Positions 1 to 64,000 of a stretch of 64,000 bases of DNA are shown piece after piece. The position numbers were made by a program, and so were the translations under genes. Where the stretch lies: the NCBI GenBank assembly GCA_905236245.1, contig CAJOPC010000029.1, positions 384-64,383 on the forward strand, given 5' to 3'. The notes below the pieces were generated by a model. The model ran no database searches, was not told where the DNA came from, and saw only the letters and a program-made list of their open reading frames with translations. Source of the DNA: an uncultured Alphaproteobacteria bacterium (GTDB lineage: Bacteria > Pseudomonadota > Alphaproteobacteria > CAAHEQ01 > UBA3637). Numbering within the stretch: position 1 is the stretch's first letter; each line of letters starts with the position of its first letter.

Positions 1-917
1 GTATATGTTTTGGCAAAATCGATCAATATGTTGCCAACTTCCGGCTGATACTCACTCAAATCCATACCAAACAAAATATCGGCTTTGTTTGCACTTTCCG
101 CCAACGCTGCGGCCTCTTTATCAGATGCCGTTTCAGAAATAGTATAAATAGAAAGCCCCTTTGCCGCAGAGCTTCTCGCACTATCTGCATGGATTGAAAT
201 AAACAAATCTGCATTTGCTTTATGGGCTTTTTCGATACGTCCGCGCAAAGTGACATAGTAATCTTTATCACGCGTCATAACAACCTTATATCCCGCCTTT
301 TCAAGCAACACCTTTGTTTCTTTTGCCATTTTTAAGGTTAGGTCTTTTTCATATTTTCCTGATCGAGAAATGGCACCAGGATCCTGTCCGCCATGTCCCG
401 GATCCAACATAACAATTTTTTTTCTCATGATGGACTTTTTGGGCTGTTCCGACTTCGCCGGCGCTTGAGTGGCAACACTTTGTGCTGTATTTGAAAAAGC
501 CTTTATGCCTACCTGAGGGGTATCATTTGTTAAATCAACAACAAATCGCCATGGCGCCCCTCCTTGCGGAGGCAATGTAAAATGCTTTTCCGTAATATCG
601 TTGCTCGATAAATCCAATACAATCCGGCTCACTTCTGATGAGGGTGTTCCCAATCGGACCCCCGCCACAAAATCAATTTGGTTAAATTGTTTTTGACGCA
701 ACGCCTGTGAAAAAGATGCTTTTTTGACATCTACAACCAATCTTGGAGGACTTTTCAAATGACTTAACACGATTTCTGCCTGTTGATCCAAGTCAACAAC
801 ACAACGAATCGTTTGAGGGCTATTCACGGCCAATCTCAAATCTTGTATAGTTTGAGCACATACCGATGATACGGTCGTCAATACAAACAATCCTAATCCG
901 AATAAATATCTTAACAT
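1..917 (-). CDS. amiC: N-acetylmuramoyl-L-alanine amidase (AmiC-like), 3' end outside window
   Basis: Not in the ORF track because it is truncated at the window edge. Manual translation from ATG at 917 gives MLRYLFGLGLFVLTTVSSVCAQ (signal peptide), then MLDPGHGGQDPGAISRSG and ADLFISIHADS, which are Amidase_3-type motifs. Frame checked at 428 and about 200. Confidence 0.8.
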   Translation of the reverse strand, partial: MLRYLFGLGLFVLTTVSSVCAQTIQDLRLAVNSPQTIRCVVDLDQQAEIVLSHLKSPPRLVVDVKKASFSQALRQKQFNQIDFVAGVRLGTPSSEVSRIVLDLSSNDITEKHFTLPPQGGAPWRFVVDLTNDTPQVGIKAFSNTAQSVATQAPAKSEQPKKSIMRKKIVMLDPGHGGQDPGAISRSGKYEKDLTLKMAKETKVLLEKAGYKVVMTRDKDYYVTLRGRIEKAHKANADLFISIHADSARSSAAKGLSIYTISETASDKEAAALAESANKADILFGMDLSEYQPEVGNILIDFAKTY

Positions 918-941
918 TTTTCCCCGGGTTAAAAAAAACAC

Positions 942-970
942 TTGCTTATTTCTTCATATACCTATATAAT
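942..970 (+). promoter_or_regulatory. sigma70-type promoter upstream of rne with a long leader
   Basis: TTGCTT (942-947), 17-nt spacer, TATAAT (965-970). This leaves a leader of about 170 nt before the rne ATG at 1149. Long autoregulatory rne leaders are known in other bacteria. Confidence 0.4.
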
Positions 971-1148
971 AAAAAAAGCAATTAAAAAATTGCTGTCCAA
1001 AAAGATTTTTGATAACAAAGGTGAACAATTTAATGGTTATGATAGGTTACTTTTTCTTGTTCCTTGTAGGGGTTTGCGAAATACCCCAGGTGTTATCCAT
1101 TATATCGAAAAATATTCAAAAAAAACTTAGTTTAAAGGAATTGAAAAA

Positions 1149-3131
1149 ATGTCAAAACAGATGCTTATTGATGCCACACATCCCGAAGAGATGCGTGTGG
1201 TCATATTGGATGAGGGTCGCCTGGACGAATTAGATGTCGATACTCAAAACAAAAAACAAATCAAAGGAAATATTTATTTAGCAAAGGTTGTTCGTGTAGA
1301 GCCATCTTTACAGGCTGCTTTTGTTGAATATGGCGGGAACAGACACGGTTTTTTGGCTTTTGGTGAAATCCATCCAGATTATTATCAAATCCCCGTGGAT
1401 GATCGCGAAGCATTGAAAAAAGAAATGGCCGAAGAGGCCGAAAAAGAAGGCGATACAGAATCTGTTGAAGCTGATGTGGATAGTTTAGGCGAAAATGATG
1501 AAATTGTTCGTATTCGCCCCTCTTTTTATAAAAAATATCGCATTCAAGAAGTTATTCATCCAGGGCAAGTTATGTTGGTTCAAGCCGTAAAGGAAGAACG
1601 TGGCAACAAAGGGGCTGCCATGACGACTTATTTATCATTGGCCGGTCGTTTTTGTGTTTTGATGCCGAACAACGGACGTTGCGGAGGTGTATCCCGCAAA
1701 ATTTCCAGTGCTCAGGATCGTAAAGATTTGCGCGAGATTGTTGATAAGTTGCCCATTCCGGACGGCATGGGAATTATTATTCGCACAGCAGGCCAAGGCA
1801 AAACAAAAACAGACATCAAACGCGACTTTGATTACCTTGTTAAAACATGGGGACAAATTCGCGATTTAACACTCAAATCCATCGCGCCGAAACTAATTCA
1901 CGAAGAAGGCAATATCATCAAACGTTCTTTGCGTGATGTTTTCACAACTGATATTGATGAAATTATCGTGGAAGGTGAAAAGTCTTTCAAAGAAACAAAG
2001 GCGCTTGTAAAATCCTTAATGCCGGCACAAGTTAAAAAGGTTAAAGAATATAAAGGAAAAGTTCCTTTGTTCAACCAGTATCAAGTGGAAGCTCAATTAG
2101 AACAAATTCACAATCACATTGCACGCTTGCCATCCGGCGGATATATCGTTATTGATCAAACAGAAGCATTAGTTGCAGTTGATGTGAACTCCGGTCGTTC
2201 TACACGTGAACACGGCATCGAAGAAACTGCTCTTCAAACGAATTTGGAAACTTGTGAAGAGTTGGCACGCCAACTTCGTTTACGTGATTTGGCTGGTTTA
2301 ATCGTGATTGACTTCATTGATATGGATGAACCCAAAAATAATGCTGCTGTTGAACGGCATTTAAAAGAGGCACTAAAACGCGATCGCGCGCGTATTCAAG
2401 TTGGACGCATGTCTGGCTTCGGTCTTATTGAAATGACCCGTCAACGCTTACATTCCAGCTTTTTGGAATCCAGCTATAAGCCTTGCCCATATTGTGGAGG
2501 CATTGGTGTTATTCGCTCGGTAGAATCTAGCGCCATGCATGCCCTGAGGTTATTAGAGGAAGCCGCGATCAAGAACACACGTAGCTCTTTGTTGTTATCC
2601 GTGACGCCGGATGTGGCAGAATATTTATCGAACCACAAACGTGTTCACCTATTAGAATTGGAAAAGAACTATCAAGTTGGCATTCAAATTTTGGCAGATG
2701 AAGATTTGATTAAAGTGGATGATTTCAAATTGGAACGTCTCCGCGAAGATGGAAATAAAACCGCTTTACAACAAGATTCCCTTGTGATTCCTCGTGGGCA
2801 CAAAGTTGACTTGAATGCGCTTGGTGATGAAGTTGTTATTGGGGACGATATCAAAGGACGGCATGGACGCCGCCATCGCGATTGGCGCAAAAAAGGCAAC
2901 AAGGAAAATCGTGAAAAGCAAGAATCTTCCCAATCCGAGCCAGAATTTAAAGTCGTAGAGCAAACTTCTTTACAAGAAGCTCAATCGCAAGAAACAAAAT
3001 CCGCTCGGACTAAACACAAAGGGAAAAAGACGCCGGGGGAAAAGAAAACCGAGCCTGTTCAACAAACCAATGAAAAAACCGAAGAGCCAAAAGTGGCTAA
3101 AAAAGGTTGGTGGAACAGGTTGGTGAACTAA
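1149..3131 (+). CDS. rne: ribonuclease E/G family endoribonuclease (RNase E) with Lys/Glu-rich C-terminal tail
   Basis: 660 aa. S1 domain GNIYLAKVVRVEPSLQAAFVEYG, catalytic DVNSGR motif, CPYCGG Zn-link, low-complexity basic/acidic tail. Confidence 0.9.
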   Translation: MSKQMLIDATHPEEMRVVILDEGRLDELDVDTQNKKQIKGNIYLAKVVRVEPSLQAAFVEYGGNRHGFLAFGEIHPDYYQIPVDDREALKKEMAEEAEKEGDTESVEADVDSLGENDEIVRIRPSFYKKYRIQEVIHPGQVMLVQAVKEERGNKGAAMTTYLSLAGRFCVLMPNNGRCGGVSRKISSAQDRKDLREIVDKLPIPDGMGIIIRTAGQGKTKTDIKRDFDYLVKTWGQIRDLTLKSIAPKLIHEEGNIIKRSLRDVFTTDIDEIIVEGEKSFKETKALVKSLMPAQVKKVKEYKGKVPLFNQYQVEAQLEQIHNHIARLPSGGYIVIDQTEALVAVDVNSGRSTREHGIEETALQTNLETCEELARQLRLRDLAGLIVIDFIDMDEPKNNAAVERHLKEALKRDRARIQVGRMSGFGLIEMTRQRLHSSFLESSYKPCPYCGGIGVIRSVESSAMHALRLLEEAAIKNTRSSLLLSVTPDVAEYLSNHKRVHLLELEKNYQVGIQILADEDLIKVDDFKLERLREDGNKTALQQDSLVIPRGHKVDLNALGDEVVIGDDIKGRHGRRHRDWRKKGNKENREKQESSQSEPEFKVVEQTSLQEAQSQETKSARTKHKGKKTPGEKKTEPVQQTNEKTEEPKVAKKGWWNRLVN

Positions 3132-3138
3132 TCAAAAT

Positions 3139-3168
3139 AAAATCCTCGGAAACTTTCCGAGGATTTTT
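3139..3168. terminator. bidirectional intrinsic terminator between convergent rne and dCMP deaminase genes
   Basis: AAAATCCTCGG / CCGAGGATTTT inverted repeat flanked by an A-run and a T-run. Confidence 0.6.
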
Positions 3169-3174
3169 TGTATC

Positions 3175-3657
3175 TTATTTATATTCCAAAGGTTCATCAT
3201 TTAAATAATCAATTTGAACTTCGGCCTGTCGCAACATTTCTTCAGCCTCAGAGCCCGCATGATACTTATATTCTGCCACAACCCGTTTGATTCCGCTGGC
3301 AATCAATAACATGGCACAAGTCCGACACGGAGCAAGCTTGCAATAAACCGTGGCTCCTTCGATAGAAACCCCTCGCCTAGCCGCTTGGCAAATAGCATTT
3401 TGCTCGGCGTGAATTGTCCGCATGCAATGCATACTTTCCTGGCCATCATCATCAACAACTTTTTTCATTAAATGACCAACTTCATCACAATGCGGGAAAC
3501 CTGGCGGAGAGCCTACATAACCAGACACAATAATTTGTCTGTCTTTCACAACGACACATGCCGTTCTTCCTCTGTCGCAAGTTGCTCGCTTGGACAAAGC
3601 GTGGACAACTTCCATAAAATATTCATCCCATGTTGGTCGTTGATATGTATCAGCCAT
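3175..3657 (-). CDS. deoxycytidylate (dCMP) deaminase
   Basis: 160 aa. Zinc-binding cytidine/dCMP deaminase motifs HAEQNAI and PCRTCA. Confidence 0.85.
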   Translation of the reverse strand: MADTYQRPTWDEYFMEVVHALSKRATCDRGRTACVVVKDRQIIVSGYVGSPPGFPHCDEVGHLMKKVVDDDGQESMHCMRTIHAEQNAICQAARRGVSIEGATVYCKLAPCRTCAMLLIASGIKRVVAEYKYHAGSEAEEMLRQAEVQIDYLNDEPLEYK

Positions 3658-3719
3658 TGTCTCCTCCTATAAAAAAAGCGCCGCTATCTAAACGACGCTT
3701 GAATCTAAAAACAAAAAAA

Positions 3720-4013
3720 TTAAAGTCCTTTCTTTGCCTTGGCAGCCATCACACGGTCACGCAATTCCAAACATTCTTCAGAAAGCTTGGATGGTTGTGT
3801 ATTCAACAAATATAAATCCAAACCACCATTTTTTTCAATTGTGCGCAAACCTGCAGAGGATAAACGCAACGTAACCGGAGCGGCCAAAATTTCGCTATAA
3901 ATTGCAACAGATTGCAAATTTGGCACAAACCGACGACGGGTCTTCTTTTTGGAATAACAGTTGTTATTTCCGGACATCACACCTTTTCCCGTGACTAAAC
4001 ACTTTTTTGTCAT
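3720..4013 (-). CDS. rpmB: 50S ribosomal protein L28
   Basis: Internal ATG at 4013 gives a 97-aa protein, MTKKCLVTGKGVMSGNN...RRRFVPNLQ, typical of L28. The track ORF starts 21 codons upstream at a TTG. Confidence 0.9.
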   Translation of the reverse strand: MTKKCLVTGKGVMSGNNNCYSKKKTRRRFVPNLQSVAIYSEILAAPVTLRLSSAGLRTIEKNGGLDLYLLNTQPSKLSEECLELRDRVMAAKAKKGL

Positions 4014-4086
4014 TTTCAAATCCTTTCTTTTAAAAACTCGTGCTATATTTTTACACGATTTTCGTTTAAAAGTCAAGAACTTTTTC

Positions 4087-5478
4087 TTAAAAAGGATATA
4101 AATCCGGCAGTGGTTTCTTTTTTTCTTGTTTTTTTGCCATATGATGACGGATTTTCAAAACAACAAATGTAATCAAAGCCCCCACTAAAAATGCCAATAA
4201 TACAATGACAAAAATCAATGTCCAAGACAAACTAATTGTTCCATTAACGGCCGTTGGAATGCTCGAAGATTTTTTTTCAATTTTCTTAGATGGCAACTTC
4301 TTTTGGACTGGAGCGGCCTCCTGTTGAACCGGTGCGAGTTCATTTCCCTCTACAACCATGATTTCTTTCTCAGGCAAAGTAGCATATTGCACTTTTTCAG
4401 TGTTTACATTAAACCAAGGGACACTAATTGCCGGCAATGAAATAGCCCCAGCTTGTGTTGGCACAAAAGTCAACTCAACTTGAACCCGACCACTATCGCC
4501 CACATCTTGACGCTGTTCAAGATTGCTATAAGCTTTTAAATTTTTAGTATTAGAAGCACTGGGCACGGGCATTTCATTAGCGCTCACATCTTTCGCTGTT
4601 AAAGTGATTGTTCTTTGAATCGGATCGCCGACCATGACTGTATCAGGCATCTCATAATTTTCTGACAAAGTGACATCCGTACTTGGTAACCACCAACCTT
4701 GATAATTTTGAGGCTTTTCCTTTACCTTTATCCGAATCGGTTCGCTTTGAATCACAACAGGTCTTGGCACCATTGAGGAAAAACTAAACGCTATCATATC
4801 CACAATACTGTTATACCGACTTTTGGGGCGACTATCGAATAAAACCTCTCCTTGAAAAACAAATGGCGGAATGGTTAATTCACCGCTTTCTTTTGGAATA
4901 AAAGAATATATTGTTTTATAACGCTGGACATTATCTGTCTTGCCATCTGGTATCGGTGCACTGACCTGTTCCCACGCTCCGAGGTCAGTTTCTGTAGGAG
5001 AAATTTCTCCATCCGAAATACCTTGAGAATCAAACAACCAAACTTCACAAAGCATTTTTTGTCCGGGATAAACAGCTTTTTTTGAACACTGTGCAGTCAA
5101 CTTGATCTGATCATTTTGAAGGCCCCCCGAATTTGAATTCACAGTTAATACCGCCGCTGGAACAGTCTCATTTCCAACACGCAAACCTTGCACGGTGATA
5201 GTGCCGGCATCATACGGGAAAAGAGTATATGACAACTCATAGCTTGTAGAACCTTTTCCATTGATCCATTGAGAAGATTGCCTTTGTTGTTGTCCGCCGA
5301 TTAAAAAATTTTTTTTCAAAATATCTAAATTCGGCACACCATCAAACGGATGATCTGACGATAAAATCATTTCAACCGCTTCACCTTTCACGACAGGATT
5401 AGGCTTAAATTGAATCGTTACAGCAGCCTGAACTACTGTTGAATAAACTAACACAATCAATAAAATAATATATTTCAT
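4087..5478 (-). CDS. batD: BatD-like (aerotolerance operon) membrane-anchored protein
   Basis: 463 aa with signal peptide, C-terminal TM helix and basic tail. Last gene of a batA-batB-batD-type operon with 4-nt overlaps. Confidence 0.65.
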   Translation of the reverse strand: MKYIILLIVLVYSTVVQAAVTIQFKPNPVVKGEAVEMILSSDHPFDGVPNLDILKKNFLIGGQQQRQSSQWINGKGSTSYELSYTLFPYDAGTITVQGLRVGNETVPAAVLTVNSNSGGLQNDQIKLTAQCSKKAVYPGQKMLCEVWLFDSQGISDGEISPTETDLGAWEQVSAPIPDGKTDNVQRYKTIYSFIPKESGELTIPPFVFQGEVLFDSRPKSRYNSIVDMIAFSFSSMVPRPVVIQSEPIRIKVKEKPQNYQGWWLPSTDVTLSENYEMPDTVMVGDPIQRTITLTAKDVSANEMPVPSASNTKNLKAYSNLEQRQDVGDSGRVQVELTFVPTQAGAISLPAISVPWFNVNTEKVQYATLPEKEIMVVEGNELAPVQQEAAPVQKKLPSKKIEKKSSSIPTAVNGTISLSWTLIFVIVLLAFLVGALITFVVLKIRHHMAKKQEKKKPLPDLYPF

Positions 5479-7031
5479 CTTTTCCTCATTTTTTGTTGAT
5501 TTAAACGATATCTTAAAACTCGATAAGGATCGCTTTTGACACGATTCAAAAGCTGTTGTTGCCCTTGATCAAATGGAGATTCTTCCCGATCAGCCTCATT
5601 CACTTCATTTGAATTTTCTTGCTCCTCGGTATCTGTTGATTGTTGCTCAGTCTCCTGTTTTTCTTCCGAGGAATCTTTTTCCTCTTCGGAAGCAGCAGCA
5701 CTTTGTTCTTCATCTTTTTGATTTTGGTCTGATTGCTCTTGCTGATTCATTTCTGAACTTTCAGACTGATTATCTTCTTGATCCGAATTATCATCAGAAT
5801 TATCACCTTGATTTTGATTATTTTGATCAGACTTAGTTTGATCCTGCTCTTCTTTATCCTTGTTTTCTTGCTCTTTGTTTTGATTTTGCTGTTCTTGAGG
5901 CGGCAATTGTTTTTCCAAATATTCTTTGTTAAAACGAGCATCCTCATCATTCGGATCTAATTCTAGCGCTTTTTGGTATGCCCCAATCGCCTGTTGAATT
6001 TGACCAGCATGTGCCAAAGCGTTTCCTAGATTATAGGGACTATTTTGAAAGCCCTTGACTGCCGAATTATAATCTCCATCACGATAGGCTTGAACGGCTT
6101 GCATTTCTGCCTCATATTTTCTTTGGGCCGGGCCGGCAAAGAAAGATGCCTCAGCCGATACCATGAACATCAGCATAAAAGCGAATAAGACTCCGCGGCG
6201 GAATGTCAACAATATAAAAGGCAATAAAATCAATACCATTATCCCCGCCAAATCAGCCCACACATCCGCTTGGACATCAGTATTAAAAACGACACTCAAT
6301 TCAGGTTCTGTTGCTTTTAACAAGGTCAAAATATCGCTCGCATCTGCGGAACGGAAACGATAAGTGCCCAAGTTTTTAATCGATTTGGAAATAGCTGCAT
6401 CATCTCCAACACCCAACACGCCCACTGGATAAGGTGTTTCAACATCACGAGCATTGACTCCTCCTGCCGTCAGATAAATAATGCGTCCCTTGCCACCAAC
6501 TTGTTGGATCAAGCGATTTGCCTCCTTAAAGCCTTCGGACAATTGCCAACCTTGTCCGGGCAACACAGAGGCATCCAAAGAAGAAATAAGATTTCGCAAT
6601 AATGCTCTATCCTGCGTAAACGGCAAAGCCGTATATCCTTGATTATCATATAAAACCAATGCAACTCTATTTCCCTTTAATGCCGTTAACAAATCGTGCA
6701 TTTTAATTTTAGCACTGGCTAACGCACTCCCTTGCATGGAAGGGCTTAAATCAAACAAAACAACTGTATTGGGCAAAGCATTACTTGTCGGAACAGGCAA
6801 TTTTTCAAAAGCGGGTCCACTGGCCGCAATAATCAATAAACTCCACAACCCCCATAATAAGGGCTGCCATACTTTCTTGTGATGTGCATCTGTCTGCATC
6901 AATAAAAACGGAAGTAGCTTTTTATCCACCCATTTTGTCCAGGGGGATTTTTGGACTTGCTGCCGTTGCCAAAAATAAAATAACAACGGAATAAAAATAA
7001 GCAACAAAAGCCATGGTCTGATAAAAATCAT
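5475..7031 (-). CDS. batB: VWA plus TPR protein (BatB/BatC-like fusion) with Gln/Glu/Asp/Ser-rich low-complexity tail
   Basis: 518 aa. N-terminal TM helices, MIDAS-like VVLFDLSPSM, TPR segment AIGAYQKALELDPNDEDARFN, then about 120 aa of acidic low complexity. Confidence 0.7.
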   Translation of the reverse strand: MIFIRPWLLLLIFIPLLFYFWQRQQVQKSPWTKWVDKKLLPFLLMQTDAHHKKVWQPLLWGLWSLLIIAASGPAFEKLPVPTSNALPNTVVLFDLSPSMQGSALASAKIKMHDLLTALKGNRVALVLYDNQGYTALPFTQDRALLRNLISSLDASVLPGQGWQLSEGFKEANRLIQQVGGKGRIIYLTAGGVNARDVETPYPVGVLGVGDDAAISKSIKNLGTYRFRSADASDILTLLKATEPELSVVFNTDVQADVWADLAGIMVLILLPFILLTFRRGVLFAFMLMFMVSAEASFFAGPAQRKYEAEMQAVQAYRDGDYNSAVKGFQNSPYNLGNALAHAGQIQQAIGAYQKALELDPNDEDARFNKEYLEKQLPPQEQQNQNKEQENKDKEEQDQTKSDQNNQNQGDNSDDNSDQEDNQSESSEMNQQEQSDQNQKDEEQSAAASEEEKDSSEEKQETEQQSTDTEEQENSNEVNEADREESPFDQGQQQLLNRVKSDPYRVLRYRLNQQKMRKR

Positions 7032-8011
7032 CCGACTCTCCTACTTAAAAACGCCAAAATCCAACAAGCCAATCCACACAAAATCAGCACATAGGCCAAT
7101 TCTTTTCTGGGCCGAACAGTTACATCTTCCGATTCTACGGCCTCCAATGTATCAATTGTATCATAAATTTGTTTTAAATCTCGCGTTGATTTTGCTCTAA
7201 AATATTGACCACCTGTGTCCGAAGCAACCTTTTTCAATGTTGCTTCATCTAAATCCAACCCGCTGGAATTTTGAATAAAGCCAAAGAAATTTTGCAAAGA
7301 TTGTTTATCGGAGCCAATGCCAATTGTATAAACTTTCACATGCGCCTGTTGCGCCAACCGCAAAGCCTCATCCATTTGAATGACGCCGGCATTAGAAATA
7401 CCATCAGACATCAAAATGACAATACGAGCATTTTCGGGAACAGCTGATGCCGTTTGCACCGCCAACGCCAAAGCATCTCCCATGGCTGTTTGATTGCCGG
7501 CTATACCAATACCTATTTCTGATAGCAATTCTTCTAAGGTCTTAGTATCCGGTGAAATTGGGGCATAGGTATATGCTTCCGAGCCGAAAATTACCAATCC
7601 AATATTATCTCCTGTTCTTTTTTGAATAAAATCTTTTGCTAAATTTTTAACGATATTCAACCGTGTAATCGGTCGTCCATTAACATCAAAATCTTTTTCT
7701 TCCATCGAAGCAGAAACATCTAGTGTCAATACAATATTGCGCGCGTCTCTATTAACCTGCTGAGCCTCACCAATCCACACTGGACGAGCCGCTGCAACCA
7801 CAAAGAAAAACCAAGCTAAGCCCCAAAAAAATGGGGACACAAGACGTCGTTCTGCAACACTTCCTCCGTTGAGTTTTTTCAGACGATTAAAAAACGGAAC
7901 CTTTAAAGCTCCTGTTAATACCATCTCTCCCTCTCCAGGCTTCATCCACTTTCGCACCAGCCAAGGGAGCGGCAACAACAACAAAATAACCGGCCATAAA
8001 AATTGATACAT
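7028..8011 (-). CDS. batA: VWA domain protein BatA
   Basis: 327 aa. Two N-terminal TM helices, MIDAS DVSASM, C-terminal TM helix. Confidence 0.75.
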   Translation of the reverse strand: MYQFLWPVILLLLPLPWLVRKWMKPGEGEMVLTGALKVPFFNRLKKLNGGSVAERRLVSPFFWGLAWFFFVVAAARPVWIGEAQQVNRDARNIVLTLDVSASMEEKDFDVNGRPITRLNIVKNLAKDFIQKRTGDNIGLVIFGSEAYTYAPISPDTKTLEELLSEIGIGIAGNQTAMGDALALAVQTASAVPENARIVILMSDGISNAGVIQMDEALRLAQQAHVKVYTIGIGSDKQSLQNFFGFIQNSSGLDLDEATLKKVASDTGGQYFRAKSTRDLKQIYDTIDTLEAVESEDVTVRPRKELAYVLILCGLACWILAFLSRRVG

Positions 8012-8117
8012 AATTTTAGTATAAAAATTTTTTGGAAAAAGGCAAGTCCCATAAAAATAAATATATCTCTTGACAGAAATTGTTCAAAAGATTACCCTAA
8101 GGAAGAGAGGAATTTTT

Positions 8118-8876
8118 ATGTTTTCTTTATTTATTTTAGCATTGATTCAAAGTTTGACGGAATTTTTGCCGTTCAGCTCTTCCGGTCATTTATTATTGTT
8201 GCCGTTTTTTGGCTTATCCGAACAAGGTTTGGGCGTAGATGTGGCCTTACATGTCGGAACTTTAGTTGCTGTGGCAGTTTACTTTTTCAGTGACTTATGG
8301 AAAATTTTGCTATTCAAAAACAATCATCTGTTAGGCTTGTTAATTACAGCTTCTATCCCCGTCGCACTCATGGGATTATCACTCAGCCATTTGGCGGAAA
8401 ATTACTTTCGATCCCCACTAATTGTTGGATCGACCTCTATCTTCTTTGGTATTTTGTTATGGCAAGTAGATGTTAGATTCCGTTGTCACAGAAAAATCGA
8501 TCAAATGGGGTTAGGCGAGGCGTTCCTAATTGGCTGTGCTCAAATATTAGCACTCATTCCAGGAACAAGCCGGTCCGGCATTACCATTACTTGCGCCAGA
8601 TGGTTGGGTTTCAAGCGTGAAGAAAGCGCTCGCTTTTCCATGTTATTATCTATTCCAACAATATCGATGGCCGCCCTGTATATGGGATGGAAAGCCTACA
8701 CCGGACAAATTACTCTGCCTCCCATTCCAGACTTGAGTTTTGCTGTGTTAACATCAGGCATTTTTGGATTATTGGCTATCGCCTTTTTAATGAAATGGGT
8801 CCAAAAAGCATCCTTTTTTGTGTTCACACTTTATCGTGTGATTTTGGGATTGTTCCTCATCATTTATTTTTGGTAA
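8118..8876 (+). CDS. uppP: undecaprenyl-diphosphate phosphatase
   Basis: ATG at 8118 preceded by GGAAGAGAGG. MFSLFILALIQSLTEFLPFSSSGHLLL and PGTSRSG motifs of the BacA/UppP family. Confidence 0.9.
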   Translation: MFSLFILALIQSLTEFLPFSSSGHLLLLPFFGLSEQGLGVDVALHVGTLVAVAVYFFSDLWKILLFKNNHLLGLLITASIPVALMGLSLSHLAENYFRSPLIVGSTSIFFGILLWQVDVRFRCHRKIDQMGLGEAFLIGCAQILALIPGTSRSGITITCARWLGFKREESARFSMLLSIPTISMAALYMGWKAYTGQITLPPIPDLSFAVLTSGIFGLLAIAFLMKWVQKASFFVFTLYRVILGLFLIIYFW

Positions 8877-8877
8877 T

Positions 8878-9564
8878 TTATCGAACAATTAAGCTTGGGA
8901 AAAGTTCTTTAATTGGCTGTAAATTTTCAAGCGTAAAAAAGGTGTCAATGGCACTTTGTTCCGGGGGATTTTTATCTGTATCAAATGTCCGATATTTTTG
9001 CATGGCATAGGTCTTTACTCCCAACCCATGTAAATCTTTTGCAATCGCCAATATATCTTTCGGCGTCAGGTATGTCGGATCACAAGTCGTGCGCGCTTCA
9101 AAAGAAACGCATTTTCCCAACAAAAAAGACAAACTTTCTTTCACTTTTTCAACCATATTAGGACGCCCAGATAATACATCATATTTATCCCAAGGAGCCT
9201 TGATATCCAAACCGACCCAATCAATATCTGTAATCATTTGCCGTAGTTTTTCTGGATATACTCCGGAGGTATGAATACCAACCTTAAAACCCAATTCCTT
9301 TACTGTATGCACTAAATCTACAATATCCGGTTGCATCAATGGTTCTCCTCCGGAAAAAACAACACCATCCAACTTACCTTTTCGCGTGCTCAAAAAAGAT
9401 ATAACTTCATCCCAACTTATATCCCCAATACCATCATTTTCTTGCAGATCCGGGTTATGACAAAAGGGACACCGTAAAGGGCATCCCTTGAAAAAGACAA
9501 CGGCCGCTAGACACCCGGGAAAATCAATTGTGGTAAAGGGAACTAAACCTGCGACCGTTGCCAT
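8878..9564 (-). CDS. nrdG: anaerobic ribonucleoside-triphosphate reductase activating protein (radical SAM)
   Basis: 228 aa. CPLRCPFCHN radical-SAM cluster motif. Immediately downstream of nrdD and the small glycyl-radical ORF. Confidence 0.85.
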   Translation of the reverse strand: MATVAGLVPFTTIDFPGCLAAVVFFKGCPLRCPFCHNPDLQENDGIGDISWDEVISFLSTRKGKLDGVVFSGGEPLMQPDIVDLVHTVKELGFKVGIHTSGVYPEKLRQMITDIDWVGLDIKAPWDKYDVLSGRPNMVEKVKESLSFLLGKCVSFEARTTCDPTYLTPKDILAIAKDLHGLGVKTYAMQKYRTFDTDKNPPEQSAIDTFFTLENLQPIKELFPSLIVR

Positions 9565-9576
9565 GTATATAACCTA

Positions 9577-9780
9577 TTAACCAGCAAGCTTCATTTCATC
9601 ACAATGACATATCTTTTCTTCTTCAAACCACTTGCGTTCTTTAAATTCTGATTTTTTGCCAATATTGAAGTGGCTAACTGGACGGAAATACCCCATGCAC
9701 CGCGTCCAAATTTCACATTCTTTGCGTTCGCTTTCATACAGTTTCAAAATTTCTTGATCTGTCATCTTTTGATCCATCAT
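9577..9780 (-). CDS. stand-alone 67-aa glycyl-radical domain peptide of class III RNR
   Basis: ATGATG at 9780 is preceded by AAGGGGAG (9 nt upstream). EIWTRCMGYFRPVSHFNIGKKSEFKERKWF matches the C-terminal RxxGY...N.GK..E...R glycyl-radical motif normally fused to NrdD. It is in a different frame from nrdD. Confidence 0.65.
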   Translation of the reverse strand: MMDQKMTDQEILKLYESERKECEIWTRCMGYFRPVSHFNIGKKSEFKERKWFEEEKICHCDEMKLAG

Positions 9781-9796
9781 TTTTTTATTCTCCCCT

Positions 9797-11857
9797 TTAT
9801 TGTTCTTGTTGTTCTTGTTCTTTACGTTTTCTATCCAATAATTCTTGATCGCAAATTGGACAGTATTTATGTTCACCCGCAATGTAACCATGTTTTGGGC
9901 AAATAGAATAAACGGGTGTCACGGAAACATAAGGCAGTTTGTAATTTTCCAACACACGTCTAATCAAATCTTTACAAGCAGCCGATGATGAAATCCTTTC
10001 CTTCATGTAAAGGTGTAGCACCGTACCACCAGTATATTGTGTTTGTAAATCGTCTTGATAATCCAATGCGACAAACGGGTCATCCGTAAAGCCCACCGGC
10101 AATTGAGATGAGTTCGTATAATATGGAGCATCCTTTGTCCCCGCCTGGATAATGTCCGGAAAACGCTTTTGATCTTCTCTAGCAAAACGATATGTTGTTC
10201 CCTCCGCAGGCGTTGCCTCCAAATTATACATATTTCCTGTTTCTTCTTGGAAAGTGACCAATTTTTCACGCATATGTGTCAACAACTTTTTGGCAAATTC
10301 ACGGCCCCATTCGGTTGTAATATCTTCTTTATCATTCGTAAAATTGCGAATCATTTCATTGATACCATTGACACCAATTGTTGAAAAATGTGATTTAAAA
10401 CGGCCTAAATAACGCTTTGTATACGGATACAAACCTCTTTCCAAATGCATCGTAATTGTTTGGCGTTTGAGCTCCAAAGATTTCTTGGCTAACTCCATTA
10501 ATTCATCCAAACGTCTATACATGCCCTCTTCATCACCTTTAAACAGGTAGCCCAAGCGCGCACAGTTGATTGTCACCACACCAATCGATCCAGTTTGCTC
10601 TGCAGATCCGAATAAACCACCACCACGCTTTTTCAGCTCTGTTAAATCAAGGCGCAAGCGACAGCACATACTACGCACATCAGAAGGCTTCATATCCGAA
10701 TTCAAGTAGTTTGAAAAATACGGCAATCCATATTTTGCTGTCATTTCAAACAACAAATCAATATTTTCGGAATCCCATGGGAATTCGCTTGTAATATTAT
10801 ATGTCGGAATTGGGAAAGTAAATGGCCGACCTTTGGCATCTCCTTCACCCATCACCTCCAAAAATGCACGGTTGATCATATCCATTTCTTTTTGTAATTC
10901 ACCATAGGTAAAGGGCTGTTCTTCCCCACCGATAACAGGATGACGATCTTTTAAGTCAACAGGGCAAGTCCAATCAAAAGTCAAATTCGTAAAAGGTGTT
11001 TGTGTTCCCCAACGGGATGGCACATTTAGATTAAAAATAAAAGATTGCATTGCCTGTTTTACATCTTCGTATTTCAAATTTTCCATACGGATAAATGGAG
11101 CCAAATAGGTATCGGCCGAAGAAAATGCCTGTGCACCCGCCCATTCGTTTTGAAGTGTTCCCAAGAAATTTACCATTTGAGAAAAAGCACTCACCAAATG
11201 ACGAGGCGGTTTTGACTCTGTCTTATTCGGCACGCCATTAAAACCTTCCTGCAATAACACACGCAAAGACCATCCGGCACAATATCCGGCCAACATGTCC
11301 AAATCATGGATATGATAATCACCTTCTTTATGGGCCGCCCCGATTTCAGGTGTATAAACATGTTTTAACCAATAATTGGCAACTACCTTACCAGACACAT
11401 TCAAAATCAAACCACCCAATGAATATCCCTGGTTTGCGTTTGCATTCACGCGCCAATCCGAACGATCCAAATATTCATTAATGGAGGAAACGGCATCCAC
11501 AATAGCTTGTTGATCCTTACGTTGACGATCCCGTTGTTCGCGATAAACGATGTAAGATTTCGCCGTCTTATAATAATTAGAAGAAATTAAAACTTGTTCT
11601 ACAACATCTTGAATCTGTTCAATCGTCGGCACAACGGCCCCACCAAAACGATGGCGCAACACTTTAATAACTTGACCAGCCAACAATTCGGCCTCTCCGT
11701 CTCCAAACTCACCTGTTGCGGTACCGGCTTTAGAGATAGCTACAACAATCTTTTGGCTATCAAAAGAAACTTGGGAACCATCCCGCTTAATAACCCCGGA
11801 CAATGGTCCTGCATCCAACATATCATTTTCTCTTTTATTTTGAACAACTTCCAACAT
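9797..11857 (-). CDS. nrdD: anaerobic ribonucleoside-triphosphate reductase large chain (ATP-cone, barrel, Zn ribbon) lacking the glycyl-radical tail
   Basis: ATP-cone VIKRDGSQVSFDSQKIVVAISKA, SMCCRLRLD active-site motif, C-terminal CPKHG...CPIC ribbon. The start is placed at MLEVV (11857) because an NrdR-box-like palindrome lies in the longer ORF extension; M38 is an alternative start. Confidence 0.85.
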   Translation of the reverse strand: MLEVVQNKRENDMLDAGPLSGVIKRDGSQVSFDSQKIVVAISKAGTATGEFGDGEAELLAGQVIKVLRHRFGGAVVPTIEQIQDVVEQVLISSNYYKTAKSYIVYREQRDRQRKDQQAIVDAVSSINEYLDRSDWRVNANANQGYSLGGLILNVSGKVVANYWLKHVYTPEIGAAHKEGDYHIHDLDMLAGYCAGWSLRVLLQEGFNGVPNKTESKPPRHLVSAFSQMVNFLGTLQNEWAGAQAFSSADTYLAPFIRMENLKYEDVKQAMQSFIFNLNVPSRWGTQTPFTNLTFDWTCPVDLKDRHPVIGGEEQPFTYGELQKEMDMINRAFLEVMGEGDAKGRPFTFPIPTYNITSEFPWDSENIDLLFEMTAKYGLPYFSNYLNSDMKPSDVRSMCCRLRLDLTELKKRGGGLFGSAEQTGSIGVVTINCARLGYLFKGDEEGMYRRLDELMELAKKSLELKRQTITMHLERGLYPYTKRYLGRFKSHFSTIGVNGINEMIRNFTNDKEDITTEWGREFAKKLLTHMREKLVTFQEETGNMYNLEATPAEGTTYRFAREDQKRFPDIIQAGTKDAPYYTNSSQLPVGFTDDPFVALDYQDDLQTQYTGGTVLHLYMKERISSSAACKDLIRRVLENYKLPYVSVTPVYSICPKHGYIAGEHKYCPICDQELLDRKRKEQEQQEQ

Positions 11858-11880
11858 TTTGTTACAGTTTCCTTTAAAAA

Positions 11881-11896
11881 ATACTATATATTGTGT
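11881..11896 (-). promoter_or_regulatory. NrdR-box-like palindrome upstream of nrdD
   Basis: The minus strand reads ACACAATATATAGTAT. This matches the 16-bp NrdR consensus acaCwAtATaTwGtgt at 15 of 16 positions. Only one copy was seen. Confidence 0.4.
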
Positions 11897-12169
11897 TTTT
11901 TTGTTTTTTATTCTTTCCCTATTAAACTCCAAAATAAATTCAAGTCAACAAAAAAAATCACTTTTTTTCATCTTTTTTATAAGTCATTAAAAAACAAGAT
12001 TTTTTATTTCTATTTTTTCTTTAAAATTTTCGCTAAATCCCTTTATTTTTTAGACAAAGTTTTAGCGCAAATTTAGTTAATATTTTATCACTTTTTCAAC
12101 AAAGCTTATTATTTATCGCATAAACGGATATTCGAAACGAATCGTTCCGTTAAATAGAAAAAATAAAGT

Positions 12170-12835
12170 CTACGATTTACGCAAATTTTTATAACTTCTA
12201 ATGTTTAAAATCAGCTCTATTGCCGCAAAAAGGACGAGGAAATACCCTAAAAGCTCTCCACCTTCCTCGATCATACGACGAATCGGCTTGCCCAAACCAA
12301 AGTCATCTCCGCCTAAAACCGCAGCGATCATGGGCTTATGTCCGATACATTCTGATACAGGAATAATCACAATCATCGCGGCCATCATTAAATGAAATGC
12401 CGGCATTTCAAAAAAAGAAAACAGATATTTTTTTAATCCTTTAAAACGAAGCCCCATGTAACAGGTTGCCGCCATCGGAAAAACAAAACAAAACTTCCAG
12501 CTGATTAAGGGAATATGTGCATCTAAAAAAGCGTCCTGCTCTCGGCAAAGCGCGAAAAGACAAAGAGAACCAAACGCAACCAACAAAGGTCGCCAATTTT
12601 TATATAACACAGCACACCAACCAAAAAGGAGCATGGCAACAGCCAACACAACACATTGAATATTTTCAACAAGACCGCCTTCGTTAAATATGACTTCATG
12701 ATACCAGGCGCCCAATTTCCACAAGAACATTGTGATCAAGACCAAACATGTTGTATACGCCACTTGGCGAACAACCATCCATATAATGTTCTGCTCTCGT
12801 TGAGAAACTATTGACACGATTAAATTCCCTTTCAA
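12170..12835 (-). CDS. polytopic membrane protein, function unknown
   Basis: 221 aa with about 6 hydrophobic segments and no recognisable motif. Confidence 0.5.
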   Translation of the reverse strand: MKGNLIVSIVSQREQNIIWMVVRQVAYTTCLVLITMFLWKLGAWYHEVIFNEGGLVENIQCVVLAVAMLLFGWCAVLYKNWRPLLVAFGSLCLFALCREQDAFLDAHIPLISWKFCFVFPMAATCYMGLRFKGLKKYLFSFFEMPAFHLMMAAMIVIIPVSECIGHKPMIAAVLGGDDFGLGKPIRRMIEEGGELLGYFLVLFAAIELILNIRSYKNLRKS

Positions 12836-12920
12836 TGGAATACTATCCTATTTTTTAAATAAAGGCAATAAAAAACATCATATTGTATGCACCACTTTCC
12901 GACATAAGGCCTGTTTCAAC

Positions 12921-12949
12921 TTGACATCACCCTTTTTTTACGATATAAT
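12921..12949 (+). promoter_or_regulatory. consensus sigma70 promoter for tRNA-Gly
   Basis: TTGACA (12921-12926), 17 nt, TATAAT (12944-12949). The tRNA 5' end lies 10 nt downstream. Confidence 0.55.
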
Positions 12950-12958
12950 TTCGGGCAT

Positions 12959-13032
12959 GCGGATGTAGTACAATGGTAGTACAGCAGCTTCCCAAGCTGA
13001 ATACGAGGGTTCGATTCCCTTCATCCGCTCCA
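12959..13032 (+). tRNA. tRNA-Gly (anticodon CCC), CCA encoded
   Basis: Manual cloverleaf: acceptor GCGGATG/CATCCGC, D arm GTAC/GTAC, anticodon loop TTCCCAA, T arm GAGGG-TTCGATT-CCCTT, terminal CCA. Length 74 nt. Confidence 0.9.
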
Positions 13033-13035
13033 AAG

Positions 13036-13068
13036 TCTGGCGATTATTTATTTCGCTAGATTTTTTTT
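13036..13068 (+). terminator. intrinsic terminator after tRNA-Gly
   Basis: TCTGGCGA / TCGCTAGA stem (one G-U pair), 9-nt loop, followed by T8. Confidence 0.55.
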
Positions 13069-13112
13069 ATAATCAATTTAACTTTCAGCAAACAAAAATA
13101 GGAAAATTTTCC

Positions 13113-13141
13113 TTGACTTTTAATATGATTTATGTTATAAT
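13113..13141 (+). promoter_or_regulatory. near-consensus extended -10 promoter for the orphan tail-fibre gene
   Basis: TTGACT (13113-13118), 17 nt, TGT-TATAAT (-10 at 13136-13141). A 125-nt leader follows. Confidence 0.55.
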
Positions 13142-13213
13142 CCTTTTTGTTAAAAGTGATAATTGTAATCACATCATTTTTAACATTTTATCAAATTATG
13201 TATCTTCAAAAAA

Positions 13214-13240
13214 GTCTTAGCTCCAAGCTAAGGCTTTCTT
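13214..13240 (+). terminator. terminator-like hairpin inside the tail-fibre leader (putative attenuator)
   Basis: GTCTTAGCT-CCA-AGCTAAGGC stem-loop, preceded by A6 and followed by TTTCTTGTT. It sits 27 nt upstream of the ATG at 13267. Confidence 0.35.
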
Positions 13241-13266
13241 GTTAATTAGCAAATGAAAGGTATTAA

Positions 13267-14295
13267 ATGACAAATCACATAAAAATTTATGGGGTAGTTC
13301 CCCGCAAACAATATGTTGCCGACGGAAATACAACAACTTACGAATTTCCGTTTGCAATTTTTTCAGCAGATGACTTGGAAGTCTATTTAAACGAAACCAA
13401 GCAATCCAGCTCTCTTTACACCGTTACTGGAATTCGAAATTCTGATGGAGGTAGTGTGACATTTACAACTGCACCCACAAATAACACTATCATTACAATT
13501 GTCCGCAATTTATCCATAGAACGCACAAGTGATTTCCAAGAAGGTGGAGCCCTACGGGCAGACACTTTAAATGATGAATTGGATTACCAAATTGCCTGCC
13601 AACAGCAACTTGCCGACAATTTAAATCGCAGCATGGTTTTACCTCCTTATGCGGCGGATAACAATCTCAGCCTAACCCTGCCCTCCCCATCGGCGGGGAA
13701 AGCCATCATATGGAACACAAGTGGAACAAATTTGGAAAATTCTACAATTGCTGTCAACGAGTTAGAAAGCACCTTAAAAAGTTATAAAGAAACTGCACAA
13801 AGTGCCGCCTCTACCGCCACAACGAAAGCCAACATTGCCGCCGACAAAGCAACTATTGCTACGACCCAAGCACAAACGGCCACCACACAAGCCGGCATTG
13901 CAACCACCAAAGCCACAGAAGTCGCCACCGCCCTATCCGGCAAAGCGAATAAAGATATGGACAACCTATCTGACACAGGAAAGGCCAGTTTGCTTTCTTT
14001 AAACATTCCCGATTATAGTGCCGGCATAACAATCTCCGTTCCTAAGAGTTCCGAAACATATACAGCGCCTAAAGCAGGCATTTATGTCTTGTGTTATACA
14101 AATGCATCATCTGTCAGTGGCAAATATCTCACCGTCAACGGATCTAATGTCTATGGCTTTGAATATACAAGCACAGGAAATCCAGAACGCAATGCTATAA
14201 TTGTGTTAGATAAAGATGATGTTTTATCCTCCGACACAAACTCCGTTCCGGGGAACATTAAATTTTCAATTTTCTATCCATTGAAAGGAGCATAA
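13267..14295 (+). CDS. T7-type tail fibre protein (gp17-like N-terminal tail-attachment domain, Ala/Thr-rich shaft, unknown tip)
   Basis: 342 aa. YVADGNTTTYEFPFAIF...ITIVRNLSIERTSDFQEGGALRADTLNDELDYQ aligns by eye with T7 gp17 residues about 10-115 (YQLDGSNRDFNIPFEYL...[33 protein letters not shown]). A shaft-like repeat region follows (TKANIAADKATIATTQAQTATTQAGIATTKATEVATA). Confidence 0.8.
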   Translation: MTNHIKIYGVVPRKQYVADGNTTTYEFPFAIFSADDLEVYLNETKQSSSLYTVTGIRNSDGGSVTFTTAPTNNTIITIVRNLSIERTSDFQEGGALRADTLNDELDYQIACQQQLADNLNRSMVLPPYAADNNLSLTLPSPSAGKAIIWNTSGTNLENSTIAVNELESTLKSYKETAQSAASTATTKANIAADKATIATTQAQTATTQAGIATTKATEVATALSGKANKDMDNLSDTGKASLLSLNIPDYSAGITISVPKSSETYTAPKAGIYVLCYTNASSVSGKYLTVNGSNVYGFEYTSTGNPERNAIIVLDKDDVLSSDTNSVPGNIKFSIFYPLKGA

Positions 14296-14296
14296 T

Positions 14297-14602
14297 ATGA
14301 AAAAGCATGCTAAAATTACAAATGAAACGACAAAAGAATGTTCTGTTGGCTTTGGAACAAACACAGAATTTTATCAATCCATCGGGATGACAGAAATGGA
14401 CGTGGAACAAGCCTATAATGGTTCGTGGTATGTTACCGGATATGCCCCAACGGAACCAGAAAAAAGCTATGCCGAAAAAAGAAAAGCCGAATATCCTTCT
14501 ATCGAAGATCAGTTAGATATGATCTATTGGGACAAAATAAATGGAACCAATTTATGGCAAGACAAAATTACTGAGATAAAAGAAAAATATCCCAAAATTT
14601 AA
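14297..14602 (+). CDS. hypothetical protein translationally coupled to the fibre gene (possible fibre chaperone or accessory protein)
   Basis: 101 aa. Its ATG is 1 nt after the fibre stop. The role is inferred from position only. Confidence 0.45.
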   Translation: MKKHAKITNETTKECSVGFGTNTEFYQSIGMTEMDVEQAYNGSWYVTGYAPTEPEKSYAEKRKAEYPSIEDQLDMIYWDKINGTNLWQDKITEIKEKYPKI

Positions 14603-15336
14603 AGCCCTCGCCCTCGGCCCGTCATACGTTTGATGGGCCGAATTTTATTATTTGCATTTACGGAATTAAGCTCATCTACCGTATCAATTTCTATAATCTT
14701 TTCTTTCCCTATAGGTAAAACTTTTAATGCCAAAGAAGACAAGTTTTCATTGACAACTTCATCCCAAAATAAATTTCTATCTAAGCTCTTTGCATATTTT
14801 TCCTGAATCTTTTCGGCGATATAAGCGGCCTCCTTTTTTTTGAAGAAAGAAATCCCCGTCATGTTATAGCAATTATTGCCATTTTTACCGACTCTGGTTA
14901 TATATCCTCTGCTGTTGATATCAAAGACCCAATCATCAGACCTTCCCCTAATCATTTTTCCATAATAACCGGAAAATGTTGGGATAGGCATTAATATATT
15001 CGGATCCGGGATGTATAAATCCGCCTCACAAACAAAACAATCATCCTGCTTCATAAACTCAGCAGCATAATAAATGGACGATATATTATTTGCAGAATTA
15101 TAATCTGGATTGTGAATCAAGGTAATATTCGGATATTTATCTTTCAAATACTCAAACTGTTCGGCCAAATATCCGACAACAACATATATGTCGCGCACAT
15201 TGGCCGCCTGTAAACTTTTGAGAATAGACTCAATCATAGGCTCTCCATGCACTTTGATTAAGGGCTTAGGCCTGTTCTCCGTCAAAGGCCGCATGCGTGT
15301 TCCCAATCCAGAAGCCATTAAAATTGCATTAGTCAT
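14599..15336 (-). CDS. LicC/PntC-like nucleotidyltransferase (predicted phosphonate cytidylyltransferase)
   Basis: 245 aa. N-terminal ILMASGLGTRMRPLTENRPKPL NTP-transferase motif. Last gene of the phosphonate operon. Confidence 0.75.
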   Translation of the reverse strand: MTNAILMASGLGTRMRPLTENRPKPLIKVHGEPMIESILKSLQAANVRDIYVVVGYLAEQFEYLKDKYPNITLIHNPDYNSANNISSIYYAAEFMKQDDCFVCEADLYIPDPNILMPIPTFSGYYGKMIRGRSDDWVFDINSRGYITRVGKNGNNCYNMTGISFFKKKEAAYIAEKIQEKYAKSLDRNLFWDEVVNENLSSLALKVLPIGKEKIIEIDTVDELNSVNANNKIRPIKRMTGRGRGL

Positions 15337-16472
15337 TCTTTATCCTTATAAATAACAGGGATTTGTATTTTGTAATACATCAATGCTTCTTTAAGAACAA
15401 CAAAAAAGTCCTTCACATCTTGTTCATCTATGGCACCCAAAGCACATAATCTGAAAGTATTGGTAGACGAAATTTTGCCCGGGTAAATCGTAAACCCTCT
15501 TTCATAACAATAATCATGCACTTTTTGGAAGTCCCAATTCGGGTCATCCGGATACAAAACCGACACAACTAATCCAGCCTGCAATTCACGTTTAATAACA
15601 TCTTTAAATCCTAATTCATCCAATCCTGCATGAATAGCGTTAAAAATGCGTGTGTGCCGTGCCCACTTCGCCGATTCTCCTTCCTCAAAATATTCTTTTA
15701 AAGCTTGAACTGTCGCATAAATAGTTTGAACTGGCGGCGTAAAATGCATCTCGCCCGTTTTATTAAAATAATCATATTGCAAATATAAATTGCAATAATA
15801 AGAACGCTTCGGATAATCTTTTGAAGCTTCAATTACCTGTTTATTGCCAATAACAAAAGATAAGCCGGTCATTGACATCAATCCTTTTTGAGCAGAAGCC
15901 ATACAAAAATCAATATTGTCCTCTTGCATATTGATCGGCCGCATCGCCAACGTCGAAGTTGTATCGACAATGAATATGGTGTTATATTTATGTGCGATTG
16001 CACCGATTTCACGTATTGGATTCAACAATCCGGTTCCCGTTTCATTGTGTGTTGTATAAACAATACCAATGTCGGGATTGTTTTTTAATGTTTCTTCAAC
16101 CTGCTCCAAATCTGGTTGTTGCGTATAAGGAAATTGCAAGTTTATAAAAGGCAATCCATAGTATTCACAAACTTCTACTGCTCTTGAACTATAAGCGCCA
16201 TTATTCACAACCAAAACTTTTTTATTGGCCGGCAATAACGAATTTAAGCAAACATCAATGTTGATCGTTCCAGAACCACAAAATAAAACAGAAGCATATT
16301 TTTCCGGATCTGCATGAACAACTTTTAATAAATCTAATCGCAATTGTTTCATTAAATCTGCAAACTCTTTTTCACGAGGACAGATATCCGGTACGATTTG
16401 AGCCATTTTCACCGTATCTGTTGTTGTAGCCGGACCAGGATTCAACAAAACATTACGCTTTATATTCATCAT
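15333..16472 (-). CDS. 2-aminoethylphosphonate:pyruvate aminotransferase (PhnW/AepZ-like, class V)
   Basis: 379 aa. LLNPGPATTTDTV N-terminus and a class-V aminotransferase layout. Positioned directly after phosphonopyruvate decarboxylase. Confidence 0.8.
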   Translation of the reverse strand: MMNIKRNVLLNPGPATTTDTVKMAQIVPDICPREKEFADLMKQLRLDLLKVVHADPEKYASVLFCGSGTINIDVCLNSLLPANKKVLVVNNGAYSSRAVEVCEYYGLPFINLQFPYTQQPDLEQVEETLKNNPDIGIVYTTHNETGTGLLNPIREIGAIAHKYNTIFIVDTTSTLAMRPINMQEDNIDFCMASAQKGLMSMTGLSFVIGNKQVIEASKDYPKRSYYCNLYLQYDYFNKTGEMHFTPPVQTIYATVQALKEYFEEGESAKWARHTRIFNAIHAGLDELGFKDVIKRELQAGLVVSVLYPDDPNWDFQKVHDYCYERGFTIYPGKISSTNTFRLCALGAIDEQDVKDFFVVLKEALMYYKIQIPVIYKDKE

Positions 16473-16476
16473 CTTT

Positions 16477-17574
16477 TTATCCTTTCAAAAAATTCATAAA
16501 TATCTTTTTATTATCAACAGGGCTTTCTTTTGGGCGCCCCAAATCAGCCCGGTTTCCTTTTTGAACTTTAACTTCTAACAAATTCGTACCATCCGAGTTA
16601 TAAAACTCTAGCCATACAGACCTTAATTCATCTAAATTTTGAACAGAATAAACTCTGGTATAACCACAGCTTTTGGCTATGTCTGTAATACAAATGTTGG
16701 ATGCAACCGTCGGTTGGCCGCCAACCGAATCATGCGCTTCGTTATTGAAAACAATATGTCTGAAATTTTTTAATTTTTGGAAAGCAATAACACTTAAAGC
16801 TCCCATATGCATCAATAACGCGCCATCACCATCAAAGCAAAATACTTTGCGATCTTTTTTGGCCAACGCTATTCCCAAAGCAATGGAGGAAGCATGTCCC
16901 ATAGAACCAACTGTCAAAAAATCCTTCTCGTGGGTTTTCCTATTTTCATACAACTCGCGCGAAATCATCCCGGTAGTCGACACAATGATATCCGTGTCCA
17001 TCACCAATTTAACAATTTCTTGAATAGCAGATTCCCGACTCAATGAATAAGGGTTTAATACCTTGTCTTGAACAGATTTTTCAAAAGTCCCTTTTCTAAC
17101 AACAAAAGCAAATGGCTTTAAGGTTTGTGCCATGTATTCGGCAGCTTTTGAAACTTGAGAAATATCCTCCAAAATTTCAAATTGAACGCCCATTGTTTCA
17201 AGCAAAGGAATTGTCATTTTTCCCTGTTTGATATGCTGAGGTTCATCATGCACATCTGGTTCTCCTCTCCATCCAATAATCAACAAGGCCGGGATATTAT
17301 AAACTTCTGAATCCACCAAAGATAAAAGTGGATTGATGATATTGCCTTCTCCAGAATTTTGCATATAAACCACAGCTGGCTTTCCTGTGGCCAAATAATG
17401 TCCTGCTGCAATAGCCAATGCATTTCCTTCATTAGCGGCAATAATATTATTTTCCTTAGGACAATTTGCATAAATATGAGCACATAAATCCTTCAAAAGA
17501 GAATCCGGAACACCACAGAAAAAATCCATGTTCTCTTTTTTTAATGCGTCAAAAAAATCACTTGCTTTCAACAA
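16477..17574 (-). CDS. phosphonopyruvate decarboxylase (ThDP-dependent)
   Basis: 365 aa. [12 protein letters not shown]-terminus and [10 protein letters not shown] ThDP motif. Overlaps the pepM stop. Confidence 0.85.
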
Positions 17575-18874
17575 CTTTCCCTCCTGGAATCAAATTGATT
17601 ATTTCTTTTATGGACATACAATATTCATCCGAAGCCTCCTTCGCGCGGTGATGCTCTAAAATGGATTTAGCAACACGCACCATCGCCGGATAAGCCGCCC
17701 GCAACATTTGATTGGCATAAATAACCACATTGATATTATTCTCGACCAACTCCTCCTCGGTGACATAAGCATAGGAGGACGGAACCACCACCAACGGCTT
17801 GCGATTTGGCAACTGGTTATATAATCTGGCAAACTCTTTTACTTCATCAAATAACTTAGATCTTGAATGGATCATAATACCATCTGCACCGGCATCCAAA
17901 TATGCTTTAGCCCGTGCAATAGCATCTTCCATTCCCTGCTCCAAAATCAAAGATTCGATTCTTGCAATAATCATAAAATTTTCAGTAACTTGATTCGATT
18001 TCCCAGAAGCGATCTTGTTACAGAAATTTTCAATAGTATCCTGTTGCTGTTTGACTTCTGTTCCGAATAAAGAATTTTTCTTGAGTCCGATTTTATCTTC
18101 AATGATAATGGCAGAAACGCCCAAGCGTTCCAATTCTCTCACCGTGAACACAAAATGTTCCGCCGGACCACCGCTATCACCATCATAAATGATCGGCTTT
18201 GTCGTCACATCTAAAATTTCAGACAACGCCGCAATTCGTGTCGAAGCATCCAAAAAACCGTTATCTGGTTTTGCTTTGGCTGTAGCCTGCGTTAGTGATG
18301 AAATCCACAATGCATCAAACTCCTCTGGGAAACCTTTATTATCCACAGTCGTTTGCTCCACGATCAATCCGCTCAATCCATTATGGGCCTCCATAACACG
18401 AACAATATCCTTGCATGCAAGCAACCTGCGCAACCGGGCCGATCTAATTTCTGGAGTCGTGCCAATTTCACGCATCACATTATTCAAAGCAGAAGATGAA
18501 ATTCCCTGAGTATAAGGCACTTCTATCAATTGACCGCCCCATTGTTTTAAGGTTTCTATCACTTTTTCTCTAGTTTTGGCCTGAGGACCAACCTTCCAAT
18601 CATCTCCATGTACCACATATTCCGGCTTAATTTTTTCCAAGTTTTTTGTGTAATCAAGCGTGGACTGCATCACCACTTCTGTTACGCCCTTCACAGATTC
18701 CATAATAATTTTACGCTGATCATACGTCATATATGGAAGATGTGAAAATTTAGCCACCGCATTATCGGTCAATAATCCAATGATAACATCACCATATTTT
18801 GCGGCTGTTGAAATAATATTTAAATGTCCCGGATGTAATAAATCCGCGCCCATACCGACATAAACTTTTGTCAT
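17558..18874 (-). CDS. phosphoenolpyruvate mutase with N-terminal cytidylyltransferase-like domain
   Basis: 438 aa. N-terminal [15 protein letters not shown] (HxGH nucleotidyltransferase), then an isocitrate-lyase/PEP-mutase-like barrel ([13 protein letters not shown]). Confidence 0.85.
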
Positions 18875-18887
18875 ATTTATCCTTTCA

Positions 18888-19844
18888 TTATTCTTTAAAT
18901 TTCGTTTTCAAAAGATTTTGTAATTCTTCTATAATCGGATCAATTTCTTCCTCATTAAACTTTAAGAACATTGAACCATGATGAGACAAAGTCGGAGGGA
19001 AAGAAGTCCAATCTTCATACTCTCCTTCTAAAATTTTGATAGCCCTGTTGGGCGAAAGAAACTCAAAATCTTCAAATTTTGTCAATTTTAATGGATACAA
19101 ATCTTCCTTTTCAATAAAATAAAAATCAGAAGATATCTTATGCACAAGCCCTTTGCACTTATCAAATGAACATCCCCCGATTTCCTTTTCAAATTTCGAA
19201 TTTAACTCCCTGCGCCAATTCCTAAGAGTTTCAAAATTTTCAACCGGTTGTATTTGGGCATATTGTTTATAATACTCTGCATTATAAGCCGTCCAAATGG
19301 ATTTTATTTTTTCCTTATCCGCATACGTTGCTAAACAAGGATGTGCGTAAAAAATATCCAAATTTAATTTATCAAAATTTTTATGTGTAATACGCAATGT
19401 ATCATTACCAAAACGAGTCTTATCCACCCCATAAAGAATCAAATTTGTTCCTTGCAACTCCTTACGCAACACCTCGACAACTTTTTCATAATCATCATAT
19501 AAAACTGAAATATCCAAATCATCATCCCAAGGAATAAAGCCTTGATGCCGGATTGCGCCAAGCAAAGTTCCTCCCTCCAAGGTATAATTAATTTTATGTT
19601 TTTGGCAAATGTTATGGAAAATCTTTAACAACAATGTATCTGCAATTTGCAACTTTCTAAGCTTTCCCTTTGCCTTGGGGCAATTTCTGATATCCACGGT
19701 CATATTGAGGATTTCCAACAAATCTTGCTCTGTCAAAAAACCCGAGCGACGAGACTTCTTCCCCTTATAGCTAAAAACCTTAATACCACAAAAATAGATG
19801 GAACGTCGACCGTTTGCTTTTTTAATTTTTTTAATTATTTTCAT
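18888..19844 (-). CDS. licD: LicD-family phospho-/phosphono-transferase
   Basis: 318 aa. [22 protein letters not shown] is the LicD signature. Confidence 0.75.
19766..19781 (-). repeat. 16-nt exact DNA repeat (copy in licD 5' end) shared with an internal site of the 1032-aa gene
   Basis: tatagctaaaaacctt is identical at 19766-19781 and 21171-21186. The flanks are also similar and encode [19 protein letters not shown] versus GRRHIYIFGIKVFSYRHRK. Confidence 0.7.
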
Positions 19845-19914
19845 CCTTATTCCCTTCCGTTAAAAATTTCTTTGTCTTTGTAGAACAAACATCTAGAGTA
19901 AATTATTATTTATC

Positions 19915-22900
19915 TCATTTTTTAACTCCCCAAAAGACTTTAAGATATTTTATAATAACCTCAGAAACATGTCCATAATTTACCATAATTGATTCTTTGG
20001 CAAATTTCTCTCTAGTTTCTTTTTTTACATCCTGTTCTTTAATAATAATTTTTTCAATAAAATCCAAAATATCTTGTTCAGTATATCCTTGATAACAATG
20101 ATGCAAACAAGCCTGTCCTAACGGAATAAATTTATCCTCAATATCTTTAGGTGTTTTTAAAAGATATAATTGAGGTTTTAAGGTATAAAAATATTCTGTC
20201 AAAAAAGAACCACAATCTTGAATAATTCCATCACTTTGTGCAAAATCTTCAAGATAATTACCACCTAAACTAATTCGTACGTTTTCTTTAGTTGCCATAT
20301 CATTCATATATTTTTCTGTTTTAGCTTTCCCCCAAAAAGTACCGCGTTCTAACACTGGCAATAAAGCCGGGTGAGGACGAAAAATAAAACGGAGGCCAGG
20401 ATACATATCTGGCAATTTTAAAAATAAATCTGAATATTTTAGAAAATTAGATAAACACATCACATCATTAAAGCCTCCTTTAATCGAATGATGTGGCGCA
20501 ATGATAAGGGTCTTTGGCTCAGATTCATGAGAAATGTTCCTATATTGATCCATTTTGCAATACCCAGACAAAACAACATTTTTACCTTTTAAAATGGAAA
20601 ACTCTTGAAACTCTTTCAATGTGAATTCAGAATCCGTAAAAATCCGCCAAAGCAATCCATACTCTTGTGAAGCGATAACATACTTTCGCGAATAAAAACT
20701 ATTATCCATCCCATAACTTACCAAAGCCGGCAAAATCCCTTGCTGTATAATGCTATTCAAACTATATTTTTGATGAGAAACATCATAAAAAAACGGCAAG
20801 AATAAAATATCCGCAATATCTTTTAGATTTAAACTATCTTTTTTCTCAACAAGTGGAGCAGCGTATAAATGATCTTTAAAAGCACTTAATTCTGTTACAC
20901 ATTGCTCTAGATTACTTTTAGCACGATCTGGTCCAAAACGAAAATCTGGAACAGCCAAGATAGTCACTTGAAAAGCTTTATCCTGGCACATCTTTTCCAT
21001 TAAAGGCTTGGCGGGAAACATAGCTGGCAATGTTACTAAAAAGGCTACTTTGATGGGCTGATTTTGGGCCACTTTCTGTTGAATTTTCTGTTCTATAGCT
21101 TTATAGGATTTTTGCACATTTAAAATATCATCCAAAGTCCATTCAACTTGTTTTTTCCTTTTCCTATGCCTATAGCTAAAAACCTTTATACCAAAAATAT
21201 AAATATGTCTTCGCCCATTTGGACATTTTTCTTTTTTCCAAACACAACTCCATCGATTACAGCTTTCTGATTCTTGAGAATTTGGTGTTTTATTGCTTAT
21301 ATTTTTCATATAAATCGGTATACGACAAATGCGAATCGTCAATATCCCTTTTTGATTCACCTTACGCCTGTATAAAAAAAGACTAAACTTTCGAAGCATA
21401 TTCCAGAACACCCCACTATATTGGTGAGGCGTTACCACATCCAAAATTTGCATTCCTTGTGCCACCACTAAATATCCCAAAAAACGTTCCACAACATGGG
21501 CAAATGTGGATTTTTTATGCTCTGCATCTGGCTCTTCAAAATCTGTCCATTTTATTTTTAATTTTTGGAGAGGCTTAAATAATTTTGCTCGCGCAATAAA
21601 TATCGAGCCCGCAACAAAGGCAAAATTCTCACTTTTAAAACCTAGCTTCTGTATCATTTTTTGAGCTTTTCCAGCACTTTTTTCATCTTGATATTCCTTA
21701 GGCAAAATTAAATGATAATCCCCATGCATACCCAACTTTTTATTTTGCGCAAAAGACTGCATTACATTTTCAAAAGCACCCGATGTCTTTAAAAATGAAA
21801 GTGAGTAATCACGCCACCTACTTCCTCCAACATCCATACAATGCAGCACAGCTCCAACTGGCATATCCCGCTTTGTATGCAATTTAATAACATACGAATA
21901 GTTATTTAAATCTACTTTGTTAAGCACATGAACAAAGGGCCCAATATCATAACCACGATTTTCCACTACCTCAATATGAGCCCGAGGAAAAGTTTTTCGA
22001 ATATCTTTCTCAAGTTCAAGATTCTCTTGAACCATTGTCACATATAGCTCAAAAGGATAAGCTCCTACATTTCCGATACATCTTTTCAACTCTACCCATA
22101 ACTCTGGATAAAATATATGGCAATGAATTAAAATCTTCTGTGCCAACAAACTCTGCTCTTTTGTCCCCGCTTGAGCATCACAAATTTTCGTTTTCATACG
22201 GATAAACGGCAACCATTTCCAAACGCCTTTACGTTTGTTGCCATGTTGTATAAATTTTCCACACGGAATGGCCCCAAACAATTTCAAGCGCACAATATTC
22301 GGCACATTTTCACACACTTCTTGCCAAATATTTGAATGCTCTGCCCGCACAAAAGAATGTATTGCATCCGCAGCCTTTGACATTTTTGTTGCTTGGGCTT
22401 TACTAGTATTCCCCTCATACCAACGATATTTCATCAATACTTTTGGGACATTATAAAATTCCGTCTTTCCTATCAACCGGCACCACAGGCAATAATCTTC
22501 GGCCGGGCTATATTGTTCCTCATACTGCACATTTTTTAAAATTGATTTGCGCACCATTGCTGCCGTATGGGCTACTGCACAACCCTGCATTAAATACCGC
22601 TCAATATCTTGATTATGTTCAGGATATTTTGCAATTTTAGTTGCCGGAAATCTTTCCACCCAACTGCCGACCACCCCAATTTTGGGATTTTCATCCAGGA
22701 TCTTGACCTGTTCTGAAAAACGTGTTGGCATAGCAATATCATCATGATCCATAACAGCAATGTATTCACCTTGTGCCAAGGCTAACAATTTATTACGGCT
22801 TTGAGATATGCCCATATTTTTTTCATTTTTAAAATATTTAATTCGTTTATCTTTAAAGGACTTAACAATGGATTCTCGCAAATCCTTTGGGCAATCATCT

Positions 22901-23013
22901 AAAACCAAAAGTTCAAAATCAGGATATGTCTGATGCAAAACACTTTCTATTGCTTCTTTTAAATAAGCAGGTTCTGTTCTATAAACAGGCATCAGTACAC
23001 TTACCTTAGGCAT
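19915..23013 (-). CDS. tri-domain glycan-assembly protein: GT2 glycosyltransferase, RgpF-like domain, CDP-glycerol glycerophosphotransferase (TagB/F)-like domain
   Basis: 1032 aa. N-terminus VSVLMPVYRTEPAYLKEAIESVLHQTY...LLVLDD (GT2). Middle HCHIFYPELW...ENRGYDIGPF (rhamnan synthesis F-like). C-terminal third has IIAPHHS...FRPHP, typical of TagB/F-type enzymes. Confidence 0.7.
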   Translation of the reverse strand: MPKVSVLMPVYRTEPAYLKEAIESVLHQTYPDFELLVLDDCPKDLRESIVKSFKDKRIKYFKNEKNMGISQSRNKLLALAQGEYIAVMDHDDIAMPTRFSEQVKILDENPKIGVVGSWVERFPATKIAKYPEHNQDIERYLMQGCAVAHTAAMVRKSILKNVQYEEQYSPAEDYCLWCRLIGKTEFYNVPKVLMKYRWYEGNTSKAQATKMSKAADAIHSFVRAEHSNIWQEVCENVPNIVRLKLFGAIPCGKFIQHGNKRKGVWKWLPFIRMKTKICDAQAGTKEQSLLAQKILIHCHIFYPELWVELKRCIGNVGAYPFELYVTMVQENLELEKDIRKTFPRAHIEVVENRGYDIGPFVHVLNKVDLNNYSYVIKLHTKRDMPVGAVLHCMDVGGSRWRDYSLSFLKTSGAFENVMQSFAQNKKLGMHGDYHLILPKEYQDEKSAGKAQKMIQKLGFKSENFAFVAGSIFIARAKLFKPLQKLKIKWTDFEEPDAEHKKSTFAHVVERFLGYLVVAQGMQILDVVTPHQYSGVFWNMLRKFSLFLYRRKVNQKGILTIRICRIPIYMKNISNKTPNSQESESCNRWSCVWKKEKCPNGRRHIYIFGIKVFSYRHRKRKKQVEWTLDDILNVQKSYKAIEQKIQQKVAQNQPIKVAFLVTLPAMFPAKPLMEKMCQDKAFQVTILAVPDFRFGPDRAKSNLEQCVTELSAFKDHLYAAPLVEKKDSLNLKDIADILFLPFFYDVSHQKYSLNSIIQQGILPALVSYGMDNSFYSRKYVIASQEYGLLWRIFTDSEFTLKEFQEFSILKGKNVVLSGYCKMDQYRNISHESEPKTLIIAPHHSIKGGFNDVMCLSNFLKYSDLFLKLPDMYPGLRFIFRPHPALLPVLERGTFWGKAKTEKYMNDMATKENVRISLGGNYLEDFAQSDGIIQDCGSFLTEYFYTLKPQLYLLKTPKDIEDKFIPLGQACLHHCYQGYTEQDILDFIEKIIIKEQDVKKETREKFAKESIMVNYGHVSEVIIKYLKVFWGVKK
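21171..21186 (-). repeat. second copy of the 16-nt repeat, at an internal domain junction of the 1032-aa transferase gene
   Basis: See the 19766-19781 entry. Confidence 0.7.
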
Positions 23014-23120
23014 TTATTCCTCTCTTTTATCTAATCCAAAAGCAATGCCTTGCATTACACTTTATGTGTCTAGCATATATAAATATCCATATAATGTCAA
23101 CAAATTTTACGCTAAAAGCC

Positions 23121-24311
23121 CTAATTTACTAATGCTTCTGCCAAATTATCCAGCTCATTTTCCTGAGCGGGAGCTAGCGTTGATTTAACCGTTATAACCG
23201 GATCAACAACAACCATATCTTTCATTGATTCCAATAAGGTCTGCATTTGTTTGGCTGCCATTGGAGCCCATGAGCCATTTTCAACCAAAGCAACTTTGCG
23301 CCCTTGAACACCATGAGCCACCATCTCTCGCAACAAATATTCCATTGGCTCAAACAAATTGCCATCATGCGTTGTTGCAGCCAAAATTAAATGCGAAGCA
23401 CGAAACACTTCACCCAGAACGAAATCTCGACCCGTTTTGGATAAATCATAGACACAAACCGGCCACCCTTTATCCACTAATTTTTCCGCCAACTTATCCG
23501 CCACATGCGCCGTATTTCCATACATAGAGGCATAGGCCACCACAACTGATTTTTCCTCCGGCTGATATGTTGACCATTTCTGATACTTATCTAACAAAAA
23601 CTCTAAATCTTTACGCCAAACCAAACCATGCAAAGGACAAATCATTTGAATATCTAGGGCGCTCGCCTTTTTTAAAACCGCTTGAACCGGCGCCCCATAT
23701 TTACCAACGATATTGGCATAATAGCGACGGGCCTCGCTTAAATAATTTTCTTTAAAATCAACTTCATCGGCAAACAAAGCGCCATCCAACGCGCCAAATG
23801 AACCAAAAGCGTCGGCTGAAAACAAAATTTTACTTTCCGGGACATAGGTCATCATCACTTCCGGCCAATGAACCATCGGAGCCATTATAAATTGCAATGA
23901 TAAATTACCTAAATGCAAGGTATCTCCCTCTTTCACAATCTGAGTAGAAAACACTAAATCTTCTCGAAAAAATTGATGAATCATACTTTCTGTTTTAGCA
24001 TTACATACCACCGTTACATTGGGATATTTTCGAATTAAATCGGCCAAAGTTGCCGAATGATCCGGCTCCATATGTTGCACGATCACATAATCCAATGGCC
24101 GACCATTCAATGCCGCAGCAACATTTTCAAAAAACACCTCTGCAACGGAAATATCCGCTGTATCCATCAAGGCTGTTTTTCCCTCCAAGATAAGATAGCT
24201 GTTATACGACACACCATTAGGAAGAGGATAGATATTTTCAAACAACTCTAAACGTCTGTCATCTGCCCCAACCGCGATAATTCTTTCATTTACATTTTGT
24301 ATATTTGGCAT
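23121..24311 (-). CDS. flavodiiron protein (FprA-type; metallo-beta-lactamase-like plus flavodoxin domains)
   Basis: 396 aa. SYNSYLI, diiron motif HMEPDHSA, C-terminal flavodoxin-like VVVAYASMYGNT. Confidence 0.85.
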   Translation of the reverse strand: MPNIQNVNERIIAVGADDRRLELFENIYPLPNGVSYNSYLILEGKTALMDTADISVAEVFFENVAAALNGRPLDYVIVQHMEPDHSATLADLIRKYPNVTVVCNAKTESMIHQFFREDLVFSTQIVKEGDTLHLGNLSLQFIMAPMVHWPEVMMTYVPESKILFSADAFGSFGALDGALFADEVDFKENYLSEARRYYANIVGKYGAPVQAVLKKASALDIQMICPLHGLVWRKDLEFLLDKYQKWSTYQPEEKSVVVAYASMYGNTAHVADKLAEKLVDKGWPVCVYDLSKTGRDFVLGEVFRASHLILAATTHDGNLFEPMEYLLREMVAHGVQGRKVALVENGSWAPMAAKQMQTLLESMKDMVVVDPVITVKSTLAPAQENELDNLAEALVN

Positions 24312-24323
24312 CTCTTCTCCTTG

Positions 24324-27300
24324 TTAAAAAATATAACCAAGCGCGCCCGGAGCTATACTAGATAACGGATGGAATTCCAATTCAGGATTAAATGGCGATC
24401 CCTCTAAGCTGTATTTTGCCCCAATTAAACCGCCACCTTCACCTTCTCTGAATAAAGCACCAATCAATGGAATCTTTCCGGGCAAACTGTTCACTAAATA
24501 AGCTGGGATAACAGCCCCGGCAATGTCAAGAGCATCCCAATTAATTATTCCATGAAATGTCACACCGATATTCGAGCTAGCCGCATAGGCATCTCCTAAT
24601 TTAAACTCTCCGGCGGGAGAAAATTCAAATGGCACAAGAATTTCATCAAACACAATGTTTTTACCACGAATAGCATCAACAATTCCCAAAATAGACATCG
24701 CCTGCAACATAAAACCGGTTTCCATCAACTCTGTGTTTTCAATTTTGATGATACCACTAACAAGTCCTGTTTTATCTTGTTTGGAATCAATGTATCCTTT
24801 GCCCCCGGAGAAACGATCGGAAATATCCAAATATGACATCAACATCCCAAAATCAGCAAAGCCTCCTTGGAAAGCATTTTTTTCTGGGGCATATAATAAA
24901 CCAAATGGCGTTTTTGCCACCGCTTCCACTTGGAAATACTTCCAAAAGTTTTTCTTTCTTTCCCCAGTGATAATAACATCTTTGAGCGGTTTACTCTTAT
25001 TTAAAATCAATTTGTTCAACCGAGCCTTTAAAACAATATCTTTAGGCAGCACCGTTTTTTCTTCTGTTGTATTCGATTTTTGCAACAAAGGCATTTCTTT
25101 TAACTGGGATAAATTCCAACTGTCTCCTTCTAGATCGAAAATAAAAGAATCATCCTGTTTTTTTGCAAATCCATGAAATTGATTATCTTTAGACTTAGCT
25201 TCTTCAACCTGAAACTCCCATTGTTTTCCCCAGGCAACTGATCCTTTAAGCGACAAAGGTTCTTTTTGGGAGGTTCCAGTTAAATCAAATTGTCCCATCC
25301 CAACACTCCAATCCGCTTTAGTATCTGCAATATTCAATTCCAACACAGCTTGTTCTTTGGCATTTTTCTTTGTTGACAAAGGATGCAATACAAAAGAAGA
25401 ATTTTTAAAGTCAAACAAACCTTTTCCTTCCCATAACCGCTTAGGGGCTATCCGCTTTAAGGTAATATCCATATCCACAGGTCCCGAAACATATTTTTCG
25501 ATGTCCGAAACAAAGGGCTGCAATGTTTTTGCATCAATTTTACCTTTTAAAGCATAAGAAGATGTTGTCTTTTTAGGTGGCGTAAAATCTTCCTGCCAAG
25601 TAATTGTCAAAGGTTGTCCTTGATATTTTATTTCTCCCGTTAAATCCAACTGTTCATTGGTTACAGACAGCTTCGCCATGCCATCACTCAAAGTAAAAGG
25701 AATCTTTTTAAAGGTTGTTCCTATATCTTCTCCTGTTGCCTCAACCTTTACTAATAACTCATCAGAAATTCGCGTTTCATCCAATGGCATATCCAATTGC
25801 ACTTTCGTCTCGGCATTTCCTTGAATTTTTTTCCAATCAAATTTAACATCCTCCAATAAACTCAAAGGTTTCTTATCAATAGCCAACAACATCTCCGAAA
25901 TGGGCCCTTTTAAATCCAATAAAATATTTAAATTCGTCACTTCCGCATCCAATGGACTGAAAAGCAACTTACCATCCAATAATTTTACCGATCCGACATT
26001 TCCTTTCGAGGCCAAAATTTTCACTTCATTCGGATATAACAAAACATCCGCGCTGACATTTTCAACGGCAGGCATTTCTGGCAAATAATCGACCAAAACA
26101 CCTTCTGTTTTCACATCCCCGAAAACATCCACCATTTCTCCGCCATTAAAAGTTAAAGTAAAATCTGCCGTTGGAACCATACCGGATTTTAAATGCTCTT
26201 TGACCCATGCATGAGCATCCGGGCCACACTCCGCGGGCCATACTTCAGTAACCTGATCCATTGGAACATTTTTAACTTGTGCCTTCAAAATCGTTTTTAA
26301 AACATCCAACTTCTGTTTTTTAAAAAATACATCCATACCCGATACATCAACTTGAAGACTTGCAGAAATACCATGTTTTAAATTGACTTCGGATTGTCCT
26401 ATCTTCAAAATTTTAAAACCCTCTGTTGCTACACCATTGATTTCCGCAGACTCCAAAAAGTAAGTATTGTGAATAGGAGATGGGAGCACGAGAGTCCCCG
26501 CTGATGCGGTCTTAATTTGAAACTGTAATTTTTCCAAACTTTCTATGATATTTTTTCTTTTCTTGCGATTGGAAAATTCTGCATTCAACACAACACCAAC
26601 CGGAAAATCTGCTTGTTTCAATATTGGCACAAACTGACCAAAATCCGCCAAATAAACAGGCCCCGCCATCATTTCGATATCTAAATTTTTCATAAATCGA
26701 TTATATGTCGCCTTTGTATTGATATCGATCAAATGATCTTTTGTTTTCACAACCGCTTTGAAATGTGCTACATGTCTAAATCCGTACTGACGATATAACT
26801 GTAATCCAAATTGAGGAACAATAAAATCCTGTTCTTGGCTGGTCACATGTAAAACACCATCTGTCACAACAATCCGTTGGAAAGAGAGTGCGTGTTTTAA
26901 AATACGCTCCAATTGGGGCCACTTAATTGTTGCTTTCTTTTCTGCCTGAACCTTTTCATCTTTTTCAGATTCATTAGCCAACGACCATTGTCCGTCTTTA
27001 TCAATATTCATTTGAATACGAGGGTGATGAATGGTCAACCTATCCGGCAAATAATTCAAAGTTAATACATGAAAAAACCCGTATGACAAACTGACATTCG
27101 GCAACCTAATAACAACAGTTTGATCTGGACGAATTAATTTTAAATCTTTTATTTTTAAATGGAACAATCCATCTTCATAAAAACCCGCGCTCAAAACAGC
27201 TGTGTCTACATCCAAACTATATTGAGAATCTTCGGGCAACAAAACCTCCGACAAAGTTGGCAACATAAATTTAGCATCCATCGGCTCAGTGTAAAGCTTC

Positions 27301-27407
27301 CAAAAAACTAAGCCGAAAATCACCAAAACTAACGCTACAAAGGCTTCAAAAAATCGATAAAGCCAAATTGTTGTCTTTTTGGAAAAATGCCAAATTTTTT
27401 TTCTCAC
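24324..27407 (-). CDS. AsmA/YhdP-like large envelope protein (DUF3971-type)
   Basis: 1027 aa. Single N-terminal TM helix, long beta-rich body, conserved-looking C-terminus GAKYSLEGSPFNPELEFHPLSSIAPGALGYIF. The family call rests on architecture only. Confidence 0.55.
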   Translation of the reverse strand: MRKKIWHFSKKTTIWLYRFFEAFVALVLVIFGLVFWKLYTEPMDAKFMLPTLSEVLLPEDSQYSLDVDTAVLSAGFYEDGLFHLKIKDLKLIRPDQTVVIRLPNVSLSYGFFHVLTLNYLPDRLTIHHPRIQMNIDKDGQWSLANESEKDEKVQAEKKATIKWPQLERILKHALSFQRIVVTDGVLHVTSQEQDFIVPQFGLQLYRQYGFRHVAHFKAVVKTKDHLIDINTKATYNRFMKNLDIEMMAGPVYLADFGQFVPILKQADFPVGVVLNAEFSNRKKRKNIIESLEKLQFQIKTASAGTLVLPSPIHNTYFLESAEINGVATEGFKILKIGQSEVNLKHGISASLQVDVSGMDVFFKKQKLDVLKTILKAQVKNVPMDQVTEVWPAECGPDAHAWVKEHLKSGMVPTADFTLTFNGGEMVDVFGDVKTEGVLVDYLPEMPAVENVSADVLLYPNEVKILASKGNVGSVKLLDGKLLFSPLDAEVTNLNILLDLKGPISEMLLAIDKKPLSLLEDVKFDWKKIQGNAETKVQLDMPLDETRISDELLVKVEATGEDIGTTFKKIPFTLSDGMAKLSVTNEQLDLTGEIKYQGQPLTITWQEDFTPPKKTTSSYALKGKIDAKTLQPFVSDIEKYVSGPVDMDITLKRIAPKRLWEGKGLFDFKNSSFVLHPLSTKKNAKEQAVLELNIADTKADWSVGMGQFDLTGTSQKEPLSLKGSVAWGKQWEFQVEEAKSKDNQFHGFAKKQDDSFIFDLEGDSWNLSQLKEMPLLQKSNTTEEKTVLPKDIVLKARLNKLILNKSKPLKDVIITGERKKNFWKYFQVEAVAKTPFGLLYAPEKNAFQGGFADFGMLMSYLDISDRFSGGKGYIDSKQDKTGLVSGIIKIENTELMETGFMLQAMSILGIVDAIRGKNIVFDEILVPFEFSPAGEFKLGDAYAASSNIGVTFHGIINWDALDIAGAVIPAYLVNSLPGKIPLIGALFREGEGGGLIGAKYSLEGSPFNPELEFHPLSSIAPGALGYIF

Positions 27408-28402
27408 AGAGATGCCCCCATGTGTATTAAAATAGCCAAAATAACATTACAAATCAAGCCAGAAATGACGGGCACCAAAAACCACGAGATAAAAACCTTA
27501 CCTAATGCTTGCCAACGGATACCGGCATGTCCTTTGGCCAAACCAACACCAATAATACTTCCCACCAAAACACTGGAGGTTGGAATAGGAACTAACGGAA
27601 ATGTCGGCAAACCTAAACCCAACAACAAAATTTCTAATCCCTTTGAAGAAAAACAATATAAGGTTAAACCACAAGCAAAAACGACAACCAATGCCTCCAT
27701 AGGAGAAAGCGGATAAAGCCCAGAGCTAACCGTTTCAATAACCCTTTTGTCCGCCATCAATGCACCAATAGCAATAGATAAGCCTATCAGGAAAATAATC
27801 CACACGGCGCTCATTATATTTGTGTTCAAATAGGGGCCCGCTATTGCCGGTATATTGTTTGCGCCTAAAAAATAGGAAGAATAAATGCCACTTAAAATTA
27901 ATAAAAATCGCACCCACATATCTCTATACAATAAGGGAATGGGTATGTGTTTAAGTAAAAATCGTGTGCAATAAAATCCCATAATTGCTAATATTACCGC
28001 CATAATGGGGCAAATAAACCAAGCACTGATCATTTCACTCAAAACTTGCCAATCATTTTTTATATGGAAAAAGATATTCCACCCGACCAACGCACCAACA
28101 GAACTTTGTGCAATGGAAACAGGAATTCCAAATCGACTTGCAAATAAAATTGTCAACGCGATAGAAATACTAATTAAAAATGCCCCAAAAACAGTCGGGA
28201 TATCTGCCAACGCTTTCATTGACTCTGTTGTTTCCGAACTAGAAAACAATGCACCCAACAAAATAAACAATCCGGCCGAACCCGCCGCTAAACGAAAAGA
28301 AACCATTCGAGTGCCAATGGCCGTTCCAAAGACATTACTCAGATTATTACGCCCGAATGACCATCCTAAAAACAAGCCGCCAAGTAAGAATATATACATC
28401 AT
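27404..28402 (-). CDS. PiT-family inorganic phosphate transporter
   Basis: 332 aa. GRNNLSNVFGTAIGT and GANNIPAIAGP repeats typical of PHO4/PiT. Confidence 0.85.
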   Translation of the reverse strand: MMYIFLLGGLFLGWSFGRNNLSNVFGTAIGTRMVSFRLAAGSAGLFILLGALFSSSETTESMKALADIPTVFGAFLISISIALTILFASRFGIPVSIAQSSVGALVGWNIFFHIKNDWQVLSEMISAWFICPIMAVILAIMGFYCTRFLLKHIPIPLLYRDMWVRFLLILSGIYSSYFLGANNIPAIAGPYLNTNIMSAVWIIFLIGLSIAIGALMADKRVIETVSSGLYPLSPMEALVVVFACGLTLYCFSSKGLEILLLGLGLPTFPLVPIPTSSVLVGSIIGVGLAKGHAGIRWQALGKVFISWFLVPVISGLICNVILAILIHMGASL

Positions 28403-29052
28403 AACGCGTGCTTCACCGAAATAACCTTAAGTCTATCAGCAGCGTCTTCCGCCAAATCAGAAATTTTTTCTAATGCAAGCACAAAGCCTTTCATCTGCAA
28501 TTGATTAGATAATGATATTTTTTTCTGAAAAATCTGTTCTTTTAATTGAAAAGCTAATTGATCAACAACATGTTCTTTAAAATAACATCGTTGGACTTCC
28601 TCATCTATACTCACCTGACCATCAAAGAATGCTTTCACAGCATCCACCAATGCATCCACACAATTTTGTGTTTCTTGAACCAAAGTAATAATCGTTTCAT
28701 AAAAATCTTTTGGCAATTTCATTTTTTCAACAGACCAAGATAAAATAACCTTTTCATATTGATTGATCACACGATCACATCCCTCTGTCAAAGCCAAAAT
28801 ATCCGATCTCATACCTGGTAAAATCATTTGTCGATATAAAGCTGATTCTATTTCGCGCCGCAAGCTATCATTTTCACGTTCTAACAAACGAATTTTCTCT
28901 TTTTTTTGCATAAATTCAGAGCTGGCCTGTTTTTTTAAAAAAATCTCCGTGGCTTGATTAAAAACAACCCCGGCTGAAATAATATTCATTAAAAAAGTTC
29001 TAAATTTATCATCCAACACCTTTGCTCGTCGAAAAAATGAAATATGTTTCAT
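28399..29052 (-). CDS. DUF47/PhoU-like Pit accessory protein
   Basis: 217 aa, helical, 4-nt overlap with the PiT gene. This is the classic pairing. Confidence 0.7.
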   Translation of the reverse strand: MKHISFFRRAKVLDDKFRTFLMNIISAGVVFNQATEIFLKKQASSEFMQKKEKIRLLERENDSLRREIESALYRQMILPGMRSDILALTEGCDRVINQYEKVILSWSVEKMKLPKDFYETIITLVQETQNCVDALVDAVKAFFDGQVSIDEEVQRCYFKEHVVDQLAFQLKEQIFQKKISLSNQLQMKGFVLALEKISDLAEDAADRLKVISVKHAL

Positions 29053-29055
29053 GTC

Positions 29056-30166
29056 CTACTCTCCCTTCCTCTTTTTCAAATTGGCCAAGCTGGCGCGCAT
29101 AAAGCCATTTAAATCTCCATCCAAAACACCGGATGTATCGGATGTTTCATAACCTGTTCGTAAATCTTTGACCATTTGATATGGTTGCAACACATAAGAT
29201 CGAATTTGATTGCCCCAACCATTATCACCTTTTTGAGCTTCAATAGCGCCTTGTGCCGCACGACGTTTTTGTAATTCCAGCTCATACAATCGTGCGCGCA
29301 ACATACGCCACGCTTCATCACGATTCGCAAACTGACTGCGCTGCGTTTGACAAGCCGCCACAATCCCCGTAGGAATATGCGTAATCCGCACAGCACTTTC
29401 CGTCTTATTCACATGCTGGCCACCGGCACCGCTAGAGCGATATACATCAATTCTGCAATCCGCCGGATTGATATCAATTTTTACACTTTCGTCCACAACG
29501 GGATAAACCCATACTGAACAAAAACTTGTATGCCGTCTAGCATTTGCATCAAACGGAGAAATACGCACCAAACGGTGAACGCCTGATTCAAATTTTAACC
29601 ATCCGTAGGCATTCAATCCATTCACCTTTAATGTTGCCGATTTGATACCCGCTTCTTCCCCATCAGAAAGTTCCATTATTTCCGTTTTATAACCATTTTG
29701 ATCGGCCCAATGCTCATACATGCGCAAAATCATACTGGCCCAATCTTGTGCCTCTGTTCCTCCGGCACCAGAATGAATCTCTAAAAAGGCATCATTTGAA
29801 TCACCTTCTTGACACAGTAAAGATTCTAATTCAAAATTATCCATTTCTTTTTCTAAACCGACAAAGCTTTTTTCTGCCTCTTTTAATAATGATTCATCTT
29901 CCTCCGCCTCGGCCAACTCAATCATACTGTATCCATCAGCCACCAAAGCAGTCAAATCATCTATTCTTTTAATTTGATTGGCAAGGGATGTCCGCTCACT
30001 CATCAACTTTTGCGCACGCTCCGCATCATCCCATAAATTCGGATCCGACGTTAAATCATCCAATTCCTTTAATCTAGCATGGGCTTTATCCCAGTCAAAG
30101 ACGCTCCTTGACAAGCATTAAAATGCTGTCGTACTTTTCTTTTAAAGCAATCATCTCGGCTTTCAT
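29056..30166 (-). CDS. prfB: peptide chain release factor 2, programmed +1 frameshift
   Basis: ATG at 30166 (RBS AGGAG) opens MKAEMIALKEKYDSILMLVKERL. AAGGAG-CGT-CTT-TGA-C lies at 30094-30100, and the +1 frame continues DWDKAHARLKEL. SPF and GGQ motifs are present. Confidence 0.9.
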
Positions 30167-30180
30167 ACTTTGCTCCTAAG

Positions 30181-32565
30181 TTAATAAATTCCTCCCAAAT
30201 CTGGGATACTTTGATCTGTGGTATGTAAAATGATATCTTTGCCTAAGACTTTTTCGGGTTTAGATAAATCTGTATCTAAGCGAAATGCCTCCATAATAAC
30301 ATTTTGCTCTCCTGCCTTTGCGGGCTTGCCCGTCGTCGCATTGACACGCACTAATTTAACAGAAGATGGCACACGGAATGGTATATCCGGTTTATTTGTC
30401 AGTGCAGCCTTCATAAAGTCCCTAAAAATTGGAGCAGACACAACACCACCGGTATCATGCGGACCCAAAGGTCTCGGGTTATCAAAACCAATCCAAACAC
30501 CAACAACTAAATCGGGTGAAAATCCAATAAACCAAGCATCTATATTGTCATTACTCGTACCAGATTTACCACCCAAATTTCGCTCTAATGACCGAACGGC
30601 GGCACCCGTTCCTCGAGCAATAACACCCGTCATGATATTGACCATTTGATAAGCACTGGCTGGATCTTGTATTTGTTCACGATCATCTGATAAAACAGGT
30701 TTTTCCTCGGGCTTTGCTTCCTCTCCAGAACATCCCTCGCAATGACGATTTCCTGTTTTATAGATTGTTCGACCATTTCGATCCTGAATACGATCGATAA
30801 AAATAGGACTGATTTTTTTACCTCCATTGACCAACATGCCGTAAGCAGTCGTCAAGCGCAACAAAGTCGTTTCCCCTGCCCCCAAAGCAATTGTCAAATT
30901 CGGCTCTAATTTGTTTGAAATATCAAACTTCTTACCATATTCAATAACCTTCCCTATACCCAAAGCCTGAGCCAAACGAATGGTCATGAGGTTGCGCGAT
31001 TTTTCAATGCCTACACGCAGCGTAGTTGGGCCAAAAAATTGTTTTGAATAGTTCTCAGGTTTCCACTTAGAACCATCAAAATTGGACATCACTATTGGCG
31101 CATCCAAAATTAAACTAGATGGCGTATATCCAGAATCCAAAGCGGCAGTATACACAAAAGGCTTAAATGACGAACCTGGTTGACGATAGGCCTGCACCGC
31201 ACGATTAAATTGGTTGCGTTCAAAAGCAAATCCTCCTTGCATGGCCAACACTCGTCCAGTATGTGGATCAAGTGCAACCAAGGCGCCTTCTGCATTTGGC
31301 ATTTGATGAAGAGTATAATAATTGCCTTTTTTTTGAGCCACTAAAATAATATCACCAGCTGTCAAAACATCTGATACTTTTTTGACCTCTGTATAGGAAA
31401 TACGACCATTTTCCAAAGCTTTTTGGGCCCACAGCACTTCGGCGATAGGAATAATGCCTGTCGATTCATCCGCCAAACGAATTTCTGCCTCTTGATCTGC
31501 TACTTTTTCAACCAAGGCATACTGCCAATTTTGCGGGGCATATTCTTGGGCGTATTTTTTTAATTCTTCCATGCCATTTTCATCCGCATGTGCAACAGGG
31601 CCACGCCAACCATGCCGTTTATCATAATTAATCAATCCGTCTTGCAAAGCCTTTACAGCATAGGCTTGTAATTTTGGATTTAAAGCCGTCCGTATAGATA
31701 ATCCGCCTAAATAAATGGAATTTTCACCAAATTTATTCACAACAAAACGCCGCACTTCCTCGGCATAATATTGTCCGTCTTTGGATATTGCTTGGGTCCG
31801 TTTCTTTAATGTAATAGGTTCTTCTTTTGCTTCATTTAGCTCACTTTCCGTAATATATTTATTTGCAAACATTTGTTGCAACACCCAATCACGACGTTCC
31901 TTTGCCGCTGCCGCGTTTTTCACAGGATGATAATTGTTCGGCGCCTTAGGCAAAGCCGCCAAATACGCCATTTCACCCAATGTCAGCTCGTTCATCGCTT
32001 TATCAAAATAATTTAAAGCGGCACTTGCCACACCATAAGATCCCATTCCTAAATAAATTTCATTTAAATAAAGTTCCAAAATATGCTCTTTTGTATACGC
32101 TTTTTCTATTTTACGCGCCAACAGTGCTTCCTTTATTTTCCGGGCCAATGTTCGATCCGAAGTAAGTAAAAAATTCTTTGCTACTTGCTGTGTAATAGTA
32201 GAAGCTCCAACAGGACGACGATGACGCCCAATATTTTGAATGTTCACCCATATAGCACGCATCAAACCAAAAATATCAATACCACCATGTTGGAAAAAAG
32301 TTTTATCTTCTGCAGACAAAAAAGCTTGTTTCAATCGTTCTGGAACTTTCTCAATCGGAACAAAAGTACGTTTTTCTGTGGCATACTCCATCAACAAAGA
32401 GCCATCATTTGCATACAGCCGGGTCATAATGGGCGGTTCATAATTTTCTAATTGATGATAATCCGGCAAACCAATCGAATAACGCAACACCATGACAAAG
32501 GCAATTATTGCCACCGCTACGGACCCAAAAAAGAACAAACTCACAAGTGTTGATAAAAATCGCAT
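30181..32565 (-). CDS. mrcA: penicillin-binding protein 1A (bifunctional transglycosylase/transpeptidase)
   Basis: 794 aa. EDKTFFQHGGID, SSFKP and KSGT motifs. Confidence 0.9.
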   Translation of the reverse strand: MRFLSTLVSLFFFGSVAVAIIAFVMVLRYSIGLPDYHQLENYEPPIMTRLYANDGSLLMEYATEKRTFVPIEKVPERLKQAFLSAEDKTFFQHGGIDIFGLMRAIWVNIQNIGRHRRPVGASTITQQVAKNFLLTSDRTLARKIKEALLARKIEKAYTKEHILELYLNEIYLGMGSYGVASAALNYFDKAMNELTLGEMAYLAALPKAPNNYHPVKNAAAAKERRDWVLQQMFANKYITESELNEAKEEPITLKKRTQAISKDGQYYAEEVRRFVVNKFGENSIYLGGLSIRTALNPKLQAYAVKALQDGLINYDKRHGWRGPVAHADENGMEELKKYAQEYAPQNWQYALVEKVADQEAEIRLADESTGIIPIAEVLWAQKALENGRISYTEVKKVSDVLTAGDIILVAQKKGNYYTLHQMPNAEGALVALDPHTGRVLAMQGGFAFERNQFNRAVQAYRQPGSSFKPFVYTAALDSGYTPSSLILDAPIVMSNFDGSKWKPENYSKQFFGPTTLRVGIEKSRNLMTIRLAQALGIGKVIEYGKKFDISNKLEPNLTIALGAGETTLLRLTTAYGMLVNGGKKISPIFIDRIQDRNGRTIYKTGNRHCEGCSGEEAKPEEKPVLSDDREQIQDPASAYQMVNIMTGVIARGTGAAVRSLERNLGGKSGTSNDNIDAWFIGFSPDLVVGVWIGFDNPRPLGPHDTGGVVSAPIFRDFMKAALTNKPDIPFRVPSSVKLVRVNATTGKPAKAGEQNVIMEAFRLDTDLSKPEKVLGKDIILHTTDQSIPDLGGIY

Positions 32566-32650
32566 TGCATACCCTTTAAAAACAGCTTATTGTACCTTCT
32601 TTTTTCAAAAAAAACAAGTGATTATTTATGTTTAAAAATCATTGCTGTAA

Positions 32651-33640
32651 TTAATTCGAGGCCGAAGGTTTTAAAACTTGAACATTCATCTTTGCTCTTT
32701 CTGCCGACAAAACAGCTTGCAGTTTTGTCTCCATCACAGCACGACGAATTTCATCCCGAACATCTTCAAATGCGGGAGGATTTGCCAAACGTTTATCTTC
32801 TACCAACACGACATGCCAGCCAAAAGGTGTTTTGATCGGGTTAGATAGTTGTCCTTTTTTCATATCAAAAACAACATCTCCAAATTCGGGGATCATCATT
32901 CCTTTTGTGAAATAACCTAAATCACCGCCCTCTGTATTTTCATCCAAAGATTTTTTACTGGCCAATTCTGCAAAATCTGCACCAGCTTTCAGTTGAATAA
33001 TCAAATCCTTAGCTTCTTGTTCTGTTTTGACTAAAATATGGCGAGCATGAATCTCTTCTTCACGTCTAAATTCTTTGACTTCCTTGTCATACAAGGCTTG
33101 CAATTCCGCTTCACTCACCTGAGCCGATAAAAGCTCGTCCAAATATGTCTGTCCGACAATTTGTTCCTCAGATTGACTCAACAACCGTTTAATTTCCGGA
33201 CGTTCTGGAACACCTGCTTGGGCGGCGCCCAACATAACAACCCGACTATTAATCATCATATCTAATACATTTGGATACACAGTTTCAAACGGCAATTCTG
33301 CCAATTGAGGCATACTATTTACGAAGTCACGCACTTGCGCCATAGTGATAGGTTCATCATTCACCAAAGCCACCGCATCTTCCAATGCTTGTTTGCGTTT
33401 TTGTTCGCGGGCCAACAAGATTTGTTGTTGCTTTCGCAAATCAAACTCTCTTTTTTCCTGCGAGATTTTAATTTCATAAGCGGCATATGCCCATAAACCA
33501 GCGTTTAATGCAATCAATAAAATAACAACAGTAAAACGCCACAAGAACAAACCAAAACTCATCGGCTTAGAATGTTTCCGATTCGCCACAGCTTCAACAG
33601 GTTCGTTCAACTTTTTTTGTTTTTCTTTTTTATGAAACAT
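32651..33640 (-). CDS. membrane-anchored parvulin-type peptidyl-prolyl isomerase (SurA/PpiD-like)
   Basis: The start is placed at M10, preceded by AAGGGGGA. TM helix, then rotamase domain ARHILV...GGDLGYF...FGWHVV. Confidence 0.8.
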   Translation of the reverse strand: MFHKKEKQKKLNEPVEAVANRKHSKPMSFGLFLWRFTVVILLIALNAGLWAYAAYEIKISQEKREFDLRKQQQILLAREQKRKQALEDAVALVNDEPITMAQVRDFVNSMPQLAELPFETVYPNVLDMMINSRVVMLGAAQAGVPERPEIKRLLSQSEEQIVGQTYLDELLSAQVSEAELQALYDKEVKEFRREEEIHARHILVKTEQEAKDLIIQLKAGADFAELASKKSLDENTEGGDLGYFTKGMMIPEFGDVVFDMKKGQLSNPIKTPFGWHVVLVEDKRLANPPAFEDVRDEIRRAVMETKLQAVLSAERAKMNVQVLKPSASN

Positions 33641-33690
33641 ATTTCCCCCTTCTTTTAGTCTTTTCATTTTAAAGATTGTTTATAAAAAAA

Positions 33691-34107
33691 TCAATCTTTT
33701 TTTCTATTCTGATGAATTTGCTCACTCAACTCATTTAAAATTGCTTTTGCCAAAGACGGATGTAATGCCATCATCCGATACAATTTTTCTGAAGTAATTT
33801 TCAACATGATTGTTTGGCTTGTCGTTATAATATCTTCCGATGGAGAACCAATTAAAAAAGCGCTATCCAACCCAACAACTTGTGGGGCAGATATCAACTC
33901 AGAAGTTCCTTGTCTTTGGCATTTCAATGCCCCGGACAAAATAAAAAACACAGTTTTATTTTGTGTATCTTTTGATATTAAAGACGTCCCTTTTTTCACA
34001 CTCATTTCTTCCGACAAACTAATCAAATCGGACAAAGCCATATTGGACACATTTTTAAACAATGCAAGTTGTTTCAAAACCAAAACTTTTTCAATCGTAA
34101 CTAACAT
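33691..34107 (-). CDS. cyclic nucleotide-binding domain protein
   Basis: 138 aa. cNMP-binding beta-roll features (FFILSGAL...GTSELISAPQVVGLDS). Overlaps the upstream gene by 7 nt. Confidence 0.6.
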   Translation of the reverse strand: MLVTIEKVLVLKQLALFKNVSNMALSDLISLSEEMSVKKGTSLISKDTQNKTVFFILSGALKCQRQGTSELISAPQVVGLDSAFLIGSPSEDIITTSQTIMLKITSEKLYRMMALHPSLAKAILNELSEQIHQNRKKD

Positions 34108-36860
34108 TTTGCTTCCTCCAATAACTCTTGAAAATTTTGTTTTAATAAATAGTGTGTTGGGATAGACAAAATCATATCTTCAACATTTTTACGATGTTTT
34201 TCCAATTTTCCCAAAGTATATATTGCTGTCTCCAACACAATCCAATCATGAGATTTTAGGCTTTGACGCACCGCATTTAAACCACCTGTACCCCCATGTA
34301 AGCGCCAACAAAATATGGCCACTGCTTTCATCCATGGGGTTACCCAATTGGGCGGGTTTAATAAAAATGTATTGAGCAATTCGGCGACATCACCTTTATG
34401 GTCCATCACCATCTCAGGTTGCATTTGCGGATATAGCAAAATTTCCCGAACACGCTGGTAAAGACGCTTTTGTAACATGTCCTGTAAATTACCCACCGCA
34501 GCAGGATAAGCCGTCCACTGATCCTCTTTCAATGTCTCTATTGCCTGTCTAAACAATGGGTGCAAAGAATATAACTCTAATAAATCCAACACAATATGAC
34601 GGGTGCGCGCCATTTCCTCTTGAATAGCCTCCCTTAACAAGGATATTGCCTTTTGAAGCTTGGGAAAATTCACATGATCAATCCAATCTAATAATCTTTT
34701 CATTTGTTGCCATTCCTGTTCATTTAACTGAATTGCTCTACGCAGCAATTTTTTTCGATCTTGATGAACCCAAACAATACCTGAATCAGTTAAAGCATCA
34801 ATGATATACGGGCGCAATATTCTATTTACAACAAACAAAGAACGCAATAAAATTTGAACACCTTCTCCACTAGACAAACGTCCTAGGAATAGAACAATTT
34901 CTCGTCTTCTGTCTAAAGGAACATCCTCATTAGTTAACGCTTTCTCAAAAGCCGGGAAAGCCACCTTTCCATACCGATCTAATACTTCCCAAATTACATC
35001 ACGCCAACGAGGCTTATCTAACAATGATAAAATACGATTGAGCAAAATCGGGCTTGCTAAGCTTCCCGCAGCTTGAAGAGCCGCCTTTTTAATGGTATGT
35101 TTTTCATCATTTAATAAAGTGGTAATCGGTTCTATCCACTCTGGTCTTGGGCGCATTTTCATAATAGTCAAGGCATTAATTTTATCCGTTTCTTTACAGC
35201 TATTACTCAGGGTCAAAACACATTGTACCACATCATGCAACCACACACCTCTTCCGGTCAAAAAGCCAATACAGGCGCCAAAAACATACTTTTTATTGGT
35301 AAGATAGGCCTTATACTTTTTCCATGTTTTTGCATTACCGCTTTCTAATCCATCTGCAATCAAAAGTCCTAATGCCATATTCTGAACTTCTTCGCACGCA
35401 TCTGATTGGAAGAGCTTATGAATTATTTTCTGCTCTGGAGCGGTTAAAGATAATTTTTCTAATTTTTTTAAAGCAAATAATCTCACAGAAATAGAAGAGC
35501 TTTCTAATGCAGCCATCAATCGTTTACGATAAACAGGAGAATCCCCTTCTTGCAAAATTCTAAGGAAATAAATAACTTCGGCGGGTTTTTTGGACAAACC
35601 TTGATCAATCATTTGATTAAGGGCAGAATATGTCAAAACTAATGGGCCTTGTGGCCACACTCTAAGAGCACACAAACGCATCAATTGCCGTCCATAACAA
35701 TGTCTGACAACGCCCAAAAGCACGATACAAATCATACCCAATATAACAAGTGTCAAAGGAATATATAACATAGGCTCTGTCAACAATAATGCACCAATAA
35801 AAATAAATCCTAATGGCACAATCAGCAACCATCTAAATCTTTGCAACTGAATCCCTTGTTTAACAATAAAGGGTTTTGACCATAATATAAAATACTTCTC
35901 CATATAAAAATATTCACTCACCATAAAACAACTGGCACCACAATATATCAGAATATTTTCTTGCAAAACGGAGCCTAAAACAACCAAAGATAGGGCTAAT
36001 ATAAGACTCATTAATACGCCCAAATTTGCCCTCAAAAAACGCACTTTAAGCATAACAAAAGTTATCAATAGTCCCATGCCGGCAAAAAGCATCCAAATCA
36101 TACTGATGACAGAAACAGGATCAACCCCCTCTTGGGCAATCGTCTGATAAACACTAAAATCTATCAAAGCTCTTAAAATAATAACACAAAAATTCAAAAG
36201 TAAAACTGCATGAATTGCCGTCTTAGCAGAGCTAACAACCATACTTCCATTTTTCTTTGTAAATGTTTCTTTTGGAATTTTCACCAAACTGCCAATAGCT
36301 TTAAATAATCCCAAAACCAAACAAAATCCCACAAAAATGAATATACCCAATTCATGATGTGTTGAAGCGCCGATCCACCCACCTAAAAAACAACCTAATA
36401 GTGCGAAAACAAGCACGCCTAAAAATTTCAAAGATCTAACCGCCAATGGAATAACGCGTGAAGCCAACGCCCAAAAACACACTTGACCTAAAAAGAACAC
36501 ATTATATTTCAAGGCAAATAATAATTCCCTTGAAAAAAGTGGAAGATAGGCTGCACTAAACACTAAACCGGTAAAAATAAAGAGCATCCCTAACATATAC
36601 AAAGAGGAACCATATCCTTTTTGTCGGGTTAATGCACAGGCGCAACACGCCGTCAACATCCCTAAAATACCCGTCAACAAATAATCAAATCCTATGGTCA
36701 CAATGCCTTTTTGATCTAACCATTGTTGCACAGCATAAATGTCAAACAATGCCACAAAACTCGATACAACCAAAGCCGTTGCACAAGTCAACGCTAAAAT
36801 CCCAATATCATGCCACTTTAACCGTCTTAAACGCGCTAAAATATGGTATAAAAACTTCAT
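34101..36860 (-). CDS. polytopic membrane protein (about 11-12 TM) with large C-terminal HEAT/ARM-like repeat domain
   Basis: 919 aa. The N-terminal 410 aa are hydrophobic. The C-terminal half has repeated helical units (VRLFALKKLEKL, IKKAALQAAGSL and others). ATGA overlap with the ftsY stop. Confidence 0.55.
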   Translation of the reverse strand: MKFLYHILARLRRLKWHDIGILALTCATALVVSSFVALFDIYAVQQWLDQKGIVTIGFDYLLTGILGMLTACCACALTRQKGYGSSLYMLGMLFIFTGLVFSAAYLPLFSRELLFALKYNVFFLGQVCFWALASRVIPLAVRSLKFLGVLVFALLGCFLGGWIGASTHHELGIFIFVGFCLVLGLFKAIGSLVKIPKETFTKKNGSMVVSSAKTAIHAVLLLNFCVIILRALIDFSVYQTIAQEGVDPVSVISMIWMLFAGMGLLITFVMLKVRFLRANLGVLMSLILALSLVVLGSVLQENILIYCGASCFMVSEYFYMEKYFILWSKPFIVKQGIQLQRFRWLLIVPLGFIFIGALLLTEPMLYIPLTLVILGMICIVLLGVVRHCYGRQLMRLCALRVWPQGPLVLTYSALNQMIDQGLSKKPAEVIYFLRILQEGDSPVYRKRLMAALESSSISVRLFALKKLEKLSLTAPEQKIIHKLFQSDACEEVQNMALGLLIADGLESGNAKTWKKYKAYLTNKKYVFGACIGFLTGRGVWLHDVVQCVLTLSNSCKETDKINALTIMKMRPRPEWIEPITTLLNDEKHTIKKAALQAAGSLASPILLNRILSLLDKPRWRDVIWEVLDRYGKVAFPAFEKALTNEDVPLDRRREIVLFLGRLSSGEGVQILLRSLFVVNRILRPYIIDALTDSGIVWVHQDRKKLLRRAIQLNEQEWQQMKRLLDWIDHVNFPKLQKAISLLREAIQEEMARTRHIVLDLLELYSLHPLFRQAIETLKEDQWTAYPAAVGNLQDMLQKRLYQRVREILLYPQMQPEMVMDHKGDVAELLNTFLLNPPNWVTPWMKAVAIFCWRLHGGTGGLNAVRQSLKSHDWIVLETAIYTLGKLEKHRKNVEDMILSIPTHYLLKQNFQELLEEAKC

Positions 36861-37726
36861 TCATCCCCCAATAATGAGTCTACATAATCTTCCGCAGAAA
36901 AAGCATTTAAATCATCAACATGCTCCCCAACACCTATTGCATAAATTGGCAACTGAAAAGTGCTTGCTAAAGCGACCAAAACACCACCCTTTGCAGAACC
37001 ATCTAACTTTGTCATAATCAGCCCACTAACAGAACAAATCTCTTTAAAAGTTTTCACTTGAGAAATCGCATTTTGGCCCACGGTTGCATCCAATACCAAA
37101 ATCACTTCATGGGGCATATCCGCCGATACCTTCTTAATCACACGAATAATCTTTTTTAACTCATCCATCAAGTCTGTTCGATTTTGAAGCCGACCAGCAG
37201 TGTCAACAAAAACAACATCTGTTTCTTTTTTAATCGCTTCATTTAACGAATCGTATATCAATCCTGCCGCGTCACAACCGGGCTTTCCTGCATAAAAATC
37301 AGCTCCAACTTTTTGTGTCCACTGTTTTAATTGCTCAACAGCTCCGGCTCTAAAAGTATCTCCCGCGACACATGCCACTTTTTTCCTTTGCGAAATATAT
37401 TGAGCCGCCAACTTACCAATAGTAGTCGTCTTGCCGGCCCCGTTTACTCCAACCATTAAAATAACAGCAGGCATTGTCTTTGGCAAAACTAACGGTTTCA
37501 CCACCGGTTCAATTTTTTTCAACAATGCATCTCTAACCATACGCCGCATTTCTTGGGCATCTTTGGGATGTTGACCTTGAACAATAGAAACTAATTCCTG
37601 TGTTGTTTCAATACCGATATCAGCCATAATCAAAGATTCTTCTAATGTATCAACATTGACATCAGTCCAAGAAAATTTGCTTGCCGTTTTCTTTAAACCG
37701 TTTTTTAGTTTATCCAACCAACGCAT
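36857..37726 (-). CDS. ftsY: signal recognition particle receptor FtsY (short form, NG domain only)
   Basis: 289 aa. GVNGAGKTTTIGKLA, DTAGR, TKLDG motifs. Confidence 0.9.
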   Translation of the reverse strand: MRWLDKLKNGLKKTASKFSWTDVNVDTLEESLIMADIGIETTQELVSIVQGQHPKDAQEMRRMVRDALLKKIEPVVKPLVLPKTMPAVILMVGVNGAGKTTTIGKLAAQYISQRKKVACVAGDTFRAGAVEQLKQWTQKVGADFYAGKPGCDAAGLIYDSLNEAIKKETDVVFVDTAGRLQNRTDLMDELKKIIRVIKKVSADMPHEVILVLDATVGQNAISQVKTFKEICSVSGLIMTKLDGSAKGGVLVALASTFQLPIYAIGVGEHVDDLNAFSAEDYVDSLLGDE

Positions 37727-38903
37727 TATCTTTTACTCCTTTAACCGTCAAGGATATAATTTTTCCAGGCTTATACTTTTCGGTTAGTATAACATTTAAA
37801 TAGTTTTCTGTCCAGCCTCTTGATGATTCTTCAACCAAAACAAAAACCTTTTGTCCAATCATTTGCTGTAACAGTTTTTGTGAAAGTTCTTCCCCCAATT
37901 TACGTAATCTTGCCGCGCGTTCTTTGCGCACAGCCACAGGAACCTGAGGCATTTTCGCCGCGGGTGTTCCTTCACGCTCCGAATAAGGAAATACATGTAA
38001 TCTTGTAATATTGGCCTGTTTAACCAAATCCATAGTTTGTAAAAATTGCTCTTCCGTTTCTGTAGGAAAACCCGTGATAAAATCGGCTCCGAAGACGGCA
38101 TTAGGCTGAACCTGGCGCACCTTATGCACTAAATCCAATATCTGTTCTCGCGTATGACGTCGTCCCATACGTTTTAATATCAAGTTATCCCCTGATTGGA
38201 TAGAAAGATGAAAATACGGCATTATTTGCGGATATTTTTTCAATAAATTGATAAATGTTTGATTAAGCGGTGCAGGATCCAAAGAACCATACCGCAACCG
38301 TTTTATTTGTGGCACATTTTCTAAAATCTGTTTGCTGATTTTCCATAAATTATACGGATAGGATGCGACATCTGCCCCTGTTAAAACCAACTCTTGATAT
38401 CCATTTAATGCAAAAGCCCTAGCTTGCTCTAGCACTTGTTCCGGTGCAATTCCCCGATTCGGCCCTCGTGCGAAACGAACAATACAAAAGGTACAGGCAT
38501 GGTCACAACCTTGTTGAATTTGCAAAAAAGCACGATTGCGCCCTTCAAAATCTGTCACAATAGGTAATTCAAATGGCTGCATCACATCACCTACATGCCC
38601 TTTATTTTTGTCATGCAACCATTCCTTATTTAGCTTTTCGTGATTTCCCAAAATCCGATCAACCTCGGGCATCCGTGCATACAACTCGGGATGTAATTGT
38701 GCAGCACAACCCGTCACAATCAAAGTACACTTAGGATTTTCACGTCTCAATTTTCGGATCGTTTGACGACACTGTCTTTCTGCTTCCGAAGTAACGGCAC
38801 ATGTGTTAACGACAACAACATCATCACCCAAATCGCCCCCTAATTTTGAAATTACGGCCGATTCGAACGCATTCATACGACAACCAAAAGTTACAACTTT
38901 CAT
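37710..38903 (-). CDS. mtaB: MiaB-like radical-SAM tRNA methylthiotransferase (MtaB type)
   Basis: 397 aa. UPF0004 N-domain (FGCRMNAFES) and CDHACTFC radical-SAM motif. Upstream of ftsY, as in many alphaproteobacteria. Confidence 0.75.
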   Translation of the reverse strand: MKVVTFGCRMNAFESAVISKLGGDLGDDVVVVNTCAVTSEAERQCRQTIRKLRRENPKCTLIVTGCAAQLHPELYARMPEVDRILGNHEKLNKEWLHDKNKGHVGDVMQPFELPIVTDFEGRNRAFLQIQQGCDHACTFCIVRFARGPNRGIAPEQVLEQARAFALNGYQELVLTGADVASYPYNLWKISKQILENVPQIKRLRYGSLDPAPLNQTFINLLKKYPQIMPYFHLSIQSGDNLILKRMGRRHTREQILDLVHKVRQVQPNAVFGADFITGFPTETEEQFLQTMDLVKQANITRLHVFPYSEREGTPAAKMPQVPVAVRKERAARLRKLGEELSQKLLQQMIGQKVFVLVEESSRGWTENYLNVILTEKYKPGKIISLTVKGVKDNALVG

Positions 38904-38948
38904 GTTGTAATTTTAACATAATTAACGATAAAAAGCAAATAAATCGGA

Positions 38949-39479
38949 CTAATAAAGCCTATTTGTGTTAACGCTTTCCATAATCAAAGTTCCTTTAGCG
39001 TTACGAGCCGCAGTATACGCCTCACGCAAAGTCTCTCTTAATCGATTCGGATCTGGCACCTTCTCCATCCGGACAGTTCCTGTTAAATCCTCAGACGTCA
39101 CACGGACACTCCCCAGATTAGCCCAAATATCAATCATGGACTGGCGCACTGTGCTGTCCGTCACACGAAATAATTCGATTTCGTCCACATGCTTCGTCAC
39201 AATGCCAGAAATAATAATCAAGCGTTTATCCGTCAATGTGTAAGAATTAAAAATGCGCTTACAATATATCATTGGCAACATGGAAATCAAGGCAATTGTT
39301 CCCCAAAACCAACTTTCGAACAAACCGTGGCGCGTCATTGGCACAAAGGTAAAAATTACTGCAAGTACACACAACCACACTAAGGGATGATATTTTAAAT
39401 CCCGAATACTACCCGTCACTGTCCAATAAAAACGTTCATCTGGACGCAAGATTTGGTTTACCATTTGTTCATCACTCAT
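38949..39479 (-). CDS. bacterial PH-domain (bPH_2/YdbS-like) membrane protein
   Basis: 176 aa. Two TM helices followed by YTLTDKRLIIISG...IELFRVTD. Confidence 0.6.
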   Translation of the reverse strand: MSDEQMVNQILRPDERFYWTVTGSIRDLKYHPLVWLCVLAVIFTFVPMTRHGLFESWFWGTIALISMLPMIYCKRIFNSYTLTDKRLIIISGIVTKHVDEIELFRVTDSTVRQSMIDIWANLGSVRVTSEDLTGTVRMEKVPDPNRLRETLREAYTAARNAKGTLIMESVNTNRLY

Positions 39480-39671
39480 GTTACTCTCCTTTTTTGTTTA
39501 TTATAATCCAAAAAAAACAAAAAATAAAATCTTTTTTTGTTCAAGCCGACATACTAAAATAACCATTTGACATATAATAATATTTTTTTAATTCAAAGGA
39601 CTAGATTTTTATCAAAACAACTCCCACAGTTATTGTGCTTCAAATGATCATTTAAAGAAAGGAGAATCAGA

Positions 39672-40268
39672 ATGAAGAAGTATTTATTATCAACTTTAGC
39701 AATCGCAGGATTGCTTACTTTAAATTCAACCGCCAAAGCGGAAGATAACTTCATGGGCATGGGTATGTCTGATGCCTACGCCGTTATGCAAGCAGGTTTT
39801 GGATTCGGACAAAAAGATTACAAAGAATCCGGAGTCGTCGCCCTTGGTGCAGGCTATCATCTTAATTCATATTTAAAATCTGATTTGACCGTCGGTTTTA
39901 GAGGTTTTGGCAAACTGGAACAAAAAAAAGAACATCGCAAAGTTGATGCTTGGGCCATTCCTGTTTTAATGAACGTTTATGCCTCCATTCCTTATAAAAA
40001 CATGTCGGTTTATGCCATGGGCGGCTTGGGTATGTCCTACAACATGCTAGATAATGACAAAGAAATCCGCGGTGACGACAAAATGAACTTTGCCTGGACA
40101 GTTGGCGGCGGCATTGGTTACAAACTCACAGAATGTTGGGGATTGGACTTAGGCTATCGCTATGTGGATTTAGGCGAAGGCCGCTCCAAGCTTAAAGATA
40201 GAGATGTGCGCATGAAACAAAACATGCGGTCTCACGACGTTTTGCTTTCTGCTCGCTATTATTTCTAG
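39672..40268 (+). CDS. small outer-membrane beta-barrel protein (OmpX/Ail/Lom or Omp25-like size class)
   Basis: 198 aa. Signal peptide ending AKA, alternating-hydrophobicity strands, C-terminal SARYYF. Confidence 0.7.
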   Translation: MKKYLLSTLAIAGLLTLNSTAKAEDNFMGMGMSDAYAVMQAGFGFGQKDYKESGVVALGAGYHLNSYLKSDLTVGFRGFGKLEQKKEHRKVDAWAIPVLMNVYASIPYKNMSVYAMGGLGMSYNMLDNDKEIRGDDKMNFAWTVGGGIGYKLTECWGLDLGYRYVDLGEGRSKLKDRDVRMKQNMRSHDVLLSARYYF

Positions 40269-40282
40269 GAATTGCAAAACTA

Positions 40283-40316
40283 AAAAACAGAGGATTCACC
40301 AAAATCCTCTGTTTTC
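40283..40316. terminator. bidirectional terminator between the omp and repressor genes
   Basis: AAAACAGAGGATT / AATCCTCTGTTTT inverted repeat. Confidence 0.6.
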
Positions 40317-40328
40317 ATTTTCCTGATA

Positions 40329-40964
40329 TTATTGACTAACCCAGATAACACGAGCCATCCAACAAACCTCTTCCGGAGTCAAAACAATCAAAGGATGTGC
40401 CGGATTTAATGATTTTAATTCAATTTGTTTGGCACTTTTTCGTTGCAACTCTTTTACCATAACTTCCCCGCTGGCTATTTTCACAACAACTCTGTCATGA
40501 GAACGCACCTCTGCATCCGGTTGAACAACCAATTTGTCTCCTTCACGATAAACAGGAGACATACTATCCCCGGATACTTCTAATGCATAAACACCTTTAG
40601 CTATTTGAACCGGAAAATCTATCCCATCCCAATCACCTGAGGACAAAGGATACCCAGCTGAATCAAAATATCCCTCGCGCCCGGCCTTTGCCAATCCTAA
40701 AAGAGGAATCGTATATTTAGGTGTCGGCATCGGTTGACCCGCATATTCCATAAATTCAAAAACCGTCGTGTTCGTTGCCTTCAAAACTTTATTCATACTC
40801 TCCGTTGATGGCCAACGTTTACGGCCATCGGCACCGATTCGTTTTGACTTGTTAAAACTCGTTGGATCCAATCCTGCCTTTTGGGCCAAAGCAGATAAAG
40901 ATAATCCCTTGGCCTCAGCCAATCTTTCCAAGCCATCCCAAATTTCTTTATACGACAATTGCAT
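40329..40964 (-). CDS. CI/LexA-like autocleavable repressor (HTH_XRE plus S24 peptidase)
   Basis: 211 aa. HTH LSLSALAQKAGLDPTSFNK. IPLLGLAKAG aligns with LexA PLVGRVAAG (Ala-Gly cleavage site). Catalytic GDSMSP Ser and downstream Lys (VMVKEL). Confidence 0.8.
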   Translation of the reverse strand: MQLSYKEIWDGLERLAEAKGLSLSALAQKAGLDPTSFNKSKRIGADGRKRWPSTESMNKVLKATNTTVFEFMEYAGQPMPTPKYTIPLLGLAKAGREGYFDSAGYPLSSGDWDGIDFPVQIAKGVYALEVSGDSMSPVYREGDKLVVQPDAEVRSHDRVVVKIASGEVMVKELQRKSAKQIELKSLNPAHPLIVLTPEEVCWMARVIWVSQ

Positions 40965-41048
40965 AGTGCCTCCTTTCTCTTTTTAGTTGTATATACATTT
41001 AACATATTTTTGTATAAATGTCAATAGGATTTTTTTCTTATTTTTCTC

Positions 41049-41089
41049 TTGACAATCAAAAAATTTTTAATTATGTTCCTATTTTGTTC
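41049..41089 (+). promoter_or_regulatory. early promoter overlapped by an alphaproteobacterial SOS-box-like direct repeat
   Basis: TTGACA (41049-41054), 17 nt, TATGTT (41072-41077). GTTC-CTATTTT-GTTC (41075-41089) fits GTTC-N7-GTTC. Confidence 0.45.
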
Positions 41090-41116
41090 TCATTTTTTTA
41101 AACGAAAGGGGCAAAT

Positions 41117-41473
41117 ATGAGGAATAAATACCTATCGTCAAACGAGCAAGAAACAACACCTTTTGAATCATCAGAAGAAGCATGGTTTTGGTATTGTTTA
41201 TGCGAAAAAGAAAAATCAAATAACCGTCGCCAATACACACCCAAAATTATCAGGCCTTGTGAAACGGCAGATATTTTTATTGCCGTCAAAAGGCTGCTTA
41301 AATTAGGAATTCTAAAACCTTATCATATTAAAATTTTATCCAAATATGGTTTCCAACAAGTGCCACCACACCCACATTTTGGAGACAGCCTAACTATTTG
41401 TCATTTGTGGAAAGAGGCCTTACATTTTTTGGAACGGCTTTTAGTTCAAAAAGGGATCGTCTTTAATTCGTAA
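41117..41473 (+). CDS. hypothetical early protein (candidate regulator)
   Basis: 118 aa. RBS AAAGGGG. No recognisable motif. First gene downstream of the SOS-box promoter. Confidence 0.5.
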   Translation: MRNKYLSSNEQETTPFESSEEAWFWYCLCEKEKSNNRRQYTPKIIRPCETADIFIAVKRLLKLGILKPYHIKILSKYGFQQVPPHPHFGDSLTICHLWKEALHFLERLLVQKGIVFNS

Positions 41474-41490
41474 AAAAGGAGAAAAAGCTT

Positions 41491-41889
41491 ATGATTACTA
41501 CATGTCTTTCATTTGGCTATCGCTTACCATTTGCCTTTGTTGCTTTCGGCGGATCTCCCACACATTGGTGGACAAAATTTTTAAAAAAGGGATTTTACCA
41601 TTGCTTTTTAATTTTAGGAAATGGACGCGAATGGTATATTATTGATCCAGTCATGCATTTTACTGACTTTATCGTCGTCAAAACGCATTATATTGAAAAT
41701 TTTTTCATTCAAAAAGGATATCGGCTGATTCGCACAACGCCATTGTTACCACAAAAAATTTCTTTCTTTTTTCGCCCTTGCACTTGCGTTGAAACAGTTC
41801 GACGTTTTTTGGGTATTCAGCATCCTTTTTTATGGACTCCTTATCAACTTTTTTGTTATTTAACTAAAAAAAAGGAAAATAATCCTTGA
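41491..41889 (+). CDS. hypothetical early protein
   Basis: 132 aa. RBS AAGGAG. Trp/Phe/Cys-rich, with no recognisable motif. Confidence 0.45.
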   Translation: MITTCLSFGYRLPFAFVAFGGSPTHWWTKFLKKGFYHCFLILGNGREWYIIDPVMHFTDFIVVKTHYIENFFIQKGYRLIRTTPLLPQKISFFFRPCTCVETVRRFLGIQHPFLWTPYQLFCYLTKKKENNP

Positions 41890-41914
41890 CATTTGCAAAA
41901 AAATGTGTTATACT
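41886..41914 (+). promoter_or_regulatory. near-consensus extended -10 promoter for the structural operon
   Basis: TTGACA (41886-41891, overlapping the upstream stop codon), 17 nt, TGT-TATACT (-10 at 41909-41914). The palindrome ACTGTT-C-AACAGT lies at 41912-41924. Confidence 0.5.
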
Positions 41915-41950
41915 GTTCAACAGTTAAAATCAATCAGTGTATCTAATATC

Positions 41951-41989
41951 AAAATCGCTCTTTCAACAGGGCGATTTTTCTATTTTTAA
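41951..41989 (+). terminator. terminator-like hairpin between the structural promoter and the portal start (putative attenuator)
   Basis: AAAATCGCTC / GGGCGATTTT stem (one G-U pair), 8-nt loop, then TCTATTTTT. It ends about 16 nt before the portal ATG. Confidence 0.4.
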
Positions 41990-42004
41990 TTGAAAGGAAA
42001 AATC

Positions 42005-43507
42005 ATGTCAGATATCACTCTTATATACAACACTTATAAACGAGCGCTGCAAGATCGTCAAGCGTGGGAATCCACTTGGCAAGAATGTTATGCCTATGCC
42101 CTCCCGCAACGAGAATCCATTTTGAATTCTACTTCTAGCAAAACTAGCATCTTATATGATGGCACAGCACCTGACGCCGTGGATCAACTGGGAGCCTTGA
42201 TGTTATCTCAACTCACGCCACCTTGGATGAATTGGTTTAAACTAACGGCAGGAAATGACTTAAACGAATCGGAACAAAAGGCTTTACTTCCTCAATTGGA
42301 AAAAATGACAAATACGATTCAAACACATTTTGATCGCAGCAATTTTGCGATGGAAATCCATCAATGCTATTTGGACTTAATTACAGCAGGAACCGCCTGT
42401 TTGATGTTTGAAGAATCACCTTTTGGCGCCGCATCTGCCTTTCACTTTTCCGCCGTCCCGCTTTCGCAACTGTGTTTAGCAGAAGGTCCTTCCGGGCGTT
42501 TAGATTATATTTTCAGAACTGTTCAAATGGATTATGATTCATTTACGAATCGTTTTGGAGACTTTATTTTGCCAACAGACGTTATTGTCAAAGCACGCAA
42601 AGAACCAATTCGATTGGATGTTATTGAATGTGTTGAGCCCAATCAAGATGGGTCTTTTTCCTACACTGCATTTTTAGATCCCAATTGCCAACACCTCTCC
42701 AATAACGGAGAACCTGTCATGCTAAAACAAGCGCATTATGACACCTCTCCGTTTATTGCTTTCCGTTGGCTAAAAGCCCCGGGAGAAGTTTACGGCCGTT
42801 CCCCCGTTATGAAAGCTTTGCCAGACATTAAAACGGCAAACAAGGTTGTGGAACTTATCCTTAAAAACGCCACAATCGCCGTAACGGGTATCTGGCTTGC
42901 CGAGGATGATGGCGTGTTAAATCCTGCCAACATCCGTCTAACCCCGGGAGCCATTATTCCCAAAGCCGTTGGATCTAAGGGGCTAACAGCTCTGGAATCT
43001 CCAGGGAAATTTGATGTATCACAATTGGTCATTAAAGATTTAAGAGAACGTATCAGGCACGCTTTATTGGGAGATAGATTAGGCCAATTAGACACATCTG
43101 CCCCGATGACTGCAACAGAAGTGCTTGAAAGAGCAGATGAAATGTTGTTGGTTTTAGGCGCAACGTATGGTCGTTTACAATCGGAATTATTGATGCCATT
43201 AATTGAACGCGCCGCCGCTATTTTACGCAAACGTGGAGAAATCCCCGATATTTTCATTGATGGTCATTATTTAAAAATCGCCTATCAATCTCAACGAGCA
43301 GAAAAGCAAGCCCGGATCAACGCACAAAACGGCCTTACATGGCTTGGTGAAATATCTAAATTAGGAGAAGCCGCACTCGGCCAAATTGATATTCCTGCCT
43401 TTATTCGATGGCTGGGACATAATTTAAACATTCCGGAAAGCGTTTTTAACAAAGCAGTTTCTGCTCCCCTTATCCCGCTTTCACAACCACAAACTCAAGG
43501 AGAATAA
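42005..43507 (+). CDS. portal (head-to-tail connector) protein, T7 gp8 family
   Basis: About 500 aa from the ATG at 42005 (RBS AAAGGA). N-terminal RQAWESTWQECYAYALPQRE...LYDGTAPDAVDQLGALMLSQLTPPWMNWFKL is typical of podoviral Head-tail_con portals. Confidence 0.8.
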   Translation: MSDITLIYNTYKRALQDRQAWESTWQECYAYALPQRESILNSTSSKTSILYDGTAPDAVDQLGALMLSQLTPPWMNWFKLTAGNDLNESEQKALLPQLEKMTNTIQTHFDRSNFAMEIHQCYLDLITAGTACLMFEESPFGAASAFHFSAVPLSQLCLAEGPSGRLDYIFRTVQMDYDSFTNRFGDFILPTDVIVKARKEPIRLDVIECVEPNQDGSFSYTAFLDPNCQHLSNNGEPVMLKQAHYDTSPFIAFRWLKAPGEVYGRSPVMKALPDIKTANKVVELILKNATIAVTGIWLAEDDGVLNPANIRLTPGAIIPKAVGSKGLTALESPGKFDVSQLVIKDLRERIRHALLGDRLGQLDTSAPMTATEVLERADEMLLVLGATYGRLQSELLMPLIERAAAILRKRGEIPDIFIDGHYLKIAYQSQRAEKQARINAQNGLTWLGEISKLGEAALGQIDIPAFIRWLGHNLNIPESVFNKAVSAPLIPLSQPQTQGE

Positions 43508-43508
43508 G

Positions 43509-44189
43509 ATGATAAAAACTCAAGACAAAACCAATAAAATAATCAATTCTGATGACGAAATGATCAAAATTCCAAATAAATTTTTGGACGCAGAAGGCCA
43601 ATTAAACACGGCTGCTTTAATAAAATCCTATTTGGAATTAGAGCGTAAATTATCAGAAATAAAATCAAATGAAAATGTTCCTTCTCAATCGGTCACAGAG
43701 TATAAACTCACAATGAAATCGCCGCTTATTCAAGAAGATCCGGAAATTGATCAAACATTATTACAACATGGATTCACAAATGAACAAGCACAAGTGGTCT
43801 ATGATTTAGCGGCTGATAAAATTATTCCGGCATTACAAAACTTGATGGACGACATCACAACAGATCAAGAGCTGAAAGGATTAGAACAAGCTTTCGGCGG
43901 CCCAGAACAATTCAACATTGTCGCACGCCAAATTTCCGCTTGGGGAGAAAAAAATTTAGATCAAAAAACATTTAACGCTTTGGCTTCGTCAAAAGATGGT
44001 ATTTTAACAATGTATAAGATGATGCAAGGCAATTTAGAATCACCTTTGTTAAAAGGCCAAGGGCAAATGACGCCTCAAGATGATGAAGCATCCTTGAAAA
44101 AATTGATGCAAAATCCAAAATATTGGCGCGATCAAGATCCAGAGCTATTAAAACGCGTAGAGGCTGGTTTTAAACGCCTTTACGATTAA
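43509..44189 (+). CDS. capsid scaffolding protein
   Basis: 226 aa. IPNKFLDAEGQLNTAALIKSYLELERKL is typical of podoviral scaffolds. Lies between portal and capsid, with its ATG 1 nt after the portal stop. Confidence 0.7.
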   Translation: MIKTQDKTNKIINSDDEMIKIPNKFLDAEGQLNTAALIKSYLELERKLSEIKSNENVPSQSVTEYKLTMKSPLIQEDPEIDQTLLQHGFTNEQAQVVYDLAADKIIPALQNLMDDITTDQELKGLEQAFGGPEQFNIVARQISAWGEKNLDQKTFNALASSKDGILTMYKMMQGNLESPLLKGQGQMTPQDDEASLKKLMQNPKYWRDQDPELLKRVEAGFKRLYD

Positions 44190-44295
44190 ACCTTTTGTGG
44201 ACAAGTCTTTTGACCCCACGGAAAAATCGGGCGAAGGCAACTTCATAACCCACAACTTTAAAACAAAAAAATAACAAATAACGAAAGGAATTATT

Positions 44296-45168
44296 ATGTC
44301 TGTATCAACAGCAATTGATGCTTCGTTTGTAAAACATTTTGAAGCAGAAGTTCACAACGCTTATCAACAACAGGGTTCAAAACTCAGAAACACCGTCCGT
44401 TTTAAAGGCGGCATTACAGGAACAAGCACGACCTTCCAGGTCATTGGCGCTCAATCTGCCAATCAAAAATCTTCTCGCAACGCTCAGCTGACACCATCTG
44501 CCGTGACACATGCTCCTGTGGAATGTGAATTGTCCGACTGGTATGCCGGTCAATGGGTAGACAAATTAGATGAATTAAAAATCGGCCACGATGAACGCAA
44601 AGTGTTGGCCACAGCTGGCGCCTATGCTTTGGGCCGCAAAACAGATGCTTTGATTATTACAGCACTCAGCAACGCAAGCAACACCGCAGGCACATCCAGC
44701 GAAGCTTTGACAAAAGATCGTATCTTGTCCGCCTTTGCTACCTTAAACAGCAACAATGTGCCGGATGACGGTGAACGTTACGCTCTGGTCGGCCCAGCAC
44801 AGTGGAATCAACTGCTCAGCTTGGATGAATTTTCCAATGCAAACTATGTAGGTGATGAGCACCCATTTGTGGCCGGCTCCGAATCGCGCAAGTGGATGGG
44901 CATCAACTGGATCATGCACACAGGATTACCAACATCCGGATCAGGTTCCAGCGCAACAACCACATGCTTTATTTACCATAAATCCGCCGTCGGCTTGGCC
45001 GCTGGTCAGGACATTACAACCGACATCACATGGCATGGCGACTATGCTGCCCATTATGTGAACAACATGATGAGCCAAGGCGCTTGCTTAATTGACAACA
45101 ACGGCGTTGTCAAAATGGTTTGTTTGGATACACCTCCTGCCGCAGAAGATGCCAACGCAGAAACCTAA
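44296..45168 (+). CDS. major capsid protein
   Basis: 290 aa. Position and composition fit, and it is followed by a strong terminator. N-terminal FVKHFEAEVHNAYQQQGSKLRNTVR and AYALGRKTDALIITAL resemble podoviral coat proteins. Confidence 0.75.
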   Translation: MSVSTAIDASFVKHFEAEVHNAYQQQGSKLRNTVRFKGGITGTSTTFQVIGAQSANQKSSRNAQLTPSAVTHAPVECELSDWYAGQWVDKLDELKIGHDERKVLATAGAYALGRKTDALIITALSNASNTAGTSSEALTKDRILSAFATLNSNNVPDDGERYALVGPAQWNQLLSLDEFSNANYVGDEHPFVAGSESRKWMGINWIMHTGLPTSGSGSSATTTCFIYHKSAVGLAAGQDITTDITWHGDYAAHYVNNMMSQGACLIDNNGVVKMVCLDTPPAAEDANAET

Positions 45169-45184
45169 AATTTGTTTAAACACG

Positions 45185-45215
45185 GCCCCCTTTTCATTAA
45201 GGGGGCTTTCTTTTT
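45185..45215 (+). terminator. intrinsic terminator after the capsid gene
   Basis: GCCCCCTT / AAGGGGGC stem followed by TTTCTTTTT. Confidence 0.65.
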
Positions 45216-45229
45216 GAAAGGAAGCCAAA

Positions 45230-45799
45230 ATGTCTTATACAAAAATTGATTTATGTTCCCGCGCATTAGTTAAACTGGGGGCAAACAGTATTGCTTCGTT
45301 TAATGAAGCAACCGCAGAAGCTAAAGTTTGTGCGCAATTGTATGAACCAACGGTTGAAAGCTTATTGGCATCATATCCTTGGCGTTTTGCATTAGAAAAA
45401 GCTACGCTCGCTCGCCTTACATCTAAACCAACGGCAGATTACCAATACGCCTATCAACTGCCCAATAATTGCGTTCGCGTTCTTTCCGCAGGCAACGGAA
45501 GCAAAAGCCAAGGTTTAAAATACAAAATCGTTGGCAATATGTTGCATACAAATGCAGATCAAGTCATTATTTCCTATATTGCCAGGCCAGACGAATCGGT
45601 CTTCCCTGCATTTTTCAGCAATGCTCTAATTGCTAAATTAGCCGCAGAATTATGCCTTCCGCTCACTGAAAGCACCGCACGGACAGATTATATGTATAAA
45701 CGAGCAGAAGAGGAATTTAAAATTGCAAAATTGACTGACAGCCAACAAGATGTCCCCGCTTGTTTCCAAGATTTTTCTTTAATTGAGGTACGCCAATGA
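45230..45799 (+). CDS. tail tubular protein A / adaptor (T7 gp11-like)
   Basis: 189 aa (T7 gp11 is 196 aa). IDLCSRALVKLGANSIASFNEATAEAKVCAQLYEPTVESLLASYPWRFA parallels gp11 [46 protein letters not shown]. Confidence 0.7.
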   Translation: MSYTKIDLCSRALVKLGANSIASFNEATAEAKVCAQLYEPTVESLLASYPWRFALEKATLARLTSKPTADYQYAYQLPNNCVRVLSAGNGSKSQGLKYKIVGNMLHTNADQVIISYIARPDESVFPAFFSNALIAKLAAELCLPLTESTARTDYMYKRAEEEFKIAKLTDSQQDVPACFQDFSLIEVRQ

Positions 45800-47721
45800 C
45801 AAATATTTTTACAAGCAAAACAAATTTTGCCGCAGGAGAATTGTCAACAGACCTATTGGGACGCGTCGACATTAATGCATATGCCAATGGCGCCTTATCC
45901 TTGAAAAATGTGTTTGTAGAACCAACAGGAGGGGTTCATCGTCGGCCTGGGCTGCAATTTATGGCAAATGTATCGTCATCCGGTCGCTTGATTGCCTTTG
46001 AACAATCACAATCTAAAAGGTATTTAATATTAGTCCAAGCTGGTCAAACACGTATTTATCAAGGGGATACTTTGGTTGACACCCTTACAACACCATGGAC
46101 ACAAACACAGCTTTCTCAAATTGCATGGTGTCAATTGAATAACGGCATTTTAATCGTTCATCCGGATGTAGCACCACGTAAAATCGTTCTAAATAATACA
46201 ACATGGTCTCTTCAAAATTTTGCATTTTTAGAGGAAGATAATTGTATTTTACAACCCTATTACCGATTCGCTGGAGATGATGTGACTATAGCGTCTAGCG
46301 GATGTGGCGGTACAGTCACATTAACTACTAGCGCTGATGTGTTCACCAACGACCATATTGGCATGCAATTTAAAATTGCTGATGGATATGTTTTAATTCA
46401 ATCTGTTACCAATGCTACACAAGCAACGGGCGTCGTAAAAAAGAAACTCATGGATGGAGAAAACATTGGTGATTCCACTGCACTAAATGCAACGCGCCAT
46501 TGGGGAGAGCCAGCCTTTACAACACAACGCGGATGGCCTTCAACAGTTTGCACCTATCAATCCAGATTAGTTTTTGGCGGAAGCAAATCTTTACCAAGCA
46601 CTTTATGGTTCAGTCAAACTGGTGACATTACCAATTTCGAACAAGGGGATGGTTATGATGCAGAAGCAATTGAATTTCAAATATTGTCTAACCAATCAGA
46701 TCATATTGCCGCCCTTTTTGCTGGACGCCATTTGCAAGTATTCACCGCCAGCGCAGAATGGATGGTATCAGGAGATCCTTTAACTCCATCCAACATCCAA
46801 TTAAAACGCCAAACCCAAGTTGGCAGTCGAACCGATATTTTTGTTCCACCAATTGGCATTGATGGCGCCACTATTTTTGCGGGAGCTGATGGCCACGAAA
46901 TCCGTGAATTTTTATTTTCGGATTTAGAAGGAGTCTATCAAGCAACGGACTTATCTTTATTGGCTCGCCATTTAATTCAAAAGCCCATTGATATGGCTTA
47001 TGATAAACATGAGCGGCAAGCCTATATTGTCATGAATAATGGTCATTTGGTCACTCTGACTTCGTTTAGAGCGGAAGATTTACAAAGCTGGACCGAACAA
47101 ATAACAGACGGAGCATTTTTATCCGTTGCTATCTTGGGTGAAACAGCCTATTTTTTAATCAAACGAGGAGAAAACTATTTCCTTGAATGTTTTAATAATA
47201 CGCTTCATACAGACGCGGGAATTACTCGCGAACTTGAAAGCGCTACAACAACATTCACTAGCTTAAATCACTTAAACGGCAAAACTGTTTCTATTGTTGG
47301 AGACGGCATTGTTATGGAACCGATGGAGGTTCAAAACAATCAATTAGTTTTACCGCATGCTGTTGAAAAAATAGAAATAGGCCTACCGTTTACGCATATT
47401 ATCATACCATTACCACCCGTCGCCTCTGCTAATAACGGAGCGGCCCCGGTATCCAGTTGTCGTTTGGTCAGAGCTGTTTTTAGATTGGTAGACACATTTT
47501 CTTTGGAAATTGATACTGGAACAGGTGTTCATCAAGAAATTGTTCCAGAAATGGACACATATTGTTTGGACAATTCAACCACACAACAAACAAAAGATTT
47601 GGTATTGCGATCACTGGGCTGGGTTCGCAGCCCCACACAACCTTTGTGGGAAATTATTGGTTCAAGTCCACAGGCATTTAAATTAGTGTCTGTTACTAGT
47701 GACATTAAATTAGGAGGTTAA
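45796..47721 (+). CDS. tail tubular protein B / nozzle (T7 gp12-like)
   Basis: 641 aa. ATGA overlap with the adaptor gene. The N-terminus GELSTDLLGRVDINAYANGALSLKNVFVEPTGGVHRRPG resembles the gp12-type nozzle N-terminus. Confidence 0.7.
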   Translation: MTNIFTSKTNFAAGELSTDLLGRVDINAYANGALSLKNVFVEPTGGVHRRPGLQFMANVSSSGRLIAFEQSQSKRYLILVQAGQTRIYQGDTLVDTLTTPWTQTQLSQIAWCQLNNGILIVHPDVAPRKIVLNNTTWSLQNFAFLEEDNCILQPYYRFAGDDVTIASSGCGGTVTLTTSADVFTNDHIGMQFKIADGYVLIQSVTNATQATGVVKKKLMDGENIGDSTALNATRHWGEPAFTTQRGWPSTVCTYQSRLVFGGSKSLPSTLWFSQTGDITNFEQGDGYDAEAIEFQILSNQSDHIAALFAGRHLQVFTASAEWMVSGDPLTPSNIQLKRQTQVGSRTDIFVPPIGIDGATIFAGADGHEIREFLFSDLEGVYQATDLSLLARHLIQKPIDMAYDKHERQAYIVMNNGHLVTLTSFRAEDLQSWTEQITDGAFLSVAILGETAYFLIKRGENYFLECFNNTLHTDAGITRELESATTTFTSLNHLNGKTVSIVGDGIVMEPMEVQNNQLVLPHAVEKIEIGLPFTHIIIPLPPVASANNGAAPVSSCRLVRAVFRLVDTFSLEIDTGTGVHQEIVPEMDTYCLDNSTTQQTKDLVLRSLGWVRSPTQPLWEIIGSSPQAFKLVSVTSDIKLGG

Positions 47722-47722
47722 C

Positions 47723-48187
47723 ATGGAAGTCGCTATTGCCGCCGTCGGCGCCGCTATCGTCGGATCGGCTTATTATTCAAAAGAAACGGCTGACAATCAA
47801 AAAAAGGCCATTAAAAAATCAAATGCCCTTGCCGCTGCACAAGCAGATTTAGATCGTCAATCTGCCCAAATGTTGTTAGAAGAACAACAACGTAAAAACA
47901 AAAATTTACTGCGTCAACAACAATCTAGCTATAAAGCCAAACTCGGCGCAAGCGGATTGAATCATACAAATGGTTCCGGGCAAATTATTCTAGATGCTCT
48001 ACAAAAAGAGCACGATATAGAAGATAAATACCTTGTAGAACAAGCAAAAATATCTTTGCAATCCTTGGATAATGCTCTGGAACAAACAACACGCAGGAAT
48101 TTACTTGCATTAGATAATATATCTGCAAACCAGAAAAAAGACATATTGGATGGTATCAGCAGTACTGGACGGAGTATAATTAAATAA
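47723..48187 (+). CDS. internal virion protein, gp14-like
   Basis: 154 aa. Hydrophobic N-terminus AIAAVGAAIVGSA, then a Gln/Ala-rich coiled coil, like T7 gp14. Position after the nozzle gene. Confidence 0.45.
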   Translation: MEVAIAAVGAAIVGSAYYSKETADNQKKAIKKSNALAAAQADLDRQSAQMLLEEQQRKNKNLLRQQQSSYKAKLGASGLNHTNGSGQIILDALQKEHDIEDKYLVEQAKISLQSLDNALEQTTRRNLLALDNISANQKKDILDGISSTGRSIIK

Positions 48188-48197
48188 GGAGTTCCAT

Positions 48198-48479
48198 ATG
48201 TCCGATAGGAATATTCCCCCGGCAACCGATTGGAGCTCGTTTTTAACAAAGGCAACCCAAGATTATTATCATTTTGCAATGCAATCAACTCCTTTGGATG
48301 CAAAAGAATTTAGTGCCTATCACAGCGCGTGTAAGGCTGCTTTAAGCCATATTTTAATTCTAAAAAAACTTATTGAAAATTCATCGGACAAAACAACAGA
48401 GCCCGATCTTTTTTCCTTATTGGAAAATGCACGAAAGGCAACCTATGACCCGGACGGAACAAATGATTCATTTGATTGA
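48198..48479 (+). CDS. small ORF in the terminase small-subunit position (T7 gp18 size)
   Basis: 93 aa versus 89 aa for T7 gp18. Acidic C-terminus. Immediately upstream of and overlapping TerL. Assigned by position and size only. Confidence 0.35.
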   Translation: MSDRNIPPATDWSSFLTKATQDYYHFAMQSTPLDAKEFSAYHSACKAALSHILILKKLIENSSDKTTEPDLFSLLENARKATYDPDGTNDSFD

Positions 48480-49872
48480 ATTTGTATGGATTTGGAATCA
48501 ACAATTAAAATTTGATTTACCCAAACACCACCGTGCTATTTGTCGCTTTTTAGAAACCTTTTTTCAAAATGATAAGCGCGGGCTATTAATGGCCTTTCGG
48601 GCATCCGGCAAATCTACCTTGGTCGGATTATTTTGTGTATGGGCCCTAAGATTAAATCCAAACTTGCGCATTTTAATTGTCGCTGCCGATCATAATTTGG
48701 CGAAAAAGATGGTTCAACATATAAAAAGAATCATCAACAAACATCCATTATGCCAAGATATGAAACCGATACATCCGGACGAATGGGCTTCAGATTGCCT
48801 GTCCGTCCGACGGCAAGATACCGGACGAGATCCATCCGTTTTAGCCAAAGGATTAGGCGCAAACTTGACCGGCTGCCGCGCAGATTTAATTATCTGTGAT
48901 GATGTAGAAGTTCCTAAAACAAGCGATTCGGCTACAAAGCGTCATGAGTTGCGACAAAAATTATCTGAATTAGATTATATTTTAACATCTAATGGAGGTA
49001 TTTTATATATCGGCACACCCCATGCAAAAGAGACTATTTACAATACACAAGATGGCTTCTTAAAAAATTGGCCTGTTTTAAAAATTCCTATTTTGAATAA
49101 AAATGGAGAATCTAATTGGCCAGAGAAATTTGCTATTGAAAAAATTGAGGCCTTAAAAAAACAAACAGGTCCAACAAAGTTTTATAGCCAAATGATGTTA
49201 GACCCTATCAAAAGCGCAACGAATCGTTTGGACACAAGCCGGCTTGTTTTCTATGATGACGAAATCAGTTATCATGAAGCAAATGAAGCATCCACATTAA
49301 AAATAGGCAACAATCAAATGGTCTCTGTTTCCTGTTGGTGGGATCCCGCCTTTGGATCAGCAAAAGGAGATCGCAGTGTTATTGCCTGTGTTTTTTCAGA
49401 TGCAAACGGACACTATTATTTGCACCGCATTGCTTATTTAAAGGTTCCACCTCATATGGAAGCTGCGGGCTATCAATGTCGTGAAGTTGTTGCTTTTATT
49501 CAGGAAAATCACCTGCCGGCTATTCATTTGGAAAGCAATGGCATTGGTAAATTTTTACCTGCCTTATTGCGACAAGAGTTAAACAAAGCGCATGTTGCCT
49601 GTGCGGTCATTGAAGAAATTTCTCGCACCCACAAACAAGACCGTATCTTGGCCGCATTTGAAGTGCCGCTGATGAACGGAGCGCTATCTGTGCATACTAG
49701 CATTAAAAACACGCCTTTTATGGATGAATTGCAAGACTTTCATCCTTTTATTGCCAAAGGACATGATGATGCTTTGGATGCCGTTGCTGGCTGCCTCTTA
49801 TCCGAACCGGTTCGTTTAAAATATAAAACATTTATCAATCCTGTCCATCAAAATTGGCAGGGTTATTTTTGA
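48445..49872 (+). CDS. terminase large subunit
   Basis: Start is taken at MTRTEQ (RBS AAAGG). Walker A MAFRASGKST, Walker B ADLIICDDVE, and nuclease-domain WWDPAFGSAKGDRSV. Confidence 0.85.
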   Translation: MTRTEQMIHLIEFVWIWNQQLKFDLPKHHRAICRFLETFFQNDKRGLLMAFRASGKSTLVGLFCVWALRLNPNLRILIVAADHNLAKKMVQHIKRIINKHPLCQDMKPIHPDEWASDCLSVRRQDTGRDPSVLAKGLGANLTGCRADLIICDDVEVPKTSDSATKRHELRQKLSELDYILTSNGGILYIGTPHAKETIYNTQDGFLKNWPVLKIPILNKNGESNWPEKFAIEKIEALKKQTGPTKFYSQMMLDPIKSATNRLDTSRLVFYDDEISYHEANEASTLKIGNNQMVSVSCWWDPAFGSAKGDRSVIACVFSDANGHYYLHRIAYLKVPPHMEAAGYQCREVVAFIQENHLPAIHLESNGIGKFLPALLRQELNKAHVACAVIEEISRTHKQDRILAAFEVPLMNGALSVHTSIKNTPFMDELQDFHPFIAKGHDDALDAVAGCLLSEPVRLKYKTFINPVHQNWQGYF

Positions 49873-49883
49873 AAGGAAACAAA

Positions 49884-50291
49884 ATGACAGAATTAGAAAT
49901 TTTTGCAAAAACATTGTTTGGAGAAGCGCGTGGAGAAAAACTGTCCGGCATTGAGGCCGTTGCTAATGTAATTTTAAACCGCGTCAAACATGCTATCCAA
50001 ATCGGCAATTATTGGTGGGGGAAAACAATTGAAGAAGTTTGTTTAAAACCATTTCAATTTTCTTGCTGGAATAAAGCCGATCCCAATTACACCTTATTGA
50101 CCCAAAATTTGGATGATAATAAGGTCTATCAACTTTGTAAACGCGTTGCCAAACGAGCCATTACCGGCTTTTTAACGGATAACACAAATGGAGCGACACA
50201 TTATCACACCAAAAGCATCCATCCCCAATGGGCCAGGCGCGCCGTTCCATGTGCCGACATAGGACAACATCTTTTTTATGCATTGTATTAG
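49884..50291 (+). CDS. SleB/CwlJ-type cell-wall hydrolase (endolysin)
   Basis: 135 aa from the ATG at 49884 (RBS AAAGGAAA). LFGEARGE...AVANVILNRV...PFQFSCWN is the Hydrolase_2 signature. Confidence 0.85.
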   Translation: MTELEIFAKTLFGEARGEKLSGIEAVANVILNRVKHAIQIGNYWWGKTIEEVCLKPFQFSCWNKADPNYTLLTQNLDDNKVYQLCKRVAKRAITGFLTDNTNGATHYHTKSIHPQWARRAVPCADIGQHLFYALY

Positions 50292-50300
50292 GAGATCCAT

Positions 50301-50612
50301 ATGCCCACGCCACACTTAAATATTGAAATAGGCAAACTCATGGCAACGGTTGCCGCCTTACAAAATCAGTTGACGGATATTAAAAAAGAAATCAATATCC
50401 TGGCCGATCAAGTCAGCACTTTAAGGGAAGAACTTAGCAATTTTATCGGCACAGTTCAAACAAAAAATACCTGTCAGTTAATCCATGAAAAATTAAAAAA
50501 TGAGTATGTTTCCAAATTGGAAATACTGCCGTTAAAAACTTTGGCCAAAACTGTCTGTATCACAGCCGCCACAGCCATCTGTTTGGCTTTAATGAATCTT
50601 ATTTTAAAATGA
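50301..50612 (+). CDS. coiled-coil protein with C-terminal TM anchor (holin/spanin-like lysis accessory)
   Basis: 103 aa with a C-terminal hydrophobic segment VCITAATAICLALMNLIL. Position after the endolysin. Confidence 0.4.
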   Translation: MPTPHLNIEIGKLMATVAALQNQLTDIKKEINILADQVSTLREELSNFIGTVQTKNTCQLIHEKLKNEYVSKLEILPLKTLAKTVCITAATAICLALMNLILK

Positions 50613-50623
50613 AAGGAGAAAAC

Positions 50624-50803
50624 ATGATGCAATTTATTATCAATAATTTTAGCGATATTTTGGGTGCCCTCACCTCTATTATTGCTGGGGCCAGCGCTTT
50701 ATCAGCCATAACACCTAATGACAAAGATGATAAAATTTTAAGCAAAATTAAATCGTTCTTAAACATCTTTGCGTTAAATATTGGCAACGCTAAAACGGCT
50801 TAA
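50624..50803 (+). CDS. small membrane protein (putative holin)
   Basis: 59 aa from the ATG at 50624 (RBS GAAAGGAG). One TM helix, then ITPNDKDDKILSKIKSFLN. Confidence 0.4.
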   Translation: MMQFIINNFSDILGALTSIIAGASALSAITPNDKDDKILSKIKSFLNIFALNIGNAKTA

Positions 50804-51302
50804 TCGTTTTTAAAGGATGGATGGATTCAATGTGCTTGCAACCAAAATCATGCCATGATTCATTTGGCATTAAAGCAAGTTGAACCATCCGTCCTGACTT
50901 TAATTTATTTTGTGCTGATTGTGCACATACATATCCCAAAAATTGCTTTAGCCCCGGCAACTCTCCCACAATCATAACTCGGGATAAAATATCATCTAAA
51001 CTATTTATCATTTCTAAAATACGATAATCCGGGGCAGCATACAATCCATCTTTACAGAGAATATCCGCTCCTTTTAAAACTTCGTGCAAAAGATCTATCG
51101 TCTGACACACATACAGGCACGGAGAACATAAAATCAATTCCGGCCTCAAAAAGTCTTTTTCTTTTAACTCTTCCAATAATCCCAAAACCTGATCAACCCC
51201 TTTTTTGGACAAAGGGCGTTTCAATTCGTTCATAACAGGCGCTTTTAAATCAGGCGTGCCAGCCGCAATAATTTCTAAATACTTACGTTGCATCAATCCC
51301 AT
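50790..51302 (-). CDS. SixA-fold histidine-phosphatase homologue lacking both catalytic His residues
   Basis: 170 aa. It aligns by eye to E. coli SixA (RPLSKKG, ILCSPCLYVCQT, VMIVGELPGL), but RHG is replaced by AAG and SHLP by GELP. Confidence 0.55.
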   Translation of the reverse strand: MGLMQRKYLEIIAAGTPDLKAPVMNELKRPLSKKGVDQVLGLLEELKEKDFLRPELILCSPCLYVCQTIDLLHEVLKGADILCKDGLYAAPDYRILEMINSLDDILSRVMIVGELPGLKQFLGYVCAQSAQNKLKSGRMVQLALMPNESWHDFGCKHIESIHPLKTIKPF

Positions 51303-51347
51303 TCCTTTTTCTTACATATGGGATTTTTTATAAAAATTGCAATTTCT

Positions 51348-51608
51348 TTAATATTTTTTAAATTGAATTGTTCTAGCGGCAGAATCTTTTAATTGCTCCT
51401 CACGAACAATTTGTGTTTTGTCTTTTTCCTTCTTTTGACCTGTCACCAAAGCCCAACTTTCAGATAAAAAATAGGCCGTTTTTGTAATACTGGTTTGAGG
51501 TGTGATTCCCCAACCTATCCACAAAATAATAACTAAAATACCCAGCAATAAAACAAGGTTCACAATTGCCCCTAAAATCCATTGAATGATTTTAAAAAAT
51601 TTATCCAT
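51348..51608 (-). CDS. small membrane protein, unknown
   Basis: 86 aa with one long hydrophobic N-terminal segment. Confidence 0.4.
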   Translation of the reverse strand: MDKFFKIIQWILGAIVNLVLLLGILVIILWIGWGITPQTSITKTAYFLSESWALVTGQKKEKDKTQIVREEQLKDSAARTIQFKKY

Positions 51609-51659
51609 TGAAATTTATCCTCTCTTACGCTATATTGACTGTAACAAAAGAGTATGTAA

Positions 51660-52334
51660 ATGTCAAGCACTGAAATTATTAAAATCGGATCTGTTTCTTT
51701 ATCTTTAAATAAAAGCCTGCGCGCCAAGCATGTTTTTTTAAAACAAGATTCTAAGGGTGAAATAACTTTAACCTATCCTAAATTTTATCCGAAATGTTGG
51801 GCCGTTCGTTTTGCAAAAACCCAAATGCCTTGGATTCTCGCCCATTTAAAACATGGCCAAAAAGAAACAGTTTTTGCCCCAAATGATACCATACAAATTT
51901 TGGGAAAGTCTTATCTTTTAACATCTGGCAAACGAACTTTAGAGTCGCAAACCGAACTCACCATTTCTGGCTCCCCAGAATTTTTTCATCGTCGTGTTTG
52001 CTCGTATGCACAAAAACAATTATTACCCTATATTCAACAAAAAGTTAAAAGTTATGCCACGCAATTAGGTGTCAAACCAGGACGCATTACGCTTCGTGAT
52101 ACATCCTCCCGATGGGGCAGTTGTTCCAGCACTCATAACCTTAGTTTTTGTTGGAAAATTGCCTTTTCACCATTGGATGTTATTGACTATCTAATTGCAC
52201 ACGAGGTCTCTCACTTATCTCACATGAATCACGGTCCTAAATTTTGGGCAACTGTGGATAAATTAACAAATCACCGCATGCAGGCCGAAAAATGGTTAAA
52301 AGAAAACGGCCGCAAACTACAAAGTATTCGATAA
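51660..52334 (+). CDS. M48-family metallopeptidase (YgjP/DUF45)
   Basis: 224 aa. WGSCS and HEVSHLSH motifs. Confidence 0.8.
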   Translation: MSSTEIIKIGSVSLSLNKSLRAKHVFLKQDSKGEITLTYPKFYPKCWAVRFAKTQMPWILAHLKHGQKETVFAPNDTIQILGKSYLLTSGKRTLESQTELTISGSPEFFHRRVCSYAQKQLLPYIQQKVKSYATQLGVKPGRITLRDTSSRWGSCSSTHNLSFCWKIAFSPLDVIDYLIAHEVSHLSHMNHGPKFWATVDKLTNHRMQAEKWLKENGRKLQSIR

Positions 52335-52341
52335 TAAAAAA

Positions 52342-52361
52342 AGCCCTGATAAATCAGGGCT
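52342..52361. terminator. bidirectional terminator between ygjP-like and ppiA
   Basis: AGCCCTGA / TCAGGGCT inverted repeat with an A-run and a T-run. Confidence 0.6.
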
Positions 52362-52378
52362 AAATTTTTAAGATTTAA

Positions 52379-52900
52379 TTACTTATCAGCATCTGCTGCA
52401 ACTTGCATTTTTACAATAATATCTGGATTTGCCGGTGGTTCTCCACGCTTAATCATATCCACATATTCCATACCTTCTGTAACCTTACCCCAAACGGTAT
52501 ATTGACCATCCAAGAAACCAGCGTCAGCAAAGCAAATAAAGAATTGGCTGTCCGCACTATCCGGATCCATAGCTCTTGCCATAGAAACAGTTCCGCGTCC
52601 ATGATGTTCAGAGTTAAATTCTGCCGGCAAATTTTTACCAGAGCCTCCCATACCTGTTCCGGTCGGATCTCCCGTTTGAGCCATAAAGCCATCAATTACA
52701 CGGTGGAATTTAATACCATCATAGAACCCTTTACGCACGAGTTCTTTAATTCGCGCAACATGCTTCGGCGCAGCCTCAGGCAACATTTCAATCACCACGC
52801 GACCGTAGTCTAAATCCAAATACAAAGTATTTTCTTTATCCATTGTATATCCTTTCGTTGAAATAATTAAAGTTAAAATCAAAGCTAAAATTTTTTTCAT
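52379..52900 (-). CDS. ppiA: periplasmic cyclophilin-type peptidyl-prolyl isomerase
   Basis: 173 aa. Signal peptide, and FHRVIDGFMAQTGDPTGTG. Confidence 0.9.
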   Translation of the reverse strand: MKKILALILTLIISTKGYTMDKENTLYLDLDYGRVVIEMLPEAAPKHVARIKELVRKGFYDGIKFHRVIDGFMAQTGDPTGTGMGGSGKNLPAEFNSEHHGRGTVSMARAMDPDSADSQFFICFADAGFLDGQYTVWGKVTEGMEYVDMIKRGEPPANPDIIVKMQVAADADK

Positions 52901-53103
52901 TTTTTCCCCCTTTTATGTTTACATTTTTCACAAGTACACTTGATATGCTCAAGCTTACATCTTTCATGCTCAGCCTTTTGACAAGTATCACACGATTTAT
53001 GATGTCGTCTGATTTTGTTTCTTAACCATGTCCGTGATTTTTTAAATAACAATAACGGGCATAATAAAATCGCAATAGAAGCGCAAAACGGGCAAGGACA
53101 CAT
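52897..53103 (-). CDS. Cys/His-rich mini-protein with one TM segment
   Basis: 68 aa. MCPCPFC-TM-...CDTCQKAEHERCKLEHIKCTCEKCKH. ATGA overlap with ppiA, and its start abuts the upstream stop. Confidence 0.4.
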   Translation of the reverse strand: MCPCPFCASIAILLCPLLLFKKSRTWLRNKIRRHHKSCDTCQKAEHERCKLEHIKCTCEKCKHKRGKK

Positions 53104-54033
53104 CTATCCTATTCTCCCGCTACTTCTCGTTCTCACCTTAGATCCTTGCGGCGTCCAAGGAGCAGTCAACATACGCAAACTCTTTACTTCTGATGCCCCC
53201 ATAACACGCATATAATCAGAATCTTCTTCAACCTCAATTCCATAACCGATGCCACACATTTTTAACGTTTTTTCTAAATGTTTTTCTTCTGCAGGTGACA
53301 TATCTTGAAGTCTATATCTAAAATAAGGTACTTCAACACCATATTTATCATATACTTTTTTACCTTCCCAATTATGCATATTGCGCCAATCATTTGCCGG
53401 ATCTGGTTTATCTACAAATAATGCATCTAAATCTCGAACAGATTGAGGGGCCACTCTCCAAGTGACATCATTTGGCTTTACCGATTCAGACTCGGCAGTG
53501 GCTACACGCTTAATACCTAAAATGCCTAACTTTGCCAAACGCGTCTGAAGTTTTTGTTGTTCTTCCTCATTATAACGACTCAGATTAATTCGACAAGTTG
53601 TGGCAGGAACGCCATCTCTTGTAAAAACTTGAATTAAATCCCATGCCAAGAAAGAATCCCATGCAGGAACACCTTTTTTATCAATTTTATGTGATAAACT
53701 CTTTTTCTCTAAATCGGATGAATACTCATCATATCGATGGGGATCCAATTCAATACCACGTTCACCCCAAATGCGCTCTAATTTATCAACACTGTCCCTA
53801 TCTGCAACCTGTAAAAATAAAGTGCCAGCCCGGATACCAGTATGATTATGTCTAGAACTTTTGACCTTTGTAACAACGCCTTCCTCAGCTAAAGCTTGTT
53901 GCATTTCCTCAATCTCACGCTCACTTTTACCAGCAAGGCTACGACGATATGTTAACAATGTATACAAACCATTTGGTGTTATTTTACTGGTAACCGCAGT
54001 ATACCAATCCGTTCCTTTAATTTTCATTTTCAT
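53104..54033 (-). CDS. hypothetical protein with three internal repeats, overlapping the gyrA 3' end
   Basis: 309 aa. Related segments lie near aa 29, 150 and 249 ([25 protein letters not shown] / [21 protein letters not shown] / [23 protein letters not shown]). 17-nt overlap with gyrA. Confidence 0.5.
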
Positions 54034-56821
54034 TCTCCTTTACTTCTACCTGTTCGGTGGGGGCATTTTGTTCAGAAACGTTCTCCGGATTTTCCTCTGT
54101 TTCTTCTTCATCACCCATATCGGCAACACAGGTTGCAGACACCACTTTTTCATCTTTACCCAAGCGGAACACAATCACACCCATTGTGGCACGTCCCGCA
54201 ATGCGGATATCATCCACACGTGTCCGAATCAACTGACCACCATCGGTCACCAACATCAAGTGATCACCGGACTTCACTGGCATAGAAGCCACCACATCCG
54301 CGGCGCGTTTGCCTTCATCAGTCTTGATATTTGTCACACCCTGTGTGCCACGAGATGTAATACGGTATTCATAAGCACTTGTCCGTTTACCATAACCAGC
54401 CGAAGTCAATGTCAAGACGAATTCTTCATCTGCCGCCATCTTTTCAATTTCTTCTGGCGTCAAAATGGTATTTGTTGTGGACTCTGTTTCAACCACATCA
54501 TCTTCTGTAGCTAATCCTGCCGCCCGACGACGTGCAGCAGCCTCTTTCAAGTAAGCATCACGCTTGTCAATTTCAGCTTTGGCGTGTTTCAGAACAGACA
54601 TAGACATCACTTCGTCGCCCTTGGCCAACTTCATACCACGCACACCGGTTGACGCACGAGAAGCGAACACACGCACATCCTCCACAGGGAACCGCACGCA
54701 CTTACCGTTTTTGGCGGACAACAAAATATCTTGATTGTCATCGCAAATCGCAACGCCCACCAACTTATCGCCTTCGTCCAACTTCATGGCAATCTTACCA
54801 TTTTGATTCACGCGCCAGAAGTCGGAAAGCTTATTACGACGCACTGTTCCTTTGCTGGTCGCAAACATGACGGTCAGCTTTTCACATTCTTCCTCTGTCT
54901 CCGGCAAAATCATAATCGTAGAAATCGTTTCGCCTTGTTGTAATGGGAGCAAGTTGATCAAAGCTTTACCCAAACTTTGCGGACTCCCCTCTGGCAAACG
55001 ATAGGTCTTCATCTTATACACAATACCACGTGTTGAGAAGAACAACAACGGACTATGTGTGCAAGCCACAAACAAATTCGTCACGGTATCTTCGTCGCGT
55101 GTAGACATACCAGCGCGACCTTTACCACCACGGTGTTGTGCCCGATAAGTGTTCAAGTTCACACGTTTGATATAGCCGGTATTCGTGGTTGTTACCACCA
55201 TTTGTTCACGCGGAATCAAATCTTCCATATCTTGTTCAAATTCGGCATCTTCAATGGTTGTACGACGACCTTCTGGGAATTGAGCTTTCACAGCTTCCAA
55301 TTCTTCGCGGATAATGGCCAAAATCTTTTCACGGCTGGACAATGTTTCCAAATAGCCCTTGATCAAAGCAGCTAACTCACCCACTTCGGCGTGAATTTTG
55401 TCACGTTCCAAACCTGTCAAACGACTCAATTTCAATTCCAAAATCGCTTTAGCTTGGGCTTCACTCATCATATAAATGCCGTTTTCAACCTTGCGATCTG
55501 GTTCGTCAATGAGTTGAATTAAAGCCTCCACATCTTTAGCAGCCCAACGCTCGCTCATCAATTGTTCCTTTGCTACATTTGGATCTGGGGCTGTTTTGAT
55601 CATCTCCACAACCTTATCCAAATTTGCAACAGCAATAGCCAAACCAACCAATACATGGGCGCGATCACGGGCTTTATTAAGGTCAAAAGCGGTCCGACGA
55701 CGTACCACTTCTTCACGGAAATCCAAGAAGGCAGAAATAATCTGTTTCAGGTTCATGAGTTCTGGACGCCCGTTGTTCAAAGCCAACATATTCATACCAA
55801 AACTGGATTGTAATGGCGTATATTTATACAACTGATTTAAAACCACATCCGGGAACGCATCTTTTTTCAATTCAATAACAACGCGCACACCTTGACGATC
55901 GGATTCATCACGCAAATCGGAAATGCCGTCAATAACTTTGTCCTTTACTAATTGGGCAATTTTCATAATCATTTCGGCCTTATTGACCTGATATGGAATC
56001 TCAGTCACAACAATGGCAGTCTTATCTTTCTTGATTTCTTCAATAGAACAACGACCACGAATAATCACGGATCCACGACCTGTTTCATAAGCAGAACGAG
56101 CACCACCACGGCCCAAAATCACACCGCCTGTTGGGAAATCTGGCGCAGGCACGTAGCCAATCAATTCATCAACTGTAATTTCTGGATTGTCAATAGTTGC
56201 GATACAAGCCGACAACACTTCCGCCATATTATGTGGTGGCATATTGGTGGCCATACCAACGGCAATACCACCAGAACCATTGACCAAAATGTTCGGGAAT
56301 CTGGCTGGCAACACAACCGGTTCTTGACAAGATTCATCATAGTTTGGCATAAAGTCCACTGTGTCGCGGTCAATATCTTCCAACAACCAGTGCGCAGATT
56401 GAGCCAAACGCGCCTCGGTATAACGCATAGCGGCGGCTTTATCGCCGTCCATAGAACCGAAGTTACCCTGCGGGCTGATAAGCGGCACACGCATCGAGAA
56501 ATCTTGTGCCATACGCACCATAGCTTCGTAAATCGAGCTATCACCATGCGGGTGATATTTACCCATAACATCACCAACGATACGAGCAGACTTTCTGAAA
56601 GGCTTGTTGTAATCATAGCCGTTTTCGTACATGCTGAACAAAATACGACGATGCACGGGCTTCAAGCCATCACGCACATCCGGTAAAGCACGCGCCACAA
56701 TCACGCTCATCGCGTAATCAAGGTAAGATTTGCGCATTTCTTCTTCAATGGCTGTTTGCATAATATCATTCACAACAACGCCTGTAGATAGGGCTGTTTC
56801 GCTTTTCATTTCTTCGGTCAT
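54017..56821 (-). CDS. gyrA: DNA gyrase subunit A
   Basis: 934 aa. [24 protein letters not shown] and GKYHPHGD motifs, with an acidic C-terminal tail. Confidence 0.95.
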
Positions 56822-56992
56822 TTTCTACCTCATTTCAGCTATTATTTTTTTATAGGTTTAGCCTAGCATTTTCTAAGACGAAATGCAAGCAAAAAAGTAT
56901 AAAAAAATGAATTTTATTTTTTGGAAAAACAAGAAATTTTTTTTATCACTTAAACACCAACTCAAAACCCGTCCGTCCGTGAATTTAATTCA

Positions 56993-58393
56993 CTACAAGG
57001 GACAGTCACAATCCCCATCACTCATATAATAACAAGAACGTTGTAAATCCTCTGCTTCACAACAATAATGAAATCGGACTGGACTCGCAGCATTAGGATA
57101 ATTACAAACAATCTTTGTGCATTCTGTTGTTAAATTACCAACCACACTAGTCTCATCTTCTGCACATTCCAAACATTGGCCATCAAGAAAATAATAATTT
57201 TTTGGACAACCGCACTTAGCTGTACGGCCTCCAGAACTTGCCAAACCCTCTTCACAAACAACACACTCTCCATCTGACAAATAATAATTCTCTGGGCATC
57301 CGCAAACACCATCTTTCCATACAAAACCATCATTACAAACACAATGATTTGCTTCACTTACATGTTCATACTCCCCACATTCATGAACACATTCACCAGA
57401 TCTAAAATAAGAACCGACTGGACAGGGCCTATTTGTTTGGCACAAAATTTGGCTCATGCCTCCTGCACGGCAGTCTCCAGTTACCTCTACCCCCTCTGAA
57501 TAAACATATAAAATCAAGTCAGACTGACCACCTTCTGCTCGTGTCCATGTCCCAAAAGAACCAAAAGCTTGTTTTAAATTTTTCTTTTCTTCTTCACTAA
57601 GATGATATGTGTATGGAAACTCTCCTTCTATACCCAAGCTATCTAATGTGACCATTTCCAAACCTTTTGCTTTACACCAAGCCTCGGAAGACCACCAAGT
57701 ATGCCATGGGGAATGGATAATTGGAGATAACAAAAACGACTTTCCATTATAATAGTGCCATGTACCGTTTCCTAGTGGCAAACAAGTGCCCCGATCTGGA
57801 GCATAACAACCTTCACTTTGAAAATGACAATATTGATTTTCATCACAATCAAGGTTACTGACACAACCATCAACCGCAGTTTCTGTATCACAAGGTTGCT
57901 CATTATAGCTTAAATAAACATTTCCATTCTGACATACTGTACAGGTACCATTCCTATCCCTCAACAAGTCTGAGTCACAAGGTTCTAAACAAATATCTTT
58001 CCACTTTTCGTATCCTTCATCACATGCACATTGATTATCTACAATGATCTTTCCATCGCCCATGCAAGATTGACAACTGCCTGCATTTCCATAATATCCG
58101 CTTTCGTTATCGCAAGCACAGTTGTTTTCTTCATCTCTCACTTCATGGGATTGACAATTTTCGAAACAACCACCATCAATATCTTCATATCCATCAATGC
58201 ACTTACAGAATCCGTCTACAAGCTCACTATTAGACGGACACTTTTTCTTCTCTCCTCCAACATGGATACCCACAGAATCCACGCCGACTCCACGATAAGT
58301 GGAAGACTTGCGGCTCTTGCCTCCGCCACCACCGAAAGCCAAAACAGAGGTTGCTACCAAAATTGCTGTTCCGAATAATAATATTTTTCTCAT
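56993..58393 (-). CDS. secreted Cys-rich repeat protein with central lectin-like segment
   Basis: 466 aa. Signal peptide, many CxC/CxxC...GY repeats (CKCIDGYE, CACDEGYE, CVCNDGF, CGCPENYY, CGCPKNYY) and a central WWSSEAWCKAKGLEMVTLDS segment. Confidence 0.7.
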   Translation of the reverse strand: MRKILLFGTAILVATSVLAFGGGGGKSRKSSTYRGVGVDSVGIHVGGEKKKCPSNSELVDGFCKCIDGYEDIDGGCFENCQSHEVRDEENNCACDNESGYYGNAGSCQSCMGDGKIIVDNQCACDEGYEKWKDICLEPCDSDLLRDRNGTCTVCQNGNVYLSYNEQPCDTETAVDGCVSNLDCDENQYCHFQSEGCYAPDRGTCLPLGNGTWHYYNGKSFLLSPIIHSPWHTWWSSEAWCKAKGLEMVTLDSLGIEGEFPYTYHLSEEEKKNLKQAFGSFGTWTRAEGGQSDLILYVYSEGVEVTGDCRAGGMSQILCQTNRPCPVGSYFRSGECVHECGEYEHVSEANHCVCNDGFVWKDGVCGCPENYYLSDGECVVCEEGLASSGGRTAKCGCPKNYYFLDGQCLECAEDETSVVGNLTTECTKIVCNYPNAASPVRFHYCCEAEDLQRSCYYMSDGDCDCPL

Positions 58394-58503
58394 TTGTCAC
58401 CTTTTCATCTTCAATTTATATGGGTGAAGAAATAAGCACTTTCACATTTCTACACATAGTTTCATTCTGGCATACACCCGCCGCTCTTGTCAAGATAAAA
58501 AAA

Positions 58504-58529
58504 CACCGAAAAGAACTCGCTTTTCGGTG
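58504..58529 (-). terminator. intrinsic terminator of ssb
   Basis: CACCGAAAAG / CTTTTCGGTG stem. On the minus strand it is followed by T7. Confidence 0.7.
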
Positions 58530-58549
58530 CTTTTCATAATTCCTGTTTC

Positions 58550-59017
58550 TTAGAATGGGATTTCGTCGTTAAAACCGCCGTTATCTGCACTTGGAGCGGA
58601 ATCCCATCCAGCATCTGGAGCCGGCTCACCTTCTTCTGGAGCACCTTCACCGGCAGGAGCACCATCAGCACGCCCTTCCAACACAACTAATTCACCGCGG
58701 AAAGATCCAAGCACAATTTCTGTGGAAAATTTATCTTGTCCGCTGACATCTTGGAACTTACGTGTTTGTAAAGAACCTTCCACATAAACCTTGGACCCTT
58801 TTTTCAAAGCACGCTCAGCAAAATCCGCTAAATTAGAATTAAAAATCACAACGCGATGCCATTCTGTTTTTTCTTGGCGTTCACCATTTTTGTCTTTCCA
58901 AACGTCCGAAGTTGCCACAGAAAGATGCACAATCTTTGCACCTGCTGCTGTATGACGCACTTCTGGATCACGACCCAAATTACCAACCAAAATTACTTTA
59001 TTAATGCTACCCGCCAT
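58550..59017 (-). CDS. ssb: single-stranded DNA-binding protein
   Basis: 155 aa. OB-fold N-terminus INKVILVGNLGRDPE, Gly/Pro/Ala linker, DDEIPF tip. Confidence 0.9.
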   Translation of the reverse strand: MAGSINKVILVGNLGRDPEVRHTAAGAKIVHLSVATSDVWKDKNGERQEKTEWHRVVIFNSNLADFAERALKKGSKVYVEGSLQTRKFQDVSGQDKFSTEIVLGSFRGELVVLEGRADGAPAGEGAPEEGEPAPDAGWDSAPSADNGGFNDEIPF

Positions 59018-59158
59018 AGTTTATCCTTTCTCTTAATTATCTGATGGGCTTATTTTAACCACTTTGCAAAAGAAAAGCAAGTTTTTTTAAAATTCCCCTT
59101 GACAACCACACCAAATAAACGATATTTTATTTGTCAATTCTTTTAAAAGGGGAAAATT

Positions 59159-59374
59159 ATGAACAAAGAACAATTGATTAGGCCGATAGACGCACGCGAA
59201 TACATCAACTTTCAATTTAATGATTTAGCGACAACGCTTCAACAATTTGATTTTGGCGGAATGGCAGATATCGTGCGCGCCGCACAAATTGTTTTTCAAA
59301 ACACCTTACCCGATTCGCATCCAACACAATCCACGGATTACACTTTGCTAGAAACAGAAAAGATTGCTGATTAA
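59159..59374 (+). CDS. hypothetical small protein
   Basis: 71 aa. RBS AAAAGGGG. TTGACA lies at 59099-59104 upstream. Confidence 0.4.
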   Translation: MNKEQLIRPIDAREYINFQFNDLATTLQQFDFGGMADIVRAAQIVFQNTLPDSHPTQSTDYTLLETEKIAD

Positions 59375-59379
59375 GAATT

Positions 59380-60102
59380 TTACTTCAACGCCGCATTTTG
59401 TTTTGCAATCAATTCGGCAATACCTTTTTCGGCCAAATCCATCAATTTATTTAACTCATCCCGACTAAAAGGAGCCATTTCTGCAGAGCCTTGAATTTCA
59501 ATCAATTTTCCATCAGCAGTCATGACAAAATTTGCGTCCGTTCCGGCATTAGAATCTTCTGCATAATCCAAATCTAAAACTGGCTTACCGCCCACAATAC
59601 CACACGATACGGCAGCAACTTGTCCGACGATAGGAGAATGCTCAATATGCTTTGACTTTAATGCTTCATCCACCGCCATTTTTAAAGCAACATATGCGGC
59701 CGTGATACTGGCAGTCCGCGTTCCGCCATCGGCTTGCAATACATCACAATCAATTTTAATTGTTTTGTTCGGAATTTGATGCAAATCTACCACAGCTCGC
59801 AATGCCCGACCAATCAAACGTTGAATTTCAATAGCTCGGGAATCTTGTTTGCCCTTCACGGCATCGCGATCTTTACGAATATTTCCCGCATGAGGCAACA
59901 TCCCGTATTCTGCTGTCAACCAACCGCCATGCTTTTGCTGTTGTTTCATCCAAGCCGGCACTTTATCTTCAATCATAACTGTGCATAAAACATGTGTATC
60001 GCCCCATTTAATCAAGCATGATCCGGGGGCATATTTATTGACATGTGTTTGTATTTCTATCGGACGCAATTCATCGGCTGCGCGGCCAGAAGGTCTAGAC
60101 AT
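59380..60102 (-). CDS. rph: ribonuclease PH
   Basis: 240 aa. RPSGRAADELRP N-terminus and DCDVLQADGGTRTASIT. Confidence 0.9.
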   Translation of the reverse strand: MSRPSGRAADELRPIEIQTHVNKYAPGSCLIKWGDTHVLCTVMIEDKVPAWMKQQQKHGGWLTAEYGMLPHAGNIRKDRDAVKGKQDSRAIEIQRLIGRALRAVVDLHQIPNKTIKIDCDVLQADGGTRTASITAAYVALKMAVDEALKSKHIEHSPIVGQVAAVSCGIVGGKPVLDLDYAEDSNAGTDANFVMTADGKLIEIQGSAEMAPFSRDELNKLMDLAEKGIAELIAKQNAALK

Positions 60103-60218
60103 TTAAAACTCCTTTTTTTATAGATCGAGTTTAGCATTTTTCATAAAAAAAAGCAAGCGCTCTTGATTTTTCATTGGGAAGCGACTACATATATAAGTAT
60201 AGAAAAGGATGGTGTATC

Positions 60219-60758
60219 ATGGACAAGAAAAAAGAACACAAAAGCGAAGAAAAACAACAAACTCCTGCAACACAGGCGGACGATCAAGTTGCTCACTTGC
60301 AAGAAGAAGTTTTGCACTGGAAAGATTTGGCTCTCCGCAATGCCGCCGAAGTAGAAAATATGCGCAAACGTTGTGCTTTGGATATGCAAAACACAGCCCG
60401 TTACGCCAACAAAGATTTTGCATTAGATATGTTGCCCGTGATGGATAATTTAGAGCGTGCACTTAAAACCGCGAAGGTTGAAATGGGCAAATCCGACAAA
60501 CCTTGCGAACCATTTTTCACCAGCCTGTTGCAAGGCGTCGAAATGGTCCACAAACAACTGGAGGATGCTTTGGGTAAAAATCATGTCAAAAAGATGCAAG
60601 ATGCCGGGCATGTTTTCAATCCCGACAAACATCAAGTTATTCAACAAGTTGAAGATCCGTCAAAACCGGCCGGCACAATTATAGAAGAATTACAAACCGG
60701 CTATACAATCGGGGACAATCGTGTTTTGCGTGAAGCTATGGTTGTTGTGACGAAGTAG
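60219..60758 (+). CDS. grpE: nucleotide exchange factor GrpE
   Basis: ATG at 60219 (RBS AAGGA). ENMRKR...FALDMLPVMDNLERAL and FNPDKHQ motifs. Confidence 0.9.
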   Translation: MDKKKEHKSEEKQQTPATQADDQVAHLQEEVLHWKDLALRNAAEVENMRKRCALDMQNTARYANKDFALDMLPVMDNLERALKTAKVEMGKSDKPCEPFFTSLLQGVEMVHKQLEDALGKNHVKKMQDAGHVFNPDKHQVIQQVEDPSKPAGTIIEELQTGYTIGDNRVLREAMVVVTK

Positions 60759-61248
60759 GCACTTCAAAAGCATCAATAATCGGCTTAAATTCCTCTAAAA
60801 CACGGCGATAAACGCTCTTTTTAAAGGGGATGACGAGATATGGAACTTTTTTCGGTGGTACCCATCTGGCCCCACAAAATTCCGGACGCCGTTCGTTGTC
60901 GAATTTTAAATCTTCTTGTTTACCACTAAAATACAGCAAAAACCATTTTTGTTTATTACCGTCGATAGAAGTACGCATCCGCTGTGGCAAATCATATGTC
61001 AACCATTCCTTTGATTCGGCAAGCAATTGAACATTTTGCTTGGTAAGGCCAATTTCTTCGAACATCTCTCGCCACAAAGCCTCTTCCGGCGTTTCACCTG
61101 GCTCAATACCACCTTGAGGCATCTGATAACGATAAGGCGAATCTTTAGGCCAACAACGCCGTCCCAGAAAAACTTTCTTTCTGGAATCGATCATCATAAA
61201 GCCTATTGAGGCACGATAATGTGGCTCATTTTTCTCCATTGGAAACAA
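60736..61248 (-). CDS. rppH: RNA pyrophosphohydrolase (Nudix)
   Basis: 170 aa. Nudix box GGIEPGETPEEALWREMFEEIGL. Confidence 0.85.
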   Translation of the reverse strand: MFPMEKNEPHYRASIGFMMIDSRKKVFLGRRCWPKDSPYRYQMPQGGIEPGETPEEALWREMFEEIGLTKQNVQLLAESKEWLTYDLPQRMRTSIDGNKQKWFLLYFSGKQEDLKFDNERRPEFCGARWVPPKKVPYLVIPFKKSVYRRVLEEFKPIIDAFEVPTSSQQP

Positions 61249-62536
61249 CTTCCTTTTGCTCCGAAAAAACAGCCATTGCCTTTAAAATATCCAATGCTCT
61301 GTTTAATTGATAATCTTCTTTTTCTTCAGAGGGCTTTTCTTCTGCATTATTTGGATCTTGCGGCGTATCTTTGGCTTTTTTACCAACCTCAGAAGACAAA
61401 GCACCGTCTAAATCTCCTTCTGCCCATCCGGTAATTTTCGGCAACTCTTTTAACTCTGCGCGTGGAATTTCTACATCCGGCACAATACCTTTTGCCTGAA
61501 TCGAATTTCCCGAAGGCGTAAAGTAGCGTGCAGTTGTGATTTTAATTGCGCCAAATCCCGGAATTTCACGAATCGTTTGCACCGAGCCTTTACCAAAGGA
61601 TTTTAATCCAACAATAACGGCCCGTTTATGGTCTTGTAATGCACCGGCAACAATTTCAGAAGCAGATGCGGAACCTTCATTGATCATCACAACCAGCGGC
61701 AAACCATGAGTCATGTCGCCTGTTTTTGCGGAAAATCTTAAAGTATCTTCGGCCTTTTTGGAACGAGTTGAAACAATCTCTCCTTGGGACAAAAATGTGT
61801 CGGCAACACCGACGGCTTGATCCAACAATCCACCAGGATTATTTCGAATGTCCAACACGAAACCTTTGATTTTATCTTCACCGATAGATTCTGTTAAAGA
61901 ACGAATCGCCTTGTGCAACTCTGGCGTTGTTCTTTCACTAAAGGTCAACAACCGAATATAGCCGATATCACCTTTGGCTTCGAATTTCACAGGATCCACT
62001 TTGATGATATCACGCACCAAAGTAATTTCAAATGGCTCCTTATTTTTTCTGGAAATTTTAACTTTTACTTTTGTCTTTGGCTCACCACGCAAACGCTTCA
62101 CCGCTTCGTTCAAAGACAACCCAACTACAGATGTGCCATCAATGTGTGTAATATAGTCACCGGCTTGAATCCCCGCGCGGAAAGCCGGCGTATCATCAAT
62201 AGGAGACACAACGCGCACAAAATTATTTTCACTAGAAACTTCCATACCAACACCACCAAATTCGCCTTTGGTTTGGGTATGCATATCATCCATTTCTTCT
62301 TTGTTCAAGAAACCGGAGTGAGGATCTTGTGCGGTCAAAACACCATTTAAAGCTTTTTCCACCATTGTTTTATAAGAAACATCTTCAACATAATCTTCCT
62401 TAATCAATTTCAATGATGATCCCAACAGCTCCATCAATACATAAACATCTTCGTTTTCCGCAGGTTTTTCAGCCGGCGCATCAGCCCAAACAGGAACAAC
62501 GCTCATCATTAAAAAAGCTACCAACAATTTTTTCAT
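61226..62536 (-). CDS. ctpA: S41 carboxy-terminal processing protease
   Basis: 436 aa. Signal peptide, PDZ domain (GIQAGDYITHIDG), GSASASEI and FGKGSVQ. Confidence 0.9.
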   Translation of the reverse strand: MKKLLVAFLMMSVVPVWADAPAEKPAENEDVYVLMELLGSSLKLIKEDYVEDVSYKTMVEKALNGVLTAQDPHSGFLNKEEMDDMHTQTKGEFGGVGMEVSSENNFVRVVSPIDDTPAFRAGIQAGDYITHIDGTSVVGLSLNEAVKRLRGEPKTKVKVKISRKNKEPFEITLVRDIIKVDPVKFEAKGDIGYIRLLTFSERTTPELHKAIRSLTESIGEDKIKGFVLDIRNNPGGLLDQAVGVADTFLSQGEIVSTRSKKAEDTLRFSAKTGDMTHGLPLVVMINEGSASASEIVAGALQDHKRAVIVGLKSFGKGSVQTIREIPGFGAIKITTARYFTPSGNSIQAKGIVPDVEIPRAELKELPKITGWAEGDLDGALSSEVGKKAKDTPQDPNNAEEKPSEEKEDYQLNRALDILKAMAVFSEQKEVVSNGEK

Positions 62537-62549
62537 CTTTTTCTCCTAT

Positions 62550-63677
62550 TTAAATAAACCATGGACGAGGATCTATTGCTTGACCATTTTGCCTTATTTC
62601 AATATATAAGCTTGTATAGCTGTCACTCATATATCCAATGGGCTCACCTGTCAACAATTGACTACCCGCACTTGTACTTAGTGTATTCATTCCTGCTAAA
62701 ACAGTCAAGTAATTATCTCCGTGATCAATAATAACCAACTGTCCATAATTTTGAAAAGGCCCAGCAAACAAAACTGTTCCGTCAAACGGAGCAACCACTT
62801 GCCCACCACGTCTTGTACTTACAATAATACCCTTTGCGTGAGATTGGCTGGCGCCTGTGATTTCACCAAATTGTTGAGTGATTTTCCCTTGAGCAGGCAA
62901 AGACAAGGCTCCTTTTGCCCGAGCAAATGCGCCCGTGCCTGCTTTTTGAGTCACTGTTGCTGCCATCTGCTTCTTTTGTTTTTCTTTTTCCAAATTGCTC
63001 AACAACTCTTTCAAATCCTTTGCTTCTTTGGCCAGTTTTTCTGCTTTTGCTTTAGATTGTTCATAGGAGGACGCATAATGAGCCTGTAAAACCTTTTTTT
63101 GCTTAGCCAACTTTTCCATTTTGACATTCTTATCAGACAACTCCGCTTTTGTTGTCTTAATCGCCTTTATTTTGTTTTGTAAATCTTGTTTGACTTGACT
63201 CAATTGCGATAAATCTTCCTGCGTTTGTTTTTTTACGCCGCCAACAATAGGGAAACTATATTGCATCAACAATTTAGAACGCAAAAATTCAATAGGCGTT
63301 TTGGATTGAACAATTAAAATCTCACTGGGACGCAAAGCCAATGTTTGCATACCTTTCATAATTTGAGCAAGCTGATTTGTTGTCAAAGAAAGCCGACCTT
63401 CCAACTCTGTCTGTTTTTTCTCTAACTCTTTTTTCTTTTGCTCTAATAATGACAATTGATTTTCATGCTTGCGCACCGTATTAGCCAATGACACCATTTC
63501 TTTTTGAACGCTTTGCACTTCTTTTGACAAAGCCTGAGACTTGCGCTGAGATTCCGCTTGAACCTTTTTTTCCTGTTTAATTTGTTCTTCAATTTTAGCT
63601 AAATCATTAGCGCTTGGAGCCGCCATCACGGTTGCCCCCATACCTAATAACATAACTAAAATGACTTTCTTAAACAC
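62550..63677 (-). CDS. EnvC-like murein hydrolase activator (coiled coil plus M23/LytM domain)
   Basis: 375 aa. Signal peptide, long coiled coil, C-terminal LytM-like VIIDHGDNYLTVLAG. Confidence 0.8.
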   Translation of the reverse strand: MFKKVILVMLLGMGATVMAAPSANDLAKIEEQIKQEKKVQAESQRKSQALSKEVQSVQKEMVSLANTVRKHENQLSLLEQKKKELEKKQTELEGRLSLTTNQLAQIMKGMQTLALRPSEILIVQSKTPIEFLRSKLLMQYSFPIVGGVKKQTQEDLSQLSQVKQDLQNKIKAIKTTKAELSDKNVKMEKLAKQKKVLQAHYASSYEQSKAKAEKLAKEAKDLKELLSNLEKEKQKKQMAATVTQKAGTGAFARAKGALSLPAQGKITQQFGEITGASQSHAKGIIVSTRRGGQVVAPFDGTVLFAGPFQNYGQLVIIDHGDNYLTVLAGMNTLSTSAGSQLLTGEPIGYMSDSYTSLYIEIRQNGQAIDPRPWFI

Positions 63678-63680
63678 AAC

Positions 63681-64000
63681 TTACCTTTCAATCAAAGAAT
63701 TTCCAGTCATCTCTTCCGGTTTTTCAATACCCATTAAATCAAGCAATGTCGGCGCCACATCGGCCAAACGACCTTCCTTTAAACCGGTGACACCGTTGCC
63801 ATTGACCAAGACAGCTTTTACCGGCGTGCATGTATGAGAAGTTTTTGGCGATCCATCATCATAAACCATATCTTCCGCATTACCATGATCGGCGGTAATA
63901 AATAATGCGCCACCCTTATCAGTAACGGCTTTTACTAAGCGACCAACACATACATCCACCGTTTCCACAGCCTTGATTGCTGCCGACATAATACCCGTAT
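63681..64000 (-). CDS. gpmI: 2,3-bisphosphoglycerate-independent phosphoglycerate mutase, C-terminal part (5' end outside window)
   Basis: ALFITADHGNAEDM and APTLLDLMGIEKPEEMTG are the C-terminal iPGM motifs. The ORF runs off the window edge. Confidence 0.85.
   Translation of the reverse strand, partial: TGIMSAAIKAVETVDVCVGRLVKAVTDKGGALFITADHGNAEDMVYDDGSPKTSHTCTPVKAVLVNGNGVTGLKEGRLADVAPTLLDLMGIEKPEEMTGNSLIER

What the first reader, a model, noticed from the sequence alone, without database searches (positions are those of the whole stretch)
13267..14602. Orphan T7-type tail-fibre gene 27 kb from the tail genes it should dock onto, next to tRNA-Gly
Seen:
- The 342-aa ORF has an N-terminal domain that aligns by eye with the T7 gp17 tail-attachment domain (DG..F..PF ... 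R......R..DF.(D/E)G..LRA..LN).
- An Ala/Thr-rich shaft and an unrelated tip follow.
- A coupled 101-aa ORF follows the fibre gene.
- The pair sits alone between tRNA-Gly(CCC) and a surface-glycan operon, with its own near-consensus promoter.

Established: in T7 the gp17 N-domain binds the gp11/gp12 junction. The only gp11/gp12-like genes in this window are at 45230-47721, and that cluster lacks a fibre.

Inference:
- The fibre is the missing component of the 40-51 kb module, making a split locus.
- Its neighbour, a phosphonoglycan operon, could specify the receptor glycan.
Basis: partly seen in the sequence, partly recalled or inferred. Interest (0 to 1): 0.7.

Follow-up and report, generated by a model that had tools for sequence, protein, structure and literature searches.

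The report
Relocated tail fibre of domesticated T7-like particle
The "orphan" gene is the receptor-binding tail fibre of a small, chromosomally fixed T7-like particle-making gene set 26 kb away. It has been moved out of that operon to sit beside a variable surface-sugar locus, but it keeps the operon's own promoter, and the whole system looks like an undescribed podovirus-type gene transfer agent.

Summary
ORF 13267-14295 has a podophage fibre-anchor N-domain, a helical shaft and a hypervariable C1q-like tip. A translationally coupled 101-aa gene follows it.

The split-locus reading is supported by three independent lines:
- In about 125 related elements from Acetobacteraceae/Rhodospirillales, a fibre with the same N-domain (40-54% identity) sits inside the same gene set, between nozzle/gp14-like and terminase.
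- An exact 18-mer, AGGAAAATWWTCCTTGAC, occurs only twice in the 64-kb window: at the fibre promoter and at the portal promoter.
- Fibre and nozzle families share contigs, genomes and samples.

The 40.3-50.6 kb set has no integrase, no replication genes and no gp15/gp16. Its dN/dS (0.01-0.13) equals that of flanking host genes. In other genera it occupies one chromosomal site.

Its late-promoter 19-mer also heads RcGTA-type clusters in metagenomes (29 of 44 loci). The best reading is therefore a domesticated, probably SOS-inducible, GTA-like T7-type particle with a dispersed fibre locus.

Across 27 species the fibre faces glycan-synthesis genes, but tip-glycan covariation was inconclusive. Particle production, DNA packaging and gene transfer are untested.

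The parts
13099..13141 (+). Fibre late promoter: palindrome TAGGAAAATTTTCCT abutting -35 TTGACT, 17-nt spacer, TG-extended -10 TATAAT
   Evidence: 11/12 match. The exact 18-mer AGGAAAATWWTCCTTGAC occurs only here and at 41873 in the window. It is conserved upstream of the fibre in at least 20 species.
13149..13183 (+). Leader hairpin 1 followed by a T-run (GTTAA...hairpin...TTTTTAAC), terminator-like
   Evidence: Conserved in about 30 species. The stem covaries: 30 compensatory cells against 13.9+-3.3 in shuffles, 0 of 500 shuffles reaching the observed value.
13211..13237 (+). Leader hairpin 2 (12-bp stem) just before the ribosome-binding site; second terminator-like element
   Evidence: A GC-rich hairpin plus T-run lies at the same place in other species.
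13267..14295 (+). Tail fibre, 342 aa. N-terminal T7-type anchor (about aa 1-125), helical shaft (aa 160-226), hypervariable C1q/TNF-like tip (aa about 245-342).
   Evidence: 774 homologues; residues 1-240 conserved and the tip variable.
14297..14602 (+). Translationally coupled 101-aa fibre-associated protein (possible assembly factor or distal component)
   Evidence: coupling. Follows the fibre in 30 of the 36 other gut-lineage loci mapped, and in the in-module version L051/L087. The C-terminal 45 aa match small ORFs inside the tail-fibre clusters of P-SSP7 and HTVC010P.
14614..14641 (+). Terminator-like hairpin between the fibre pair and the convergent glycan operon
   Evidence: 11-bp stem, 7 GC pairs, T-rich tail.
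40329..40964 (-). LexA/CI-type S24 repressor with intact Ser, Lys and Ala-Gly cleavage motif; divergent from the element
   Evidence: Pfam Peptidase_S24 1.3e-22. UmuD and lambda CI hits. Invariant S134, K171 and A94-G95 in 12 orthologues. Present at the left end of nearly all elements.
41026..41039 (+). Third copy of the AGGA-W6-TCYT element, in the S24/o118 divergent promoter region
   Evidence: The three sites in the window give 5 strand-wise matches against 0.22 expected.
41117..41889 (+). Two conserved small genes (118 aa and 132 aa), candidate early regulators (activator or antiterminator); function unknown
   Evidence: Conserved in all elements. No Pfam, NCBIfam, PHROG or PDB hit. The o118 model is a 4-helix protein whose best, non-significant TM-scores are to antiterminator Q21.
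41873..41979 (+). Portal-operon late promoter (AGGAAAATAATCCTTGACA, 17-nt spacer, TATACT) plus a leader with terminator-like hairpin 41955-41974 and T-run
   Evidence: The same arrangement occurs in L004. An AT-rich version is kept in 65-74% GC elements.
41990..45168 (+). Portal (41990-43507), T7-type scaffold (43509-44189), major capsid protein (44296-45168)
   Evidence: Head-tail_con 3.6e-122, Phage_T7_Capsid 1.1e-10, Phage_capsid_2 1.4e-70; PHROGs.
45230..48187 (+). gp11-like adaptor (45230-45799), gp12-like nozzle (45796-47721), gp14-like internal protein (47723-48187)
   Evidence: phrog_394 8e-53, phrog_376 5e-124, T7_gp14 6e-5. The nozzle family keeps a constant length of 632-644 aa in 1111 homologues.
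48198..50612 (+). 93-aa ORF (small-terminase candidate by position only), large terminase, Hydrolase_2 cell-wall hydrolase, 103-aa coiled-coil protein
   Evidence: dN/dS 0.01-0.09.

Best explanation
**What it is.** ORF 13267-14295 is the receptor-binding tail fibre of a domesticated T7-like (podovirus-type) particle. The particle's other roughly 13 genes lie at 40.3-50.6 kb.

**Shown:**
- The fibre's N-domain is the anchor type that docks onto the adaptor/nozzle of podophages.
- In sister lineages the homologous fibre is encoded inside the same gene set.
- In this gut lineage, the fibre and a small partner gene have been moved out of the operon.
- The moved pair carries its own copy of the element's late promoter and terminator-bearing leader.
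- The gene set lacks integration, replication and gp15/gp16 genes. It evolves under the same purifying selection as its host neighbours, and in other genera it sits at one chromosomal site.

**Inferred:**
- DNA damage cleaves the LexA/CI-type repressor.
- The two small early genes then activate or antiterminate the AGGA-W6-TCYT late promoters at both loci.
- Capsid, tail and fibre are thus made together, the terminase fills heads with DNA (most likely host DNA), and the hydrolase releases the particles.
- That makes it a gene-transfer-agent-like system with a dispersed fibre locus.
- The variable C1q-like tip probably binds a surface glycan. Placing the gene beside the variable glycan locus would keep fibre and receptor genetically linked.
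For: **Fibre identity:**

**In-module arrangement in relatives:**
- tblastn maps of 45 genome loci and 79 IMG/VR loci.
- The Elioraea fibre N-domain is 41% identical (E 7e-39) and carries PF03906 plus a beta-helix.
- L051/L087 has fibre plus o101 inside the module.

**Shared cis-elements:**
- The exact 18-mer occurs only at 13100 and 41873.
- AGGA-W6-TCYT occurs at exactly three element sites against 0.22 expected.
- The 18-mer occurs upstream of the fibre in more than 20 species and upstream of the portal in L004, and an AT-rich version of the motif is retained in GC-rich elements.
- The leader hairpin covaries.

**Co-occurrence:**
- Contig lengths 106423, 170379 and 346611 and locus-tag prefix II942 appear in both family tables.
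- The same samples carry both.
- S24/o118 or cyclophilin lie within 10 kb of the fibre in L015, L037, L028 and L029.

**Domestication:**
- No integrase or replication genes.
- Flanks are host genes.
- The right flank EamA-pyrD-HAD is shared by Elioraea and Neoroseomonas.
- dN/dS is 0.01-0.13 for 13 element genes and 0.03-0.07 for 6 host genes, at equal dS.
- Element GC tracks host GC, from 0.39 to 0.74.
- The closest phages are at most 30% identical.
- IMG/VR holds only 12-14 kb versions, never a 35-40 kb phage.

**GTA link:**
- The 19-mer promoter heads RcGTA-type clusters in 29 of 44 metagenome loci.
- Activation plus antitermination that coordinates dispersed loci is the known GTA logic (PMC11150451; 10.1101/2024.11.20.624540).

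**Glycan adjacency:**
Against: - No experiment shows particles, packaged DNA or transfer. GTA function rests on gene content, selection and a shared promoter.
- Direct Pfam membership of the N-domain in PF03906 is below threshold.
- The trans-acting regulator is unknown. o118 and o132 show no detectable similarity to GafA/GafYZ or any other family, and the Q21 resemblance is not significant.
- The repressor keeps its catalytic residues, unlike RogA.
- Systematic genome-by-genome co-occurrence could not be computed, because only one genome scan was allowed.
- Tip-glycan covariation was not significant (rho 0.087, p 0.10). In the one pair with similar tips, the immediately adjacent genes differ.
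- dS values of 0.8-1.8 are near saturation, so the dN/dS ratios are approximate.
- The rest of this genome was not available, so another T7-like element elsewhere cannot be formally excluded.
Confidence: 0.7

Rival explanations
1. The 40-51 kb cluster is a decaying T7-like prophage remnant, and the fibre gene is a leftover fragment. Neither has a function now.
For: The cluster lacks replication, integration and gp15/gp16 genes, as remnants do. IMG/VR calls such regions proviruses.
Against: - The identical gene set and order recur, with intact full-length ORFs, in more than 120 elements across several alphaproteobacterial lineages.
- Nozzle length is constant in 1111 homologues.
- dN/dS is 0.01-0.13, equal to host genes.
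- The capsid protein is 95-96% identical between species whose nrdD is 84% identical.
- Promoter and leader are conserved at both loci.
Confidence: 0.06
2. The fibre belongs to a different, complete prophage or phage elsewhere in the genome. It only happens to lie 26 kb from a fibre-less module.
For: Only 64 kb of the genome is visible. Some MAGs carry two fibre loci (L018/L020, L024/L027). One 30.8-kb IMG/VR contig (L165) has a 39%-identical N-domain without the module within 10 kb.
Against: - Every in-operon homologue of this N-domain that was found sits in the same mini-element, next to its nozzle.
- The fibre promoter is the element's own late promoter.
- The gut-lineage module has exactly the fibre slot empty.
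- No 35-40 kb phage with this fibre was found in IMG/VR. The annotated phage collection was searched with the nozzle and the 101-aa protein, not with the fibre.
Confidence: 0.03
3. The element is a mobile phage satellite (PICI or cf-PICI-like). It makes its own capsid and tail but depends on a helper phage for replication and spread, and it packages itself.
For: Its small size (10-14 kb), its own terminase and capsid, and a CI-like repressor resemble capsid-forming satellites (own knowledge of cf-PICIs).
Against: - No integrase, primase/replicase or att-like boundaries. Flanks are housekeeping genes.
- The element sits at the same chromosomal site in different genera.
- dS equals that of neighbouring host genes, indicating co-divergence.
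- The fibre gene is separated from the rest by 7-26 kb of host genes, so it could not travel with the element in a small head.
Confidence: 0.07
4. The particles are made and selected for, but their role is not gene transfer. They could be an SOS-induced killing, lysis or altruistic-death device, or a decoy against related phages.
For: The loss of gp15/gp16 questions productive DNA delivery. SOS-type control and a lysis enzyme fit bacteriocin-like release.
Against: - Capsid, portal, scaffold and large terminase are all retained under strong selection. A DNA-free killing device would not need them.
- The late promoter is shared with RcGTA-type gene transfer agents.
- RcGTA also lacks its own cytoplasmic entry machinery and uses recipient competence proteins (own knowledge).
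Confidence: 0.12

Closest known systems
Bacteriophage T7 gp17 tail fibre (and the anchor domains of Przondovirus/Friunavirus tailspikes such as Dpo31)
   Same: - N-terminal anchor domain of about 125 aa (profile hit to Dpo31, 2e-17; Foldseek hits to fibre chains in the LME-1, Carin-1, Kp7, PhiM1 and T7 7ey9 tail complexes).
- The domain is followed by a helical shaft and a C-terminal receptor-binding domain.
- In relatives the gene is encoded next to gp11/gp12 homologues.
   Different: - Only 342 aa (T7 gp17 is 553 aa, from my own knowledge).
- The tip is a C1q/TNF-like jelly-roll.
- The Pfam PF03906 score is below threshold.
- The gene is not in the tail operon here but 26 kb away, with its own promoter copy.
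- It is carried by a cell, not by a phage genome.
RcGTA-type gene transfer agents of Alphaproteobacteria (Rhodobacter capsulatus RcGTA, Caulobacter CcGTA)
   Same: - Phage-derived structural cluster without replication or integration genes, vertically kept under purifying selection.
- Accessory structural genes (fibres, spikes, lysis) lie at separate loci under common control (PMC12946183 introduction; PMC11150451).
- The same 19-mer promoter element heads RcGTA-type clusters in 29 of 44 metagenome loci.
- Promoter plus downstream terminators suggests antitermination, as shown for CcGTA.
   Different: - The structural proteins are T7/podovirus type (portal PF12236, T7 scaffold, gp11, gp12, gp14-like), not HK97-type siphovirus.
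- The adjacent regulator is a cleavable LexA/CI-type protein, whereas RogA lacks catalytic residues (PMC9632790).
- No detectable GafA/GafYZ homologue.
- No functional data.
FpGTA of Faecalibacterium prausnitzii (PMC12946183)
   Same: A gut bacterium's GTA-like element, described as probably podovirus-like and encoded at two loci, with fibre/RBP and lysis genes in the second locus.
   Different: FpGTA is in Firmicutes and has experimental packaging data. That paper calls it the first podovirus-like GTA-like element. The present element is alphaproteobacterial, T7-like, and shares its promoter with RcGTA-type clusters.
BaGTA of Bartonella: Q-like antiterminator BrrG (bioRxiv 10.1101/2024.11.20.624540), and lambda Q / P_R'-t_R'
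   Same: - A strong promoter carries a nearby protein-binding element and is followed by a leader with terminator(s) ahead of the late structural genes.
- One factor integrates physically separate loci.
   Different: Here antitermination is only inferred from conserved, covarying hairpin-plus-T-run leaders. The factor is unidentified, and o118's resemblance to Q21 is not significant (TM 0.40-0.42, E 6-8).
Free-living podophages closest to the nozzle: Yersinia phages YeP4-6 and Pelagibacter HTVC-type podophages
   Same: A homologous tail tubular B/nozzle over 89-99% of its length. Small o101-like ORFs lie inside their tail-fibre clusters.
   Different: Identity is at most 30%. These are 34-36 kb autonomous phage genomes. 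The element's nozzle is 40-45% identical across alphaproteobacterial hosts, so it forms its own cellular clade.

Membership tests
T7 gp17-type tail fibre (Phage_T7_tail N-terminal domain, PF03906) | N-terminal domain scores above the curated Pfam threshold for PF03906 | tested here: not met
   No hit at E<=1 for the window protein. The Elioraea homologue scores 19.3 bits against a cutoff of 25.2. Precomputed hits are flagged weak.
T7 gp17-type tail fibre (Phage_T7_tail N-terminal domain, PF03906) | N-domain homologous in sequence and fold to the anchors that attach fibres or spikes to the podophage adaptor/nozzle | tested here: met
   phrog_1640 5e-23 plus 12 tail PHROGs. Profile against PDB: Dpo31 2e-17 and LME-1 orf22 7e-10. 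Foldseek: 9efk 1.4e-5, 8ck1 2.5e-5, T7 7ey9 7.6e-3.
T7 gp17-type tail fibre (Phage_T7_tail N-terminal domain, PF03906) | Helical shaft followed by a variable C-terminal receptor-binding domain | tested here: met
   Helix 160-226 and beta-sandwich 270-339 in the model. C1q/CBM35-like matches. Residues 1-240 are conserved and the last 100 or so are hypervariable in 47 homologues.
T7 gp17-type tail fibre (Phage_T7_tail N-terminal domain, PF03906) | Genetically associated with gp11/gp12 homologues | tested here: met
   Adjacent to gp12/gp14-like in about 124 related elements. Here it is 31 kb from gp11 but shares the late promoter.
T7 gp17-type tail fibre (Phage_T7_tail N-terminal domain, PF03906) | Physically docks as a trimer at the gp11/gp12 interface | not testable with these tools
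   No multimer prediction or particle data were available.
Gene transfer agent (GTA / viriform) | Phage-derived particle genes that lack the means of self-propagation (no replication, integration/excision or own-genome packaging capacity) | tested here: met
   Only a repressor, 2 small ORFs, head, tail, terminase and lysis genes are present. Flanks are host genes. No gp15/gp16, DNA polymerase, RNA polymerase or integrase appears in any mapped element.
Gene transfer agent (GTA / viriform) | Long-term vertical inheritance with purifying selection | tested here: met
   dN/dS 0.01-0.13 at the same dS as host neighbours. Conserved chromosomal site across genera. GC tracks the host.
Gene transfer agent (GTA / viriform) | Dispersed accessory loci co-regulated with the main cluster | tested here: met
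   The fibre locus and the portal operon share the exact 18-mer promoter element and terminator-bearing leaders. Co-expression itself was not measured.
Gene transfer agent (GTA / viriform) | Particles package more or less random host DNA and deliver it to recipient cells | not testable with these tools
   Needs induction, sequencing of particle DNA and transfer assays.
RcGTA-like GTA (HK97-type siphovirus cluster g1-g15) | HK97-type portal, prohead protease and capsid, TP901-1-type tail, GafA/GafYZ regulator | tested here: not met
   The window proteins are T7 type. RcGTA-type genes were seen only in unrelated metagenome loci. No GafA-like hit for o118/o132. Only the promoter motif is shared.
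Complete temperate T7-like prophage | Integrase, DNA/RNA polymerase and primase module, internal core proteins gp15/gp16, about 35-45 kb | tested here: not met
   The element is 10.3 kb here and 12-14 kb in relatives, and has none of these genes.
Tailocin / phage-tail bacteriocin | Tail-only particle without capsid, portal or terminase | tested here: not met
   Portal, scaffold, capsid and TerL are all present and under selection.
Phage satellite (PICI / cf-PICI) | Integrase, replication initiator and att-bounded mobile island | tested here: not met
   None of these is found. The element holds a fixed site flanked by housekeeping genes.

The most novel reading that the evidence does not exclude
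This would be a previously unrecognised type of gene transfer agent: a T7-like, podovirus-type particle domesticated early in Alphaproteobacteria (Acetobacteraceae, Rhodospirillales, gut and rumen lineages).

- It would be wired into the same promoter system as the classical RcGTA-type agents and induced through a cleavable LexA/CI-like repressor.
- In gut lineages its receptor-binding fibre has been relocated next to the hypervariable surface-glycan island. Fibre specificity and the cell's own glycan coat would then be inherited together, which would restrict DNA exchange to kin.
Probability: 0.4. Interest if true: 0.88.

Novelty: new variant of a known kind. Interest (0 to 1): 0.74.

Why it matters
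Only a handful of GTA types are known, and almost all functional knowledge comes from one siphovirus-type family. A second, structurally unrelated particle in the same bacterial class would matter for four reasons.

- **Promoter sharing.** If the particle uses the same promoter element, host regulatory circuits may have captured different phages repeatedly. That would make GTA "domestication" testable as a general process.
- **Cultured carriers.** Elioraea, Neoroseomonas, Roseomonas, Belnapia and Magnetospirillum carry the element, so experiments are feasible now.
- **Gut relevance.** For gut and rumen Alphaproteobacteria, which are known only as MAGs, it points to a route of horizontal gene transfer. 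It also points to a concrete pairing between a receptor-binding protein and a glycan locus.
- **Annotation.** These 10-14 kb regions are currently called proviruses, and the fibre is called an orphan phage gene. Both labels mislead.

Tried and rejected
- **Direct Pfam assignment of the fibre to PF03906.** No hit. I relied on PHROGs, a PDB profile and fold comparison instead.
- **Tip versus neighbouring-glycan similarity** across 27 species (351 pairs). Spearman 0.087, p 0.10. The one pair with similar tips (L015/L028) does not share the immediately adjacent genes. Result: inconclusive, not negative.
- **o118/o132 as GafY/GafZ or GafA.** No Pfam (including DUF6456 and DnaA_C), NCBIfam, PHROG or PDB sequence hit, even when 51 orthologues were scanned. 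Foldseek on a good o118 model (pLDDT 86) gave nothing significant; Q21 has the top TM-score only.
- **S24 protein as a RogA equivalent.** Rejected as stated, because the catalytic Ser and Lys and the Ala-Gly site are intact.
- **Rfam.** Only the tRNA was found; no known RNA family covers the leaders.
- **Conserved position next to tRNA-Gly/nrdD.** This holds only for close relatives (W, L001, L019). Other species have other tRNAs or none.
- **Chimeric fibre+nozzle query to get genome-wise co-occurrence.** The tool drew its patterns only from the fibre half, so no independent nozzle census was obtained. It did, unexpectedly, reveal the unsplit elements.
- **Looking up the 170-kb and 346-kb contigs for exact fibre-module distances.** The tool returned other contigs carrying the same proteins.
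- **Literature searches** for a T7-like or podoviral GTA in Alphaproteobacteria. Nothing was found.
Full report
**1. The observation.**
ORF 13267-14295 (+, 342 aa) and ORF 14297-14602 (+, 101 aa) exist as described. The fibre's final codons contain AAAGGAG. Its TAA stop is one base before the next ATG, so the two genes are translationally coupled.

The surroundings also match the description:
- tRNA-Gly(CCC) lies at 12959-13032.
- A TTGACT-17-TATAAT promoter with an extended TG lies at 13113-13141.
- A terminator-like hairpin follows the pair at 14614-14641.
- The convergent neighbours are a nucleotidyltransferase, class-V aminotransferase, TPP decarboxylase, PEP mutase, LicD and a GT2/RgpF protein. 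Together these form a phosphonate-decorated glycan pathway.

**2. Is it a T7-type fibre?**
- A direct Pfam scan did not report PF03906. Formal family membership by the curated threshold therefore fails.
- Residues 11-124 match phrog_1640 'tail protein' at 5e-23, plus a dozen other tail and tail-fibre PHROGs.
- A 47-sequence profile hits the N-terminal anchor of tailspike Dpo31 (2e-17) and orf22 of the LME-1 portal-tail complex (7e-10).
- The AlphaFold model (pLDDT 75.6) matches the fibre-anchor chains of several podophage tail reconstructions by Foldseek, including T7 7ey9.
- Residues 160-226 form one long helix.
- The last 100 or so residues form a beta jelly-roll that resembles C1q/TNF trimers and CBM35.
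- Among 774 homologues, residues 1-240 are conserved and the tip is hypervariable. That is the signature of a receptor-binding protein.

**3. The 40-51 kb module.**
Its gene order is:
- a divergent S24 repressor (40329-40964, minus strand);
- two small ORFs;
- portal, T7-type scaffold and capsid;
- gp11-like, gp12-like and gp14-like proteins;
- a 93-aa ORF;
- TerL;
- a Hydrolase_2 enzyme;
- a 103-aa coiled-coil protein.

It has no fibre, no gp15/gp16, no polymerases and no integrase. Its flanks are ordinary genes: an OMP, a bPH protein, a SixA-like protein, YgjP and cyclophilin. No second fibre N-domain exists in the window.

**4. Does the fibre belong to it?**

*(a) Relatives carry the fibre inside the module.* A scan of species-representative genomes with a fibre motif returned two classes.
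- Gut and rumen 'Alphaproteobacteria' MAGs have a stand-alone fibre.
- Free-living Acetobacteraceae/Rhodospirillales (Elioraea, Neoroseomonas, Roseomonas, Belnapia, Rhodovarius, Magnetospirillum) have the same motif lying next to the nozzle gene.

tblastn maps of 45 such genome loci and 79 IMG/VR contigs all show the same order: S24, o118, o132, portal, scaffold, capsid, gp11, gp12, (gp14-like), fibre, TerL, hydrolase.
- The Elioraea fibre (763 aa) is 41% identical over the N-domain (7e-39). It continues into a pectate-lyase-like beta-helix.
- A low-GC element (L051 = L087) has fibre, then the 101-aa gene, then the 93-aa gene, then TerL. The pair therefore originated inside the operon.
- In gut MAGs the gap between fibre and module varies. 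S24/o118 lie 7 kb downstream in L037. S24 lies 9 kb upstream in L015. The module's flanking cyclophilin gene lies 3-8 kb away in L028 and L029. The gap is 26 kb here.

*(b) Shared cis-elements.*
- The 18-mer AGGAAAATWWTCCTTGAC occurs exactly twice in the window: at the fibre promoter (13100) and just upstream of the portal gene (41873).
- The looser palindrome AGGA-W6-TCYT marks three sites. The third lies in the S24/o118 divergent region. The expected count is 0.22.
- The 18-mer lies upstream of the fibre in more than 20 species and upstream of the portal in another species.
- An AT-rich version survives in front of the structural genes of 65-74% GC elements.
- Both leaders carry hairpin-plus-T-run elements. 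The first fibre-leader hairpin covaries across species: 30 compensatory cells against 13.9+-3.3 in shuffles, with 0 of 500 shuffles reaching that value.

*(c) Co-occurrence.*
- Identical longest-contig lengths (106423, 170379, 346611) and locus-tag prefix II942 appear in both the fibre and the nozzle homologue tables.
- Both genes are present in the same samples.

**5. What is the element?**
It behaves as a resident cellular gene set, not as a prophage.
- Gene content is identical in more than 120 instances.
- Nozzle length is constant at 632-644 aa across 1111 homologues, down to 45% identity, on contigs up to 845 kb.
- Against a syntenic close relative (L172), all 13 genes have dN/dS of 0.01-0.13. 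Six flanking host genes give 0.03-0.07, at the same dS.
- The Elioraea element lies between LysRS/MprF and EamA-pyrD-HAD. That right flank is shared with Neoroseomonas and others.
- Element GC follows host GC, from 0.39 to 0.74.
- The closest bona fide phages (Yersinia YeP4-6, Pelagibacter HTVC podophages) are at most 30% identical in the nozzle.
- IMG/VR holds only 12-14 kb versions.
- The repressor keeps the LexA/CI catalytic Ser and Lys and an Ala-Gly site. This suggests SOS induction.

**6. The link to gene transfer agents.**
- A metagenome scan for the 19-mer TAGGAAAATWWTCCTTGAC gave 44 loci with at least 1.5 kb of downstream sequence.
- In 29 of them the motif directly precedes RcGTA-type genes (g1, TerL, HK97 portal, protease and capsid). 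In L231 the order continues through the head-tail connector TIGR02215, head closure and the TP901-1-type tail protein. Two further loci are the T7-like element.
- The fibre and portal promoters therefore use the same element as the classical alphaproteobacterial GTAs.
- In Caulobacter, GafY activation plus GafZ antitermination coordinates the main cluster with about 18 accessory promoters (PMC11150451).
- In Bartonella, a Q-like antiterminator joins two loci (bioRxiv 10.1101/2024.11.20.624540).
- The promoter-plus-terminator leaders seen here fit that logic.
- The trans factor is unknown. o118 and o132 have no detectable family. The o118 model's best TM-scores, though not significant, are to Q21.
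- I found no paper describing a T7-like GTA. PMC12946183 (2026) calls FpGTA of Faecalibacterium the first podovirus-like GTA-like element.

**7. The 101-aa partner.**
- It follows the fibre in most gut loci.
- Its C-terminal 45 residues match small ORFs embedded in the tail-fibre clusters of the T7-like cyanophage P-SSP7 (PSSP7_040) and of Pelagibacter phage HTVC010P (gp26).
- It is absent next to the long beta-helix tailspikes of the GC-rich elements.
- A fibre assembly or accessory role is inferred, not shown.

**8. The glycan neighbour.**
- In 27 species, the four genes downstream of the fibre pair are almost all convergent. They are dominated by glycan-synthesis families among 106 proteins: GT2 14, GT8 6, hexapeptide transferases 5, RgpF 4, GT1 4, nucleotidyltransferases 4, plus DegT, GDP-mannose dehydratase, RmlD, GLF and LicD.
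- The four upstream genes (99 proteins) are mixed housekeeping genes, with only two sugar epimerases.
- A further species has CMP-sugar synthetase, sialyltransferase and GT8 in that position.
- The adjacency is therefore recurrent while the clusters themselves differ.
- Whether tip and glycan co-vary could not be settled. Species-level tips are nearly all unrelated. The single similar pair (tip 84% identical against N-domain 67%) differs in the adjacent genes.
- Receptor specification remains a hypothesis.

**9. Verdict.**
- The finding is real, and its main inference is right.
- The larger result is that the 'module' is a widespread, selected, non-autonomous T7-like particle system. It uses GTA-type promoter architecture, and in gut lineages its fibre has become a dispersed locus beside the surface-glycan island.
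- Shown: homology, architecture, shared cis-elements, selection and synteny.
- Inferred: SOS induction, activation or antitermination by the small ORFs, DNA packaging and transfer, and glycan binding.

Noticed in passing
window 13099-13117 and 41872-41890; metagenome loci L173-L252: The 19-mer TAGGAAAATWWTCCTTGAC that heads the fibre also sits directly upstream of RcGTA-type gene clusters (g1, TerL, HK97 portal, protease and capsid) in GC-rich metagenome contigs. The portal promoter in this window carries the 18-mer core of the motif, with A in place of the leading T. This holds for 29 of 44 loci with enough downstream sequence. The following roughly 45 nt are also conserved (TTGACGGCGTGACGG...TAGGGT...).
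   Followed up: partly
window 13149-13237 and 41915-41979; alignment A5: Both late leaders carry hairpin-plus-T-run elements between the promoter and the ribosome-binding site. The first fibre-leader hairpin has covarying stems and a conserved TGTATC-like loop across about 30 species. Within one genome, the fibre and portal leaders resemble each other (L001 and L004). This suggests control by antitermination.
   Followed up: partly
loci L001, L019, L020, L021, L022, L024, L027, L032, L066, L169 and window 12959-13032: In 11 of 37 gut-lineage loci a co-oriented tRNA gene lies within 1.2 kb upstream of the fibre cassette, but the tRNA differs (Gly, Pro, Val, Gln, Glu, Thr). The cassette, or the glycan island it borders, seems to sit repeatedly at tRNA-flanked variable regions.
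   Followed up: partly
L018+L020 (JAFXFY01) and L024+L027 (JAZQUH01); L048, L054, L070, L088, L108, L109: Some gut MAGs have two separate fibre cassettes. Magnetospirillum-type elements carry 2-3 fibre N-domain paralogues and a 6-7 kb insert between nozzle and TerL, which suggests several alternative receptor-binding proteins.
   Followed up: no
L015 and L028, 10650-11025: Two species share a fibre tip at 80-84% identity although their N-domains are only 64-67% identical. This indicates that tips are exchanged by recombination.
   Followed up: partly
L039 5075-5350, L042, L080 and other GC-rich elements: GC-rich elements have an extra conserved small ORF of about 90 aa (MGGLFRAP...RKSLLGE) between the late leader and the portal gene. 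It appears to be absent in the gut-lineage module.
   Followed up: no
window 41491-41889 (o132); alignment A7: The 132-aa protein family has invariant His-Cys (GFRHCF) and Cys-Val positions and no family match. This could be a catalytic or metal-binding site rather than a DNA-binding regulator.
   Followed up: no
window 40329-40964 (minus strand): The adjacent S24 protein keeps Ser134, Lys171 and an Ala94-Gly95 site in all 12 orthologues aligned. It is therefore a cleavable LexA/CI-type repressor. The RogA repressor of Caulobacter GTA is reported to lack these residues.
   Followed up: yes
metagenome loci L242, L204, L217, L209, L239, L174, L252: Low-GC contigs carry the same promoter and hairpin leader in front of first ORFs unrelated to fibre, portal or RcGTA genes. 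These may be further members of the same regulon, or other elements.
   Followed up: no
L165 (IMGVR_UViG_3300025853_000412, 30.8 kb, GC 0.45): This is the only IMG/VR relative of the fibre N-domain (39% identity) that has none of the mini-element genes nearby. It may be a genuine phage using a related anchor.
   Followed up: no
window 14599-23013 (minus strand): A complete-looking 2-aminoethylphosphonate pathway (PEP mutase fused to a cytidylyltransferase, phosphonopyruvate decarboxylase-like TPP enzyme, aminotransferase) lies with LicD and a 1032-aa GT2/RgpF protein. This implies a phosphonate-decorated surface polysaccharide in an uncultured gut alphaproteobacterium.
   Followed up: no

Follow-up and report, generated by a model that had tools for sequence, protein, structure and literature searches.

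RcGTA/BaGTA-type gene transfer agents (GTAs) of Alphaproteobacteria are chromosomal, phage-derived sets of head, tail, packaging and lysis genes without replication or integration genes; they lie at more than one locus, are tied to host regulation, and are conserved across related species under purifying selection. RcGTA and BaGTA are long-tailed, production of RcGTA depends on LexA, and RcGTA is reported to deliver its DNA to the periplasm, where host uptake functions complete entry. In 2026, the podovirus-like, GTA-like element FpGTA was reported from the gut bacterium Faecalibacterium (Firmicutes); it has a ~10.5-kb structural and packaging operon and a separate operon that includes the tail fibre and lysis genes, a podovirus-like morphology is proposed for it, nearly all of its host genus carries it, and its packaging of random 8.4-8.9 kb fragments was shown experimentally (PMC12946183).

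In a 64,000-nucleotide stretch of DNA from an uncultured Alphaproteobacteria bacterium (the window), we found by HMM searches and ORF checks a 10.5-kb module (40329-50803) that encodes a repressor, two early proteins and then head, short-tail, packaging and lysis proteins (Table 1). The module's hosts are uncultured Alphaproteobacteria of gut and rumen that form one lineage. The module shares with the RcGTA/BaGTA type the gene content, split loci, host-tied regulation and conservation named above, but its ancestor is unrelated, with a T7-type portal (PF12236), gp11/gp12 tubular proteins, a gp14-like protein and a gp19-type large terminase (TerL), whereas RcGTA and BaGTA use other protein families. 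It further differs from them in its CI-like repressor, its promoter-terminator (antitermination) control and its fibre gene at a surface-glycan locus, and its activity is putative. These genes point to a domesticated, host-controlled podovirus (T7-like) structural, packaging and lysis set distributed over at least two loci, which most likely serves as a gene transfer agent (probability about 0.6); if so, it would be a new kind of GTA with a T7-type ancestor. The preliminary description of this DNA knew of no short-tailed, T7-type GTA, and we found no earlier description of one in Alphaproteobacteria; as regards short-tailed GTAs in general, the statement is now outdated by FpGTA (PMC12946183). 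Set beside FpGTA by description only, the module is similar in its gut setting, in the size of its main cluster and in its separate fibre, and differs in its host phylum, in carrying the lysis genes in the main cluster, and in the experimental evidence that FpGTA has for packaging.

Table 1. Features of the module and of the unlinked fibre locus (positions in the window)
Position	Strand	Feature	Remarks
13101..13141	+	fibre promoter, second copy of the late design	GGAAAATTTTCC-TTGACT-17-TATAAT, 5' of fibre gene
13211..13237	+	terminator-like hairpin in fibre leader	
13267..14295	+	tail fibre, T7 gp17-type N-terminus	phrog_1640, 5e-23; precomputed PF03906 (Phage_T7_tail) match
14297..14602	+	101-aa ORF directly 3' of fibre gene	no family match
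40284..40315	.	bidirectional terminator-like hairpin	boundary of host omp gene and module
40329..40964	-	CI/LexA-like self-cleaving repressor	HTH N-terminus and Peptidase_S24 domain (PF00717, 1e-22)
40965..41116	.	divergent control region	leftward repressor promoter and rightward early promoter P1
41049..41077	+	early promoter P1	rightward
41075..41089	+	GTTC-N7-GTTC, alphaproteobacterial LexA (SOS) box	overlaps P1 -10/+1 region
41117..41473	+	early protein u118	Cys/His-rich, four predicted helices
41491..41889	+	early protein u132	His37, Asp59 and Cys99 invariant
41874..41914	+	late promoter P2	palindrome GGAAAATAATCC adjoining near-consensus TTGACA-17-TGnTATACT
41915..41978	+	portal leader	conserved GTTAAAA...TGTATC, then intrinsic terminator (41951-41978)
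41990..43507	+	portal, T7 gp8-like	Head-tail_con (PF12236), 3.6e-122; likely start ATG 42006
43509..44189	+	scaffold, T7 gp9-like	PF05396, 1e-10
44296..45168	+	major capsid protein	PF19821, 1e-70
45184..45207	+	terminator-like hairpin 3' of capsid gene	kept across loci
45230..45799	+	tail tubular protein A/adaptor, gp11-like	phrog_394, 8e-53
45796..47721	+	tail tubular protein B/nozzle, gp12-like	phrog_376, 5e-124
47723..48187	+	gp14-like internal virion protein	weak HMMs; directly 3' of nozzle gene
48198..48479	+	93-aa conserved helical protein, gp18 (TerS) position	phrog_31793
48373..49872	+	large terminase, T7-type	phrog_38, 2e-91; likely start ~48445
49854..50291	+	endolysin, Hydrolase_2 (SleB-type)	1e-21; likely start ATG 49884
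50301..50612	+	protein with helical N-terminal part (by eye) and C-terminal hydrophobic anchor	prediction
50609..50803	+	small protein, one hydrophobic segment	phrog_9685

All module ORFs were present and densely packed (spacing -4 to +107 nt), the last overlapping a convergent host gene by 14 nt (50790-50803), and HMM searches upheld the T7-colinear assignments of the preliminary description, though weakly for the gp14-like ORF. This ORF matched PF24072 (6e-5, under the gathering score) and phrog_418 (1.6e-5), and the call is strengthened by its position directly after the nozzle gene. The solved structures nearest to TerL are T7-type terminases, T7 gp19 among them, and the 93-aa ORF is a candidate TerS. 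The two small proteins at the lysis end, each with a single hydrophobic segment, are candidates for a lysis accessory and a holin-like protein, respectively. As had been claimed, no module ORF matched an HMM family for polymerase, primase/helicase, RNA polymerase (RNAP), integrase, gp15/16 or fibre; within 10 kb on either side of the module in ~28 loci, we found no genes for replication or integration, nor for RNAP or gp15/16, and no gp15/16 equivalent occurred in any module locus examined.

The module shares with T7-like podophages (the closest sequenced being Pelagibacter phage EXVC031P and 32-kb Vibrio phages, with capsid identity of 30-42%) the order portal, scaffold, capsid, tubular A, tubular B and gp14, as well as a T7-type terminase. 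Unlike these phages, it lacks RNAP, DNA polymerase, primase and gp15/gp16, has its fibre at another locus, is 10.5 kb rather than 32-40 kb, is chromosomally fixed, and has sigma-70-type promoters. In a 32-kb Vibrio phage relative, unannotated ORFs of 164 (gp14 position), 713 (gp15), 1057 (gp16) and 874 aa (fibre) come after the portal, scaffold, capsid, tubular A and tubular B genes; hence, this gene order reveals which genes were lost or moved in the module. No closer full-length phage was found in INPHARED (best 57.6% on a 5-kb fragment, next 42%) or in IMG/VR, where the matches were 5-8 kb fragments only.

Heads would be built from portal, scaffold and capsid proteins and filled with DNA by the TerS-like protein and TerL, the short tail would be completed by gp11/gp12 and the fibre, and the endolysin with the two membrane proteins would lyse the producer cell. 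Since neither replication nor excision is encoded by the element, the packaged DNA would have to be chromosomal. Counting against the GTA reading, T7-type terminases as a rule cleave at defined sites rather than at random. Phages with similar capsid and scaffold proteins have genomes of 32-34 kb, and a head kept at this size could hold the entire main cluster, but joint packaging with the fibre locus ~26 kb off is improbable; the classical GTA property of being unable to package its own genes may therefore not apply.

Because gp15/gp16 ejectosome genes were not found, the particles may deliver DNA to the periplasm only, with host uptake functions finishing entry. Such particles might also fail to deliver DNA altogether, and the failure to find these ejection proteins in any locus suits a domesticated, SOS-controlled particle that may package DNA but whose effect would be to kill or lyse cells, or to free DNA and enzymes, instead of bringing DNA to recipients. 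Against such a lysis or killing device, the portal, TerS-like protein and TerL are kept under purifying selection, which argues that DNA packaging matters, and a short-tailed T7-type particle has neither the contractile nor the puncturing apparatus of tailocins. We consider this non-transfer role unlikely, though it has a precedent in the defective phage PBSX (discussed in PMC12946183).

The flanks of the module in the window are chromosomal (OMP_b-brl, bPH_2, a MiaB-like protein, FtsY, PBP1A, PPIase and GyrA); the omp gene and the chromosomal setting of the preliminary description stood, and its sixA-like label is weak (TIGR00249, 1e-7, below cutoff). Around the module, we found no convincing att-like repeats, in line with that description, and no abutting tRNA. 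The colinear module recurs in ~28 species-level metagenome-assembled genomes of gut and rumen Alphaproteobacteria, where it occupies three synteny contexts and is flanked immediately by host core genes on each side (ATP synthase, GspE/F, CorA, Xth, Lnt, SpoU methylase and response regulator); 12 species of one subclade carry it at the same position. Nearly all reading frames are intact (2-3 real in-frame stops in ~350 genes), dN/dS is 0.06-0.18 versus 0.04-0.19 for flanking host genes, and module dN tracks flank dN (r = 0.86, 80 pairs). A decaying prophage remnant without present function, to which the many missing phage functions would correspond, is effectively refuted by these conservation data: frames are intact, dN/dS is far under 1, and promoters, operators and terminators are kept across species at 50-70% protein identity. 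A domesticated system had been preferred from the outset over decay, and selection and co-divergence with neighbouring host genes bear this out.

The same patterns indicate that the module is inherited vertically, though not purely so, since in one pair of loci (L015/L016) module similarity is far above flank similarity. This pair, the three chromosomal contexts and the compact build (own capsid and packaging genes, a CI-like repressor, no gp15/16) would fit a satellite or defective prophage that still spreads horizontally and relies for replication, ejection and integration on a T7-like phage, either resident in the same cell or infecting it. We regard such helper dependence as quite improbable: an integrase, a replication initiator, an att repeat and an abutting tRNA are missing from all ~28 loci, the position is fixed in the 12 species, module divergence follows flank divergence, phage, virome and genome collections hold no full-length close phage, and a mobile unit could not bring along a fibre gene that is driven by the same promoter from another chromosomal site. 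The sequence covered (64 kb here and 10 kb on either side of the loci in the other genomes) leaves room for further components of the system or a linked replication module at other places, and for part of an ordinary prophage whose replication, RNAP and gp15/16 genes lie beyond it or were moved by rearrangement, as the fibre gene indeed sits elsewhere. Such an ordinary prophage is highly improbable, given the same truncated architecture between host core genes in ~28 species, with no adjacent replication or early phage genes, integrase or att sites, and given fibre loci that, among host genes, hold nothing more than the fibre with or without one small ORF of ~100 aa (9/9 contexts).

The divergent S24 repressor and the two early ORFs of the preliminary description were recovered, and the repressor residues for cleavage and catalysis (Ala94-Gly95, Ser134 and Lys171) are invariant. 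An A-rich element, AAGAAAAAAATCC, adjoins the -35 of the repressor promoter. On the early promoter P1, the box with the form of the alphaproteobacterial LexA site (PMC9578287, PMC4211646) is at a fixed distance in 25/26 loci, with merely 6 other matches in 537 kb; judging from these signals, the system is SOS-wired. At rest, the self-cleaving repressor and host LexA, bound to this box, would hold the system off, and DNA damage (RecA*) would remove both so that P1 makes u118 and u132. Sequence searches with u118 and u132 gave no matches. The top structural likeness of u118 is to the antiterminator Q21, repeated over several Q21 entries and not significant, and u118 is a candidate antiterminator or regulator; u132 has a weak, non-significant fold likeness to papain-like peptidases.

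The late promoter motif occurs twice in the window versus 0.07 expected; each module locus and each fibre locus has a single copy, and a metagenome scan placed it upstream of ~20 portal genes and 14 fibre genes. An intrinsic terminator follows in the leader of 27/27 portal loci, with stem sequences that vary between loci, and of 17/17 fibre loci; hence, antitermination control is implied. The two late operons, portal-to-lysis and fibre, would thus need an antitermination factor, probably u118, because both run into a terminator before the first gene, as in lambda PR'-tR'/Q. Like that lambdoid arrangement, the module places a terminator immediately behind a strong promoter, ahead of the genes for structure and lysis, and encodes a small early protein just upstream; the weak fold likeness of u118 to Q21 fits. 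Unlike it, the design is duplicated at an unlinked locus, and u118 matches no Q protein significantly in either sequence or structure. In related metagenome contigs, the same promoter/leader design drives peptidoglycan-targeting enzymes, namely a Tlde1/YkuD protein and a phage-lysozyme protein with a weak pesticin-like match.

The fibre gene proposed for this system, 26 kb from the module, proved to have a T7-type N-terminus and is linked to the portal operon by common promoter, operator and leader terminator. Distant relatives encode homologous fibre N-termini directly after tubular B, whereas the fibre gene of this lineage stands alone in the chromosome among host genes. Polysaccharide-biosynthesis genes adjoin it in 9/9 contexts, and its C-terminal ~100 residues are hypervariable. 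Because the coding sequence for the tip borders the surface-polysaccharide locus of the same cell, a GTA particle may be matched through it to the glycan type of kin cells. The same hypervariable tip beside variable glycan loci could instead mean an arms race, as could suit a non-transfer killing particle, and the peptidoglycan-targeting enzymes under the shared design count on that side too. The ORF directly after the fibre gene is a possible fibre assembly factor; an ORF of like size (97-130 aa), likened by size and place, follows the fibre in most loci with enough sequence.

We found the open reading frames (ORFs) that the preliminary description had placed in the module, and profile searches assigned their families. 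A Peptidase_S24 repressor on the minus strand is the first gene, followed by two early proteins that match no family, u118 and u132 (118 and 132 aa). Then come a T7-type portal (Head-tail_con, 3.6e-122), a T7 scaffold (1e-10), a capsid protein (PF19821, 1e-70), tail tubular protein A (phrog_394, 8e-53), tail tubular protein B, the nozzle (phrog_376, 5e-124), a gp14-like internal virion protein with weak profile support, a 93-aa TerS-sized ORF in the gp18 position (a TerS-like candidate), the large terminase TerL (phrog_38, 2e-91), an endolysin (Hydrolase_2), and two small proteins with one hydrophobic segment each. The closest solved structures to TerL are T7-type terminases, T7 gp19 among them. 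Profile searches against PDB sequences with u118, u132, the gp14-like protein, and the 93-aa ORF gave nothing usable, and no Rfam family matches the late leader or any other part of the module.

Profile searches found no polymerase, primase, RNA polymerase, integrase, gp15/gp16, or fibre family in the module, and RNA polymerase, DNA polymerase, and primase-helicase domains are absent from the module and its 10-kb flanks on either side in about 28 loci. Hence, the marks of an autonomous T7-like phage or prophage (i.e. its own polymerases, and gp15, gp16, and a fibre after gp14) are lacking, and an ordinary prophage is unlikely. As had been proposed, the module lies between chromosomal genes: its flanks on this part of a 106-kb metagenome scaffold encode an OMP beta-barrel, MiaB-like protein, FtsY, PBP1A, cyclophilin, and GyrA. 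The absence of att-like repeats also stood, as we found no convincing direct repeat around the module, and no tRNA that would indicate tRNA-linked integration abuts any module locus. A weak direct repeat (73% of 30 nt) flanks the module plus the sixA-like, 86-aa, and ygjP genes; it was judged to be chance and was kept out of the att evidence. The hallmarks of a self-mobilising satellite (PICI or capsid-forming PICI), an integrase, replication module, att sites, and horizontal mobility, were not found; this reading is unlikely. Phage-derived structural and packaging genes lie in a cellular genome without replication or integration functions, which is a defining trait of a gene transfer agent (GTA). 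Judged by these genes, the module cannot replicate, excise, or integrate.

By scanning a species-representative genome collection with the capsid protein, we found 32 loci, nearly all in metagenome-assembled genomes (MAGs) that are labelled as Alphaproteobacteria and come from rumen, abomasum, caecum, and human gut. About 28 of the 32 contain the complete colinear series (about 10.4 kb), repressor through small membrane proteins, with proteins 40-95% identical. Clustering of the flanking ORFs defined three synteny contexts: beside the sixA-like gene and ygjP (including the window), between Xth/CorA and GspF/GspE (12 species), and between Lnt and the ATP synthase genes. Synteny is kept within subclades, and the checked flank proteins are all of host families, with no integrase or replication protein among them. 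Only two to three genuine internal stops occur among about 350 module genes. Pairwise dN/dS was 0.06-0.18 for the concatenated core module genes and 0.04-0.19 for the flanking host genes. Synonymous sites are close to saturation in many pairs, which makes these ratios rough; for the closest pairs (dS 0.24-0.65) they were 0.07-0.12. Module dN follows flank dN (r = 0.86, 80 species pairs). In one discordant pair of capsid-search loci, L015 and L016, the module proteins are 97% identical (dS 0.24) and the flanking host genes 84% (dS 1.05); since the module is far closer than its flanks, this suggests a recent or occasional swap between species by recombination. Hence, apart from this pair, we found the vertical inheritance and purifying selection expected of a GTA, and conservation and selection exclude a decaying remnant. 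Homologues of u118 and u132, uniform in size, fall into 710 and 542 clusters, and some lie on contigs of several hundred kb.

Upstream of the portal, the late promoter P2 is near-consensus (TTGACA-17-TGnTATACT, 11/12), and a palindrome, GGAAAATAATCC, directly adjoins its -35. Downstream of P2, a conserved leader and an intrinsic terminator precede the portal start codon. The 18-nt element plus promoter has two matches in the 64-kb window (0.07 expected), the second before the fibre gene; it is also before the fibre gene in three other genomes, and, throughout the loci retrieved, each module and each fibre gene has a single copy. In a metagenome pattern scan, the motif stood ahead of some 20 portal genes as well as 14 fibre genes. 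The signature GGAAAATWWTCCTTGAC-N15-TGNTAT plus the leader terminator could serve to find every regulon member in a given genome of this clade. RNAalifold on a MAFFT alignment of the late leader gave no common structure because the variable hairpins are out of register, so leader terminators were scored by per-sequence detection instead of alignment folding. Between the promoter and the start codon, all 27 portal leaders contain a terminator-like hairpin and T tract (median -15 kcal/mol), with stems that vary in sequence between species, and so do 17/17 fibre leaders, whose stems are likewise variable. In most loci an additional terminator follows the capsid gene, resembling that of T7 after gene 10.

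Lambdoid phages arrange their late genes in this way, with a terminator behind a promoter that looks constitutive, and the order found here is that of Q-type antitermination; therefore, an antitermination factor is implied, for which one of the two early proteins, u118 or u132, is the obvious candidate. u118 is predicted with good confidence as a four-helix protein (AlphaFold pLDDT 84) with invariant Cys and His positions. Its best Foldseek hit is the antiterminator Q21 (TM 0.41-0.42, non-significant E of about 2), and it has no sequence match to the Q family. u132 (pLDDT 86) has invariant His37, Asp59, and Cys99 and a faint likeness to papain-like peptidases. Since Foldseek of both models against PDB and BFVD gave no significant match, these likenesses are leads only.

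At the early promoter P1, which serves u118 and u132, GTTC-N7-GTTC lies over the -10/+1 region at a fixed distance in 25/26 loci; elsewhere, it has only six matches in 537 kb. Two papers (PMC9578287, PMC4211646) use GTTC-N7-GTTC for the LexA box in Caulobacter and in other Alphaproteobacteria. In the divergent S24 protein, the Ala-Gly cleavage site and Ser/Lys dyad are invariant and the HTH region almost so. We rejected it as the host LexA (32 bits for the lexA equivalog against a cutoff of 111, in the peptidase domain only). An A-rich element akin to the palindrome adjoins the -35 of the repressor's own promoter; therefore, the S24 protein may be what binds the GGAAAATnATCC palindromes. Dispersed loci under host control are a further GTA trait, and here the fibre gene shares the promoter and leader of the module and P1 carries a LexA box. 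Taken together, the genomic evidence shows that these T7-type morphogenesis, packaging, and lysis genes form a multi-locus set that is inherited vertically, maintained by selection, and, by its promoter signals, SOS-wired. The set fits the genomic features that define a GTA.

The separate fibre gene reported from the sequence was confirmed 26 kb from the module: its N-terminus matches phrog_1640 (5e-23) and, in precomputed annotation, the T7 fibre domain PF03906. Homologues of this N-terminus directly follow the nozzle gene in L025, L026, and L032, which are more distant relatives. Among 119 homologues, identity to the window protein is 46-87% over residues 1-240 and 14-29% over the last 100 or so residues. 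In 9/9 contexts with enough sequence, the fibre gene stands alone, immediately beside genes for polysaccharide biosynthesis, including glycosyltransferases, rmlABD, LicD/PEP mutase, pyruvyl transferase, and nucleotidyl transferases, and a small ORF of roughly 100 aa is often 3' of it. We read this position as one that would link the particle's receptor-binding tip to the cell's own surface glycan type; alternatively, the variable tip and the glycan neighbourhood may reflect an arms race and not kin linkage. In the window, the neighbouring gene set points to a surface glycan that may be decorated with phosphonate or phosphocholine. In five fibre loci a tRNA gene lies about 70 nt to 1.2 kb upstream of the shared promoter; these tRNAs vary by locus (Gly-CCC twice, Gln, Lys, and Arg). 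Downstream of NrdD, the anaerobic ribonucleotide reductase, lies a separate ORF of 62-67 aa with an NRDD-family match of its own, an arrangement kept in two genomes.

Coordinates of the module, the fibre locus, and related features
Feature	Sequence	Positions	Strand	Remarks
Module	window	40329-50803		repressor to lysis genes
Weak direct repeat	window	40325-40354 / 52176-52205
Fibre gene	window	13267-14295
Polysaccharide locus	window	14599-23013		PEP mutase, TPP-dependent decarboxylase-like enzyme, aminotransferase, LicD, 1032-aa glycosyltransferase
tRNA upstream of fibre promoter	window	12959-13032
tRNA upstream of fibre promoter	L035	6823-6896
tRNA upstream of fibre promoter	L036	6512-6586
tRNA upstream of fibre promoter	L072	1265-1340
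tRNA upstream of fibre promoter	L068	3116-3192
NrdD	window	9797-11932
Small ORF after NrdD	window	about 9577-9780	minus
NrdD and small ORF	L035	4108-6370
Related element	L025	6389-14324		other Alphaproteobacteria MAG
Related element	L026	7498-20516		other Alphaproteobacteria MAG
Distant version	L032	10462-18362		Skermanella stibiiresistens SB22 contig29
Distant version	L030	6815-7594		Azospirillum sp. A26 plasmid pA26_3
Other small cargo	L058	3546-4340		DuOB-domain protein
Other small cargo	L063	1298-1911	minus	Tlde1/YkuD L,D-transpeptidase-like
Other small cargo	L106	263-1151	minus	phage-lysozyme protein, weak pesticin-like match

We found no closer full-length phage in the phage collection, where the best match is a 5-kb fragment (57.6%), followed by a pelagiphage (42%) and 32-kb Vibrio phages (about 30%). 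In a 32-kb Vibrio phage relative, which has the canonical order, the portal, scaffold, capsid, and tubular A and B genes are followed by unannotated ORFs of 164, 713, 1057, and 874 aa in the gp14, gp15, gp16, and fibre positions. In the module, the TerS-sized ORF is directly 3' of the gp14-like gene; hence, two large ejection proteins and the fibre are missing from the cluster. We saw no gene of gp15/gp16 size in the module loci, in the fibre loci, or downstream of the shared promoter on contigs from the metagenome scan. These missing proteins cut against a simple GTA, as may the head: since the relatives package 32-34 kb, it may be large enough for the main cluster.

One possible explanation for the lack of ejection proteins is delivery to the periplasm followed by host uptake, as has been reported for RcGTA; another is a non-transferring PBSX-like particle. 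The proteins could also lie in a third locus beyond the sequence seen. In the window and 537 kb of related loci, the promoter motif matches only portal and fibre sites, with two 2-mismatch sites (in L019 and L022) that have ordinary host genes or nothing downstream; behind the motif in metagenomes, there is no large internal-virion-type gene. Our most far-reaching interpretation is an independently domesticated, T7-type, short-tailed GTA family, widespread among uncultured gut and rumen Alphaproteobacteria, SOS-activated, kin-restricted through fibre and glycan, and dependent on periplasm-only delivery and host uptake, and we hold it tentatively, with a probability of roughly 0.4. Under this reading, the SOS response would switch the system on via the repressor and an antitermination cascade. 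With the fibre gene bordering the surface-polysaccharide genes of the same cell, the specificity of the particles and the glycan type of their recipients would be co-inherited, and this would restrict DNA exchange to kin. Because the gp15/gp16 ejectosome is missing, we propose that DNA would be delivered only into the periplasm, with host uptake needed.

Only a handful of GTA lineages are known, and the known alphaproteobacterial GTAs are long-tailed. We found no homology to the long-tailed RcGTA head-tail cluster: all matches are T7-type, with no tape-measure or tail-tube family. BaGTA of Bartonella, suspected from the low GC, was rejected, as the related loci are gut and rumen MAGs and none of the BaGTA descriptions consulted mentions T7-type structural genes. 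RcGTA-, BaGTA-, and Brachyspira-type agents make up the viriform classification of 2022, which treats them as three independent origins. Full-text literature searches returned no account of a GTA of T7 type, nor any of this element from gut Alphaproteobacteria. As described in PMC12946183, FpGTA of Faecalibacterium resembles the module in its layout, with a main operon of 10.5 kb and the tail fibre encoded in a second, separate operon; its host is from the Firmicutes, unlike the alphaproteobacterial hosts here. If true, a T7-derived GTA would be a further independent domestication, from quite a different phage type, in abundant, uncultured gut and rumen bacteria whose horizontal exchange is poorly understood. 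The fibre-glycan linkage suggests a way in which particles could be limited to kin, and the lack of an ejectosome is relevant to the way in which GTAs deliver their DNA. Annotation is affected too, as public MAG records label the module proteins 'hypothetical' and IMG/VR, which has only 5-8 kb fragments of the module, catalogues pieces as viruses; for example, the UViGs L038-L040 are 6-8 kb pieces of the chromosomal module listed as viral genomes.

The metagenome promoter scan also gave three further contigs (L058, L063, and L106) with the same promoter-leader-terminator design before other small cargo that has no homologue in the window; these may be further regulon members or co-released toxins. 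A related element in L025 and L026 has a different gene order: endolysin, scaffold, capsid, tubular A and B, gp14-like gene, 240-aa fibre, 205-aa ORF, two ORFs, portal, and the C-terminal half of TerL. The 205-aa ORF matches only the N-terminal half of TerL, and the terminase looks split because the two halves stand apart. Distant versions are also present in two cultured alphaproteobacteria, Skermanella (tubular A and B, a 704-aa fibre, a TerS-like ORF, TerL, and endolysin) and Azospirillum, and these strains are possible experimental entry points.
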